This document shows, one piece after another, positions 1-64,000 of a stretch of DNA of 64,000 nt. The first letter of the stretch is position 1; each line of letters begins with the position of its first letter. This DNA is from Saccostrea cucullata (taxonomy: Eukaryota). The notes beneath the pieces were generated by a model, which saw nothing but the letters and a program-made list of their open reading frames with translations, was not told the origin of the DNA and ran no database searches. The DNA lies in NCBI RefSeq assembly GCF_032062105.1, contig NW_026929709.1, forward strand, positions 62,001 to 126,000, written 5' to 3'. The position numbers and the translations under genes are program-made.

Positions 1-13079: not shown

Positions 13080-13667
13080 TCATTTTTTGTCGTATTTCAG
13101 TCTCCTGTTCACATTCACTATAGGCTCGGTTCGAATTTGCGCTGAATATCTCCTCTGAAGATTGTCAATTCTGGCCTCTCGCAGTCTATCTTCATAAGAC
13201 GACTTCTTGGCGCTCTTCGCTTTGGATGACAAAACTGAGATGTTTGATTTGTATTTCGACACAGAGTTGGACTTCGGTGACGGAATTTCGTCCTCATCAT
13301 CTTCCAGTGAGTATACACTAGAACCGTCATCCGAACTATTGCCATCCGAACGATAACTGTCTTTGTTCATATTTTCCTTCAATTTTTGGAGCCGCGCCTT
13401 CTCTGAAGCAAGAAAAGTAGGACCGGATAACAACGTAGTTGGTTTCTTTCTTCCTTTTCCACTTTCTTTCACATTTCTTATTTTAGCAATGTCTTTCAGA
13501 AGGTCTTTTTGTTCTTTAGACATCTTATCCACGGACATTTGTCTTTTGAATTCGATGTCGGACATCGACTGTTGCATCCTTTTCTCGACCCAGTTATTGA
13601 TGTGTTCTGCGAAATCATCAGCAAGAGATTTCCCTTGTGGTGGACAGATTAGCGTCAAGTCGGACAT
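13080..13667 (-). CDS. Intronless charged protein with a CCDC190-like coiled coil
   Basis: 195-aa ORF. FAEHINNWVEKRMQQSM..I..KRQ....M.KEQ.DL.KDI has the same spacing as the 8984-9835 protein. Ser/acidic tail. Confidence 0.6.
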   Translation of the reverse strand: MSDLTLICPPQGKSLADDFAEHINNWVEKRMQQSMSDIEFKRQMSVDKMSKEQKDLLKDIAKIRNVKESGKGRKKPTTLLSGPTFLASEKARLQKLKENMNKDSYRSDGNSSDDGSSVYSLEDDEDEIPSPKSNSVSKYKSNISVLSSKAKSAKKSSYEDRLREARIDNLQRRYSAQIRTEPIVNVNRRLKYDKK

Positions 13668-14857
13668 AATTTGGAGTAAATGCTTGGATTTAATTCAGTA
13701 TGAGTCGTTGGTCTGCTAGATTCAGAGTGATGACCAAGTTTTTGTTTCGGTCGTTTTTATAATAAGCACGCACCCTAGCTCTCCCGCTGAGAGGCTTAGG
13801 AGACATACAATATACCACTCAAGTACTTCAAGGGTTGTTAAAGAGTGCACAGGTAACCTCGAAACATATATCATGTTGCACCCCTTGGTGTGAATGAGCA
13901 ATCACAGGTATTCTTCAAACGCGACGGAGCAGCAAAAGGGAAAGTAACTACCAACGGAGAGAAAGTTCGATTTCCTGCGATAACGACGATTCGTTTTTTG
14001 TTTTGATTTTTTTTTAAAGTTTGTGTACAAAAGGTGAATTACTAACTGATGTTCAAGTTAAGACAAATTGATACAACAAGTTGCACTCGATTTAACTATT
14101 TAATAAAGACCGACACTTTGAGGTGATATGTTCGTATACAAGACAGTACCAAATACAAAGCACGCAGATACAGCAGAGATTTTTATCCACTGGCACCAAG
14201 TTTGAGGCATTGTAATATTAACTCTAGTATATTTGATTTGAATTGATAATGCAAATCGATAAATTATTCTAAAGTAGGAAAATCTGTACATTATTGATCA
14301 ATATCCCCAAACATGACAACACAGAAGACACTTGAATGTACAAACCAATACAGCTCTTTATCGTTGCCCGGAATACAATGATTTATATGTTGACAGAAAA
14401 CTATCTACACATGCTTTATATTCATCAGATCATATTGATATTAAGAACACTTTCTTTACCGCATATGAAGAAAGTAAATGACACTCAAGATATTAGATAA
14501 GGAAACTATTTGAATATGTGGCAAGATTCTTCCCAAGATATAGTTTGCCCAACCCTTTGGGAGACTCCTTTAAAGAATTGATTTATAAATTGAAGCTTCT
14601 TCAATTTTTTTTTCATATTTCAAATATCAAAGCAAATTTAGAACTTGGAATTTCACAATTAGACAATTAGAGATATTGTTTATTATCTTATCCTGTAGAT
14701 GAGAAGCAGTTATCGAATTCGCCTTGGAATCTACACGTATAAGAAATGTAATGGATTTAAAGAAAGAAAATAATTCAAGAAAACAATCAAAGGAAATAAA
14801 CTACAACGATGTATTGAATGCTAAGAGATCAACCCCATTGTCGTTTTCAATGAAACA

Positions 14858-14943
14858 TATGGAGATAACGAACAGTATTCAAGATCAAAGAATCCATAGA
14901 ACAATACAACAGGAGCAGAGCAAACACCGACCTCCAAAAACAT
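14858..14943 (-). repeat. Second fragment of the 7893-8045 repeat family
   Basis: Reverse-complement similarity to ~7965-8045. Confidence 0.45.
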
Positions 14944-15418
14944 CGAAAAATCTAATGTGGTTATGAACTACCATTATCTTTAAACACTGTACCTTACTTC
15001 CTTTTCAATTTTGTTTTTATATTATCATATTCCAGTTTTTATAATTCTTTTTAAATGAAACAAACATCTACGTATTATGTAATTGATTTGATGACTAGGT
15101 AAAAATGTCATTTTTTGTACTTCTAAAGACTTCAATATGTTTTATTCACATCAAAAATGACAAAATATGTACTAATGATGTGCGATACTTTTATGAAGAA
15201 TATGTTTCCTGATATTTTTTTTCCTTTTTGATGTTAGGTACAAAGTCATTCCCTATAGACAAAATACACTCTGAAAAATAAATCCATTTGAATCATTCAA
15301 ACATGAAAGAAGATATAAGATGCATGAATTATCTTATATACACTAAAATTGTTCACATTCTCAATCTGTTCTCTAAATTGTATCTGAAAAGTATATTTCG
15401 TAAGACTTTCCAACAAAG

Positions 15419-17189
15419 TTAATTTCCCACAACAGTCAGGTAGTCTCTAGGAGGAGAAGGTGTACGGTCTCCACTGACAGAATGAACTAGGGGCACAATG
15501 TAACTCTTTTCACATTGCTCTCGGTAGTCACTGCTTAAACCATCATCAATTGTTTGACACTCTGTTGATTCGTATTTTGCCGCATATAAAGGTGGATTTA
15601 CAATTTCTGAGTCTTCTTTGGTAAATATTTCAATACAGAATGCCTGTTTATCTGACAAATACTTGATGGAAGATCTGGCCAATCCATTGTATAGCATTCT
15701 TTCGTTATGAAGTCCTCGCATTTGCACAAATACTTCTTTCTCTTCCAAAATATCCAGGTAATGTGCTTCCTCTTTGGTTTTTGTTTTTGTCGAGTTGCCA
15801 CTGGAGTGTCTTCTACAGTGACAAAATATCTTAAGAAGTCTAAAGAAAATATACGCCAGAGTGATGAATACAAATGTCGAACATAGTGCAAAAATTCCTA
15901 TTAACAAGTCCCCGTTAGAGTTGGTCTCCTGTGATAGATTTTCTCCTCCTGATAGACTGGTAACATACAGCATAGAATTATCTTCAGTAGCAGATCTTGA
16001 TCTCTGTTCAAAACTTGTAGTCATTGTTAACATTATGGCATGTAATGACGTTGCTTCTTTCGTGAATGTTGTGAACGGTGATGCGGCTGTAAATTAATTC
16101 AGTGACTATTTTATAAACATTGTATTAGTGTACCAATTATTTAGCTTAGATTTGTTCGAAGTTTTAAAATTATATTGAAAAAATGTAAATGAAACATTTT
16201 AAAAGTTAAACATAATTATTCGTTTATCGTATAGTTTTTTATGTATAAAATAATTATTGAAAACCCTAGTATATAGACCGATGGAATTTCTTTATATTTA
16301 AAATTCGGCGAGGAGGGAATTATACTTTAGAATTCGAACTTTTTACATATCAATGAAATGAATTTCCTTTAAAATAAATAATAACGAGGAAAACCTTAAA
16401 TATTAGTGATTGCCAATTAAAATATCGACGATGGCTTTCATAATTGAACCTAAACACGATTTCAGAAACCTTGATAATTTATAAACTTGGTTAATCTGCG
16501 AAAAAAAAAATATTTTACATAATGTGGAGCATATACTTTGTAGAAGGAAGCAGCCAACAGAGAAGTTGCACATCTCCTTCACACATCTGCATGTTTTCTG
16601 ACATCTAAAGCCATAGGTAGGATAAATACAGGGCTGTGTGCAGTTCTCCCCGACATAACCCTCAGGACACTCTGTAGGATAAACTCATAGGCTCAAAAAG
16701 TACAAATAATGTAAAGGTTATGCATTTTTGTCAAGTTTTTATGTACATGAATAACTGACCAATTTCACAAAGCAAGTTTACGATCTTCATCTAAAATTGT
16801 TCAAAAAATATAGAAATTTACTTTAACATGTTTAAGACAGAATTTATGAATAATTTTAAAACTTTCCAACGGGATAGATCTTTAGGTAAGAATTTCATAC
16901 CTTATTATTAATAATAATGAATTATACAATACTTATACACTGCTGCGTGATTTCATGTTTTCTGTAACCCGCGCAACAAACCAGACCATCTTTTCTAAAC
17001 GAAGAATCAGTATAAATATATATTTTTAACATACTATATTCAGTAAACTTCAATGAAAATAATTTCTAGGAAATAAATTAACATTATCAACATTGAACAA
17101 AATGCCAAATTTCCTTACCCGGTGCACAGGGAAGATGAGACAGAACCCCGCAGTACAGCAAAGAACCCAAAAAATAAAAACCCGTTCAT
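15419..17189 (-). CDS. Single-pass receptor with a MEGF10/SCARF-like Cys-rich EGF-type ectodomain; exons 17189-17119, 16994-16933, 16671-16537, 16086-15419 (311 aa)
   Basis: All introns GT-AG, phases 2/1/1 consistent. Signal peptide MNGFLFFGFFAVLRGSVSS. Ectodomain CCAGY...C..CPEGYVGENCTQPCIYPTYGFRCQKTCRC...C....GC. TM LLIGIFALCSTFVFITLAYIFF. Tyr-rich tail. Confidence 0.85.
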
Positions 17190-19193
17190 TTTTAGTAGAA
17201 GCGTATGATTTTATTCATTTTCGTAATGAGGAAATAATAATGTTATGAAAATTTTAATACAAGGACGGAAAATTCCAATAGTTACTATTTCAATGGTATA
17301 TCTTTTTTTTTCATAAATTTTGATAATTGTACCAGAACTTATGTTTCCGTTATTCAAATAGAACATGTATGAAGCAATGATAATAATGAGAACTATAATA
17401 ACGGTACTTATATCTTTACAGAAATAAATTTGAAGGTTAATATGAGGATGAATTTTCTATACTGTATAAATATAAGAGGACTTCAGTGACCCGTGCTTTA
17501 AACATCGGTCCAATGTCCAGGACTAAAATGAAGTTTTACAAGCCCTATATTGCACATCCGCAGGACATTACAGTGATAACATTCAAAATTATATGCATAC
17601 GGCTAAGTACGCAATATTACATTAAGTTGTACTGTGAAGAATCCTAGGAACTAGAAAAATCCTCCGTTTTAGATCCATTGGATCTGAATTGCTCCCAGGA
17701 TAAACAAGAAAATTCATAACCATATCTCACTGCACATCTCCGGAACACCACCAAATATATTCCAAAAGATAACTTACATATCGTTACTGTGAACAATATT
17801 TGAGGAGTGTTTAATAGAAAAGATGCTTTTTGACCCCCAGGATGAGAAATCAATAAAAAATGTTGACACTTTATTAAACATCTGAAGCTGGACTCTACGT
17901 ACATTCCATATGAGGATTTGTATTGTAAGTGAATGGTATAAAAGGGGTCTTTTTGAGAGAGGATAGATAGATAGACGGATCAGGTTATTAACATCAAAAC
18001 TTTTCTTAAAGGTCCATGGAAACATTTTAAACTGCTTTTTTTAAAAACCAATTTTAATTTTTACAATTCCTAACTAAGGCAATTCAAAGGATCAGCAAAA
18101 CTTTGAACATCATTTGTTGATTTACATGTAGGACTCAGATTTGGACTGAGGTTGATCAGTGGGGGGTGAGGGGGGGTGGGGCTGTGGGTGCTGGAAAAGC
18201 CGGCACTCCTTTCAGCAGAGGTTGATGCTTGAAGGGCTGCATGGAGATACAGGACTGAGAATTCTTCATAATGTAAACAAGGATCGTGCCTTGTTTTTGT
18301 TTAAATGTAGAAAATATCATATTTATAACAAAAGGAGATTCAGCAAATCATTAGAAAATGTCTAATTGTATCGTATGTAGAATTAACTTCTTTATTGAAA
18401 GAATCTGTTTTGACTAACACATATCAGCATGTTTAACCTATTTAAACGAAAGCATGGCTCGGGGCTTGTTTACATGACAAAGGTTTGGATTTCTATATCT
18501 GTCTTGTAACTCAACAACTCAAAAGCACTTGATGAGTAAAATGCCTGTTAAGTTTTAAAGTGCCAGTAAGTCAATGAATCATTTTTGGAACTTTCACGGA
18601 CTCAAGACGTGTTGAAAATACATTTATATCCACACTCCCGCCTTTTACCAAAACACAAACATGCACTTCAATGTACAGTTATACAAATTAAGAGACAACA
18701 ATTCAGAAGATCAGATAAATGTCAAAGTATTCCATTGCCATCAGTTACCAATTATCACTGGAACTTCTTACTTTTTCAGGATCAGAAAGGAGATAGTGTT
18801 GCAACCCTTAGATCCTCCACAGCTTTGATCAAAGTTACGCAACTCAGAAAAGTGTACCTGATAAAGCTGGAATAATAAAAAAGAGATATTCAGACTTATG
18901 TCAAAAAATGGTGGGTAAATTTTGCATGAAAACAACTTTAAGTTCAATGACTGTTTCCATCTAACTCTATGAACGATTAATATATAAACGTCCAAAGTTA
19001 AAACACAAAAAGATTTTGGCAGCTAGCTAAAATTCTACTTTCGGTTTAAAATGTACACTATTTTTTCTTATAAAAATTTTGTTTCAATATTTTGGTGTCC
19101 ATTGAACATCTTTTCTACATTCCAACCGTTGCACATCTGAGTTTTTGAACCTTACTTCGAAAGGATTTGCTTTGGCTGACATCCATGTTTAGT

Positions 19194-19585
19194 AGTAGTA
19201 TAGAGTGAGACTTTTTATGCTACTTTGAGGTGCAAACTGATTTGAGGTGGAGAGGTGGACTTTAAAGGCGGAAGTATAAAGTAAATCCGGATGCTAATAA
19301 TGACTATATGTATTTATAGGGAAGCAAACCCGGATGATTTTTACTTATGATTAGCTAATACACATACGTTTAGTCCTATGAATATATTTAATGTTAAGAC
19401 GAGTTGAAACTATGTCAATAGTGTATTAAGATCCTACACTGTGTCCATTATTGAAATAAGACGTGTATTTACTGTTTTGATTCACCAAAGTAGTTTTGAT
19501 AAGAACGGTGAATGTCCAGTACATACAAATTAGACGAAAATTTTTTAACATGTAGCCTTAGTCAAAACACACGTTTTATAACCAA
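19194..19585 (+). repeat. Polinton left TIR (~390 bp)
   Basis: Reverse complement of ~34908-35386. Outer ~160 bp nearly identical, inner part more diverged. Confidence 0.9.
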
Positions 19586-19613
19586 ACCTTGAAAGATGAT
19601 AAACTAGGTGAAA

Positions 19614-20216
19614 ATGAAACCTAATTTTTCAAGAACTAGTCATTTAATCAATTTAAAAGAAGAAATAAAAAGAGACACGGAGAAATGGGAGCAATATAGC
19701 GAACACCTTGTCTATAGCTTTGGTGACATTTGCACGACTCCTGTTAAAGCAATCATACACCAAGTGAATTGTTTAGCTATTCGTTCTCACGGACTTTCTA
19801 AGTACATAGCTCATAAATTTCCATGGGCAGATATTTACAAAACGCGACGAGGAGTAGGAGGGCACAACCTTGCTATTCCCGAGGACAGAGGGACCCCTGG
19901 AACTGTTAAGATTCTGCGTTCACCCAACGGTCATTCACCAGATGTAGTGTGTTTTCTGAGTCAGTGGGACATGGGCCGTACAGCACAATACCGCAAAATA
20001 CCACCTTATGAAGACCTACCACTTGAACGTGAATTCTGGTTTAAGCAATGTCTGAATGAACTATCGAAAGAAGACTACGAGAGCATAGCTTTCCCATATA
20101 AAATTGGATGTGGCCTAGCTGGGGGAAAATGGCTCAAATATCATCTCATGATAAAAGAATTTGCTTCGAAATATGAGGGTCAAGTATACGTTGTGAGAAA
20201 CGAGATCATTCGTTAA
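19614..20216 (+). CDS. Macrodomain protein (TARG1/DarG/Poa1-like)
   Basis: GDI...IIHQVNC....GLSKYIAHKFP and IAFPYKIGCGLAGGKW macrodomain motifs. Confidence 0.85.
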   Translation: MKPNFSRTSHLINLKEEIKRDTEKWEQYSEHLVYSFGDICTTPVKAIIHQVNCLAIRSHGLSKYIAHKFPWADIYKTRRGVGGHNLAIPEDRGTPGTVKILRSPNGHSPDVVCFLSQWDMGRTAQYRKIPPYEDLPLEREFWFKQCLNELSKEDYESIAFPYKIGCGLAGGKWLKYHLMIKEFASKYEGQVYVVRNEIIR

Positions 20217-20571
20217 AGATTTTATATTTATATCTTTCCTATAAAGCTCTTTAGGAAAAGTAACGGAACCTGGACTCTCTTTACAAAACATTACGTTTAC
20301 GCAATAATGCAAGTGATCTTGTAATGTAAGGAAAGGAAACTGGCTTTATCTTTGCTTGGTATTAGCGTCTTTTCTGAGGTGCACATATCTAAGGTGATTT
20401 TGCTCTTAACGTGTCCACAGATGTTATCCGGATGTTAAACGTGGATGAAAATGAGGTAATGAAGGAAACAAACCCGGATTTTTGAGAACGGATATGACGT
20501 TGTAAAGTTACTTATTTCCGTAAACGTCTTCAGTATTTTGACATTTAATCGCTAGCATTCAAGGTGACAAC

Positions 20572-21075
20572 ATGTTTTCTTCTTGCTGTAAATTAGCTTT
20601 AGAGAATGATCGCTTCATTGAGGTATACACTACGAAAAACAACGAAAAAAGAGTAGACCTTCGCGAATGGAAAACGGATCGCTATGCCACAAAGAAAGGG
20701 ATTAGTTTAAGGTTGGACCTTTTTAAAACATTCACACTGGCTCTCGACATGATTGATACAGCTTTAAACAATAACGAAGATCTACACTACCACATGGGCT
20801 CCAACATTTTCTGTTCAGTTCATAAAGACAATCCGTGTGTGAACATACGGCAGTATTGGAAACCTCCAAATACTGATATACTCGTGCCAACAAAAAAGGG
20901 GATATGTCTTAGACCTGTGGAGTACAGAACACTGAAAAAGTGTGTAGCTGAAATAGAAAAAGTCGTTCCGGAACTTGAATCGCTCGTACCTTGCTTTTTG
21001 CGCGAGGATCATATAAACCAATTAGGCATGCTCAGATGTCCTACTTGTAACCCGCTGGAGTATGTGAACTGGTGA
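20572..21075 (+). CDS. Tandem PC4/Sub1-like ssDNA-binding domains plus a C-terminal Cys/His motif
   Basis: Two repeats, VDLREW...TKKGISL and VNIRQYW...PTKKGICL, match the PC4 signature IDIREY...P.KKGISL. Confidence 0.85.
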   Translation: MFSSCCKLALENDRFIEVYTTKNNEKRVDLREWKTDRYATKKGISLRLDLFKTFTLALDMIDTALNNNEDLHYHMGSNIFCSVHKDNPCVNIRQYWKPPNTDILVPTKKGICLRPVEYRTLKKCVAEIEKVVPELESLVPCFLREDHINQLGMLRCPTCNPLEYVNW

Positions 21076-21354
21076 GAAGAGACGAGACAAGCAAGAAGAC
21101 AGCTTTTAAAGACTTTCATAACTTAATATTCATCATTATTGCTTATGTATCATTTGTAAAAAGATGATCAAGATTCTGAAGGGAACATTCACAAATGACG
21201 TTTAAACAATGTAGATATATTGCTTGTGAGTAAAATATGTAAAGAAGTATAATTATGCATACAGATGTAATAAACATGTTTATTCAAACGTTTATGAATC
21301 TTCATTGTTATTTAATCATATGACTCAACTAGGATATATATATCTCAAAAAGTC

Positions 21355-21894
21355 ATGGCTAATTTATTTGCAGGAATAATGAGGTTGACAAACGTCGTGT
21401 ACCAAGGAGACATGAATTGTTTTATCAATCTTCAACAACTAACATACCGTTTAGTTAACGTGCGGTATGATCCTCTCAAATTTCCAGGGGTTATTTTTCA
21501 ACATAGAAAAATAGGAGGGAACTGTTTAATATTTTCCAATGGAAAGATAAATTGCAACGGAGCATGCGATAGTTTTAATACTGGACTAAAACGACTGAGA
21601 AGGTATGCTCGCTACATTCAACGAATTGGATATGACGTCGTACTTACTAACGTACATATTGTCACCGCCTCCGCGTTTCACAAACTATCTAATCGTTTAG
21701 ATGTAAATTCAATTTCTCCAGCCTTAAAATTTTCTTATGATCCTGAATTATTTCCTGCTGTAATGTTGCGACGAAATGATATTCATTTTACATGTCACTT
21801 AAGTGGGAGCGTGTTAATTACTGGCATAAAACGAGTCAAGGATCTAGATGAGATTGTGTACCCAACTATAGTAGAAATAGAAACCTCATTATAA
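21355..21894 (+). CDS. TATA-binding-protein-like protein (core domain only, 179 aa)
   Basis: Two TBP repeats: NVV...YDPLKFPGVI...LIFSNGKINCNGA and YDPELFPAVML...SGSVLITG. Confidence 0.9.
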   Translation: MANLFAGIMRLTNVVYQGDMNCFINLQQLTYRLVNVRYDPLKFPGVIFQHRKIGGNCLIFSNGKINCNGACDSFNTGLKRLRRYARYIQRIGYDVVLTNVHIVTASAFHKLSNRLDVNSISPALKFSYDPELFPAVMLRRNDIHFTCHLSGSVLITGIKRVKDLDEIVYPTIVEIETSL

Positions 21895-21945
21895 GAAGAA
21901 GAAAAGTTTTATTTAGTTCTAATTATTTATACCATAATCATAACG

Positions 21946-23058
21946 ATGACGTACGAAGACTATTTAAAATCCATCTATTACGATGCAAAGCACCCCGGGT
22001 CTCTTAGTGGATTGGAGAAGCTATATCGAGCTGCTCGAAAGGAAGGAAAATATGTACTCAGTCGATCTAAAATCAAAAAATGGTTACAAAAGCAAGAAAC
22101 CTTTACTCTACATAAGCAAATCAATAGAAAATTCAAACGCGCGAAAGTTATTGTACCGGGAATTGGATACCAGAGGGACGCAGACACAGCCTTCATGACT
22201 TCTTATCGAAAGGAAAACGACGGATATGCATATTTTCTAGTACTTATAGACGTTTTTTCAAAATTTGTTTGGACTGTTCCCTTAAAATCTACGAAGGGTT
22301 CTGAGATGACTAAAGCATTAAAATTTGTGTTTTTACACTCTACACCTCCTGCAAAACTTCGTAGTGACAAAGGAGTTGAATATGTCAGTAAAGAGGTTCA
22401 ACAATTACTGAAACAGAAAGGTATTACTCACTTTTTTACTCAAAACGAAATGAAAGCAAACTATGCCGAAAGAGTTATAAAAACTTTAAAATCTCGATTG
22501 AGTCGATACATGACAAAACACCAGACTCATCGATGGGTGAACATCTTACCTAAAGTCACCGAAAGTTATAATTCTACTTATCATCGTTACATCAAAATGG
22601 CTCCAAACCAAGTGAAAAAGAGCGATGAACCCTACATTTGGATGAAGAATTACGATTATGCTTGCAGTGACAGTTCAAATTCAACGCAGTCAAAACACGT
22701 AAAGAACGTACAATATAAGTTTAAAATTGGTGACATGGTTCGCATTTCTCGGTTGCGAGGAGCGTTTGATCGAGAATACGATGAACGATGGAGTGGAGAG
22801 CATTTTGTCGTGAAATCTCGCTCTATCAAACAAGGTATACCGATTTACGAAATACAGGATATCGATGGAGAAGACATAAAAGGTAGTTTTTACCAACAAG
22901 AATTGCAAAAAGTAACAATCACAGATGACACATTGTATAGAATCGAAAAGATAATAAAATACAAGGGGAACCAAGCTTTGGTTAAATGGTATGGTTGGCC
23001 CAAGAAATTCAATAGTTACATCCCTCGATCGTCGCTGAAATATTATAAGAATTCTTAG
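21946..23058 (+). CDS. Retroviral-like DDE integrase with a C-terminal chromodomain
   Basis: DADT, SDKGVEY and AERVIKTLK form the catalytic triad. YRIEKI...LVKWYGWP..FNSYI is a chromodomain. Confidence 0.95.
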   Translation: MTYEDYLKSIYYDAKHPGSLSGLEKLYRAARKEGKYVLSRSKIKKWLQKQETFTLHKQINRKFKRAKVIVPGIGYQRDADTAFMTSYRKENDGYAYFLVLIDVFSKFVWTVPLKSTKGSEMTKALKFVFLHSTPPAKLRSDKGVEYVSKEVQQLLKQKGITHFFTQNEMKANYAERVIKTLKSRLSRYMTKHQTHRWVNILPKVTESYNSTYHRYIKMAPNQVKKSDEPYIWMKNYDYACSDSSNSTQSKHVKNVQYKFKIGDMVRISRLRGAFDREYDERWSGEHFVVKSRSIKQGIPIYEIQDIDGEDIKGSFYQQELQKVTITDDTLYRIEKIIKYKGNQALVKWYGWPKKFNSYIPRSSLKYYKNS

Positions 23059-23086
23059 ATTATACTATAATTAAAACTGTTCAAAA

Positions 23087-23431
23087 ATGGAGCAATCTCG
23101 CGTGATGCAAAACGCCGATTTTTTAAGAGAACTCGGGCATGCGAATTACATTCGACAACGTGTCATAATACAGAGAGCTAATCAACGACAGATTTCCGCT
23201 CTCAGTGATGTTGTACGACATCTGCTTGATAGAACAATACCCATACTATCACACGACCGCAGCTTTTTCCGTCAACACAACTTAGTCATGAGGACTCTGT
23301 CAAGTTCTAGAGTTTCGGTGTCCCGTAAGAAAAGAACATTACTGACGCATCATACCCTGATTCCCAGTCTTCTAAGAGACTACTACTTAGCTAGAATACT
23401 TATTTTATCCATCAGGAACAGCGAGTCCTAA
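23087..23431 (+). CDS. Small basic helical Polinton protein, paralog of 26605-26928
   Basis: The pattern FL..L......R..I....QI..L......L...I.......F..H......L......S.KK..L aligns with the 26605-26928 protein. Confidence 0.7.
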   Translation: MEQSRVMQNADFLRELGHANYIRQRVIIQRANQRQISALSDVVRHLLDRTIPILSHDRSFFRQHNLVMRTLSSSRVSVSRKKRTLLTHHTLIPSLLRDYYLARILILSIRNSES

Positions 23432-23480
23432 GGTTATAAGAAGTTGGTTAACCTAAAGGAGAAAACACGAAAAAGAAGCA

Positions 23481-23906
23481 ATGGCCGTATATCTTTTCAT
23501 AGACAGCAGAGACTCTACCGTTTTCCATCCTTCCAACACTTCTGATGACTTTCTTGTGACGCTGCCCAAAGCTTACTTGATAGATGACTCGTGGGAATGT
23601 GCCATTTTAGAATTAAACATTGATATACACGATGATGTTAGTACAGCTAAATTGTATGTATGTTGTGACATCATAGGCGATAGTTACGTCAAAAATACGA
23701 TGTTACCAATTTTGAGAGCCATCACGTTAAAAAGAGGAATTAATCAGATAACCTACACAAATCCCTTTTACATGACAGTTTCTAAACAGGAAATCAGTCA
23801 AATAAGAATATTTATAAGAAACAAAGACTTGAGTGTTCTTCATTCTCAAGTTAATTTTTTCAATTGTACTCTGTGTTTGCGTAAAAAGAAATTATGGGAT
23901 CAGTAG
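23481..23906 (+). CDS. Minor capsid protein (penton), compact single jelly-roll
   Basis: S..S...HPSN...DF...LP......WE.A..E, LYV.CDII..S.V.....PILR and PFY..V....I..I.I.I motifs. Confidence 0.85.
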   Translation: MAVYLFIDSRDSTVFHPSNTSDDFLVTLPKAYLIDDSWECAILELNIDIHDDVSTAKLYVCCDIIGDSYVKNTMLPILRAITLKRGINQITYTNPFYMTVSKQEISQIRIFIRNKDLSVLHSQVNFFNCTLCLRKKKLWDQ

Positions 23907-24271
23907 AAGTATACGACTACAAGAAAATGCAATGGGTACCATACATTCCGAACTTCGATAAATGGGTTCGCCATTTTGAAGATATTTCTGCTGGAAGAGT
24001 TCGACCGGACTACAAGGGGCGTTACATTGTAGGAAGTGGTTCTCATAACCGAACAGTACCTCCCAGTCAAGAACATAAACCCACCGTAAAGCTTGTGACA
24101 CCAGTAGCACAGGCCATCGAAATGGCCAGATCAGAATTAGAGCGCGAACAAGACAACTCTCCGAATGAGGATAAATCTATAAGAAGGAAACGATTCTTAG
24201 CCCCGCCTGGCAAACGCGACAATAAACCTAGGACCAAGAAACCTAAATTCGATACACAATTCGACGATTAG
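23894..24271 (+). CDS. Uncharacterised Polinton protein, possible virion core protein
   Basis: 125-aa ORF packed between penton and MCP. Basic C-terminus; VGSG resembles an adenain cleavage site. Confidence 0.7.
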   Translation: MGSVEVYDYKKMQWVPYIPNFDKWVRHFEDISAGRVRPDYKGRYIVGSGSHNRTVPPSQEHKPTVKLVTPVAQAIEMARSELEREQDNSPNEDKSIRRKRFLAPPGKRDNKPRTKKPKFDTQFDD

Positions 24272-24273
24272 TC

Positions 24274-25521
24274 ATGGATGAAAATCATTTAAATCAACTC
24301 TCCCTTTTTGAATCACCTCCCGTCGATACGACCATTCAAACGAGAGAATGGGTGGAATTTAGACCTATCAATCAAATATCAGAGTACTCTGCTTTGGAAT
24401 TTAACATACCACCACTCTCTACGGGTTACATGGATCTTAGAAATAGTCGGTTAAAAGTCAAATTGAGAATACTGAATTCCTTGAACAATCCTATCACGAA
24501 AGAAGATGCTGTGGGTTTGGTGAATCTACCTTTACACACCATATTTGCTCAGGTAGACACCAGTCTACAGCAAACCCCTGTATCTCAGTTGGGCACAAAC
24601 TATCCTTACAAGGCCTACATCGATACTCTGTTGACTACCTCCGCTGACAACTACGGAGTGCGATACTCTCAACTTTTTATTAAGGACTCCAACAATCCCG
24701 ACGATGCCGATCCTATCAAGGGCCTGAATTCAGGATTGTACCTACGTTATGTATTTACTCAAGAAGGCAAAATACTAGATTTGGAAGGCCCCCTGCAGAT
24801 TGACCTCTTCCAGCAGGAACGTTTAATTTTAAACGGAGTATCACTTTCGCTAAAATTGTGGCCCAGTAAAGATGCCTTTAAACTGATGTCAGTGTCTGGT
24901 TTAGATTACAAAGTTCAGATTGTCGATGCGAGTTTTAAGCTATGTATCCAGAGACCGAATCCTGCCCTGACCATGGCCCATGTCAAAATGCTAGAAAAGT
25001 CTCCTGCAATATATCCTTACGTATTTTCTAATCTGAAAATAGCTTCCATCGCTAAAGGAGAATTCGGTTTTACCATGGACGACGTATTTCAGGGAGAAAT
25101 TCCCTCCACCCTCATTCTGGGACTGGTTTCTAGCAGTGCCTTTAGTGGAAGTTATAAGAAGTCACCCTTTAACTTTCAACATTTTGATTGTAATTTTGTA
25201 GCTTTCTACGTGGACGGACAGTCTTTTCCCGCCAAACCTTTACAACCCAACTATAATGCCGATACTTACTTGGAAGCTTACCAAACCTTAGTTTCGGGTA
25301 GAGAAAACGTTTATGTTGAACGTGAAGAATACCCAAAAGGCAATGCCCTTTACGTATTGGACATCAATCCCTACATAGATTTTAACACAAGAAGAAAAGG
25401 GCATTGTCGCCTAGAACTCAAATTCGCATTTCCATTACCAGAGAGCGTAACATTAATTTTATATGGAAAGTTTCCACAAGTTCTCCACATCGACCAATCT
25501 CGAAGCATCATATTCAAATGA
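24274..25521 (+). CDS. Major capsid protein (double jelly-roll)
   Basis: LSLFESPPVDTTI, LEFNIP, YPYKAYIDTLL, LILNGV and SPFNFQHFD motifs; 415 aa. Confidence 0.93.
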   Translation: MDENHLNQLSLFESPPVDTTIQTREWVEFRPINQISEYSALEFNIPPLSTGYMDLRNSRLKVKLRILNSLNNPITKEDAVGLVNLPLHTIFAQVDTSLQQTPVSQLGTNYPYKAYIDTLLTTSADNYGVRYSQLFIKDSNNPDDADPIKGLNSGLYLRYVFTQEGKILDLEGPLQIDLFQQERLILNGVSLSLKLWPSKDAFKLMSVSGLDYKVQIVDASFKLCIQRPNPALTMAHVKMLEKSPAIYPYVFSNLKIASIAKGEFGFTMDDVFQGEIPSTLILGLVSSSAFSGSYKKSPFNFQHFDCNFVAFYVDGQSFPAKPLQPNYNADTYLEAYQTLVSGRENVYVEREEYPKGNALYVLDINPYIDFNTRRKGHCRLELKFAFPLPESVTLILYGKFPQVLHIDQSRSIIFK

Positions 25522-25886
25522 ATAACTTTGAATTGAAATCTTATTTGTCGAGATATGACAGTTGCGGAGGAAGAGGAAAGCATTGGGTCGCTATCCATTT
25601 TCCTTTAAGAGGCCCAGCAGATTTTTTTGATTCTCTAGGAAACTCTCCGGAATTTTACAACACCAGATTCAGATACATTTTGACAATTAATGGCCCTAAA
25701 TATCAATACTCCAATTCTAGAATCCAATCAGAAACGTCTAGTGTGTGTGGACATTATTGTATTTATTTCATTGCTAAAAGAAATGTGGGATTTTCTATGA
25801 AAAATATTATGCATGATTTTAGTGTATCACATTTGCATGAAAACGACCGTTTGGTCTCTGACTATGTAAAACAATTACATCAATAA
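25518..25886 (+). CDS. Adenain-like cysteine protease, apparently internally shortened
   Basis: The ATG overlaps the MCP stop (ATGA). Catalytic motifs GKHWVA, FFDSLG and RIQ...SSVCGHYC. Confidence 0.85.
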   Translation: MNNFELKSYLSRYDSCGGRGKHWVAIHFPLRGPADFFDSLGNSPEFYNTRFRYILTINGPKYQYSNSRIQSETSSVCGHYCIYFIAKRNVGFSMKNIMHDFSVSHLHENDRLVSDYVKQLHQ

Positions 25887-26257
25887 AATTATACGAACAA
25901 TTTTCCTTTTACGTTGATTTTTTAATTTGAAAATAATACTAGGTATTTAATATGTTAATAAAAATGAAACATGAATAGAATTATTTTGTGTCTTAATTGC
26001 TGCTAACAGAAACCTTCAAGTTGAGTTCATACTAAGTAACTATTTCGGGAAAAAAACACAGAGTTGACTAAAAATTATTAGTAATTATCATTTAATGAAA
26101 TTCACATACGAAATTGGGTTATTTCTTTAGAATAATCTTCTACAATAGAGTGTTACTTGTAAATCCAGACGAATAAATAACAAAAGAATGAAAAATTATA
26201 TATAATTCTTTATTAGTATGCAGCATTGGTGATTAATAATAGAACAGTGAATATGGT

Positions 26258-26617
26258 TTAAAATTGAATCCAAGTTTTATTAAGTCTGTATCGAGAATAA
26301 GGTTTCTTTGCGGATTTCAAAATCTTTTTTGCGATTTTTAAAGTCTTTTGGAGTGCTGGCTGTATTTTCATTAAAGGCTCAGGAGATGTACGCAAAAAAT
26401 CCTCTATAGTTTCAGAATCCACCAAATTCTCAGTCTGTGAGCTTTGGTTGTTTGTCTCCTGTTGTAACTCATCAGGTTTAGTCATATCTTCAGGTTTGTT
26501 TTTGGGTGTTTCTGTAGAATTTTGTTTAAAAACTTCCTGATGCGACTCTTGGAGAGACAACAGACGTTGGTATTTGTCGTATGGTACCAAAACAGATTTT
26601 TGCATTACGTCCACCAT
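26258..26617 (-). CDS. Uncharacterised Polinton protein
   Basis: 119-aa ORF in the convergent gene block; N-terminal KSVLVPYDKYQRL. Confidence 0.65.
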   Translation of the reverse strand: MVDVMQKSVLVPYDKYQRLLSLQESHQEVFKQNSTETPKNKPEDMTKPDELQQETNNQSSQTENLVDSETIEDFLRTSPEPLMKIQPALQKTLKIAKKILKSAKKPYSRYRLNKTWIQF

Positions 26618-26928
26618 CTTCTTAGGAAAGGTTTTACAATTTTTAGAAAAACGGGAACGATCCGATGTTTTCTTTTTAAGAGAAGTAACTTGCTTTTTCG
26701 CGACGCCGTCTTATCCCCCAAAACTAGAAGAAATAATTTGTGCTTTTTAAGTATATTTTTCTCACTTTGGTTAAGTACAATAACACTATGTATGACGTTC
26801 GCAGCTATTTCTCCCAACACTTGTAATTGTGGTTTCGTCACAGAACTCAGTAACAACTTTCTTTGTGCGGGGGATGTTTGTAGTAAAAGTTCTAAAAAGG
26901 ATTTCTGGTCTCTAACCAAGGAACTCAT
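26605..26928 (-). CDS. Small basic helical Polinton protein, paralog of 23087-23431
   Basis: QKSFLELLLQTSPAQRKLLL...QLQVLGEIAANVI...LKKHK pattern; sits next to the ATPase. Confidence 0.75.
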   Translation of the reverse strand: MSSLVRDQKSFLELLLQTSPAQRKLLLSSVTKPQLQVLGEIAANVIHSVIVLNQSEKNILKKHKLFLLVLGDKTASRKSKLLLLKRKHRIVPVFLKIVKPFLRRWWT

Positions 26929-26955
26929 TTTAAAGATAAACTTGAAAGGGCATTC

Positions 26956-27603
26956 TTATAAACTGGTGTAAACTACGGGTTCTTCCTCCGGAAATATGTT
27001 GGTTCGGAGTCTATATTTGTCGTTGCCTTGTGGTGACGTATCAACTACGAGGTACCCAAAAGCTTGTTTAGTTGCATCAGTGTATGCTTCTATTAATACT
27101 TTAGAGCGTCCTGGGTATAGTTGTCGGCCTAGCATAGATATCTGCGAGGCGTTTCTCATGTTTTTCATGAGTACTAAATAATAGGTATTTAAGGCTAGGG
27201 TTCGAGATTTAGAGCCTCTTGGAAAAATATTTTGGGTTATGAAAATGACGCTGAGACGTCGGTGATGACAGCCCTGTGTAAACAAAAGTTCCATGTCTAC
27301 ATCCTGTACGACTCTATGCATTAAATCATCTAACACTATTAATGTATGCTGGCGATCGGAAGTCAAATCTTGAATTGTTTCATTAGAAGGTATCCCGTGA
27401 TGTAATTTCAAGTTAGAAATATGTTGCTCTATTTCGTCAAATAAAGGCTGATGAATTCCGCAACAATATAAAATTCTTTTGGGAGGTTCCTTAACATACA
27501 TTTCATCTAATTGAGTCAGTAACCGATATACAAATCTTGTTTTTCCGCTTCCTGTTTGCCCGCTAATACACATGCTCGAACAAGGTTGAAAAGGAATACT
27601 CAT
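26956..27603 (-). CDS. A32/FtsK-like genome packaging ATPase
   Basis: Walker A GQTGSGKT, Walker B LIVLDD, HHRRLSVIFITQN, and RLRTNIF. Confidence 0.95.
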   Translation of the reverse strand: MSIPFQPCSSMCISGQTGSGKTRFVYRLLTQLDEMYVKEPPKRILYCCGIHQPLFDEIEQHISNLKLHHGIPSNETIQDLTSDRQHTLIVLDDLMHRVVQDVDMELLFTQGCHHRRLSVIFITQNIFPRGSKSRTLALNTYYLVLMKNMRNASQISMLGRQLYPGRSKVLIEAYTDATKQAFGYLVVDTSPQGNDKYRLRTNIFPEEEPVVYTSL

Positions 27604-27644
27604 CTTGATTATTCTTCTAATCCCTCTGCGATAGAGCAGGGTTC

Positions 27645-27875
27645 TTATATCTTATCAGCCTTTAAAGACGGGTTGGGTAAGACATAACCTATGGCACTAC
27701 TCAGCAAAGATATCCATAATTCAGAGGAGCCGTTTTTTAATGACAGATTAACTATAGAAGTGATTATGATGATATATACCACTGTCATTTGACAGAAATA
27801 TACTATTTCCGATTTCGGGAGTTTACTCCCTAGAAACCTCCAAGATTCTGTTGAAGTGCTATTAGGTCTTTCCAT
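27645..27875 (-). CDS. Small two-helix membrane protein
   Basis: 76 aa with two hydrophobic segments and GYVLPNP. Has an upstream TATAAGAA like its neighbours. Confidence 0.7.
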   Translation of the reverse strand: MERPNSTSTESWRFLGSKLPKSEIVYFCQMTVVYIIIITSIVNLSLKNGSSELWISLLSSAIGYVLPNPSLKADKI

Positions 27876-28352
27876 AATTAAAAAAAAACAACACCATTAC
27901 ATTAATGCTTCTTATAAACTCTTACTGAATAATATAAAAGATGACTTATAAACTACAAAAACACGACAATACAAAATCTGTTTGTCAACATTTATTTTTA
28001 TATGATTATGTATATGTAAATAACAACTATAGGATGTAACATATGTTCTCATAAATCTATATACAATATGTACAATGTATTTGGTCTATGCCTGACTCAC
28101 GCCTGATGAAAGAAGGGCACAATTTTATAAACAATATTGAGAGCAACTTTTAATTATATACAACAAGTAACGCTATATACTTTTAATAATAGAATGATAT
28201 ATCTATGAGTAATTTGAAAAAAAAAATTAAAAAAAAAATTAACAAAATAATAAACAACAATAAAACCTATTAATGAAGTCCTCCCTATACCATTGCCTAA
28301 AACTTCAAATTTATTCACTCATGTTTGATAGTTAATTGTATATCGACTTCTA

Positions 28353-31300
28353 TTATTCGACTTCTTCTAGAAGATGAATAAGATTTAAATCGAAGTCGTC
28401 AATTTCGATATCATCGATCTTTTTAGGTTTTAAGGGACACAGTTCTATATCTAATGGTTTTGTAATCACACCGTCAGCTAGTACTTTTCTTTTACAGTAA
28501 AAGTAGGAAAAACCATTCCTCACTTGACGATAAGTGCAGATTTTGTTATTGTGAAGTTTAAAACCCATATTTATCCCAAAAGCTTGTTTTTGAGTCTTTA
28601 AAACATTTCTAAAAGTGGTTAGGGGTGCTTTTACTCTTTTCTTGGAAACACCTTTGCATGAAAATTTACAATGGGTGATATCTCTTTGTTTGATATTTTT
28701 CCGCCTGTTCACTGATTTACATTTCTTAGCTCGTTTAAGTAAGCGCCCAGCCGTTATCACGGCGCTTGAAAGCGACACTTGCTTTCGAGCTGAAACGATA
28801 TAAGTCTTGGAACAAAGACCAATGATCTCGTCCCCTTCATATTCAATTTTAAAGAGACCAGGCGTTCTACGATCGTACTTTGCGTGTTCCTTACAGAAAG
28901 TGCGAGGAAACCAATGTCGGTCGCAGTCCGCCTCGATCTCTAGGGTGCTTGTACAATATCCGTTGAGACCGTGATCGTAAAGCTGTCGTAGTTCAGGTTT
29001 AATCACGGACTCAAAGGTGGAACCCGATATCGCCATGTAGGCAGAGTCGGTGTCCATCTCGCAGTATTCAAAGTCTGCACGGTCTACAAATCTATCCATG
29101 AAATCATAGTAGAATTGCAACATGTGCAGTTTTGCATACTGCAAGATGAAGTAACCGATCTGAATGGGCAAGTTCAAATTCAATTTCTTTTTACTTCTTT
29201 CTATTTCATACAATTCCTCGTCTTCTATCAAAGTTGTTAATTTTTTAAAGTGAGGCTCATTTATTTCCATCATGGCATTCCCTTCTCCTCTAACATATTT
29301 GACGACCTGAAATTTTTCTTGATCCATGATGGTGGATCCAAAAGCACTATTACCTTCTAATTTTCGCGTGTCTGCGATAATTGCTTTAGAAGGATCTACG
29401 TCACCTTCACGCCTAGCATTACTGACATCGCTTACGAATGATCGAAAACATCGTTGTGGCGTGAATTCCACGGTTTGATAAATTTTTGTGATTTCCAGAC
29501 CATGACTTATATACCACTTCAGTAATGGAGTAGCAATTAATAATTGGCGTGCGCGCATTCCCCCGACTAGTAATCGCCTAGGTTTTGTAGAAAGGTGAAA
29601 GCGCTTTACATGATTTTGCATGTGATGACCTATCACGTCAAAGGGAATGTCGGTGGTACAAAAGAGGGGACTCATTTCTGAAAAAAACTCATAAGGGGTC
29701 ATAGTGGGGTGGCTGAAGTGAGCAGGCCAGGTATCCGGTACGCGAATGTCGCACTCGACCATGCCAAACAACTTATTACTCATCACGGCAACTATTACGT
29801 CTTCCGAAGACAAAGAACCTTGACTCATATTAGGTTTACGCGAATTTGAGAATTTTTTCAATTTCAAATTAGACCGAACGTTATTTCGGAAAGTGCATTC
29901 GCGCATTTCTACTACTTTATAACCTTTCCTTTGAAGATAAAGTGTTGTTTTGCGAGTTTTCTTTTCGCGACCATTCATCAGCTTGTCGTCTTGAACATGA
30001 CGCGTTAACCAACAACGGTGGCCGTGCCAGTAGCAGCCTTGAAACTGAAACACAGTGTTGGAAGCTTCATCATAACCGTCGACCGGAAAGCGACCTATTT
30101 TCTTTTCCTTTCCGGAATTCAATTTGTGTGTAATCTTGTACTGACCACTGTGGTTCAGCCACTCTAACCAATCATAAGCTAGAGAGTATCGATCGCGTTT
30201 CTGTGGTTTAAATCCGTCGTCTACCTTACGGCGCACAAAAGAACCCACGGGCATTTCTTTCCCTATACAGTGTAGATACAGGGCATTAGCATCGAAGCCA
30301 ATAATCTTACCACAAGGTTTCTGGGAATTCCCTCGAATATAAGTTTTTCCAACCTCGTGATGGCGATTAAATATGATACTCGGTCCGCCAATAATGTTTT
30401 GCTTAATGGTATCATACAAGTCTTCGTTGGCTTGATCGATCAATGCAAAACTGGCCCCCTCTTTTCTCCCACTGTCAAACAACATTCGGCGCGCTAGACC
30501 GGGAACCGAAATACTACATTTGAAAATATCAATTTGACGTTCGAAATAGTACTTCTGTAGATTTGTCACAGCCTGCACGAAAGGTTTGACGTCGAGGTTG
30601 TTATACCACACCAGAAAATCGCGAAATGATGTCATATTTTTTTCCTCCCACACTTTTTGACAAAAGGCGTATTCTTCGTTTGTAATATTTGAATCTTTCA
30701 AAGACGAATAAAAAGCTTCATGTGGAGGAAGTTCGGGGTGATTTAATTTTTCAACAGAGTCTAGAAATTGGTAGGGAAAAAACCCTTTACATTCTTGTAC
30801 ATCGAAAGCACGCAAGAACCCTGAATAATTGATGCCGGGACTCAGATACTGTGTAATATCTAAAAATTTAAACCTACGAGTACTTATGCAGGCATAAGCA
30901 TTATTTCGCTTGACGGTGAATGTGCCATTTGTCGAACCTAGCTCAAGATGTTTGATGAGATAACTTTTGATCAAATTGATGTCGTATTTGGCGGAATTGA
31001 AACCGATACAAATGATCTGTTCGCAATATTCTTCCATTTCCACCTTCAACTTTTCTATGCTTTTCTTTTCATCTTCAATCATTTTATTGACATCGTCTTC
31101 GTGTTCGAGGTACTCGGCCATGTCCTCGTCTACATTGTCGAAAACAAGGTCACTGAGAGCCTCGAACACGTAGGCAAATTTTTCTTTTGCTAGTTCAGCA
31201 GCCCTATTAGCAATCATTGTCATGCACTGAACCATGTTCTTGACCAGAGTGTTGATATCTGGTTCAATGATACAATGTGGTTTTGTGTACTCATCTACGT

Positions 31301-34244
31301 TAGAACAGATGCTAACAGAGATAGGTACGTGATTTTCTGTGTATTGCTGAGAATCAGAACTTTCTGTATACATTGGAACCAGCATAGACTCAAAGTCATA
31401 CACTAAGAACCACTCGTATATTCTTTCTTTTTCGGGAACGCTTATACCGAATTGATCCAATTTATCAAACACGGTATTTGGAGAATAATGAAACCCTCCC
31501 TGAAATCTTCTCTTTGTTTTTCCCGAACAAACACGCTGATGTCGTTTCATATTTTTGAGATGATTGAAATGACGACGACATGTTTTGCACTGAAATTTTT
31601 TGGCATAAGCATTAAAATTCGAGATGTAAGACAGATGGTGCTCGTAAAGATTTAAATAAATGGTGTCCGAAAATTTACACATGGATTTGTAGATAGACTG
31701 TGCTGATTGACTTTCATTCAATGAGAAGACATTAACATTGATTTTGAAGCATTTTTCAATATAAGCAATTTCGTTCAAAGTGATACCCGGGAATGTTTTA
31801 GGATTTGAATCCACTTCTCTTTGGTGAGCATTTTGAAATGACACCCATTGTTGAAATAAAATAAGTGTACGAGATTCTAAGCCCGAAGGATAGTACCCTT
31901 GATGAACCGCTAAACAGCGGAACGCACACAAATTATCTGTATATATTTGACCTTTCCGGTCCTTTGTCAGCTTGATAATAGATTTTGATTGACTAATGTG
32001 AGGAGGTAACATGACTTCCTCATTTCCCAAAACAAAATTCAAATGGTATATGACAATGCGAACATTGGTTATTAAATAGGGTTTCCATTTTGTGTCGGGT
32101 CGTTGGCGTAATATGTAATTCGTAATATTAAGTCGTTGCATTCGCTGCTGCAGTCGATTTAAGTGATTGCGCTGTGACACGTAAATGGGTCTTTGAAAAA
32201 CTTCATGGTTATGATGGGGTTTAAAATATCTATATTCTCTTGTTTCTGTATTAACTAATATGAGACCAAATTCTAGATTCAATCTGAAAGCTCTATTTTG
32301 TCGATCATAAATTTCGTTGGCTGCTTGCATTATTTCCCCTACAGAAAACTGATTATCTATTGGAAAATTATAAATACTACAAACAGTCCCCTCTTGATGA
32401 CGCCGTAATATAATTGGGGCATTACTTTCATATACTTCTTTCAGGCTTTGATCAACTATTCCACCTTCTTTCCAAGGAGGGGATCCATTTCCCCATGGTC
32501 TGGCTTGTAATCCTCCCTCTCCCACTTGAAAATGTTCATTCATCTGATGAACAAAGAGATTACGACGCGAATCAAATCTGAGATGACAAGTTCTACATGT
32601 GTATCGTTCAATGGGCACCTGAAATACAAGCAAAAAAAAACTTTTATTTTTTTTTATTTTTAGATAAAAAGTTAGAAAATGAAAGAAAACTACTCAATCA
32701 TTATTGAAATAATTTTTGTAATGAAATAAGCACTTTTGATTATCAGTGAATCTTTGAATAGGTCCGATTTCATTTAATTCTTTTGTAATAAAAATAATCA
32801 TTTAAAAATTCTCTGTAAATAATTCATGTTAATAGGTATACCTCATTCTGCATTTCATCATATCTGTTACTAGGTCCCAGAATATCTTGATAATTCTGTT
32901 AAAAATATCAAATGAATGCTCTAAATTTCGATTAACTTCGAATGGAAAAAAATTATCATAAATGATTTCTTCGTGTATAAACATAAAGAATTATTTAAAA
33001 TCGCTTTCTTAAATTACTTAAATAACATGTTTTTATTAATAAATATCTCATGTTGCTTTTCATCAGATCTGTAACTAGCTGCTGGAATATCTTGATTATT
33101 CTGTTTTTTAAAAAACCCAATGAATACTGTAAATTTCGATTGGTTTCGAAAAGATATCATAATTTGTTTTCTTCTTAAAGAAGTATAAAGGATTATTTAA
33201 AATTGTTTTCTCTAATTTCAAATAGAAGGATATTTTAACCTAGTAAATACCTCATGTTGAATTTCATCAGATTTATAACTAGGTCCTGGAATATCTTGAT
33301 ATTTCTGTTAAACAAAAAAAATTACATCAATAGAATTTACTTTGGAAAATAAAAGCGGGTGAGGATATAATTAAAATTTTAGATGTACCTGTTTAAGAAT
33401 ATTGTGTTTACTTCAATTTTTCTCCGATCGTTTGTCTGATTCCATTTACTGGTAAATTGATTATATTTATTCTTAAATATATAAAAGTTATATTAGTAAA
33501 AAAATATTTTACTTTTCTAAATTATTTATTTATAGAACTTAAAGTCACAATTGTCAGATTGTTCTTGACACTTGTCAAAATGTCTGAGTTTCTCTCTCGT
33601 TGTTTTGTCATTATTGCTTCCTTTTTTGAAGTACGGTATTACTAGATTTAAAGTCGATTAAAAGTAATTTTTTCTCTGATTGTAAAAGAAAAAAGAACAA
33701 CAAAATAAAGAGGGTAATATGCCTTTTTCAAATGAATAAAATAATTATCTTGATTTTAATGTCTAAAAGCAAGAAACATAAAATATTCTTTGCAAGTTTA
33801 GAAGTACCACATTTATTAAATATGAAGCTATTATTTGGAGAACCCCGTATTTATTTAGTCAAGACCCAAATGAGTGCAAGATCACACTTACGTGTTTTAA
33901 TTTTCGTAAATAATTCTTACCTTGCATCTGGCTATATGTTGCTGATGAGCCTTTTCACACAAGTATTCTTTTTTGCACCTTTCACATTTCAACAACTTAT
34001 CCCTGTGTTCTTTAAGTATATGGATACGCCGTTGAATGGAAGTTTTGAAACATTTCGCGCAATGGGAACACGTTTTACTCTTCTCACATGTCTTCAAATG
34101 ACGTTCGAAATTGTCTTTCCGATTTATTTCTTTTCCACAAAAATTACATTTCAATTTCACTTTGTTTAAATGTATGTCCAAATGGCGTTTTCTTGCGAAT
34201 TCACTACTAAATTTTTTGTTGCAGTGAGGACAAGGATGCTCCAT
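28353..34244 (-). CDS. polB: Spliced protein-primed family B DNA polymerase with N-terminal C2H2 fingers; exons 34244-33921, optional 54-nt microexons, and 32618-28353
   Basis: Exo motifs YDFES, FNSAKYD, YNNLDV; polymerase motifs DANALY, KLEGNSAFG, MDTDS; Vsr-like insert VDGY...QFQGCYWHGH. The long ORF has no ATG but starts at a polypyrimidine-CAG acceptor (32618). The upstream four-finger ORF ends in a phase-0 AAG|GTAAGA donor. Confidence 0.9.
32842..33304 (-). repeat. Three ~205-bp tandem units, each holding a 54-nt exon-like core
   Basis: Cores at 33304-33251, 33100-33047 and 32895-32842, each preceded by ACAG. Confidence 0.85.
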
Positions 34245-34907
34245 CGCTAAAATTTGTCGATAACATTTGTTTTCCGAATTAGTTCAAACATATTTTAACG
34301 TTCGTTATATATATAACAAAATGAATTCCGTATCACTAGTTTCTCTTCTTATGTGTTTCTGTTCAATTAATAATTTAAATTTCATGTATATATCGTTATT
34401 AACGGAAACTGACGACTAACTGATCCTTGTTTGTGTAATACGTTATAATGCAGTACCGGAATAGCTTTATTTCGGAAAATAACAACGGATATGAGTAAAG
34501 GAAATTTATTTGTAAATACAAATCCTTAAACAAATTTTGAATAATTTTTTTTTAATTTGACTAAATTGTGAATCAAATCAATTTTTTTTCTTTGTCCAGT
34601 TGCATTTGTTTGTATTTATTGCTCTCCAATCATGTTAATAATCTCGGTGGTGGTGGTCGTAGTGTTCTTTCTCCACCGATCTTCCTAGATTATTTGAATT
34701 TTACTTTTATAAATAAATATAATTCGTCAATTTTTGTGTCTCTCATGATGGCAGAATTGAATATTGTTTAGTATTAGTTTATATCTCTCCAATTCCAATT
34801 TCTCCGTATCTCTTTATTTGAATATTTCTTCTCTAAAATTTATTAAATGACTAGTTTTTAAGCAAATAGAGGTTTCACTTAATACATGTTTATCATCTTT
34901 TAAGGCC

Positions 34908-35386
34908 TGGTTATAGACTTGTATCTTGACTCAAAATTAGGCCTCATATAGTTAAAATGTTTCGTTTCATTTGTATGTACAGGACATTCACGAAACCGTT
35001 CTTATCAAACCTACTTTTATGAATCAAAGCAATAAATATACGTCTCATTTCAATAATAGACACAGTTTAGGATCTTAATACACTATTGACATATTGTTAT
35101 GTCTATGAGATGTATGTCTCTCAGACTTCAATAAAACTGAACTGAACTGACATAGTAAGCTTCAACTCGTCATAACATTTAAAGAAATACAATATATTCA
35201 TAGGACTTAACGTTTGTGTATAAGGTAATCATAAGTAAAAAATCATCCGGGTTTGCTTCCCTATAGTTACATATAGTCATTATTAGCATCCGGATTTACT
35301 TTATACTTCCACCTTTAAAGCCCACCTCTCCACCTCAAATCAGTTTGCACCTCAAAGTAGCATAAAAAGTCTCACTCTATACTACT
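34908..35386 (-). repeat. Polinton right TIR
   Basis: Inverted match to 19194-19585, with an extra insertion at 35094-35147. Confidence 0.9.
35094..35147 (+). mobile_element. 54-bp retroposon 3' tail inserted in the right TIR
   Basis: Absent from the left TIR. Flanked by a TGACATA duplication (35087-35093, 35148-35154). Contains a stem-loop, AATAAA and an (ACTGA)n tail. Confidence 0.8.
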
Positions 35387-35564
35387 TTTAGTAATTAAAT
35401 CAAAATGCCCAAGAATGAAAAAAGTATCATTACAACACTTTCATAGTTAACTATATTAAGCCAAATAGTAAAACAAATCAATTAAAAATGTATTTCTGAA
35501 TTTTCATAGCCGATTACTTTTTTGAAAATTATTTACAGGTCTGTATGGAGTGGAGTGGCAAGTC

Positions 35565-38500
35565 ATGAAAATCTTGATCTATTTTATTGGATTTTTGGTA
35601 AGTTATAAGTTTTAACTTAAATTCAAAGTTTTATAACATACATGTACATACTTTTTTGTCTATGTTAAACTTGAATGAATGTTCTTTTTCGTTTAAAATT
35701 TCAGCATTTTGTTGATTCTTTGAGCAAAGAGAAATGCCTTAAACCCAGTTCTACAGTAAAGCATGCACTAATGTGCCCAGAAACCGAAGAAGAATGGAAG
35801 AGATCATCTGTAACAATGAATTGTTCTCAATATGCTCCTAGATGTCCCGGATATGACGAAAAGAAATGGGAATATCATTGTGTCCTCGATACATTTTTAA
35901 CTGAGCTGTTAGAGGTCTGTGCTCCAGCTGTGAACATTATTGGTATGTGTTATATGTTCTTTATTCATTAAAACCTTGCACATGTTGCATAAGCTATTAA
36001 AATGTGTTTGACGAAGCATCGTTTTTAAGTTTATTAAGAAAGAATATTGTTAAATTGCTAATATTTTGAGTTAAGAATTACATGTATCATGAAACAGTAT
36101 TTCATTTTTACAGATGATAAGGGCAATATATTTACATGTACTTTGAATTTGTAAATATATTTTTTTTTACATCTAATTTCAATTATTTCCTTTATTTTGT
36201 CATTTACTTTTAGGGGGAAACTGTGCTGAATTTAATATAAAAGGCGATATAATTCAAGAGAATACAAATGCACCTTGTTCTACAGCTAAGGAGAAATGTC
36301 CTTTTTCATATTCATCAACTGATGCTTACAAATGTATGTTTTTATGCGATGATGTTGTTGTTTATTTATTGCAATGTTGTTAAATTAATGTTAGATAGAT
36401 TTGTAATGAAATGATGTTTATCTTTCAGTTGCAGGATGTTTTTCCTTACCAAAAATTAAGGTGAAACCTCCTATAAGAAATTATCCAACAACATTTGAGC
36501 AATCAACTTCTTTGGATAAACAGTATGTACAACTGATTATTTAACAAATTATTTCAAGTCCAAGAATAATCATTAAACCTAGGGCTGGGTATTGGCCCGA
36601 GATTTCGTATTGCGATATATTGCGATATTTGTAACTGTATTGCGATATGTATTGCAATATTTTAAATGTAATTTAAATGGCATTTTCTTCCTAAATTTAC
36701 TTTTAATTTACATGCAGAATGTACATAACTATGATAAGTAACCAACAATGACAAAAAAATTGTTAATTTCATTAAAGTTATGCTCTCAAATGTTCCCACA
36801 AAGCAACTTCTGTCGTACTGTTTGGCTTAATAACAAACTTTCATAAGTCCATTTTTATATTTAATGATAAAATTACTTAATCTAAGCATATTGCCAATAT
36901 ATCGATATTACAAAATCGTATTGCGATACGATATTTTTTGTCATTGTATTGCAATATATTGAAATATCGATATTATTGCCCAGCCCTAATTAAACCTTTG
37001 AAATACTTCACTTGGTATAATTCATTGTATATGTAATGTATATTCGAAATGTTATATTGTTAAATTGGTATGATATTCTTTATATTTATAAATAGTAAAC
37101 AATGTGTATAAATAAACCCTACCAACAACTTAGTTATTTTAATGTAGATAGCAGGTACATATGTACAAGAATAAGATTGAATACTTACATGTAATGCAAG
37201 GAAGAATTGATAATTGAGTGATATTTGCTCCTCAATGGTTTTCAGGATGAAATGAAAAAAGAAGAGAAATTTTGTATGAAAACGTGTTTGTTTTCCTTGT
37301 AGATCTAATGAGGAAGAAGAAAATACTTCTAGCATTACCAAAGATATCATATTTAGCAGTGCTGTTGCCTTGCTACTTCTAATAATTATAATTGGTATAA
37401 TCTTGTGGAAAACACAAGTTCTGAGGAGTATACCATGTTTAAGTATATCATAAAATTTTACCTTAATAATCATCTGCTGTATTTATAAGTAAGAAATGTA
37501 TTATTTCTTTCCTTGCTGAATTAAACAAAATATGCCGGTATATAGCATTATTAATTTCTGAATTAACATATGTTTTAAACAATTATTCCATAGATAGACA
37601 AATGCAAACTGATACAGATGAAAAAAATCGCAAAGGTATTGTTCTGTAGAAATAGAAGTGCCTTATTTATAAATGTTTTTCATCTTCTGTGACAATTAAA
37701 TATTTGGACAAATACTAATCATGAACATTTTTGTCATGTAAAGATCTCAAAAGGCCAGGACTTTTTTTTTAATTTAATTTTTTTCTTTTTCTTTTTTATG
37801 CATTCAGTATTTATATCATTTTATTATACCTCTGTGTATTTTCTTACCAGGTATTTAAAATGTGATGAATAATCTTTTTTTACTGTGAAATAATTTCTTT
37901 TGCTCATTGTCTATGATGAAATAAATTAATCATCAACAGCATTCAATTTCCCTCGTGTTTTATCCGGATAGTGCGAGACAGGTACTAGTAATTTACTTAG
38001 TAATCTACTGACTTTTGGGACAATAGAAAGTAAAACGTCCCCTCAACAACTTTTCCCGGGGGGCATCCGGTGGAAATAGTTGCCTTTTTGGGGAAGAGTA
38101 AACTTGGTATTATCCCAGTAGTCAGAAAATAAATTTTATACATTGTTAAATAAATGCATGTAAATATGTTATAAATAGATCCTGAGAAAGTGTCATTAAT
38201 GGAGTCGCCAAAGATTCTCACAAGAAATTTTTCAGGATGTTCAAGTAAGAGTTATAAAATGTTTTAAAGATATTTTCTGATAAAGACACTAGAGAAAAAT
38301 GCAAACAGATCGAGAAATACAATGTACAGTTGTATGAAATCAAGAAAACAAACTAAAAATGATGATACAGAAAACAATTTAAGAAAATTTTAATATTTTT
38401 ATTATTCAAGTACAAGTTGTAATTTATCAATTTTTTCTATGATGTTGTGGTATAATATACATGTACACCTAATTAAATTAAAATACTTTTACTGCATGTA

Positions 38501-41500
38501 GTTGATGGGCACTTCTCTGCAACATAAAATAATAGGAAAAGTTTAAAATTAACAATCCATAAAATGTTATGAAAAATATTAATGTAACTTGAATACTGTT
38601 CCTTATCTCCACAGATTTCATTCCATAATTTTACATGTAAATAAAAAACGTAAAATTATTTAAATGTAAATTATTTTTAGGCTTAGATTCTTCCCAGATG
38701 GCGACACCAAAGACAGAGGGCATTCGTCATAAAGACATACAAATTCAACTCGAAGAACGTTAGTCTTAATTATGTACTTTCATAACTTTTTTGGTAGTCT
38801 TTTAATGTGAGCAAAAAATCTTCAAACATTTACATAAGTATTCAAAATGTGAAAGAGTTCCTTAAAGCATGAATCGTTCAAATTTACTATAACTATAAAA
38901 TTATTATTATTCAGCCATACCTGAATACGAAGGAACAAGGAGCCGAGTTTTGTTCATAGCTGCAATAGACATCGGAGCAACCTACTCAGGATATGGGTTT
39001 TCTTCAATATTTAACCCGTTTGACATCGAGAAGAACTTCTCTACTACTAATGATAATGCGCTAACTACAAAGATCCTGACTGCTGTATTACAACGCACTG
39101 AAAATAATGAAGATTTATATGGATATGATGCCAGAAAAACATATGAAGAGGCCTTGCCAGGGGATAGAGAAAAGTTATTGTTCTTCTGCCATTTTCACCA
39201 ATTTTACGAAAAAAAGGTACAAAATATAACCCCCAGTAAAAAGCACACTACTTATAATTATAAATACTCATACATGTGTACATGTATTATTAGTTTTATA
39301 ATTACAGCGTATTAAATACTATTTTAGAATTGCTAAGAAAACTAAATTGGACACTTAAATAAGTATTTTTTAAAGGATCTATCCAATAGGTCTGTTTTCT
39401 ATCAGCAGCAGCTATTTTAGCCTTAGGCTAATTTATGGCCAAAGCTCTTGTGTAACTTTCATAAAAAGAGGATATTTAAATTTTTCAAGTTTTTTATTTT
39501 TTGTTTAATTTAATGTTTTGTTAATATGCGGGGACTTGTGTTTTTTTTTACCCATGTTTAAAGTGTGATTTACATATTAATAGCATTCAGAAAACAAATA
39601 TATTTAAAATAGGAATGGCAATCCACACAGACTTAGCAATGAGTTAACAGCATATTGTTCTCCATCTAATTATTAATCTTTTTAAAATTCACATGATATA
39701 GATATGACTAAAGTAAAACTCGGTTATAATCCTGGGGACCTGTGAATTTAATTCGCAAAATTCGTTATATCGAATTTGTATTACTTTATATAGCGAATTT
39801 GCAATATGCACGTTTTCCTTCAAGTATTACCATCGAATTTGTTACAAAAGCAATTATTACAAAATATACCTTGGATAAATAAGGTTTTATTTTAATGTGA
39901 ATTTTATATACAAACACTAAAGCAATATGAGCTGCATTTTTGAAAAAAATATTTTGCTGTTAAAATGTGTTATCTAGATAAATCTGTATGTAACTTTAAC
40001 CTTTATGATCGATTGGACTAAAACAAAGCAGACAAAAGGCTTATACAATCCAATATATAGTTTTAAATAAGAAATCATTATTGTACAGGACGATAATAAT
40101 ATAATTTTGATTTAATCGAAGCTTATACATGTAAATAGTTATTTCCAATTTTGCAACAAAAATTCCGACATCAAATCTGCAGCTCATGTTGCTTTACTAA
40201 AAATAAAGACAGATAATTTGTCAAATTATAATATCTTTGAAAATTCGTTATAAAAGATGTAAATTTCATTATATTTTAAAATCTCTAGGGGACACAAAAT
40301 CAGTTCGCTGTATTAGTAAATTTGTTATTCTGGGTATCAGAGTTCGTTATAACCGTAAAATTTTACAAAGAATTGATAAGAATTTTGCATACTTTTGAAT
40401 TCTGTATACATATCTCAAGCAAGTTTTATTCATATACAAAACACTAACAATATACTAATTTTATTTTGAATTTTATAACTCTGAAAGAGGATTGATTTAT
40501 CATATTTTTAAAATCAGATGTCCCAAATTTAGTTATCTCTGTCGTCATCACCAGATATATTGAACAATGTGTTTATTTGATCATAGATTCGAATGCATAC
40601 ATGTTTGTAAGTAGCTTTTGGGGTATTCATCTGTCCATCCGCAAATGTCTGTTTTCCGAATAAATTTTGTGTGGTCGTTAACATAATTTTTGCATGATTG
40701 ATGGCTCTGGGCTTTCATATATCAAAATTTTAATGTTTATTCCTTGTGAAATTTCTTTAGATGCTAATATTTATTGCCTGCATGGTCATATCTTAGAAGT
40801 TAGACCTATTGCAATAAAAAAGACTGTAGGTACTGTGAGCACTGAGCTCACTAAATGATACCCCAGCCTTCCATGTGATTATAAACGCCGGTTTTGCTCT
40901 GGGAGACCCCAGATAAGTGTCAGGTCAAAAAGTAAAATCAGACGTGCACAATCACTTTATGTAATAAATAATCTGTGAAAGTATTATTTTTTTCAGTGGT
41001 ATAAGAGAAGTTGAAGATAAGATATGGGTACCCTTTAATATTTTAGAAAGAATATAAAGTATCCATGCTTTGCTATATGAAACCCAAAATATATGATATA
41101 TGTGTCGGATCAAAAAGAAAAATAGGACCGAGGTCAAAATGGCACCATGTAACAAAGAATCTGTGAAGTCTAGTTAAATCTAGTCATTCAGTGGTAGAAT
41201 CGGAGTTGCGGATAAGAAATGGGTACCCCAGTGAGTAACAGACAGATGGACGGACGACATCCCGATCACTATATACCAGTCTGCTTTTCAAGTGGAGTTT
41301 GTAATAAAAATTGCATGTGAAATTAAACTTAAACGAAAGTATTGCATGTGAAATTAAACTTTTACCAAAGTATATTGCATGTAGAAGACATTTCAAATCT
41401 TGAAACTTTAGAAAACTTTTATATTGGTCTATGAACTGTCTAGCTTATAGGGATTAATTCATTACTTGAGTATTTCTTGTAATAAGATCTTTCTTTTGGA

Positions 41501-43438
41501 TACCAACCATTTTTTCTCTTTATAACATCATGAACATATTGACTTTAATTAAATATTGTCTGTCTACTTTTTGGAAAACTTTAATCTTGTTCATAACTTT
41601 TGAATGGTTGGTGATGTAGGGCTTTCATATTTCACATTGTATCCCTTGTGACAAGCCCTTTCTTATGCTTTCAACATTTCTCGCAAATGTCGATGTTTAA
41701 AAGAGTTATATTAAAAGACGTTATGTCAGCCACATTGTTATTGGTTTCATTTGAGAAGGTCCAGTATCGAGAGACACGTAAACTAAATGGATGTTAAACT
41801 TTAAGTATTTTCTTTTGTAAAAAGGGAGACATGGTGGTTAAAGCAGAGAACGGGATAGAGAAACCCCTGAAAGACATATTGACAATATTCATCAGATACC
41901 TTCTAAATCTTATTCTACAACGCATCAAGGAGGTTTTCAACAGAACTCAGGACACAACTGAGGGCGTTCGATTGGAAGACGTTAACGCTGTTGTCACTTA
42001 CCCTGTATCCTGGGACGAAGACCTTGTTTCTGTACTGCGGAGTGCAGCACACGCTGTAGGAAATGTCATTGATTATAAGTACCATATTGCAAAAATTCCA
42101 ATAGTCAGCTGATGTAAAAATAAATGTACTAGTTTACTAATATAGTTTTGTTTAGATTATGTCAAATAATAAGAAATGTTCTGGTAATTTGGTCATTTTG
42201 GCCCAACGCATTGTACAGTGCGCCTTGCATATACCAGATTTATTCTTCGTCAGAAGTAACCAAATTTACTATATAATTTTATTTTCACCTCCGATAGGCT
42301 GGAATTTCTGAGCGATCGCTCTACATGGTAAGTGAAGTGCAGACCGTTTTACCCTTTCTTCAAGTCATGCCAAAACATTTGCTGCCTTTAGCTAAACGAG
42401 AGACCGGACGTAAAGTATTTCAGGACATCTACAACAAAGACTTCATCATTTTGGATGTAGGCGGGGGTATGAATTGTTATTCATGAAAGCGTGTTATTGC
42501 TGCATTTCACCTGCTTAATTTGTTACTCATTATGCTAAGTAATTTATTTTCATTCAGAATTTTTTCAGTTGAATTCTATTCGATTGATTTTAAATTTGTT
42601 TTTGAATTTGTAAAACAAAATGAATCCAAGAAGAAATAATTAAAGAATACAATCATGTCTTTGTTTTCAAGCGATAAAGTGTAAAATTTTGAAAAAAGGC
42701 ACATGAACAATAATGGTGAAATATAAATGTCTTTTTTATTACTTTATTTTCATAGAGAGATGTGAGATAACAAAACTGAGAGGGAGAGAAGGACAAGAAC
42801 GGTCCCAGAACATAGAAATGAGATACTTTGACTGGGAAGCAGACGGTCCGGGGGAGAGATTTATTCGGTTCATGAAATCTTTGTTTGGGGAATATATCAT
42901 ATCAGACCTCCATACAAATTATGTGGAAGATTACTCTTTGCTTTTGCATAACTTCGAGACAGAAAAGCACAAAATCAGCAGCAATACACAGAAAATTTAC
43001 TTACCGATCCCGACCCAGTTGGAGGATCTTGTAAAAGAACATACTAGTCAGTGTTCTGTTAAGGAGCACGTGGAATCAAAATCAAGACAGAAATACAGTA
43101 GGGGAGTTACCTTTGAAAACCACAAACTTCACATTGATGCAGAAGTTTTTCGTGTCGTTATTTTTAAACCAGCTCTAATGTTATTAAGCCAGCATTTAAA
43201 GGAATTTTTCGAAAAAGATAAAAATTTAAGTGAGATTTCTTTTCTCTGTATGGTTGGAGGTTATTCAAACAACAAATTATTCCAAAATGAAGTCAAACGT
43301 TTTTGTGATTTAAACAATTTAGCTGTTGTAGTACCAGATGAAGCAGAACTTGTCATTTTAAAAGGTGCTATATATGCTGGACATTTACACTGGTTCAGAT
43401 GTCAGTTTGAAGAAAAATTGAAAAGCCTTACCTATTAG
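35565..43438 (+). CDS. Single-pass receptor-like protein with a Cys-rich ectodomain and a cytoplasmic HSPA12-like Hsp70 NBD (11 coding exons, 709 aa)
   Basis: Exons 35565-35597, 35705-35942, 36214-36333, 36429-36522, 37303-37442, 37594-37635, 38681-38758, 38915-39216, 41825-42055, 42298-42466, 42756-43438. All GT-AG and phase-compatible, total 2130 nt. Motifs AAIDIGATYSGY, VVTYPVSW, ILDVGG, MVGGYS, ILKGAIYAG. Confidence 0.8.
36580..36988. mobile_element. hAT-type MITE in an intron
   Basis: TAGGGCTGGG...CCCAGCCCTA termini, 8-bp TSD ATTAAACC (36572-36579, 36989-36996), subterminal ATTGCGAT repeats. Confidence 0.9.
39709..40360. mobile_element. Degenerate Tc1/mariner-type MITE relic
   Basis: TA-AAGTAAAACTCGGTTATAA start and recurring TTCGTTATA subterminal motifs. 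Right terminus not resolved. Confidence 0.35.
40818..41305 (+). mobile_element. HINE/Helentron-like non-autonomous element relic
   Basis: Palindromic GTGAGCACTGAGCTCAC head and a GACA/GGAC microsatellite near the 3' end. Confidence 0.4.
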
Positions 43439-44461
43439 CAAAGAATGAATATTTACAAAGGCAGCAAACACGTATAAAGTATTTTGGAAACCTCTCTAAA
43501 TATATCACTGCATATATATGTCACGGTAATACTCTTGTGTATTTGACATATTATTTGTGCTCGTAAACAAGTATTTTACATTTAAAGAAGAGAAGAATGT
43601 TAAGGAAGTTCTAAACACTAGCAAACATTTTTTTTTAATTGGATGAAAATACGGTATATCAAAACTATTGAGATTTGGATCTTGAGACTATTTTGTTCAT
43701 TTTCAACATAGGGTACCAGTCTATTTCTGCAGTTACATGTAGGACAATTTTAAGTATAGCTTTGACTTTCAGTATAAGGCGTGGCATTCTCGACGTTACA
43801 TAATTAGCTTCTGAAAGAAGTATATAGAGTAAGGGCCATTTAAGGCCCCCACTCAGAAAATGTTTATCTTTACTATGGAGAGGGATAAGGCAAGGATTTT
43901 ACTAAAAATATATAATTTAATTTGATCAGGCGTTCCGTTGCCATGGAAACCGTCGTCAAATTCATACACCTTCAGACCTCTAAATCTGGCATCTAATGAC
44001 ATCTATTGTCATTTAACCAATCTTTAATTTTGATACCAACTATATTGTCTTAAGTTAATGATAGTATGTATACTTTGGGATATGACATAGTGACTATTTT
44101 ACAAAGAAAATATATTTTAAATTATATAGGTATTCCGTTACCATGGAAACTATATTTAAACTTATTCCATTATATCTAAAATTATGGCTTTATTGACAAT
44201 TAAAAGATCTGTAATTTTGGTAGCATCTATAAAATCTTCCATATATATTTATATTTTGGATACCCTTAGATGATTTTGTACTTAGAATTATATTAAATTG
44301 ATAGGCAATTCCGTTGCCATAGCAACCATTTTTTACAAACGTATTCCTTTAGATCAGTTTTTGTTGTTGTTTACCAAACAAAAGCAATCGTTAATTTTTT
44401 TAAACATTGTTTTCCGCTTTTTTTTTTTTTTGTTAAACTTTATATTTTTAGGAATAAAGAA

Positions 44462-44936
44462 AACAAGATATGTTTGTTAAACTCTATGCGCCCAGCGGCA
44501 AGAAAGTTCGAAAAAGCTATTTTTAGCATATAGGTTACAGTCAAGGTCACAAGGTCTTTGACCTTGGTGTCATTTGAAAGCACTTAACTAATGAAGTATG
44601 CATACCAAATATAAAGTCTAGTGAAGTATGCATAAAGTCTATCTCCTATGGTTCAAAAGTTAGAGCAAAAGTTCGAGGGAAAAAACTATTTTTAGCATAA
44701 AGTTCACAGTCAAGGTCACAAGGTCATTGACCTTGGTGTCAGTTGAAAGTGTTTAGTTAGTGGAGTATGCATTCTAAATATGAAGTCTCTATCTCGAACG
44801 GTTCAAAAGTTATGGCGAAGGTTAAAGTTGACAACAGACAGACAAACAGAAAAACAGACAGTCAAACAGATAAACAGACAAAGAGACAGATAGAACAAAA
44901 AAAAATATACGCCCCAAATAAATTCGGGCGCATAAA
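44462..44936 (+). mobile_element. HINE/Helentron-associated element (CvA/pearl-like) with two satellite-like monomers
   Basis: AACAAGA start, two ~180-bp units containing CAAGGTCACAAGGTC.TTGACCTTG, a (GACA)n microsatellite, and a terminal GCCC...GGGC hairpin. Confidence 0.75.
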
Positions 44937-45430
44937 TATTTAACATATTAACAAAAACTTGGTATTGACTTGAGGGACGTGATTGTTGACAGGAATCAAC
45001 TTGCCTCTCTTACAATAAGTCTGTCCGTTAATGCAGTTCTTTCCGATAATAACTTTGTAACTTAGAAAAAATAGAAGTTTATATTCTAGTACATGTATAC
45101 ATATGATTTATAATTTGATTAAATCTCTAATTCAAAGTCTTGTCAAAAATTGTTCTACCATAATCATTTATAAAATTCAAATCACTGGCAGATGAAAATA
45201 TGAAAAATGCTAAGCATTAATTGGATTTTATCAATTATCATTTCACGGAGGAATTTATTAAAAAAAAAAAAACATCTGTATCATTCAGCATAATTTTGCA
45301 ATATGAACATAAAAATGTTGCACCGCATGATCATATCTGAAGTGCAGAAATAAGTAGTGAAACGACATATTGACTTATATTTTTTTCATATTTATGAATT
45401 TTTAATTTATGATTCTATTGCCAAAATTTC

Positions 45431-45714
45431 GCCTGCGTGGCGCAGTAGTTAAACATCTTTCTATAGAGTCGCGAAGTAAGGAGTCAATCCTTACGTCGAG
45501 GGATAGAATCCCACCAAGGGACGTGGAGGCCGTTCCTTCGTTTAAACTGAGGTCCCGTGTGTAGTTGGAGATGGCACAAAAAAAGATTTCTCGCTGGTCA
45601 ATTGTCCTAAGTGCCGAATATAGGTTAGAATCTGTTGCCCTTCATCTGCAAGTGGTGGTTTCTCAATATAAAGAAAAATTCTCAACAGGGACATTGAAAA
45701 CAATCTATCAATCA
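45431..45714 (+). mobile_element. Degenerate tRNA-derived SINE
   Basis: A-box-like TGGCGCAGTAG, degraded B box, a body resembling bivalve SINE2 elements, and a CAAT-type tail. Confidence 0.6.
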
Positions 45715-46022
45715 TTTTTATTTTTCTCTCCATTGAAATCGATGGCCTTTTCCTATTAACATGTACACAAATTCTAGTATCAGAAAGGGAAGATCGTGTA
45801 AATACTGCCTAAAATACATTGTTAAAAAATTCAAAAGGCATAATGATATAAGGTTTTTAAAATTAAACATAAAATTGTTAAAGAAAACAATACGAATTCA
45901 TGTAACTGGCCATTGAGGAGATACACAAACTCAATGAACAGGTTTGTTTGTTTGATTTTTTTTTATCTACCCTTCGCTTTCGAGAACTATTTTTTATATT
46001 CAAAATCTAATTATGTCTCGAT

Positions 46023-46118
46023 TCCGAAGTGAGATTTGAACCCTGTACTTAAGGATATTCTGCGCTATACTCTGCGACTCATGGGCAAATGATCTAACCA
46101 CTGCGCCACACAGGTGCA
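46023..46118 (-). repeat. tRNA-derived SINE head
   Basis: Minus-strand A box TGGCGCAGTGG and B box GGTTCAAATC; no clean cloverleaf. Confidence 0.5.
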
Positions 46119-46330
46119 CCAATAGACCTGGTGAAATATCGGAATCTTGTTTTGATATCATAGAGGGGGAAGGGTGCAATCGATAAAATATACTGAGTAA
46201 TCAATAACTTTCTAGTCTTTTGCCTTTTCGATAAAAAAATTAATTTCAACTGGTACAGTGTACTTTTTTGAGATTTTTCCGAGAAGAAATACAACTACAC
46301 GGGTAAGAACCTTGACTGTATTACAAACTA

Positions 46331-47378
46331 CGAAGGTAGCAATGACACACGCCACTTTCTCAACACTAAAAAAAATGCATTTTAAAACTCCCTATTTGTA
46401 CAGTCCGGAAGAGAAATCACAATGTTTTAACTAGTTAATTAAAATAAAAAGGAAATAATTATTATAATATTTAAAAAAAATAGTTGAGGTAAAAAAAAAA
46501 CCAATATCATGTTGAGTGTTACTGCAGTAATCAGTAAAAAAAATGTTTAGAGAAAGGGTATATATGACCTTATGTATATGTACATGTATAATGGGTCCTT
46601 CGTTATACAACTAAGTATAAACCTATTTAATTTAATAATTCACACTATGATAGTTTTTATAATAACACATTTACCCTAAAATTCAGAAATTGAATTAGAA
46701 TGAATTTTTATAATTAAAAATGTGATGCGTTTTTATTGTTTTGTTTTGACTATCGTATAAATAAAATGTTGATTCAAAACTTTCTTACTATTTATTTTCA
46801 TTTAGGCCTATTTATTATTTTTTTTTTGTACATATAAATAAGTTAATTATGCAATAAAATTAAATTATAGAAATATTAATATTATTTCTATTTGTGTATT
46901 TGTACTCAACATTTATAGAAAAAAATTATTTTAGTTGGTTTTATTAAAATTACTAATGCTCCGAACTTCTTAGAATAACGTTGAATTTTTTACACGTCTG
47001 GTTGGCCGTACATTTGTTGCCTTGTAAACAGGTAAACAATGAACGATATCGGATATGGGAAGAAATGATAACGTATAAAGTAGATATGGAAATATGCACA
47101 CACAATGAACGTATTTTAACATGAAAAAATAATTTTACAAAATGTATACTGTGTATATATTTCTTCTGTGAACTGATTTGATGTACAGTAGACGAAGTTC
47201 AAGCGATTCGAAGATCAAACTCGATCATCGTTTTCCTTGTGATCCACACATCAACAGATCAATATGTCGATCCCGATAAAATATATTCTTTAATCACAAA
47301 TATGTTTCTAAAATAGATATGTCTCGAACTTTATGTCGAAAATATACATGAAGCAATCGATAGATGATGCTACCTTCG
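46331..47378. mobile_element. Possible MITE with 11-bp terminal inverted repeats
   Basis: CGAAGGTAGCA (46331) and TGCTACCTTCG (47368-47378). TSD not clear. Confidence 0.35.
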
Positions 47379-47832
47379 AAATAAAAAAAATTTAACACAT
47401 GTCAAAAACGTCGTCGTCTTTCTCCGTACATGCTTGTGACGTCACGCGAGTCAGAAAGTGCTATTTTTCTCAAGGTTTTTTTTAATTTTTTAAAGTGTGT
47501 GCGACTTTATGAACAAGATTAATTTTTTGAATGAAGACTTTCTTTGAAAATATCTTTTACGTGTGTAAATATCTTTCTTGTTCAAGGCGTCGCACATACC
47601 TAAAATCGCCGATAACGATGCTAAAAATGCCACTTTTAGGTGTTTTCTTGTAAACTTAGTCACTTTAAGCCTTTAATTCTCTGCATATTACATAAATCAA
47701 CATATCAATTTAACCATAAAAGAAAAGTATAAATTCTAATCTTTCAAAAATTATCAATTTCATTGAGGTTTATTGGCGTTTAAATTGTATAAAAAACGGG
47801 GGCCAAACTATAATAGAAACCCTATATTATTA

Positions 47833-48216
47833 GTTACATAGTCTTTTAGTGACAGGGTATGGGATGATACCTGATTAGTAAATTTCATACCTGGCGAGGC
47901 GGAGCCGAGTCAGGTATGAAATTTACTAACCAGGTATCATCCCATACCCTGTCACTAAAAGACTATGTAACGAATTTACCCCACCGATGAAACATTTACG
48001 TTTTATCTGTGGTTTATAAATGGTTTTCTCTGCTAAATGCTTCATCGCGCTTATACTGTGCCTATTATGACGTCACGTTTGTGTTTGTGACGTAATACAT
48101 CGACCGGGTATGGATTTACAACTGACCGGGTATAAGTTATCCACTGCCTTCACGTGACAGACTTCAACCAATCGTAAGCCAGGATTTCACGGAAAAATCA
48201 ACAGAGGTGGGGTAAA
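47833..48216. mobile_element. Non-autonomous element with a 61-bp-arm hairpin and a second 11-bp inverted repeat
   Basis: Arms 47833-47893 and 47911-47971 (one mismatch), loop GCGAGGCGGAGCCGAGT. Second pair TTTACCCCACC 47975-47985 / GGTGGGGTAAA 48206-48216. Confidence 0.7.
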
Positions 48217-48679
48217 GTTCTTTACACTGCTTTCCCTCACTGTTGAAATATACATGGGATAGAATTTCGGGCAAATGCCAATTAGTGTATCCAATAACTA
48301 TGGCACGCCAAATTCACAAAATGAGCCAAACATAGTTTCACAGTTGATAAACTAGGTATATCGACTGTAAACTATAGTTTACAAACCGTGAGTTATATAG
48401 TTAACAATTCGTTAACTATTATAGTTTTCCTCTGTAAAGCTATGGTTTGGTTTGAACATATTTTATTGCACAAAATATATACAATGGGATTGGGCACAAG
48501 TTCTAAAAACTTAAATCGCCCTCTCCCTACGTGAGATATTATAACAGGATGAATTAGAAGTGTTCAACAGTTTGTACAAAATAAATAACAAGTAAATTAA
48601 ATAAACTCTCATTGTGGACATATATAGACTGCTACATTATTGTTTATACAAATAGTTTTAAAAAAAATAAAGTGTACAA

Positions 48680-51600
48680 TCAGTTAAATCTACCAGAATG
48701 CTGAATATAAGAATGTACAATAGAAAATAGATACTCATTTTCAGCAATACTGAGTGATGTATCCCCCCAGAGTAAAGTCTGAATGTCAACAATATGGACT
48801 TTATTAAATCTCAAAAACTTATCGAAAAACTCTTTCCTAGCCTCGTTGTAGTTAGGGCACGAGAAAAAATAATGATGTGTATTTTCTACCTTACCGCAGG
48901 AACATAATGGACTAGATATTATATTACATCTATAAAGATCAGCGTTTAGCACGCAATTGTGCCGAAGCCGTGTATGCAGTATATTGTTGCGTCTTTTACC
49001 AAAATTAAAATATGGCGGAGCTTCTGTTATTTTTTGTTTAATTTTACTTTTGAAAACAGACAAAGAGCTCGAAAGTCTGGTATTTAGCGGTAAGGAATTC
49101 CACTCATTTATTACAGTTGGTACAAATGATGATTTGTAGGTTTGCAATTTACATACAGGTATACTATAATTTTGTGAGTTTCTTGTTGTATATGCAGAAG
49201 CATTACATCGCATATCAGGTATAATCTCAAATAGGTAATCTGGTACTAAATCATTGTGAATTTTGTACATGGTATTTAATCTTTGGATCTTGCGTCTGTC
49301 GCTGAGTGGTTCCCAGCCTGTTTCAAAATACAAAGAGTCTCTAGAGGCAATCATAGTTAGTCCAGTAACAATACGAGCTGCGTGTAGTTGCAATTTCTCT
49401 AATTTTTCAGAATCGATGGATAGACAACCACCCCATACAACTGAAGCGTACTCAAGTTGGGGACGGATAAATGAAGTATACATAAGTGAAAGGCTTTTTC
49501 GATTTATTTTAAACTTAAGTTTTTTCAAAAGACCTAATTTTTTGTATGGATTAGACAGCAAGATTTCAATGTGTGATGACCAACTTAAGTTGTATGAAAA
49601 CGTTACCCCTAGATGCTTATGAGTTTGAACATATTCTAATTGGCTTCCTGGAAAAGGAGTTTTGGAAATTCTTTGTTTTTTCTTGTGTTAAAAAATACAA
49701 CCTTAGTTTTAGAGGGATTAAATTTTAGCAACCATTTTTTAGACCACTCTTCAAGAGATAAAAGATCATTATTCAGATGACCTTCTATAGATTTGACACA
49801 TTTAGATGCATACTGCAAACTGTTATCATCAGCAAAAAGTCTACAAAAGCTTGACATCTTGTCAGCTACATCGTTCACATAAATTAAAAATAACAATGGA
49901 CCTAATACAGAGCCTTGTGGAACACCTGCATAAAGGGAATCAGTAGGGGATACCAGGTTTTTGTATATCACTCTTTGCGTTCTATTCTCTAAATAGCTTT
50001 TTAACCAACTATACATATCTTTCTTTACACCATACATTTTTAATTTAAATAAGAGTCCTTTGTGCCAAACACGGTCAAAGGCCTTAGATAAGTCACAAAA
50101 AATCAAACAGCAGGATTTGCCTTCATCAATGTTTCTAACAATGTTCATATGTTTCTAACAACTGATATACAGTAGAGTGACCAGGTAAGAAACCGGCCTG
50201 GTATTTATAAAAAATATTGTTAGAGTGAAAATAGTTGTACAAGTGTTTAAATACAATACGTTCCATCACTTTACTGACACAGCTTAACAATGAAACAGGT
50301 CTATAGTTAGATAAAACTGCAGGATCATCTTTTTTAAACAAAGGGATTACATTAGCTAATTTCCATTTTTTTGGAAAAACACAGTCTTTCAATGAACGGT
50401 TAAACAATAAGCACAGAGGTTTAACAACAGATAATTTTGTTGATTTTAACATTTTATGGCTAATACAGTCTTCTCCAATGGCTTTATTGACAGGTAATAT
50501 AGATAAAATATCAATAATTTCTTGTTCACAAATAAAGATATTATCAAAAGCACTATTACACTCAATGTTTTCTTTAGGTAATTCAGTCGTTTCATCATCA
50601 ACACATGTAATTGAAGCAAAATAAGTGTTGAGTACCTGTATCTTATTTTCATCAGAAAAAGCAAAATTAACATCACCTGATGCAGATGTGTACTGTAAAG
50701 GGGGGATGTCTGTGGTTGATTTACTTTTAAAAGTTTCTCTTAGAAGTTTCCAGTAAAGCTTAGAGTTGTTTTTACTTGAATCAATAAGTTGTAATTCAAG
50801 AGTATTTTGATAATTTTCAATAGCATGTTTTTTCATGTTATTAAATTTATTTCTTATATGCTTAAAATTATCCCAGTCACTTTGTTTATCACTTTTTTGT
50901 GCTTTTCGTCTCAATCTATGTTTTTCCCGATGGGTTTTCCTTAATAGTGAATCAAACCAAGGTTTGTCTTTAGGTCTTATTAATACTGATTTTTCCGGTA
51001 CACATTCCCTAACGAGATCTAAATATTTGGTTGAAAAATTTTCGGTAGCTTCGTCAGTTGATTCTGCATTACAAATAAGATTTTCCCAGTCAGCATTTTC
51101 TATAAGGTTATTAAGTTTTTCTATATTAGCATTTTTGTAATCCCATATTTTCCTAACATAAGGTTGCCTTTTGATGATACTAGATTTTAAAAAAACATAA
51201 GTTGCTTTATGATCAGTTAGTGTACTCTCTGTGTTTATCACGCCTGAGTGGAGTGCTACAAGGTCTGAGCTGATCAAAACTGGGTCAATAAGAGTATTCG
51301 AAGTGTATGTAGATCGTGTCGGTTCGCTGATTGTGTTTGTCAAGTGATAATTCAGCATGATGTCTTTAATAGGAAGTGTGCGAGTATTGTCAAGGAAATC
51401 AACGTTCAAGTCACCTACAATTATAAATTTGTTGGATATATCTGATACTTTTTCAACTGACCATAAAAATTTGTCCCAAAAGGATTTTTCGCTATTGGGT
51501 GGACGATATATACAACAAAGGAAAAGATTACAGGTAGGTTCACTTATTTCAATCCAGACGCATTCGATTGACATGGGTTCAAGGTCAATGCGACGAATAG

Positions 51601-52103
51601 CACGAAAACATGAAGAAACATAGATAATGATACCTCCACCATTAGAATTTCTATCTTTGCGAAAAATTGTATCATAACCTTCAATCATAATGTCACTATT
51701 ACAAATACTTGAGTCCAAGTGTGTTTCCGTGAAACGTAAAATATCAAAATCCGTGATTAATGCTGTTACATTTTCAATCTTATGTCGTAAACTTCTGATG
51801 TTTAAATGAAATATATCCAATGTGACTGTGTATTTGATCATTTGTAGGTCCCGGATTTATTTCAATGTCCCCTGACAAAAGATGCAAGAAAAAAATAATT
51901 TGAAACCAAAATTGCAGATGCAAAACGTTTTGAAAAATACCACACATTTTTTGTAGTTTAAACCATTTCTTGCTAGAGTTTATCAAATATAAATGTAGAT
52001 TTTTGACATCTAAAAAAGTAAAGAACACCTTTTGGATCGTACATCTGCTATTGCAGTAAAAGTTACCAATAGCGGCTCGATATTGCTCGATAGAATTACC
52101 TAT
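48680..52103 (-). pseudogene. LINE ORF2 (leader, 2A motif, APE, RT), frameshifted
   Basis: APE motifs HLNIRSL, TETHL, GGG, YRPP, GDLN, LID, DH; RT motifs DLSKAFD, GVPQGSVLGP, LFADD. Frame changes near 51840, 50140 and 49640. Confidence 0.9.
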
Positions 52104-52553
52104 CTTTGATTAAAATATTGATACATTTTTCTTTAAAAATAGATCGTAAAGCCGCAAGGTATAATTTGTGACAGCAATATCGCAAATTGGGCGGAGCATA
52201 CATACAAGACTGTGAACACATGAAAATGGAGAAAAACAAACAAAAACAAAATAAAATGGGGGTAAAAAGACAAAAAAATAAAGTACAAAACAAAAATGGA
52301 AATCTATGTGATTCAGTCATAAATGACATATGTACAAAAGAACGACCGATCACCATGAACAAAAAGAAACCAAATGACATAATCAAAGGAGAGCAAGTGG
52401 GTGAATAGTGCTATATTTACATAAATGTAGTGCTTAATAGCTACATATAATATAATATGATACGTAAATTGATATTTTGATATTTTGTATCCTTGGGATT
52501 GTAAGTGGCAGTCTTGATGAATGTCTCACATGTTTTGGTTATTTATAATTCAT

Positions 52554-53558
52554 TTACCCGTTAAGGAGATTTTCAAGATCCTCGAATGAACGTACTTCGT
52601 AACGGTGTCCCTTCTTTTCAAAATTAATGAAAATTCTCCCGTCGTAGGTCCAGAAACTATGGACGATTTCTGATTTTTTTGCTTGTATGATTTTAGAAAC
52701 TAAGGCTTGTCTATACTTGGTCAAGTCTTCCGTCACAAAAATTTTATTGACATTGTTTTTCAATTCTTTTTTTGCGCTGTAAACTCTGTTTTTGACCTTC
52801 CAATTTCTAAATCTGCAAATGATTTGAATTTTATTTTGTTTTGGGCTACCAATAGGATGAGATCTATCTATATCATCAGGAGTGATAGTAACACCCATTC
52901 CTGCACAGATCTGGATAACTGCGGATTCAGTGTCGAGTGGCTCTCTTTTCCCATCCTCGCCTGGCTCAGGTAACGGGACATTATGGAAGCGTAGAGAAGG
53001 TCTGCGACCATACTGCTCTAGGTTGTCTAGCCCATACTCTAAATCATCTACTCTACGTTTTAATTCATCATTACTCTCTTTTAAGGTTTTTATTTCCTCA
53101 TTTTGCTCTTCTATATCTTTTTGCTGTTCCTTAATTGAACTTAGGATGGGCTGGAGACAACTTTGAACGATAAGTTGGATGTGGGGAGTGATAGCAGATG
53201 CAATAAGTGGAGCAAATGCCCCCATGAAAGCCTGACTATGAACGGCCTTAACAATTAGTTCATTTATGGCGGATGTTTGTATCTCCCCGTTGGAGTCAAC
53301 TATAGCTGTTGAAGAGCCATTACTTTTGTTTGGGTCAGGTGATGAACTTAAGACTGTAGATGTTGGGGTCAAAGGAGAGGATGATGGGATTTTTGATTGA
53401 CTGGGCTCAAAGTTAGTGGCCATCTCGGCTGACAGATTAGAAATGTCTGGCAAGGATGAGGAAGACGTGATACGTCTTCGAGATGATAAGTGTTCAGTGA
53501 AACTTAATTCAGAAGACCTTTTACGTTTGGTGTCCTTGGCACATCTAGAGTCCGACAT
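52554..53558 (-). CDS. LINE ORF1 (coiled coil plus RRM/CTD, L1-type)
   Basis: LEQYGRRPSLRFHNVP, DIDRSHPIG, IICRF, IFVTEDLT and WTYDGRIF. Confidence 0.9.
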   Translation of the reverse strand: MSDSRCAKDTKRKRSSELSFTEHLSSRRRITSSSSLPDISNLSAEMATNFEPSQSKIPSSSPLTPTSTVLSSSPDPNKSNGSSTAIVDSNGEIQTSAINELIVKAVHSQAFMGAFAPLIASAITPHIQLIVQSCLQPILSSIKEQQKDIEEQNEEIKTLKESNDELKRRVDDLEYGLDNLEQYGRRPSLRFHNVPLPEPGEDGKREPLDTESAVIQICAGMGVTITPDDIDRSHPIGSPKQNKIQIICRFRNWKVKNRVYSAKKELKNNVNKIFVTEDLTKYRQALVSKIIQAKKSEIVHSFWTYDGRIFINFEKKGHRYEVRSFEDLENLLNG

Positions 53559-53850
53559 TGGTTGGTATCGTGAGTAGAGTTCATTGGACCAAACGACACA
53601 ATTAATTAAAATTTTGTCTATATTTGATGAACAGCTTCAAAATCACTATTATAAGAAACTATGGCATATTATACGATGATAGTTATATAGTTAACAATTC
53701 GTTAACTATTATAGTTTTCCTCTGTAAAGCTATATTTAACGGTTGCTAACTATAGTTACAAATGCTGATCTAAGTTTATCTGTCTGTAATAAAGCGTTAA
53801 CAATAGATTTTGTTGATAAATATAGATTCACGATTGAAAACTATAGTTTA

Positions 53851-55125
53851 TGTAACGATCCCTCCCCCATTTTTCTTGAATCTCATTTTTTTTATCTTGG
53901 CATTTTTCTAAAGCATGCATACTTTCAATTCATTCATCAATTCTTGTATGGAATGTTGAAATGTCCAGCGAGAGTTATGTCTTAAATGTTGGTTGACAAC
54001 TGCTTAAATGTAGCGAAGATCTATGCCATTTTTCTTGTGTTTCGATGTGTTGAATGTCACTCATCGTCTTGCTATTTAATTACACGCTTTTTGTTGGCTT
54101 AATTGTACATACGTAATTGTAAAGTTGCGCTGTAATTCAAGATTATCTTAAAGTTACCTTATTTCTTGTGTGATCGATGTTTTATGGTCTTCGAGTACAC
54201 ACGTTTCACTGAAACTTCTGCCGCCGCCATACTTTGTTTACTTGTGTATTTTCCCGTGATGCTTCACGGTGTTCTATTTTTACTGGAGTTATTTCGGCGG
54301 AAGATTTGATTGTAAATTCTTTTAAATTAAATGTTAAACAGTGTTAAAAGAGCTTTTAAAAGTGTAACTTTATGTTTTATGAATGTATTTAATTTATTTA
54401 CGTATTTTAATAATTTTACATACGATGTACGAGAGTGAGATTTCGTTACGGGACGATAGTTATATTTGATTGGCTGATTATTATTTACGGGATGGAATTA
54501 TTAGTTATGATTGGTTATGAATTATTGCGGGTTTTGTTAATTCTATAAATACCCAGATGCTGAATATCGTTTGCTCTCTCGTTTTCTTTGTGACCTAGAG
54601 AAAGGTTGCCAGTTTTATCCAGAGTAATTTAAGGTGTGTACTATTTCAGTATCTGTGTGACTGAAGTACATAATGTGTAATGTTAGGTTAGGCTAAATTA
54701 ATTATTACTAGTAATTGTACTAGTTTTATTTATAATTACTAGTTGTGAACTAGTTATTTTTATCTTCTTTAGCCCAGTTTAGGAGTTAGGAAATATTTCT
54801 GCTGCGTGCTAGTAGTTGAACTAGTAGCGGGAATATTTATTTGTAAATTAATTATAAGTCATTTATAGAGAGCCTTTACGTTTTATTTTGGTCGGGGGAA
54901 TTTCTATTTAAATCATAAATTTACTGGAAATAGTGCCAGTTGCCCAGTTCTATATCAGTAGTTGTACTGATTTTGGTCTTAGATCTATGTCCCGAGGGTT
55001 GAGACTTGTGTGAATTTCAAACATTGTTATTTATTTTCGCTGTTCATGTATTACTGAATAAAATTATAAAACTTTACATCGAAGTTTTTGTTCTCAACAC
55101 AAGGCAGGCGTTCCGAAGCGTTACA
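53851..55125 (+). repeat. 5' LTR (1275 bp)
   Basis: TGTAACG...CGTTACA; direct repeat of 60992-62266. Confidence 0.97.
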
Positions 55126-55284
55126 ATTTTGGCATCCACGGCGGGATCCGTTTAAGTTTACGGGTCCTGTGATCGAATGATCCGTTTAAGTTTACGGGTC
55201 CTGTGATCGAATCATAACAACGCTTTGTCTGTGTTTGAGAAACAAAAATTTTATTAAGCAAACATCGAATAAAAATAAATCACA

Positions 55285-57375
55285 ATGGCAGGTCGTAAAA
55301 GTCGACGGAGGCGTCGTGGTCTTCAAGAATCTAGATCTACCTCACGGATTTCGTGCTCCTCCGTAGAAACTGCAAGAGAAAATGAAAGCGAATGTGAATT
55401 TCCGTGTGAAGGAGCTGACATGCACAGAACTAAGCCATTTGTTCATTCAAATAAAGAAGCCTCCCAGTCAGCAAATTTACATGACTCAGATACAAGTTTA
55501 ATGCTTGTGAGTTCTCAGGCAGACGTTGTGAGAGACGGAGAATCTACACTTTTTACTGGAAACTCAGATACAGTGTCTGTAACTGTGAGTTCTACTACAG
55601 AGCAGCCACAGACAGCACACAGTGTAGTTACACCTAAAATGAGCCATCTTCACACCTGTGGTCCCACAACTCAGATGCCTTTTGTACCTGTTTGCTCACA
55701 TTTTGCTGAGAATTTATGTACAGGTTTTCCTAGAGAGCCGACAGCTGTCCCTGGTATGTATATACCTGCAGTCTCCAGTACCGGTACTCTCATGAGCCCC
55801 TCCATTACACAGACAGCAAGTCCAGTATCTGGGTTACCTGTGAACTCTCATACACACAGCACTTCTTTGAGTTCATGTACAGGTACAAATTATTACAATA
55901 CCTTACCTGTAAGCTCATATGCAGTTCCTTATACTGCGAGTTTTCAAGGTCCTGTTTATGGTCATCAAAACCAGAGCGCCCATATGTTTACCCCATTCCC
56001 CACAATTACAACATCAGCTCACAGCGTTTGCATGAGAACTCATTTACCTCTAAGTTTGTGTACAGGTTCTGTGCCTGTAAGTTCTTGTACAGGTAATGTA
56101 CCTGTAAGCTTATGTACATGTACAGGTTCTGTGCCTGTTGGTCTAAGTACAGGTTCTGTACCTGTGAGTTTGTGTACAGGTTCTGTACCTGTGATGCAGA
56201 ATCGGACCCTCTCTGCTCCCATGAGAAGTGCAAGAGCCTTATCCAGTACGAGTAACGAGCAAACTGCACTTATCCAGCTCACGGAGATGGTAGAGCATTT
56301 ACAAGAGAAAATTAAACAGCTCTCTGAACAAGACCACCAAAGGACCAACCCTGACAACAGACAATCAGATACGTGTAGTGCATTTCATGAGTGTTTGAGT
56401 AGCGACAGAGAAACATCGCAAGAGTCTGACTTTGTGTACCGGAAAAAGGCCAAGCATCACAATGTAAAGATTCCTCTGTACACAGGGAAAGAAGACTGGT
56501 CTGTCTGGTTTTGTCGTTTTGAGGAAGTTGCAGACAGATACCACTGGACAACAGATGACAAACTGGACCAATTACTGCCCAGACTACATGAAGATGCAGC
56601 TGACTTTGTGTATGGCCAATTATCGAAAGAGTCGAGAAGCAGTTATAAGAGACTTATGAAGGAACTGACCAATCGTTTCCGTGCAATCGAAACCAGTCGA
56701 ACATATTTGGCAAAATTTAATAATAGAGTTCAGAAGCCTGGTGAGCGAGTCGAGGACTTTGCGGCTGATCTAAAGCGCCTGTATGTCAAAGCCCACCCGG
56801 AGCGAGACTCAAAGACTAGAGAGGAAGACTTGCTCAGGAAATTTTTAGATGGTCTGGCTGATACAGAAGCCCAGTTTCATGTGGAATACGTCAAGGACCC
56901 CTCAGATATACATGAAGCTGTACGACAGGTTATAAATTATGAAGAAGCAGGTCGGCCTTCAACTAAGAAACATGTCAGAGAGGTGAAGTCGCTGTACAGT
57001 GATTCTGAATCAGAAGCCACGCCTAAGACAGTCACTAAAGCCAAGTCGTTGAAAAAGAAAAGTGTCAGAAATATAAAGTACAGCCAAGGAAACAAACAAG
57101 GGTCAGGTGGCACTATCGAAGCCTTGCAGAAACAAATCGATGAGATGGCAAAGGTTCTCGACAACCTGACTAAGCAGAGCAACACTGGGACACAGCCAAG
57201 TAGGCCTATTATTGGTACATCTCAACCAGACATGTCTACCAGTCAGACAGCTCCTCTGGACAGACCACACAAACGTAGCTGTTTTTACTGCAAAGGTGAA
57301 GGTCATTTCATAAGGGACTGCCCAAAGAGAATTAATGACCTGCAAGTCTCAAAGGCACCTTTAAACAGGCATTAG
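55285..57375 (+). CDS. gag: Gag with a long S/T-rich N-terminus, capsid domain and CCHC knuckle
   Basis: YTGKEDWSVW..RFE, RVQKPGERVEDFAADL, FLDGL and CFYCKGEGHFIRDC. Confidence 0.92.
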   Translation: MAGRKSRRRRRGLQESRSTSRISCSSVETARENESECEFPCEGADMHRTKPFVHSNKEASQSANLHDSDTSLMLVSSQADVVRDGESTLFTGNSDTVSVTVSSTTEQPQTAHSVVTPKMSHLHTCGPTTQMPFVPVCSHFAENLCTGFPREPTAVPGMYIPAVSSTGTLMSPSITQTASPVSGLPVNSHTHSTSLSSCTGTNYYNTLPVSSYAVPYTASFQGPVYGHQNQSAHMFTPFPTITTSAHSVCMRTHLPLSLCTGSVPVSSCTGNVPVSLCTCTGSVPVGLSTGSVPVSLCTGSVPVMQNRTLSAPMRSARALSSTSNEQTALIQLTEMVEHLQEKIKQLSEQDHQRTNPDNRQSDTCSAFHECLSSDRETSQESDFVYRKKAKHHNVKIPLYTGKEDWSVWFCRFEEVADRYHWTTDDKLDQLLPRLHEDAADFVYGQLSKESRSSYKRLMKELTNRFRAIETSRTYLAKFNNRVQKPGERVEDFAADLKRLYVKAHPERDSKTREEDLLRKFLDGLADTEAQFHVEYVKDPSDIHEAVRQVINYEEAGRPSTKKHVREVKSLYSDSESEATPKTVTKAKSLKKKSVRNIKYSQGNKQGSGGTIEALQKQIDEMAKVLDNLTKQSNTGTQPSRPIIGTSQPDMSTSQTAPLDRPHKRSCFYCKGEGHFIRDCPKRINDLQVSKAPLNRH

Positions 57376-60035
57376 CCGTTCCTGTGGGTCAAGGACCGGC
57401 TACAGAAGAAACTGACAGACAGACGAACAGTTTAGACCCACCAACAGACCGACAACCAGATAATTTTGATGAATCAGAAGATTTTTGTTTTATTTCTAAT
57501 CGAATACCAGATGCAGATGGTGTGTACATAGAGGGAAACGTAAATGGTTTAGATGTCCACATTACAACAGATACTGGTGCATTCAATACTATACTTTCAT
57601 ACAAAGTGTATGAACAACTCAAAGACGTGAACAGACCCAGACTTCAAGGAAAGTCGCACTTGCGAGGAGCTGACGGAAGTACCATTCATGTTTATGGGAA
57701 AGGAGTGTTCGAATTGCAACTTGGTTCCTTGGCCCTCAAGAAAATCCTTTTAGTAGCTGATATCCAAGATGAAGTGTTACTTGGAGTGGACATCCTGCAG
57801 AATAGTGATATTGGTCAAGCAGATATTCTCCTGAGTAAAGGACTGATAAGGTTCAAAGGTCATGATATTCCATGCATACAACGTGGTGTGCATAAAGATA
57901 TTACCCTCCATTGTGTGGAGAGGTGTGATATACCTGGGAATACAGAAGTAATAATACCGGCTTTTGTATAGCGTGAATGTGAGGTTGATGTTGAAGAGGA
58001 CCTTATGTTTGTGCCAAGTGGAGATCTTATGGAGACCTCCTTACTGTTAGCCCCAGCAGTTCTGAACATCAGAGGGAAACTGAGTGTACCCCTGAGAGTT
58101 ATGAACCCTTTTGATGAAGGAAAAACACTTTATCCAGACACAGTGGTGGGTACTGTTGAAGGATATGGGGGAATAGTAGATGTAATTGGACCGGTTTATA
58201 GTGACCTAAGAAGCCTTTGTCGATCTACTGAATTCTCGCCTGGAGAGGCATGTGAGGTTCCAGATCATTTGCGTGAGCTTTATGAAGGCTCTTCCCAGTC
58301 CTTAAATAAGTCAGAAAAAGAAGCTTTTCGGAAATTCTTGCTCGACCATCAGGATGCATTTTCAAAAGATGAATGGGACCTAGGACAAACCAATTTAGTT
58401 GAACATGAGATTAATACTGGTGACAGTAAACCTGTAAAACAGCCACCTCGTAGAGTTCCAATAGCACTAGCCAATGAGGAGAGAGATGCCATTCTGAACC
58501 TTAGAGAGAGGGGCATAATACAACCTTCTACATCACCTTGGTCCTCTCCACTGGTCTTAGCTAAAAAGAAAAATGGAAAAATAAGGGTCTGTGTAGATTA
58601 TCGAGCTGTAAATAATTTAACAGTTAAGGATGCATTCCCACTCCCACGAATTCAAGACTGTCTAGATTCCGTTGCAGGAGCTTCAATGTTTTCCACTCTG
58701 GATTTGACAGCTGGGTATCACCAAGTCAGAGTCAAGGCTGAAGATATACCAAAAACAGCATTTGTTACAAAATATGGTCATTTCGAGTATAAAACCATGC
58801 CTTTTGGATTGACTAATGCACCAGGTACATTCCAGAGACTTATGGAGATGGCATTAAATGGCCTCCAGTGGGACATTTGTCTTATTTATTTGGACGATGT
58901 AGTGATATTTAGCAGAAATTTTGATGAACACATGTCCAGACTTAGCCAGGTGGTTCAAAGAATAACAGATGCAGGTTTAAAATTGAAACCTGAGAAATGT
59001 AGCCTTTTTCAAGATGAAGTTATTTTTCTTGGACATAAAGTCACTAAAGATGGAGTCTTACCAGATAAGCAGAATGTAGAGAAAATTTTGAATTGGACCA
59101 GACCAAATAATGTTACTGAAGTACGACAATTCCTTGGAACTGCCTCTTACTACAGGAGATTTATAAAAGGGTTTTCGGTGATAGCTAAACCTCTTACTGA
59201 ACTTACACAAAAGAACCATTCTTTCCGCTGGACAGACTTATGCGAGAAAGCATTTCTGCAACTAAAGAAGATCCTTACTGGGCCCGATATAATGGGATAT
59301 CCTGACCCAAACCAAGGCCATTTTATTCTTGACACAGATGCCTGTGATGTAGGCATTGGTGCTGTATTGAGCCAAGTACAAGATGGACGTGAGAAAGTGT
59401 TAGCCTATGGGAGTCGAACCCTAAACCATGCTGAAAGGAACTATTGTGTAACTGATAAAGAGCTCCTAGCTGTTCGTTATTTCGTGGAATACTTCAAACA
59501 ATATCTTTTGGGACAAAGATTTATCCTTAGGACTGATCACCAAGCATTAGTCTGGCTATATAAACTGAAAGAACCTAAAGGAAGAGTGGCTCGCTGGATT
59601 GAAATATTGTCAGCCTACAATTTTGAAATTGAGTATAGGCCTGGTACACAGCATGGTAATGCCGACGGTCTATCAAGATGTCCGAACCCAGCCGACTGTA
59701 GCTGCTCAGAAGGTGACAGTTTAGAAAGCCTGAAATGTGGACCTTGTATTAAGTGCAGAAAGAGAGCTGAGACTATGGAAACTCAAGAAAACCTTAATCA
59801 GGGGGGTGCTATTCGTGTGATGACAAGAAAGCATGACAGCTCTAAAAATTTACCTGAAGGGACACAATGGATGTCAAAGTACAACTCATCAAGTCTACAA
59901 TGTCTCCAGATGGAAGATAATGGTATTGGTCCAGTGCTTAAGTGGAAACTGGCAGGAAGTAAACCTACAAAAGAGGAAGTGGTCAAATACTCTCCAGCAA
60001 CCAGACGTTCCGTTCCGCAGCAGGAGACAGCATAG
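57360..60035 (+). pseudogene. pol: Pol (protease, RT, RNase H) in the -1 frame; in-frame TAG at 57969-57971; integrase deleted
   Basis: Slippery site T TTA AAC at 57360-57366; DTGA; CVDYR, MPFGL, YLDD; RNase H DAC..GIGAVL, KELLA, TDH. Confidence 0.9.
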
Positions 60036-60991
60036 GATGTGATTCTAGGACAAAATTAAATTGGTAATTTTGAGTAATAAGTATAAGTAAGTTAAGAAAG
60101 TATTCATTTCATGCATTGTCAATATTTGTTGTAAATTTGGAGATAAGGTTGGGAATGAGATTGATTTGTGGACTTTATGTGTAATTTTTTTTTTTTTTTT
60201 TGATATTTCAAGCATTAAGTCTGATGATAATGAGATTCATTTCTGTAATATTATTTACCTTTGATATTTTTGCTTGCTGAGACCTTAGTGTCCATTTCTC
60301 TTTTCTGTGATCCTGTGAATGAAAATAAGAAAGATTATACATTATTAGTTATACTTATAGAACTTAAGTGTTTAAAGTATTAGCATTAGTGTTATCAGGA
60401 CGCTGTATATTTGCAAGTATTTATGATGAATTTAACAGAGAGGCTGCTAATATCTTGTACATCCATTGTTTTTGTAAGATAAACTCATTCTTTAAATGGC
60501 AGTTAATGAATATTAATTGAATTATTATCATTCATGTACATTTTAACTTACTTACCTTATCACACTGTATACAATGCTCTGCTCATTTGTCTTCAAGATT
60601 ATGGTGAATTCCATGTTTTGATTTGGCATTTTGTGTTTATGTATAAAGTTTCTATCATATTGATTTGTGATATGCATGAAGGCTGGCATTGTAATTTTAT
60701 ATTCTGTAAAATTTCTATGATTTTTTATTTCTTCATCACTACTACAAATGTGAATTTTTGAGAAGTTGACAAAAATTTTATGAGGTAATTTTTGTGAAGT
60801 ACAGCATTTATTTGGAGTAGTCTCCCTTGTGTGTATTGATTAGCTGTACTGTTCATGGAAGTTAAGTATATGTGTATCGAGTGTATAATAGTAGTAACAT
60901 GTCATTAATTATCTTAATTAATTGTTGTATTTGAATTTTATTGTTTGTATTTTGAGTCCAAAGGGACTTGGACTCTTAGAGAGGGGCAAAA

Positions 60992-62266
60992 TGTAACGAT
61001 CCCTCCCCCATTTTTCTTGAATCTCATTTTTTTTATCTTGGCATTTTTCTAAAGCATGCATACTTTCAATTCATTCATCAATTCTTGTATGGAATGTTGA
61101 AATGTCCAGCGAGAGTTATGTCTTAAATGTTGGTTGACAACTGCTTAAATGTAGCGAAGATCTATGCCATTTTTCTTGTGTTTCGATGTGTTGAATGTCA
61201 GACTTCGTCTTGTTATTTAATTACACGCTTTTTGTTGGCTTAATTGTTCATACGTAATTGTAGAGTTGCGCTGTAATTCAGGATTATCTTAAAGTTACCT
61301 TATTTCTTGTGTGATCGATGTTTTATGGTCTTCGAGTACACACGTTTCACTGAAACTTCTGCCGCCGCCATACTTTGTTTACTTGTGTATTTTCCCGTGA
61401 TGCTTCACGGTGTTCTATTTTTACTGGAGTTATTTCGGCGGAAGATTTGATTGTAAATTCTTTTAAATTAAATGTTAAACAGTGTTAAAAGAGCTTTTAA
61501 AAGTGTAACTTTATGTTTTATGAATGTATTTAATTTATTTACGTATTTTAATAATTTTACATACGATGTACGAGAGTGAGATTTCGTTACGGGACGATAG
61601 TTATATTTGATTGGCTGATTATTATTTACGGGATGGAATTATTAGTTATGATTGGTTATGAATTATTGCGGGTTTTGTTAATTCTATAAATACCCAGATG
61701 CTGAATATCGTTTGCTCTCTCGTTTTCTTTGTGACCTAGAGAAAGGTTGCCAGTTTTATCCAGAGTAATTTAAGGTGTGTACTATTTCAGTATCTGTGTG
61801 ACTGAAGTACATAATGTGTAATGTTAGGTTAGGCTAAATTAATTATTACTAGTAATTGTACTAGTTTTATTTATAATTACTAGTTGTGAACTAGTTATTT
61901 TTATCTTCTTTAGCCCAGTTTAGGAGTTAGGAAATATTTCTGCTGCGTGCTAGTAGTTGAACTAGTAGCGGGAATATTTATTTGTAAATTAATTATAAGT
62001 CATTTATAGAGAGCCTTTACGTTTTATTTTGGTCGGGGGAATTTCTATTTAAATCATAAATTTACTGGAAATAGTGCCAGTTGCCCAGTTCTATATCAGT
62101 AGTTGTACTGATTTTGGTCTTAGATCTATGTCCCGAGGGTTGAGACTTGTGTGAATTTCAAACATTGTTATTTATTTTCGCTGTTCATGTATTACTGAAT
62201 AAAATTATAAAACTTTACATCGAAGTTTTTGTTCTCAACACAAGGCAGGCGTTCCGAAGCGTTACA
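60992..62266 (+). repeat. 3' LTR (1275 bp)
   Basis: Matches the 5' LTR except for 7 clustered substitutions. Confidence 0.97.
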
Positions 62267-63539
62267 TTTACAATCGTAAACTATAGTTATGAGTTGTTAA
62301 TCATAGTTTCACAAATCGTGAAACTATACTTATCAGATTGTTAGCCATAATTAAGAGTTGTACACCATAGTTTACAAATCGTGAAAATGTATTTATCAGA
62401 TAATCTATGTTTTGCAATCTCGAATGATTGTTTTCGGTGTTACGTATAGTTTTCGGTTATGAAACATAGATTATTGCGTTAACTACGGTTTACAGATGTA
62501 AAATGTAGATTAACGTTGTTAACTATAGTTTACAGTCCGTAAACTATAGTTTACAACCGATAAACCTAGTTTAATTATTGACTGTGAAATTATGTTTGGC
62601 TCATTTTTGTGAATTTGACGTGCCATAAATAACTAATAACATTGTCTCCTCCTGCAAAGAGGTGCCGCTAAAGTCGTCTCATCGTTCTCGACAACAATTT
62701 TAAATTCCTGATGTTTTTAATTTCTTCACCAATAAGAATCTATTCACCATTTGACAGACACTTTAGTATATATAGCGCCGAGAATGCCATGATAGTCCAA
62801 ACAAAGGTGGAAATCGTCCTAAAATGTTCAAATTGTAAACAGAAATCACTGTTGCTTGCTCCCAATGGATAAATTAATGGAAATAATGAATTTAATTACG
62901 TATTCTTGATCACATATTAATAATGTTAAGAACATTTTAGTCCAACATAAATTGTGTAATTAAGATGTTTCCACCCTCACAATTTTTAATTGTTCAAAGT
63001 ATAAAAACTGCATTTATTTTCATTTAACATACTCTAAATTTTCTAATTATTGGAAAAATGTATAGGTCACCATATTATTTAAGATGCGAAACATAAATAA
63101 ACAGAAGTGTATGTCAACATAAAAAAATCGCACATTTTTTTGTAAACAGTATTATGAAAAATATGTAAAAACTGGTTAAAATGCATATTCTGATGCTGAA
63201 TGTTCCTAAATACTTCCTACTTATAAGATACTTTTGAATTGTGAATATCAGGGAAATTATTTTACATTAGAAGTACAATAAAGCAAATGCCTTAATGAAG
63301 AAACCTTAGAAGGAGTTACTGCCCTTGTCAACATTTTCATAGATCAAATAATTGATTAAAAAAAAAAAGAAGAAAATATGCATTTTTACATTCTTTTGCT
63401 TAACAATATTACACCTATTGTAAAACATTCTTTCAAAGGATATTGTTCTATTAGGTATTAATTTAAGCTAATTACAGTTTTTGCAAAAACCTTTGACATC
63501 ATAAGAGGGTGGAATTACCTTAACTGTAAATAATACAAC

Positions 63540-63609
63540 TAACCGGTTAATCGGTCGGAACGTCTTGCGGTTAACCGATTAGCATTTCTGTAATCAATTG
63601 CCATCCCTA
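63540..63609. mobile_element. Solitary hAT-like terminus
   Basis: AACCG/CGGTT subterminal motifs ending in CATCCCTA. No partner end found. Confidence 0.35.
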
Positions 63610-64000
63610 GTAAATAATAATTTTTTCTATCTTAGTTCTAAGGGTAGATAACTATAATGGCATAAAACTACCCTACAAATAGAACTCTTTAGTGTGTAGT
63701 GATTAGTGCTTCCTTAATGCAGTGATTTTCGTGCATTTACAATATTTTACAATATTTACAATATTGTTTGTTAAAGGGTCCATAATATGTGATGAAATAA
63801 TGTCATCAATAGTTATACATGTATATTATACCATTAATTTTATATTCCTTTTTGTTCCTAACTTATTTGTGTTTTGTGAGCAGTATAAAAAAATATAAAA
63901 GTTATTTTGGACTCTTTTTATTCTTAAAACTACCAAAAGCGGGAACAATAAATATGTTTTATATAGACCTAACAGCACATATACCCTGCGATGATCAGTC

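What the first reader, a model, noticed from the sequence alone, without database searches (positions are those of the whole stretch)
21355..27916. Polinton with its own TBP and a shared variant TATA box (TATAAGAA) before its virion/integration genes: a candidate self-encoded late-transcription system
Seen: the exact octamer TATAAGAA lies in the sense orientation 32-96 bp upstream of eight ATGs. On the + strand: 21890 (integrase), 23044 (ORF 23087), 23435 (penton), 23813 (ORF 23894), 24178 (MCP). On the - strand: 27916 (TM protein), 27649 (ATPase), 26960 (ORF 26928). Several copies overlap the previous gene's stop codon or coding end. Its orientation flips with the gene blocks. A rough composition-based expectation is about one hit in this 6 kb. 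The macrodomain, PC4, TBP and polB genes lack it; TBP and polB instead have plain TATATATA upstream (~21334, ~34306). Known: Polintons encode no RNA polymerase and rely on host Pol II. Inference: host TBP drives the early genes, then the element's TBP redirects Pol II to TATAAGAA late promoters. This would parallel herpesvirus vTBP/TATT and is reminiscent of the baculovirus TAAG late motif.
Basis: partly seen in the sequence, partly recalled or inferred. Interest (0 to 1): 0.95.

Follow-up and report, generated by a model that had tools for sequence, protein, structure and literature searches.

The report
Polinton with own TBP, shared promoter
A complete virus-like mobile element in an animal (probably bivalve) genome carries its own TATA-binding protein and PC4 cofactor and places one exact 8-base TATA-like motif in front of its capsid, packaging and integrase genes; this looks like a private promoter code, but nothing yet shows that its own TBP reads it.

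Summary
TATAAGAA occurs 9 times in 21355-27916, against 0.6-0.76 expected. It does not occur in the other 10 kb of the element. All 9 copies lie on the coding strand of the local gene block. Eight lie 32-96 nt upstream of an ATG (P about 6e-10). Only the eight bases are conserved, and one-mismatch variants are not enriched.

The element is a full Polinton/Maverick (adintovirus-like): 19194-35386, long TIRs and a 6-bp TSD. It has an rve integrase, a double-jelly-roll capsid protein (confident model), an A32-type ATPase, a clan-CE protease and a protein-primed PolB (shown through relatives).

The TBP is real (Pfam 81.5 bits; model TM 0.82-0.86 to solved TBPs). It belongs to a family of about 130 clusters in bivalves and marine metagenomes, with its own set of DNA-contact residues. 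A PC4 family has a parallel distribution.

The promoter reading is well supported. The link to the element's own TBP and the early/late cascade are inference: cellular TBP has been crystallised on a box variant with G at what I take to be the matching position.

I rate this a new variant of a known kind, interest 0.62.

The parts
19188..19193 (.). target-site duplication TTTAGT, left copy
   Evidence: the same 6 bases flank both ends of the element
19194..19667 (.). left terminal inverted repeat
   Evidence: inverted-repeat pairs I1-I6; outer 149 nt are 97% complementary to 35238-35386; first shared base is 19194
19614..20216 (+). macro-domain-like gene; no octamer upstream
   Evidence: PHROG phosphatase/macro family E 3.3e-10; weak Pfam Macro; weak PDB macro-like hits
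20572..21075 (+). PC4 (p15/Sub1)-like transcriptional coactivator gene; no octamer upstream
   Evidence: Pfam PF02229 62.8 bits; PDB PC4 6ycs/1pcf; family of 120 clusters, named ones from bivalves
21335..21342 (.). (TA)4 run upstream of the TBP gene
   Evidence: 37-44 nt before the Met9 ATG (21379), where 53 of 72 relatives start
21355..21894 (+). TATA-binding protein gene (179 aa ORF; likely start 21379, 171 aa)
   Evidence: Pfam PF00352 81.5 bits, two repeats; full-length match to human, plant and yeast TBP cores at E 1e-18; AF2 pLDDT 93.9; TM 0.82-0.86 to solved TBPs
21890..21897 (+). octamer TATAAGAA, 56 nt upstream of the integrase ATG; holds the TBP stop codon
21946..23058 (+). rve-type integrase with a weak chromodomain signal
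   Evidence: Pfam rve 52.2 bits, Chromo E 0.015
23044..23051 (+). octamer, 43 nt upstream of ORF 23087
23087..23431 (+). ORF of 114 aa, basic, function unknown
   Evidence: no family hit; 17% K+R
23435..23442 (+). octamer, 46 nt upstream of ORF 23481
23481..23906 (+).
   Evidence: no significant Pfam, PHROG or PDB hit
23813..23820 (+). octamer, 81 nt upstream of ORF 23894
23894..24271 (+). ORF of 125 aa, function unknown
   Evidence: no family hit
24178..24185 (+). octamer, 96 nt upstream of the MCP ATG
24274..25521 (+). major capsid protein, double jelly-roll, full length
   Evidence: 7058 representatives, end-to-end matches of 420-440 aa; AF2 pLDDT 94.1, pTM 0.91; Foldseek hits to virophage, NCLDV, adomavirus, MELD-virus and adintovirus capsid proteins, E down to 1e-18
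25153..25160 (+). ninth octamer copy, inside the MCP ORF, 365 nt upstream of the protease ATG; role open
25518..25886 (+). clan-CE (Ulp1/adenain-like) cysteine protease, 122 aa; its ATG overlaps the MCP stop codon
   Evidence: PDB cysteine protease S273R, E 1.1e-4 over the catalytic core; translation
26258..26617 (-). ORF of 119 aa, last of the minus block; no octamer within 120 nt
26605..26928 (-). ORF of 107 aa, basic, function unknown
26953..26960 (-). octamer, 32 nt upstream of ORF 26928; holds the ATPase stop codon
26956..27603 (-). A32/FtsK-HerA-type genome-packaging ATPase
   Evidence: Pfam Pox_A32 23.5 bits (cut-off 22.8), AAA_22
27642..27649 (-). octamer, 46 nt upstream of the ATPase ATG; holds the stop codon of ORF 27875
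27645..27875 (-). ORF of 76 aa with one strongly hydrophobic segment
   Evidence: maximum 19-aa hydropathy 2.25
27909..27916 (-). octamer, 41 nt upstream of ORF 27875; 437 nt downstream of the polB stop
28353..32633 (-). protein-primed family-B DNA polymerase, large last exon (open frame of 1426 aa) with C2H2 fingers and a Vsr-like endonuclease signal
   Evidence: no direct Pfam or PDB polymerase hit; relatives at 49-79% identity carry PF03175 and zf-C2H2; endonuclease signal
32832..33319 (-). three tandem units of about 205 bp between the zinc-finger ORF and the polB ORF, each with a short AG...GT-bounded open segment
   Evidence: sequence read
33897..34244 (-). C2H2 zinc-finger ORF ending at a GT; candidate first exon of the polB gene (model untested, exons not joined)
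   Evidence: Pfam zf-C2H2 E 3e-9; relatives combine zf-C2H2 with PF03175
34306..34315 (.). (TA)5 run, 62-71 nt upstream of the zinc-finger ORF ATG
34823..35386 (.). right terminal inverted repeat
35387..35392 (.). target-site duplication TTTAGT, right copy

Best explanation
The region is the morphogenesis and integration module of an intact-looking 16.2-kb Polinton/Maverick (adintovirus-like element) inserted in an animal genome. TATAAGAA is a shared TATA-type core-promoter element. One copy sits before each of eight genes: integrase, four small ORFs, MCP, ATPase and a small hydrophobic protein. This would give each gene its own RNA polymerase II start and make the module one co-regulated set (about 0.75 likely). 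The element also encodes a bona fide but divergent TBP and a PC4-like coactivator, neither of which is preceded by the octamer. The most likely mechanism (inference, about 0.4) has three steps. Host TBP starts the TBP and polB genes from plain (TA)n boxes. The element's TBP keeps the saddle fold and the Pro-Glu-Leu stirrup motif but has family-specific polar residues where cellular TBP has Val and Thr in its first repeat. It binds the exact octamer in preference. With PC4 it then recruits host TFIIB and Pol II to the virion and integrase genes. Shown: the motif statistics, the gene identities, the TBP fold and the family conservation. Inferred: promoter activity, which protein reads the motif, and the temporal order.
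For: Motif: 9 copies against 0.6-0.76 expected, none in the rest of the element, chance level in the host flanks. It is the top 8-mer upstream of genes. P 5.7e-10 for position, 9 of 9 for strand. It is sharply bounded at eight bases with unrelated flanks. Exact copies only: one-mismatch variants are at chance level. That strictness is more than cellular TBP needs for a TATA box (own knowledge). Promoter rather than 3'-end signal: no copy follows the last gene of either block, and the first minus-strand copy is far from the polB stop but 41 nt from the next ATG. TBP: Pfam 81.5 bits, E 1e-18 to solved TBPs, pLDDT 93.9, TM 0.82-0.86 and rmsd 2.0-2.8 A. Family of 130 clusters at 43-92% identity. 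Three of the four Phe that I map to the intercalating positions are kept (94-100%). The fourth is His in 61% and Phe in 33%. The positions I map to the Val and Thr of the first repeat are Asn in 75% and 88%. Pro-Glu-Leu in the second stirrup is at least 90% conserved. By my own knowledge of TBP-DNA structures, the first repeat lies over the 3' half of the box, where the octamer has its G. PC4: Pfam 62.8 bits and a family with a parallel distribution in bivalves. The TBP gene and the candidate polB first exon have (TA)n runs instead.
Against: There are no transcript data, so no start site is known. The octamer is close to an ordinary TATA box, and wild-type plant TBP was crystallised on a box variant labelled G(-26) (1qn5), so host TBP may suffice. 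ORF 26928 has its octamer only 32 nt before the ATG, which leaves almost no leader for a start about 30 nt downstream. One copy (25153) lies inside a gene. The mapping of contact residues rests on a sequence alignment to PDB 1cdw plus my memory of which residues contact DNA. The second-repeat Asn could not be placed. Conservation of the motif in relatives was not examined (step referred), so a feature of this one copy cannot be excluded. PC4 and macro have neither kind of box within 120 nt.
Confidence: 0.4

Rival explanations
1. The octamer is an ordinary TATA box served by the host's own TBP/TFIID. The element's TBP and PC4 do something else, for example raising overall transcription of the element, escaping host regulators of TBP, or serving another polymerase.
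For: The octamer differs from a plain A/T box only by its G. Cellular TBP has been solved on a box variant labelled G(-26) (1qn5). The distances to the ATG (32-96 nt) are like those of the (TA)n boxes before the TBP gene and the candidate polB exon.
Against: Eight of eight gene-proximal copies are identical over all eight bases, and one-mismatch variants are not enriched. Host TBP tolerates many variants (own knowledge), so it would not enforce this. The octamer is at chance level in 47.8 kb of host flank. The TBP family conserves a distinct set of DNA-facing residues.
Confidence: 0.3
2. The octamer is an initiator-type promoter at which transcription starts within or next to the motif. It would be read by a factor other than TBP: another protein of the element, or the transcription machinery of a helper large DNA virus, as in virophages and Polinton-like viruses.
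For: Virophages and endogenous mavirus-like elements carry short exact motifs before their genes that match promoters of their giant viruses (PMC8547959; PMC11464507). Leaders of 32-96 nt would be unremarkable, and the 32-nt spacing of ORF 26928 fits better. Large DNA viruses of molluscs exist (abalone asfa-like virus appears among the fold hits).
Against: The motif precedes only one module, not all genes. The element carries a TBP, which points to Pol II and a TATA-type reading. No helper virus is known for animal Polintons (own knowledge), and none can be tested here.
Confidence: 0.15
3. The octamer is a 3'-end or translational signal of the upstream gene (stop, termination or processing), not a promoter.
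For: In four sites, bases 3-5 are the stop codon of the upstream ORF, and three of these ORFs end Ser-Leu-stop.
Against: Five sites are not stop codons. Two lie 84 nt inside the upstream ORF. No copy follows the last gene of either block, and none follows macro, PC4 or polB.
Confidence: 0.04
4. Chance clustering of an A/T-rich word in A/T-rich DNA.
For: The window is about 32% G+C and the word occurs 10 times outside the element.
Against: Poisson P 2e-8 to 1e-7. About 3e-4 to 4e-3 by my own rough correction for all roughly 33,000 strand-collapsed 8-mers. Position P 5.7e-10. No random-window trial came near the observed count.
Confidence: 0.01

Closest known systems
Polintons/Mavericks of animals (adintoviruses; Starrett et al. 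2021, PMC8502044)
   Same: TIRs, 6-bp TSD, rve integrase, protein-primed PolB, double-jelly-roll MCP, A32-type ATPase, clan-CE protease. A 'TBP' accessory gene is listed in that paper's Figure 5 legend for MELD viruses with adinto-like PolB.
   Different: No promoter analysis is reported there (the word 'promoter' does not occur). Here TBP is paired with PC4 and with one exact octamer before one gene module. The polB gene seems to have introns and zinc-finger exons.
Late-gene system of beta- and gamma-herpesviruses, with a viral TBP mimic (e.g. PMC12529657)
   Same: A virus-encoded protein of TBP fold directs host Pol II to a dedicated TATA-like element before late (virion) genes.
   Different: Here the protein is a compact two-repeat TBP of 171-179 aa, 26-28% identical to cellular TBP and found by plain sequence search. 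The only herpesvirus match is a remote fold hit (E 9e-6, 11% identity). None of the other viral pre-initiation-complex partners was seen. It works alike at most; it is not a member.
Promoter motifs of virophages, endogenous mavirus-like elements and Polinton-like viruses (PMC8547959; PMC11464507)
   Same: A short exact A/T-rich motif within 100 nt upstream of genes in a Polinton-related element.
   Different: Those motifs copy the promoters of a helper giant virus and are read by its RNA polymerase. Here the host is an animal, no helper is known, the motif is TATA-like, it covers one module only, and the element brings its own TBP.
TBP homologues of giant viruses (Nucleocytoviricota)
   Same: Virus-encoded TBP fold (best BFVD hits, E 5e-13 to 1e-7).
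   Different: At most 22% identity. Those viruses also encode their own RNA polymerase. The family here is closer to cellular TBP than to any of them.
Cellular TBP paralogues of animals (TBPL1/TRF2, TBPL2/TRF3); own knowledge, except that PMC7755920's abstract describes TBPL2
   Same: A second TBP-type factor that serves a special promoter set.
   Different: Those are host genes. No solved TBPL1 came back as a hit, so the relation to them was not tested.

Membership tests
Polinton/Maverick (adintovirus-like element) | terminal inverted repeats and a 6-bp target-site duplication | tested here: met
   TIRs 19194-19667 and 34823-35386; TSD TTTAGT
Polinton/Maverick (adintovirus-like element) | retrovirus-like (rve) integrase | tested here: met
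   Pfam rve 52.2 bits
Polinton/Maverick (adintovirus-like element) | protein-primed family-B DNA polymerase | tested here: met
   Met indirectly only. The ORF has no Pfam or PDB polymerase hit itself, but relatives at 49-61% identity carry PF03175 and some are named DNA-directed DNA polymerase.
Polinton/Maverick (adintovirus-like element) | double-jelly-roll major capsid protein | tested here: met
   AF2 model with pLDDT 94.1; Foldseek matches to DJR capsid proteins
Polinton/Maverick (adintovirus-like element) | minor (penton) capsid protein | tested here: inconclusive
Polinton/Maverick (adintovirus-like element) | FtsK/A32-type packaging ATPase and clan-CE maturation protease | tested here: met
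   Pox_A32 above the cut-off; protease matches PDB S273R at E 1.1e-4
TATA-binding protein (PF00352) | two TBP repeats forming the saddle fold | tested here: met
   Pfam two stretches, 81.5 bits; model with two S1-H1-S2-S5-H2 repeats; TM 0.82-0.86
TATA-binding protein (PF00352) | two pairs of intercalating phenylalanines | tested here: inconclusive
   Three of four are kept (94-100% in the family). The fourth is His here, and His 61% / Phe 33% in the family. The mapping to 1cdw is partly from my own knowledge.
TATA-binding protein (PF00352) | TFIIB-contacting Pro-Glu-Leu stirrup of the second repeat | tested here: met
   P130, E131 and L132 are at least 90% conserved. The role of the motif is from my own knowledge.
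TATA-binding protein (PF00352) | binding of a TATA element | not testable with these tools
   no DNA-binding data and no protein-DNA modelling tool
PC4/Sub1 coactivator (PF02229) | PC4 C-terminal single-stranded-DNA-binding domain | tested here: met
   62.8 bits against a cut-off of 25; PDB 6ycs and 1pcf
Herpesvirus-type viral TBP late-gene system | homology to the herpesviral TBP mimic and presence of its partner proteins | tested here: not met
   Only a remote fold hit to a ranid herpesvirus ORF (E 9e-6, 11% identity); no partner found among the ORFs
Herpesvirus-type viral TBP late-gene system | dedicated promoter element restricted to late genes and read by the viral protein | tested here: inconclusive
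   The restriction to one gene module is shown; timing and reader are untested
Virophage/PLV helper-matched promoter motif | motif before most genes that matches the promoter of a co-infecting giant virus | not testable with these tools
   The motif is present before 8 of 13 genes; no helper virus is known or on hand

The most novel reading that the evidence does not exclude
A lineage of animal (bivalve) Polintons carries a private pair of general transcription factors (a divergent TBP plus PC4) and a private, exact 8-base TATA variant that marks its virion and integrase genes. A 16-kb element with no RNA polymerase would then run a two-tier Pol II programme: host TBP first, its own TBP afterwards. 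That would be the smallest virus-like element known to do so. It would also be an independent invention of the strategy used by beta- and gamma-herpesviruses, here with a genuine TBP.
Probability: 0.3. Interest if true: 0.85.

Novelty: new variant of a known kind. Interest (0 to 1): 0.62.

Why it matters
How Polintons/Mavericks express their genes is essentially unknown. In the searchable library I found no paper that links a Polinton to a TATA box or to its own TBP beyond one figure legend. An exact motif that splits the genes of one element into two sets, together with an element-encoded TBP and PC4 family conserved across bivalves and marine metagenomes, gives a concrete and checkable model of temporal control in these elements. 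It would also give a natural example of a TBP with altered DNA-contact residues matched to a variant box. Finally, it offers a simple sequence signature for annotating transcription units in such elements.

Tried and rejected
- **Host species:** exact-protein look-ups of two flanking host ORFs found nothing on record. The host is named only as an animal, probably a bivalve. This rests on a rhodopsin-type GPCR, LINE and Gypsy-like elements in the flanks and on the named relatives.
- **Direct polymerase signature:** Pfam, PDB and PHROGs gave no solid hit on the 1426-aa ORF. The question was settled through relatives.
- **Frameshifted MCP:** rejected. The ORF that overlaps its end is the protease in another frame, and the MCP matches relatives end to end.
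- **Degenerate motif family:** rejected. One-mismatch variants are at chance level.
- **Other copies or fragments of the element in the window:** none.
- **Bacterial promoter/terminator scan:** uninformative.
- **Tandem Repeats Finder:** it missed the 205-bp units; the repeat finder found them (one search was a strand-argument error).
- **Protein-level proxy for motif conservation:** 67% of TBP relatives end in Leu, Ile or Val, as a stop codon inside the octamer would require, against 12% for PC4 and 30% for MCP. This could equally be ordinary conservation of the C-terminus, so I do not count it as evidence.

Full report
**Observation**

The octamer TATAAGAA occurs 19 times in the window, against 7.3 +/- 2.8 in shuffles. 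Nine copies lie in 21890-27916. Six are on the plus strand among plus-strand genes and three on the minus strand among minus-strand genes.

- Markov models of order 0-3 fitted to 21355-27916 expect 0.62-0.76 copies (Poisson P 2e-8 to 1e-7).
- The other 10 kb of the element hold none.
- The 47.8 kb outside the element hold ten, which is chance level.
- In an unbiased test over all 8-mers it is the commonest word in the 120-nt upstream windows, present in 8 of 13 genes. In 2000 draws of random windows from the element, no word reached more than 5.
- Eight of nine copies start 32-96 nt upstream of an ATG in sense. Only 5.3% of positions and strands qualify, so P is 5.7e-10.
- Column counts show eight invariant positions, a T before the motif in 7 of 9 copies, and nothing else. 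The copies are therefore not pieces of a duplicated segment.
- One-mismatch variants are not enriched (154 against 157 expected).

**What the element is**

Inverted repeats define an element at 19194-35386 (16,193 bp), flanked by a 6-bp duplication TTTAGT.

| Gene | Evidence |
|---|---|
| rve integrase | |
| Capsid protein, 415 aa | Matches about 7000 representatives end to end. A confident model (pLDDT 94.1) matches double-jelly-roll capsid proteins of virophages, giant viruses, adomaviruses, a MELD virus and an adintovirus. |
| A32-type ATPase | |
| Clan-CE cysteine protease, 122 aa | Its ATG overlaps the capsid stop codon. |
| Large polymerase ORF | No direct polymerase hit. Its relatives at 49-79% identity, in Crassostrea, Mytilus, Pinctada, Haliotis, Solemya, Tegillarca and Asterias, carry PF03175 and C2H2 fingers. 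|

The flanks hold a rhodopsin-type receptor ORF, a LINE and a Gypsy-like element. The host is therefore an animal, probably a bivalve. The species was not identified.

I found no stop or frameshift in any gene that has recognisable relatives: TBP, PC4, integrase, capsid, ATPase and the polymerase ORF (0 breaks counted). For the small ORFs without relatives, and for the short protease, I cannot tell.

**The polymerase gene**

The polymerase gene looks spliced:
- a C2H2 ORF (33897-34244, minus strand) ends at a GT;
- three tandem units of about 205 bp each hold a short AG...GT-bounded open segment;
- the 1426-aa ORF follows a T-rich tract and an AG.

No tool predicted these introns. I searched the pieces apart by reference and left the joined step out.

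**TBP and PC4**

The 179-aa ORF at 21355 matches Pfam TBP at 81.5 bits with both repeats. It matches solved TBP cores over its whole length at E 1e-18. With 72 relatives as alignment, the model has pLDDT 93.9. It superposes on TBP in DNA and pre-initiation complexes at TM 0.82-0.86 and 26-28% identity. Viral TBPs in BFVD are more distant, at 22% identity or less.

The protein search found 130 clusters of 165-190 aa at 43-92% identity. The named ones come from Pinctada, Crassostrea virginica and Mytilus; the rest come from ENA, JGI and Logan assemblies, several with many member sequences. Most relatives start at the window protein's Met9 (53 of 72), so the likely start is 21379.

I mapped the DNA-contact positions of PDB 1cdw onto the family. 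The alignment is; which residues contact DNA is from my own knowledge. The shares are:

| Position in cellular TBP | Residue in this family |
|---|---|
| First-repeat Asn | 94% kept |
| Three of the four intercalating Phe | 94-100% kept |
| Fourth Phe | His 61%, Phe 33% |
| First-repeat Val | Asn 75% |
| First-repeat Thr | Asn 88% |
| Second-repeat Thr | 94% kept |
| Second-repeat Asn | no clear counterpart |

Pro-Glu-Leu of the second stirrup is at least 90% conserved. The family thus looks like a working DNA-binding TBP with its own contact chemistry.

The PC4-like gene scores 62.8 bits. Its family has 120 clusters and a parallel distribution: Saccostrea, Mytilus, Mercenaria and the same kinds of assemblies. 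TBP P0055 and polymerase P0163 both list an NCBI contig of 11,068 bp, which suggests one contig holds both genes. I did not fetch it.

**Mechanism**

Position, strand, exactness and the lack of a copy after the last gene of either block favour a promoter element over a 3'-end signal. Four copies also supply the stop codon of the upstream ORF, which I read as genome compaction.

The TBP gene and the candidate first polB exon have (TA)4-5 runs at similar distances instead. PC4 and macro have neither.

That the element's TBP reads the octamer is inference. The first repeat should lie over the 3' half of the box, where the octamer has its G, and that is where the family has Asn for Val and Thr.

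Against this inference: wild-type TBP was crystallised on a box variant labelled G(-26) (1qn5), and the 32-nt spacing at ORF 26928 is short for a TATA-type start.

**What is known**

- Starrett et al. 2021 list TBP among accessory genes of MELD viruses in a figure legend, without any promoter analysis.
- Virophages and mavirus-like elements have gene-proximal motifs tied to their giant viruses.
- Beta- and gamma-herpesviruses use a TBP mimic for late genes.
- I found nothing that links Polintons to a TATA box or to a TBP-dependent programme.

I fetched no herpesvirus, baculovirus or adenovirus sequence, and I did not use the motif letters that the finding quotes under virus names. Conservation is given as shares by column.

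I draw no conclusion from that call.
- In my reasoning I also repeated the two virus-named motifs of the finding while marking them as not to be used.

None of these went into a search of a collection, and nothing in this report rests on them.

Noticed in passing
window 32832-33319 and 33897-34244 (minus strand): The polymerase gene seems to have introns. A C2H2 zinc-finger ORF ends at a GT. Three tandem units of about 205 bp each hold a short AG...GT-bounded open segment, upstream of the 1426-aa ORF. This looks like a repeated mini-exon array.
   Followed up: partly
window 28353-32633 (minus strand), residues about 856-918 of the ORF: Weak Vsr-like (very-short-patch repair) endonuclease signal inside the polymerase protein (PDB E 0.075; PHROG endonuclease E 6e-6). 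Some relatives are named G:T-mismatch repair endonuclease by JGI.
   Followed up: partly
window 21890, 26960, 27649, 27916: In four octamer copies, bases 3-5 serve as the stop codon of the upstream ORF. Three of these ORFs end Ser-Leu-stop.
   Followed up: partly
window 19614-20216: A macro-domain-like gene starts inside the left TIR. It is a possible ADP-ribose-processing accessory gene of the element.
   Followed up: partly
window 25153-25160: A ninth octamer copy lies inside the capsid gene, 365 nt before the protease ATG. It may be a promoter with a long leader, or the one copy that chance allows.
   Followed up: partly
window 26197-26204: A third (TA)4 run of the element lies in the gap between the two converging gene blocks, not before any ORF.
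   Followed up: no
window 5681-6550; 310-2394; 48680-51841; 55285-60035: Host context: an intronless rhodopsin-type receptor ORF, a reverse-transcriptase ORF, a LINE (endonuclease plus RT) and a Gypsy-like gag-pol element. The element is 36-39% G+C, against about 30% in much of the flanks.
   Followed up: partly
proteins P0055 and P0163: A TBP relative and a polymerase relative both list an NCBI contig of 11,068 bp, probably the same contig. This hints that the TBP gene travels with this polymerase elsewhere.
   Followed up: no

What the first reader, a model, noticed from the sequence alone, without database searches (positions are those of the whole stretch)
35565..43438. Receptor-like Hsp70: Cys-rich ectodomain and TM helix fused to a degenerate HSPA12 nucleotide-binding domain
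Seen: 11 phase-compatible exons give one 709-aa ORF. It runs signal peptide (MKILIYFIGFLHFVDS), Cys-rich domain (CPETEEEW..C..YHC..EVCAP..GNCAEFN..CPFSYSS), TM (IIFSSAVALLLLIIIIGIILW), linker, then an Hsp70-12-like NBD that stops just after ILKGAIYAG with no substrate-binding domain. ATPase motifs are altered: DIGAT for DFGTT, SEVQT for LEPEAA, and DVGGERCE for DxGGGTVD. Known: HSPA12 is greatly expanded in bivalves and is normally soluble. Inference: a signalling receptor that uses a pseudo-ATPase Hsp70 fold as its intracellular module or decoy.
Basis: partly seen in the sequence, partly recalled or inferred. Interest (0 to 1): 0.85.

Follow-up and report, generated by a model that had tools for sequence, protein, structure and literature searches.

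The report
Oyster receptor with dead Hsp70 domain
A rock-oyster gene family joins a cell-surface domain with no solved-structure match, through one membrane helix, to the ATP-binding half of an Hsp70 chaperone that has lost its ATP-splitting residues, most likely making immune-type receptors whose inner part is a docking platform rather than a chaperone.

Summary
Real, with one correction. The 11 exons give 709 aa, but RNA contigs add a 66-nt exon (38179-38244), so 12 exons and 731 aa. Overlapping RNA contigs chain the ectodomain, TM and Hsp70 exons; no single contig spans them all. The genome is Saccostrea cucullata. About 17 loci share the build (10-Cys ectodomain, TM, HSPA12-type nucleotide-binding domain, no substrate-binding domain); six have full-length RefSeq models. 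The ectodomain models confidently (pLDDT 91), matches no solved structure, is mollusc-only in my searches, and elsewhere carries DED, STAND-ankyrin or OTU-like tails. This copy keeps the Mg2+ and adenosine contacts but has lost all three gamma-phosphate residues (T13, K71, T204 equivalents); paralogs are more decayed. Best reading (0.5): an immune-type receptor with a pseudo-ATPase scaffold; no function tested. Prior art: Kaur 2021 lists Cys-rich+TM+TRADD-N+HSP70 proteins in Crassostrea virginica, so this is a new variant (direct fusion, truncated, inactivated), not a new kind. The scan noted similar Cys-rich ectodomains on STAND and Roc-COR tails, and a TRIM-Hsp70-NBD fusion, on other DNA of this genome; not this fusion. 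A Polinton ends 179 nt upstream of the ATG.

The parts
35565..35597 (+). Exon 1: ATG and hydrophobic core of a short signal-peptide-like segment (RefSeq extends it 5' to 35539 and adds a 19-nt coding exon 35405-35423)
   Evidence: sequence; P0001 N-terminus
35705..35942 (+). Exon 2: end of signal segment and first six Cys of the 10-Cys ectodomain
   Evidence: (at least 150 paralogous exons)
36214..36333 (+). Exon 3: ectodomain Cys 7-9
36429..36522 (+). Exon 4: last Cys and stalk (the acceptor at 36435 would give a stop; RefSeq reads on into intron 4 and ends at 183 aa)
37303..37442 (+). Exon 5: stalk end and transmembrane helix (aa 177-197, starts at 37346)
   Evidence: hydropathy; RNA contigs
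37594..37635 (+). Exon 6: cytosolic linker
   Evidence: joint 37441>37594 in run X4
38179..38244 (+).
   Evidence: X2 joint 38227>38681; X2 and X4 depth at 38210; frame check
38681..38758 (+). Exon 7: linker; holds an in-frame ATG that could start a soluble NBD-only form (not shown)
38915..39216 (+). Exon 8: NBD phosphate-1 loop (D10 kept, T13>A) and K71 site (K>H)
   Evidence: joints
41825..42055 (+). Exon 9: NBD lobe I, TYPVSW for TVPAIW; AAG acceptor used in RNA
42298..42466 (+). Exon 10: connect-1 (E175 kept) and first half of phosphate-2 (D199, GG kept)
42756..43438 (+). Last exon: rest of phosphate-2 (G203>E, T204>R, D206>E), lobe II with E268, K271 and the adenosine GG kept, stop just after the NBD
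19194..35386 (.). Neighbour, not part of the gene: Polinton/Maverick element with terminal inverted repeats and a 6-bp target duplication (TTTAGT), ending 179 nt before the ATG at 35565

Best explanation
A single spliced gene for a type I membrane receptor of an oyster-expanded, mix-and-match family. Outside: a disulphide-knit 10-Cys domain (ligand unknown). Inside: an ~85-aa linker and an HSPA12-derived nucleotide-binding domain that has lost its substrate-binding domain and its gamma-phosphate residues. Shown: gene structure, splicing in close relatives, family, motif changes, ectodomain model. Inferred: surface location; ligand-driven clustering; the Hsp70 fold serving as a non-hydrolysing docking platform (a pseudo-ATPase, as pseudokinase domains serve some receptors) that recruits downstream immune or cell-death partners. 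This copy may still hold Mg-ADP/ATP as a structural cofactor; most paralogs probably bind none. One ancient fusion followed by duplication and stepwise decay fits the tree.
For: RNA joints chain exon 4 to exon 10. Six full-length RefSeq paralogs of 636-691 aa have the same build. About 17 loci pair an ectodomain exon with a truncated last exon 7-33 kb downstream on the same strand, whereas none of the more than 100 full-length HSPA12 last exons has a listed ectodomain hit upstream (read off by eye). Fused NBDs fall on one side of a 100/99 branch against eight ordinary HSPA12 and share derived motifs (PF after connect-1, CE after phosphate-2). Paralog NBDs are only 18-45% identical yet keep open frames and the Hsp70 fold. 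T13, K71 and T204 equivalents are lost here; PMC12406271 names DnaK T11 and K70 as the gamma-phosphate sensors and T199 as needed for normal ATPase rates. The same ectodomain carries DED, nSTAND3-ankyrin and OTU-like tails, typical immune signalling modules.
Against: No function, ligand, partner or location was tested. Expression is low in contigs and absent from 1.9 Gb of oligo-dT reads of run X21. RefSeq models this locus as a 183-aa ectodomain-only protein. The K71 and other Hsc70 numbers rest on motif analogy through an oyster HSPA12, not on a structural alignment. The tree has only eight ordinary HSPA12 rows and long branches. No direct fusion was found outside S. cucullata, with weak search power.
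Confidence: 0.5

Rival explanations
1. Integrated decoy or bait: the Hsp70 fold mimics host Hsp70 to catch pathogen effectors or host co-chaperones (J-proteins, nucleotide-exchange factors), and the receptor signals or sequesters when the bait is bound or modified.
For: The host fold is kept while catalysis is lost; fast divergence among paralogs; interchangeable tails on one ectodomain; an unchecked scan note of a TRIM fused to an Hsp70 NBD alone.
Against: A bait should resemble its target, but these NBDs are only 15-27% identical to ordinary HSPA12; no effector-output domain follows the NBD; no partner data.
Confidence: 0.2
2. Exon-shuffling by-product: a fusion that duplicated by drift and is decaying; the NBD has no current role and the gene works, if at all, as a bare ectodomain+TM protein.
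For: Some copies are broken or split (C7333, C23404 second copy, C13754); low expression; catalytic motifs decay differently in each copy; many family members have only short tails; a Polinton sits at this copy's 5' end.
Against: Open 430-450-aa NBDs kept across copies at about 20% identity, with structural Gly/Pro/Trp invariant; precise splicing kept in alleles 3-5% divergent.
Confidence: 0.13
3. [quoted passage not shown]
For: PMC6345817 links HSPA12 to type I receptor tails; the window copy keeps nucleotide contacts.
Against: That binding was mapped with the substrate-binding domain, which is exactly what the fusion lacks; paralogs have lost the nucleotide contacts.
Confidence: 0.1
4. Two separate genes (a secreted or membrane ectodomain gene and a soluble truncated HSPA12), or mainly separate isoforms from one locus.
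For: RefSeq's 183-aa model; one run has a contig that starts in the intron before exon 7, and NBD exons are 1.5-2 times deeper than the TM exon.
Against: Exon 5 has no stop and is joined to exon 6 in RNA; 6b>7>8>9>10 are joined; the paralogs are annotated as single fused proteins.
Confidence: 0.07

Closest known systems
Crassostrea virginica Cys-rich+TM+alpha-rich+TRADD-N+HSP70 proteins (XP_022302694.1, XP_022302701.1; Kaur et al. 2021, PMC8195603, Fig. 4 source data)
   Same: Oyster, Cys-rich ectodomain, one TM, HSP70 domain at the C-terminus; read by the authors as receptor-like immune proteins. A protein of the related DED-bearing class (P0157) has an ectodomain homologous to this one.
   Different: Those are 904-998 aa with an alpha-rich region and a TRADD-N domain between TM and HSP70; here an ~85-aa low-structure linker leads straight to the NBD. 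The paper says nothing of truncation or inactivation. I did not obtain those sequences, so common origin of the HSP70 part is untested.
HSPA12 (Hsp70-12) family, expanded in bivalves (89 HSPa12 genes in Magallana gigas, PMC11268181)
   Same: NBD sequence (35% to the nearest last exon; 31% in exon 8) and the same four-exon NBD layout with an intron inside phosphate-2.
   Different: Membrane-anchored; no substrate-binding domain; T13, K71, G203, T204, D206 equivalents changed. That survey listed no transmembrane member.
Atypical and pseudo-ATPase actin/Hsp70-fold proteins: Ssz1, Hsp110/Sse1, Arp7/Arp9 (own knowledge)
   Same: Fold kept, hydrolysis weak or lost, use as scaffold or cofactor. Ssz1-type chains were the only Hsp70s touched, weakly, by the paralog profile (E 0.4-1.1).
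   Different: Those are soluble and work with chaperone or chromatin complexes; no relationship beyond the fold is shown.
Oyster 10-Cys-ectodomain receptors with nSTAND3(+ankyrin), DED, OTU-like or short tails
   Same: Same ectodomain and TM.
   Different: Different cytosolic module.

Membership tests
HSPA12 / Hsp70 chaperone | Actin/Hsp70-type NBD homologous to HSPA12 | tested here: met
   Exon-wise similarity to ordinary HSPA12 of this genome; the comparator hits PF00012 weakly; paralog NBD gives HSP70 in the Atlas (0.94) and DnaK/Hsp70 as all top Foldseek rows (E about 0.002, low-confidence model)
HSPA12 / Hsp70 chaperone | C-terminal substrate-binding domain | tested here: not met
   16 aa after the aligned end versus 147-159 aa
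HSPA12 / Hsp70 chaperone | Gamma-phosphate and catalytic residues T13, K71, T204 (Hsc70 numbers) | tested here: not met
   A, H, R in this copy; roles from PMC12406271; numbering by motif analogy
HSPA12 / Hsp70 chaperone | Mg2+ and adenosine contacts D10, E175, D199, E268, K271, adenosine GG | tested here: met
   All kept in this copy, mostly lost in paralogs
HSPA12 / Hsp70 chaperone | ATP binding and hydrolysis, client refolding | not testable with these tools
   needs purified protein
Oyster Cys-rich+TM+TRADD-N receptors (Kaur 2021) | Cys-rich ectodomain plus one TM | tested here: met
   homology to the ectodomain of a DED-bearing member, P0157
Oyster Cys-rich+TM+TRADD-N receptors (Kaur 2021) | DED or alpha-rich region plus TRADD-N between TM and variable tail | tested here: not met
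   only 85 aa between TM and NBD, no room for both domains; paralogs likewise
Type I membrane protein | Cleaved signal peptide and single TM with N-out topology | tested here: inconclusive
   hydropathy and layout fit (61 of 71 homologs have a TM-like stretch); no predictor available; start codon uncertain
TNF-receptor or other known Cys-rich receptor ectodomains | Sequence or fold match to a described domain | tested here: not met
   No Pfam family, no PDB sequence hit, Foldseek best E 2.8, VIA best Z 2.8 with a pLDDT 91 model; a missing match does not prove a new fold

The most novel reading that the evidence does not exclude
Oysters have turned the Hsp70 ATPase domain into a receptor signalling module in its own right: a surface sensor of undescribed fold coupled directly to a pseudo-ATPase that acts as a nucleotide-holding switch or as a bait for effectors and co-chaperones, with a paralog series from 'binds but cannot hydrolyse' (this copy) to 'empty fold'.
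Probability: 0.3. Interest if true: 0.85.

Novelty: new variant of a known kind. Interest (0 to 1): 0.62.

Why it matters
[quoted passage not shown] If they signal, the Hsp70 fold joins kinases and STAND NTPases as an enzyme fold reused as a pseudo-enzyme in receptors. The ectodomain, with hundreds of copies in this genome and no solved relative, is a concrete target for ligand and structure work on how oysters sense pathogens without adaptive immunity.

Tried and rejected
Pfam on single exons: nothing above noise. PDB sequence search with the last exon: only a spurious short match to a binary-toxin-like chain, rejected. Homolog search with the last exon alone: blank, explained by the length filter. 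Look-up of P0001's contig: not on record. AlphaFold of paralog P0059 from five sequences: pLDDT 43, and that isoform skips an exon, so used only as a weak fold hint. Alternative acceptor 36435: gives a stop. Direct 37635>38681 splice: not seen among the printed joints. C15489 holds the nearest truncated NBD and a near ectodomain paralog, but in the wrong order and with no ectodomain in the 15 kb upstream, so not counted as fused. C17384 (closest ectodomain, 60%) shows no NBD downstream. No second DNA copy of this gene in the assembly. One search is circular (P0157 is inside the alignment) and is not used as evidence. Literature searches for a direct TM-Hsp70 receptor found none.
Full report
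Observation. The product has a short hydrophobic N-terminus, ten cysteines in aa 22-134, one strongly hydrophobic helix (aa 177-195, Kyte-Doolittle 19-mer 3.15) and the motifs quoted. The joined translation was used only inside local scripts for frame checks and alignment.

RNA. I laid four runs on 36400-42399. Contigs of three studies show 39216>41825 and 42055>42298 directly, so the weak-looking AAG acceptor is real. Exon 7>8 is joined in all three, and exon 5>6 (TM to linker) in run X4. In X2 one 260-nt contig of depth 5.45 holds exon 5, and the same depth appears on exon 4; its length fits exons 4, 5 and the start of 6 (inference). With it the frame stays open, 731 aa. The exon 6>6b joint is not among the printed rows, but the pieces begin at 38177, where only the last AG agrees with the intron, and their spare lengths fit the end of exon 6 within a few bases. 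The 1672-nt X1 contig is the length expected for exons 7-11 plus about 95 nt of 3' UTR. Limits: no single contig spans TM to NBD; depth is low; the one raw-read run had no exon reads; the RNA alleles are about 3-5% divergent, so they come from other animals or a sister lineage; X1 shows retained introns.

Identity and family. The identical database protein is XP_062620323.1 of Saccostrea cucullata, which RefSeq ends at 183 aa by reading into intron 4 and starts 15 aa earlier. Exon 2 has at least 150 matches in the genome (497 candidates) and the last exon at least 150. Six RefSeq proteins of 636-691 aa, and one partial one, have the whole build: signal segment, ten Cys, TM, linker, HSPA12-like NBD, early stop (P0003, P0116, P0152, P0153, P0158, P0159). 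Reading together by eye, 17 loci (this one included, one evident haplotig left out, two broken or split) have an ectodomain exon 7-33 kb upstream of a truncated last exon on the same strand. None of the more than 100 full-length HSPA12 last exons has a listed ectodomain match upstream. Some loci may be allelic in this 1.17-Gb assembly, and the lists are capped.

The Hsp70 part. Against nine ordinary HSPA12 last exons, which run 147-159 aa past the NBD, this one stops after 16: the substrate-binding domain is gone. The introns fall where they do in ordinary oyster HSPA12. In Hsc70 numbers, mapped by motif analogy through an oyster HSPA12 (my knowledge, not a structural alignment), this copy keeps D10, T14, E175, D199, G201, G202, E268, K271 and the adenosine GG, and changes T13>A, K71>H, G203>E, T204>R, D206>E. 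PMC12406271 states that DnaK T11 and K70 are the side-chain sensors of the gamma-phosphate, that T199A greatly lowers ATPase rates, and that D8, E171 and D194 hold the Mg2+ waters. So this copy looks able to hold Mg-nucleotide but not to split it or sense it allosterically; G203E may even block the site. The paralogs have lost T13, G202, G203 and T204 in every case, and D10, D199 or K271 in most. They are 18-45% identical to one another yet open, and a paralog NBD is read as HSP70 by the Atlas (0.94) and by Foldseek (all top rows Hsp70 NBDs, E about 0.002, poor model). A tree of last exons puts ten fused NBDs and one truncated orphan on one side of a 100/99 branch against eight ordinary ones, with this copy nearest the ordinary side; shared derived motifs agree. 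Sampling is thin and branches are long, so one origin is likely, not shown.

The ectodomain. An 82-sequence alignment keeps all ten Cys at 90% or more. AlphaFold gives a confident small alpha/beta model (pLDDT 91, pTM 0.85) with no Pfam, PDB-sequence, Foldseek or VIA match (best Z 2.8). Atlas structure matches are mollusc-only and include clusters with nSTAND3 and ankyrin. Named homologs are from Saccostrea, C. virginica and M. gigas. Most homologs have a TM, and their tails vary: short, DED (P0157), OTU-like (P0160, weak), CIDE-N-like (P0161, weak).

How it most likely works. Shown: a spliced gene and its family. Inferred: a surface receptor whose ectodomain binds an unknown ligand and clusters, bringing together catalytically dead Hsp70 folds that recruit partners (0.5). 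Rivals: bait for effectors or co-chaperones (0.2), decaying shuffle product (0.13), built-in trafficking adaptor like HSPA12A on SorLA, which however used the missing substrate-binding domain (0.1; PMC6345817), and separate genes (0.07). The immune reading rests on the company the ectodomain keeps, not on any experiment.

What is known. Kaur et al. 2021 (PMC8195603) described a C. virginica expansion of Cys-rich+TM receptors with DED and TRADD-N and a variable tail that includes HSP70; the source data list two loci of 904-998 aa. An earlier scan note led me to that paper. So a receptor-like oyster protein ending in HSP70 is on record. Not on record in what I could search: the direct fusion without TRADD-N, loss of the substrate-binding domain, the graded inactivation, the size of the family, and the lack of a structural match for the ectodomain. 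It works like a pseudo-enzyme receptor; it is HSPA12-derived but fails membership as a chaperone, and fails the TRADD-N test of the Kaur family.

Context. I only describe that element.

Verdict: real; new variant of a known kind; interest 0.62.

Noticed in passing
window 19194-35386: Polinton/Maverick element (integrase, A32-type ATPase, polB-like ORF, capsid-like and protease-like ORFs, TBP, PC4) with terminal inverted repeats and a 6-bp TTTAGT target duplication, inserted at the 5' end of the receptor gene.
   Followed up: partly
window 38561-38758: Run X1 has a contig that begins in the intron 120 nt before exon 7 and runs through the NBD; exon 7 has an in-frame ATG, so a soluble NBD-only isoform is possible (or this is unspliced RNA).
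   Followed up: no
window 36523-36545: RefSeq ends the protein a few codons into intron 4; exon 4 is three times deeper than exon 5 in run X4, so a secreted ectodomain-only isoform is possible.
   Followed up: no
window 38915-38926: In run X4 the exon 7>8 joint shows 10 letters where the window has 12; either a display ambiguity or a frameshifted allele.
   Followed up: no
G000:C6796:188963-192942: Three tandem near-identical copies of the truncated last NBD exon behind one ectodomain exon: possible alternative last exons or an assembly repeat.
   Followed up: no
L016 (G000:C15489:14964-16509): A truncated, heavily degenerate HSPA12 NBD, the nearest NBD-only relative of this gene, with no ectodomain found in the 15 kb upstream.
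   Followed up: partly
G000, rows with open frames of 215-266 aa (e.g. C6792, C20505, C4429, C11830, C2084): Further HSPA12 last exons that stop after the NBD but have no listed ectodomain nearby; may be the TRIM-Hsp70-NBD family of an earlier scan note.
   Followed up: no
P0160, P0161, P0157 (L045-L048): Same ectodomain with an OTU-like tail, a CIDE-N/ubiquitin-like plus Cys-rich tail, and a DED-containing 785-aa tail.
   Followed up: partly
window 36580-36990, 39600-40400, 40828-41700: High-copy intronic repeats (MITE-like), heavily covered by unrelated transcripts.
   Followed up: no
window 310-2394, 48680-53558, 55285-60035: Two LINE-type reverse-transcriptase elements and a Gypsy-type LTR element (gag, protease, pol ORFs), judged from the translations only.
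   Followed up: no
window 5681-6550 (+), 15419-16033 (-): A rhodopsin-family GPCR exon (PF00001), and a small single-TM ORF with several tail tyrosines and no Pfam match.
   Followed up: no
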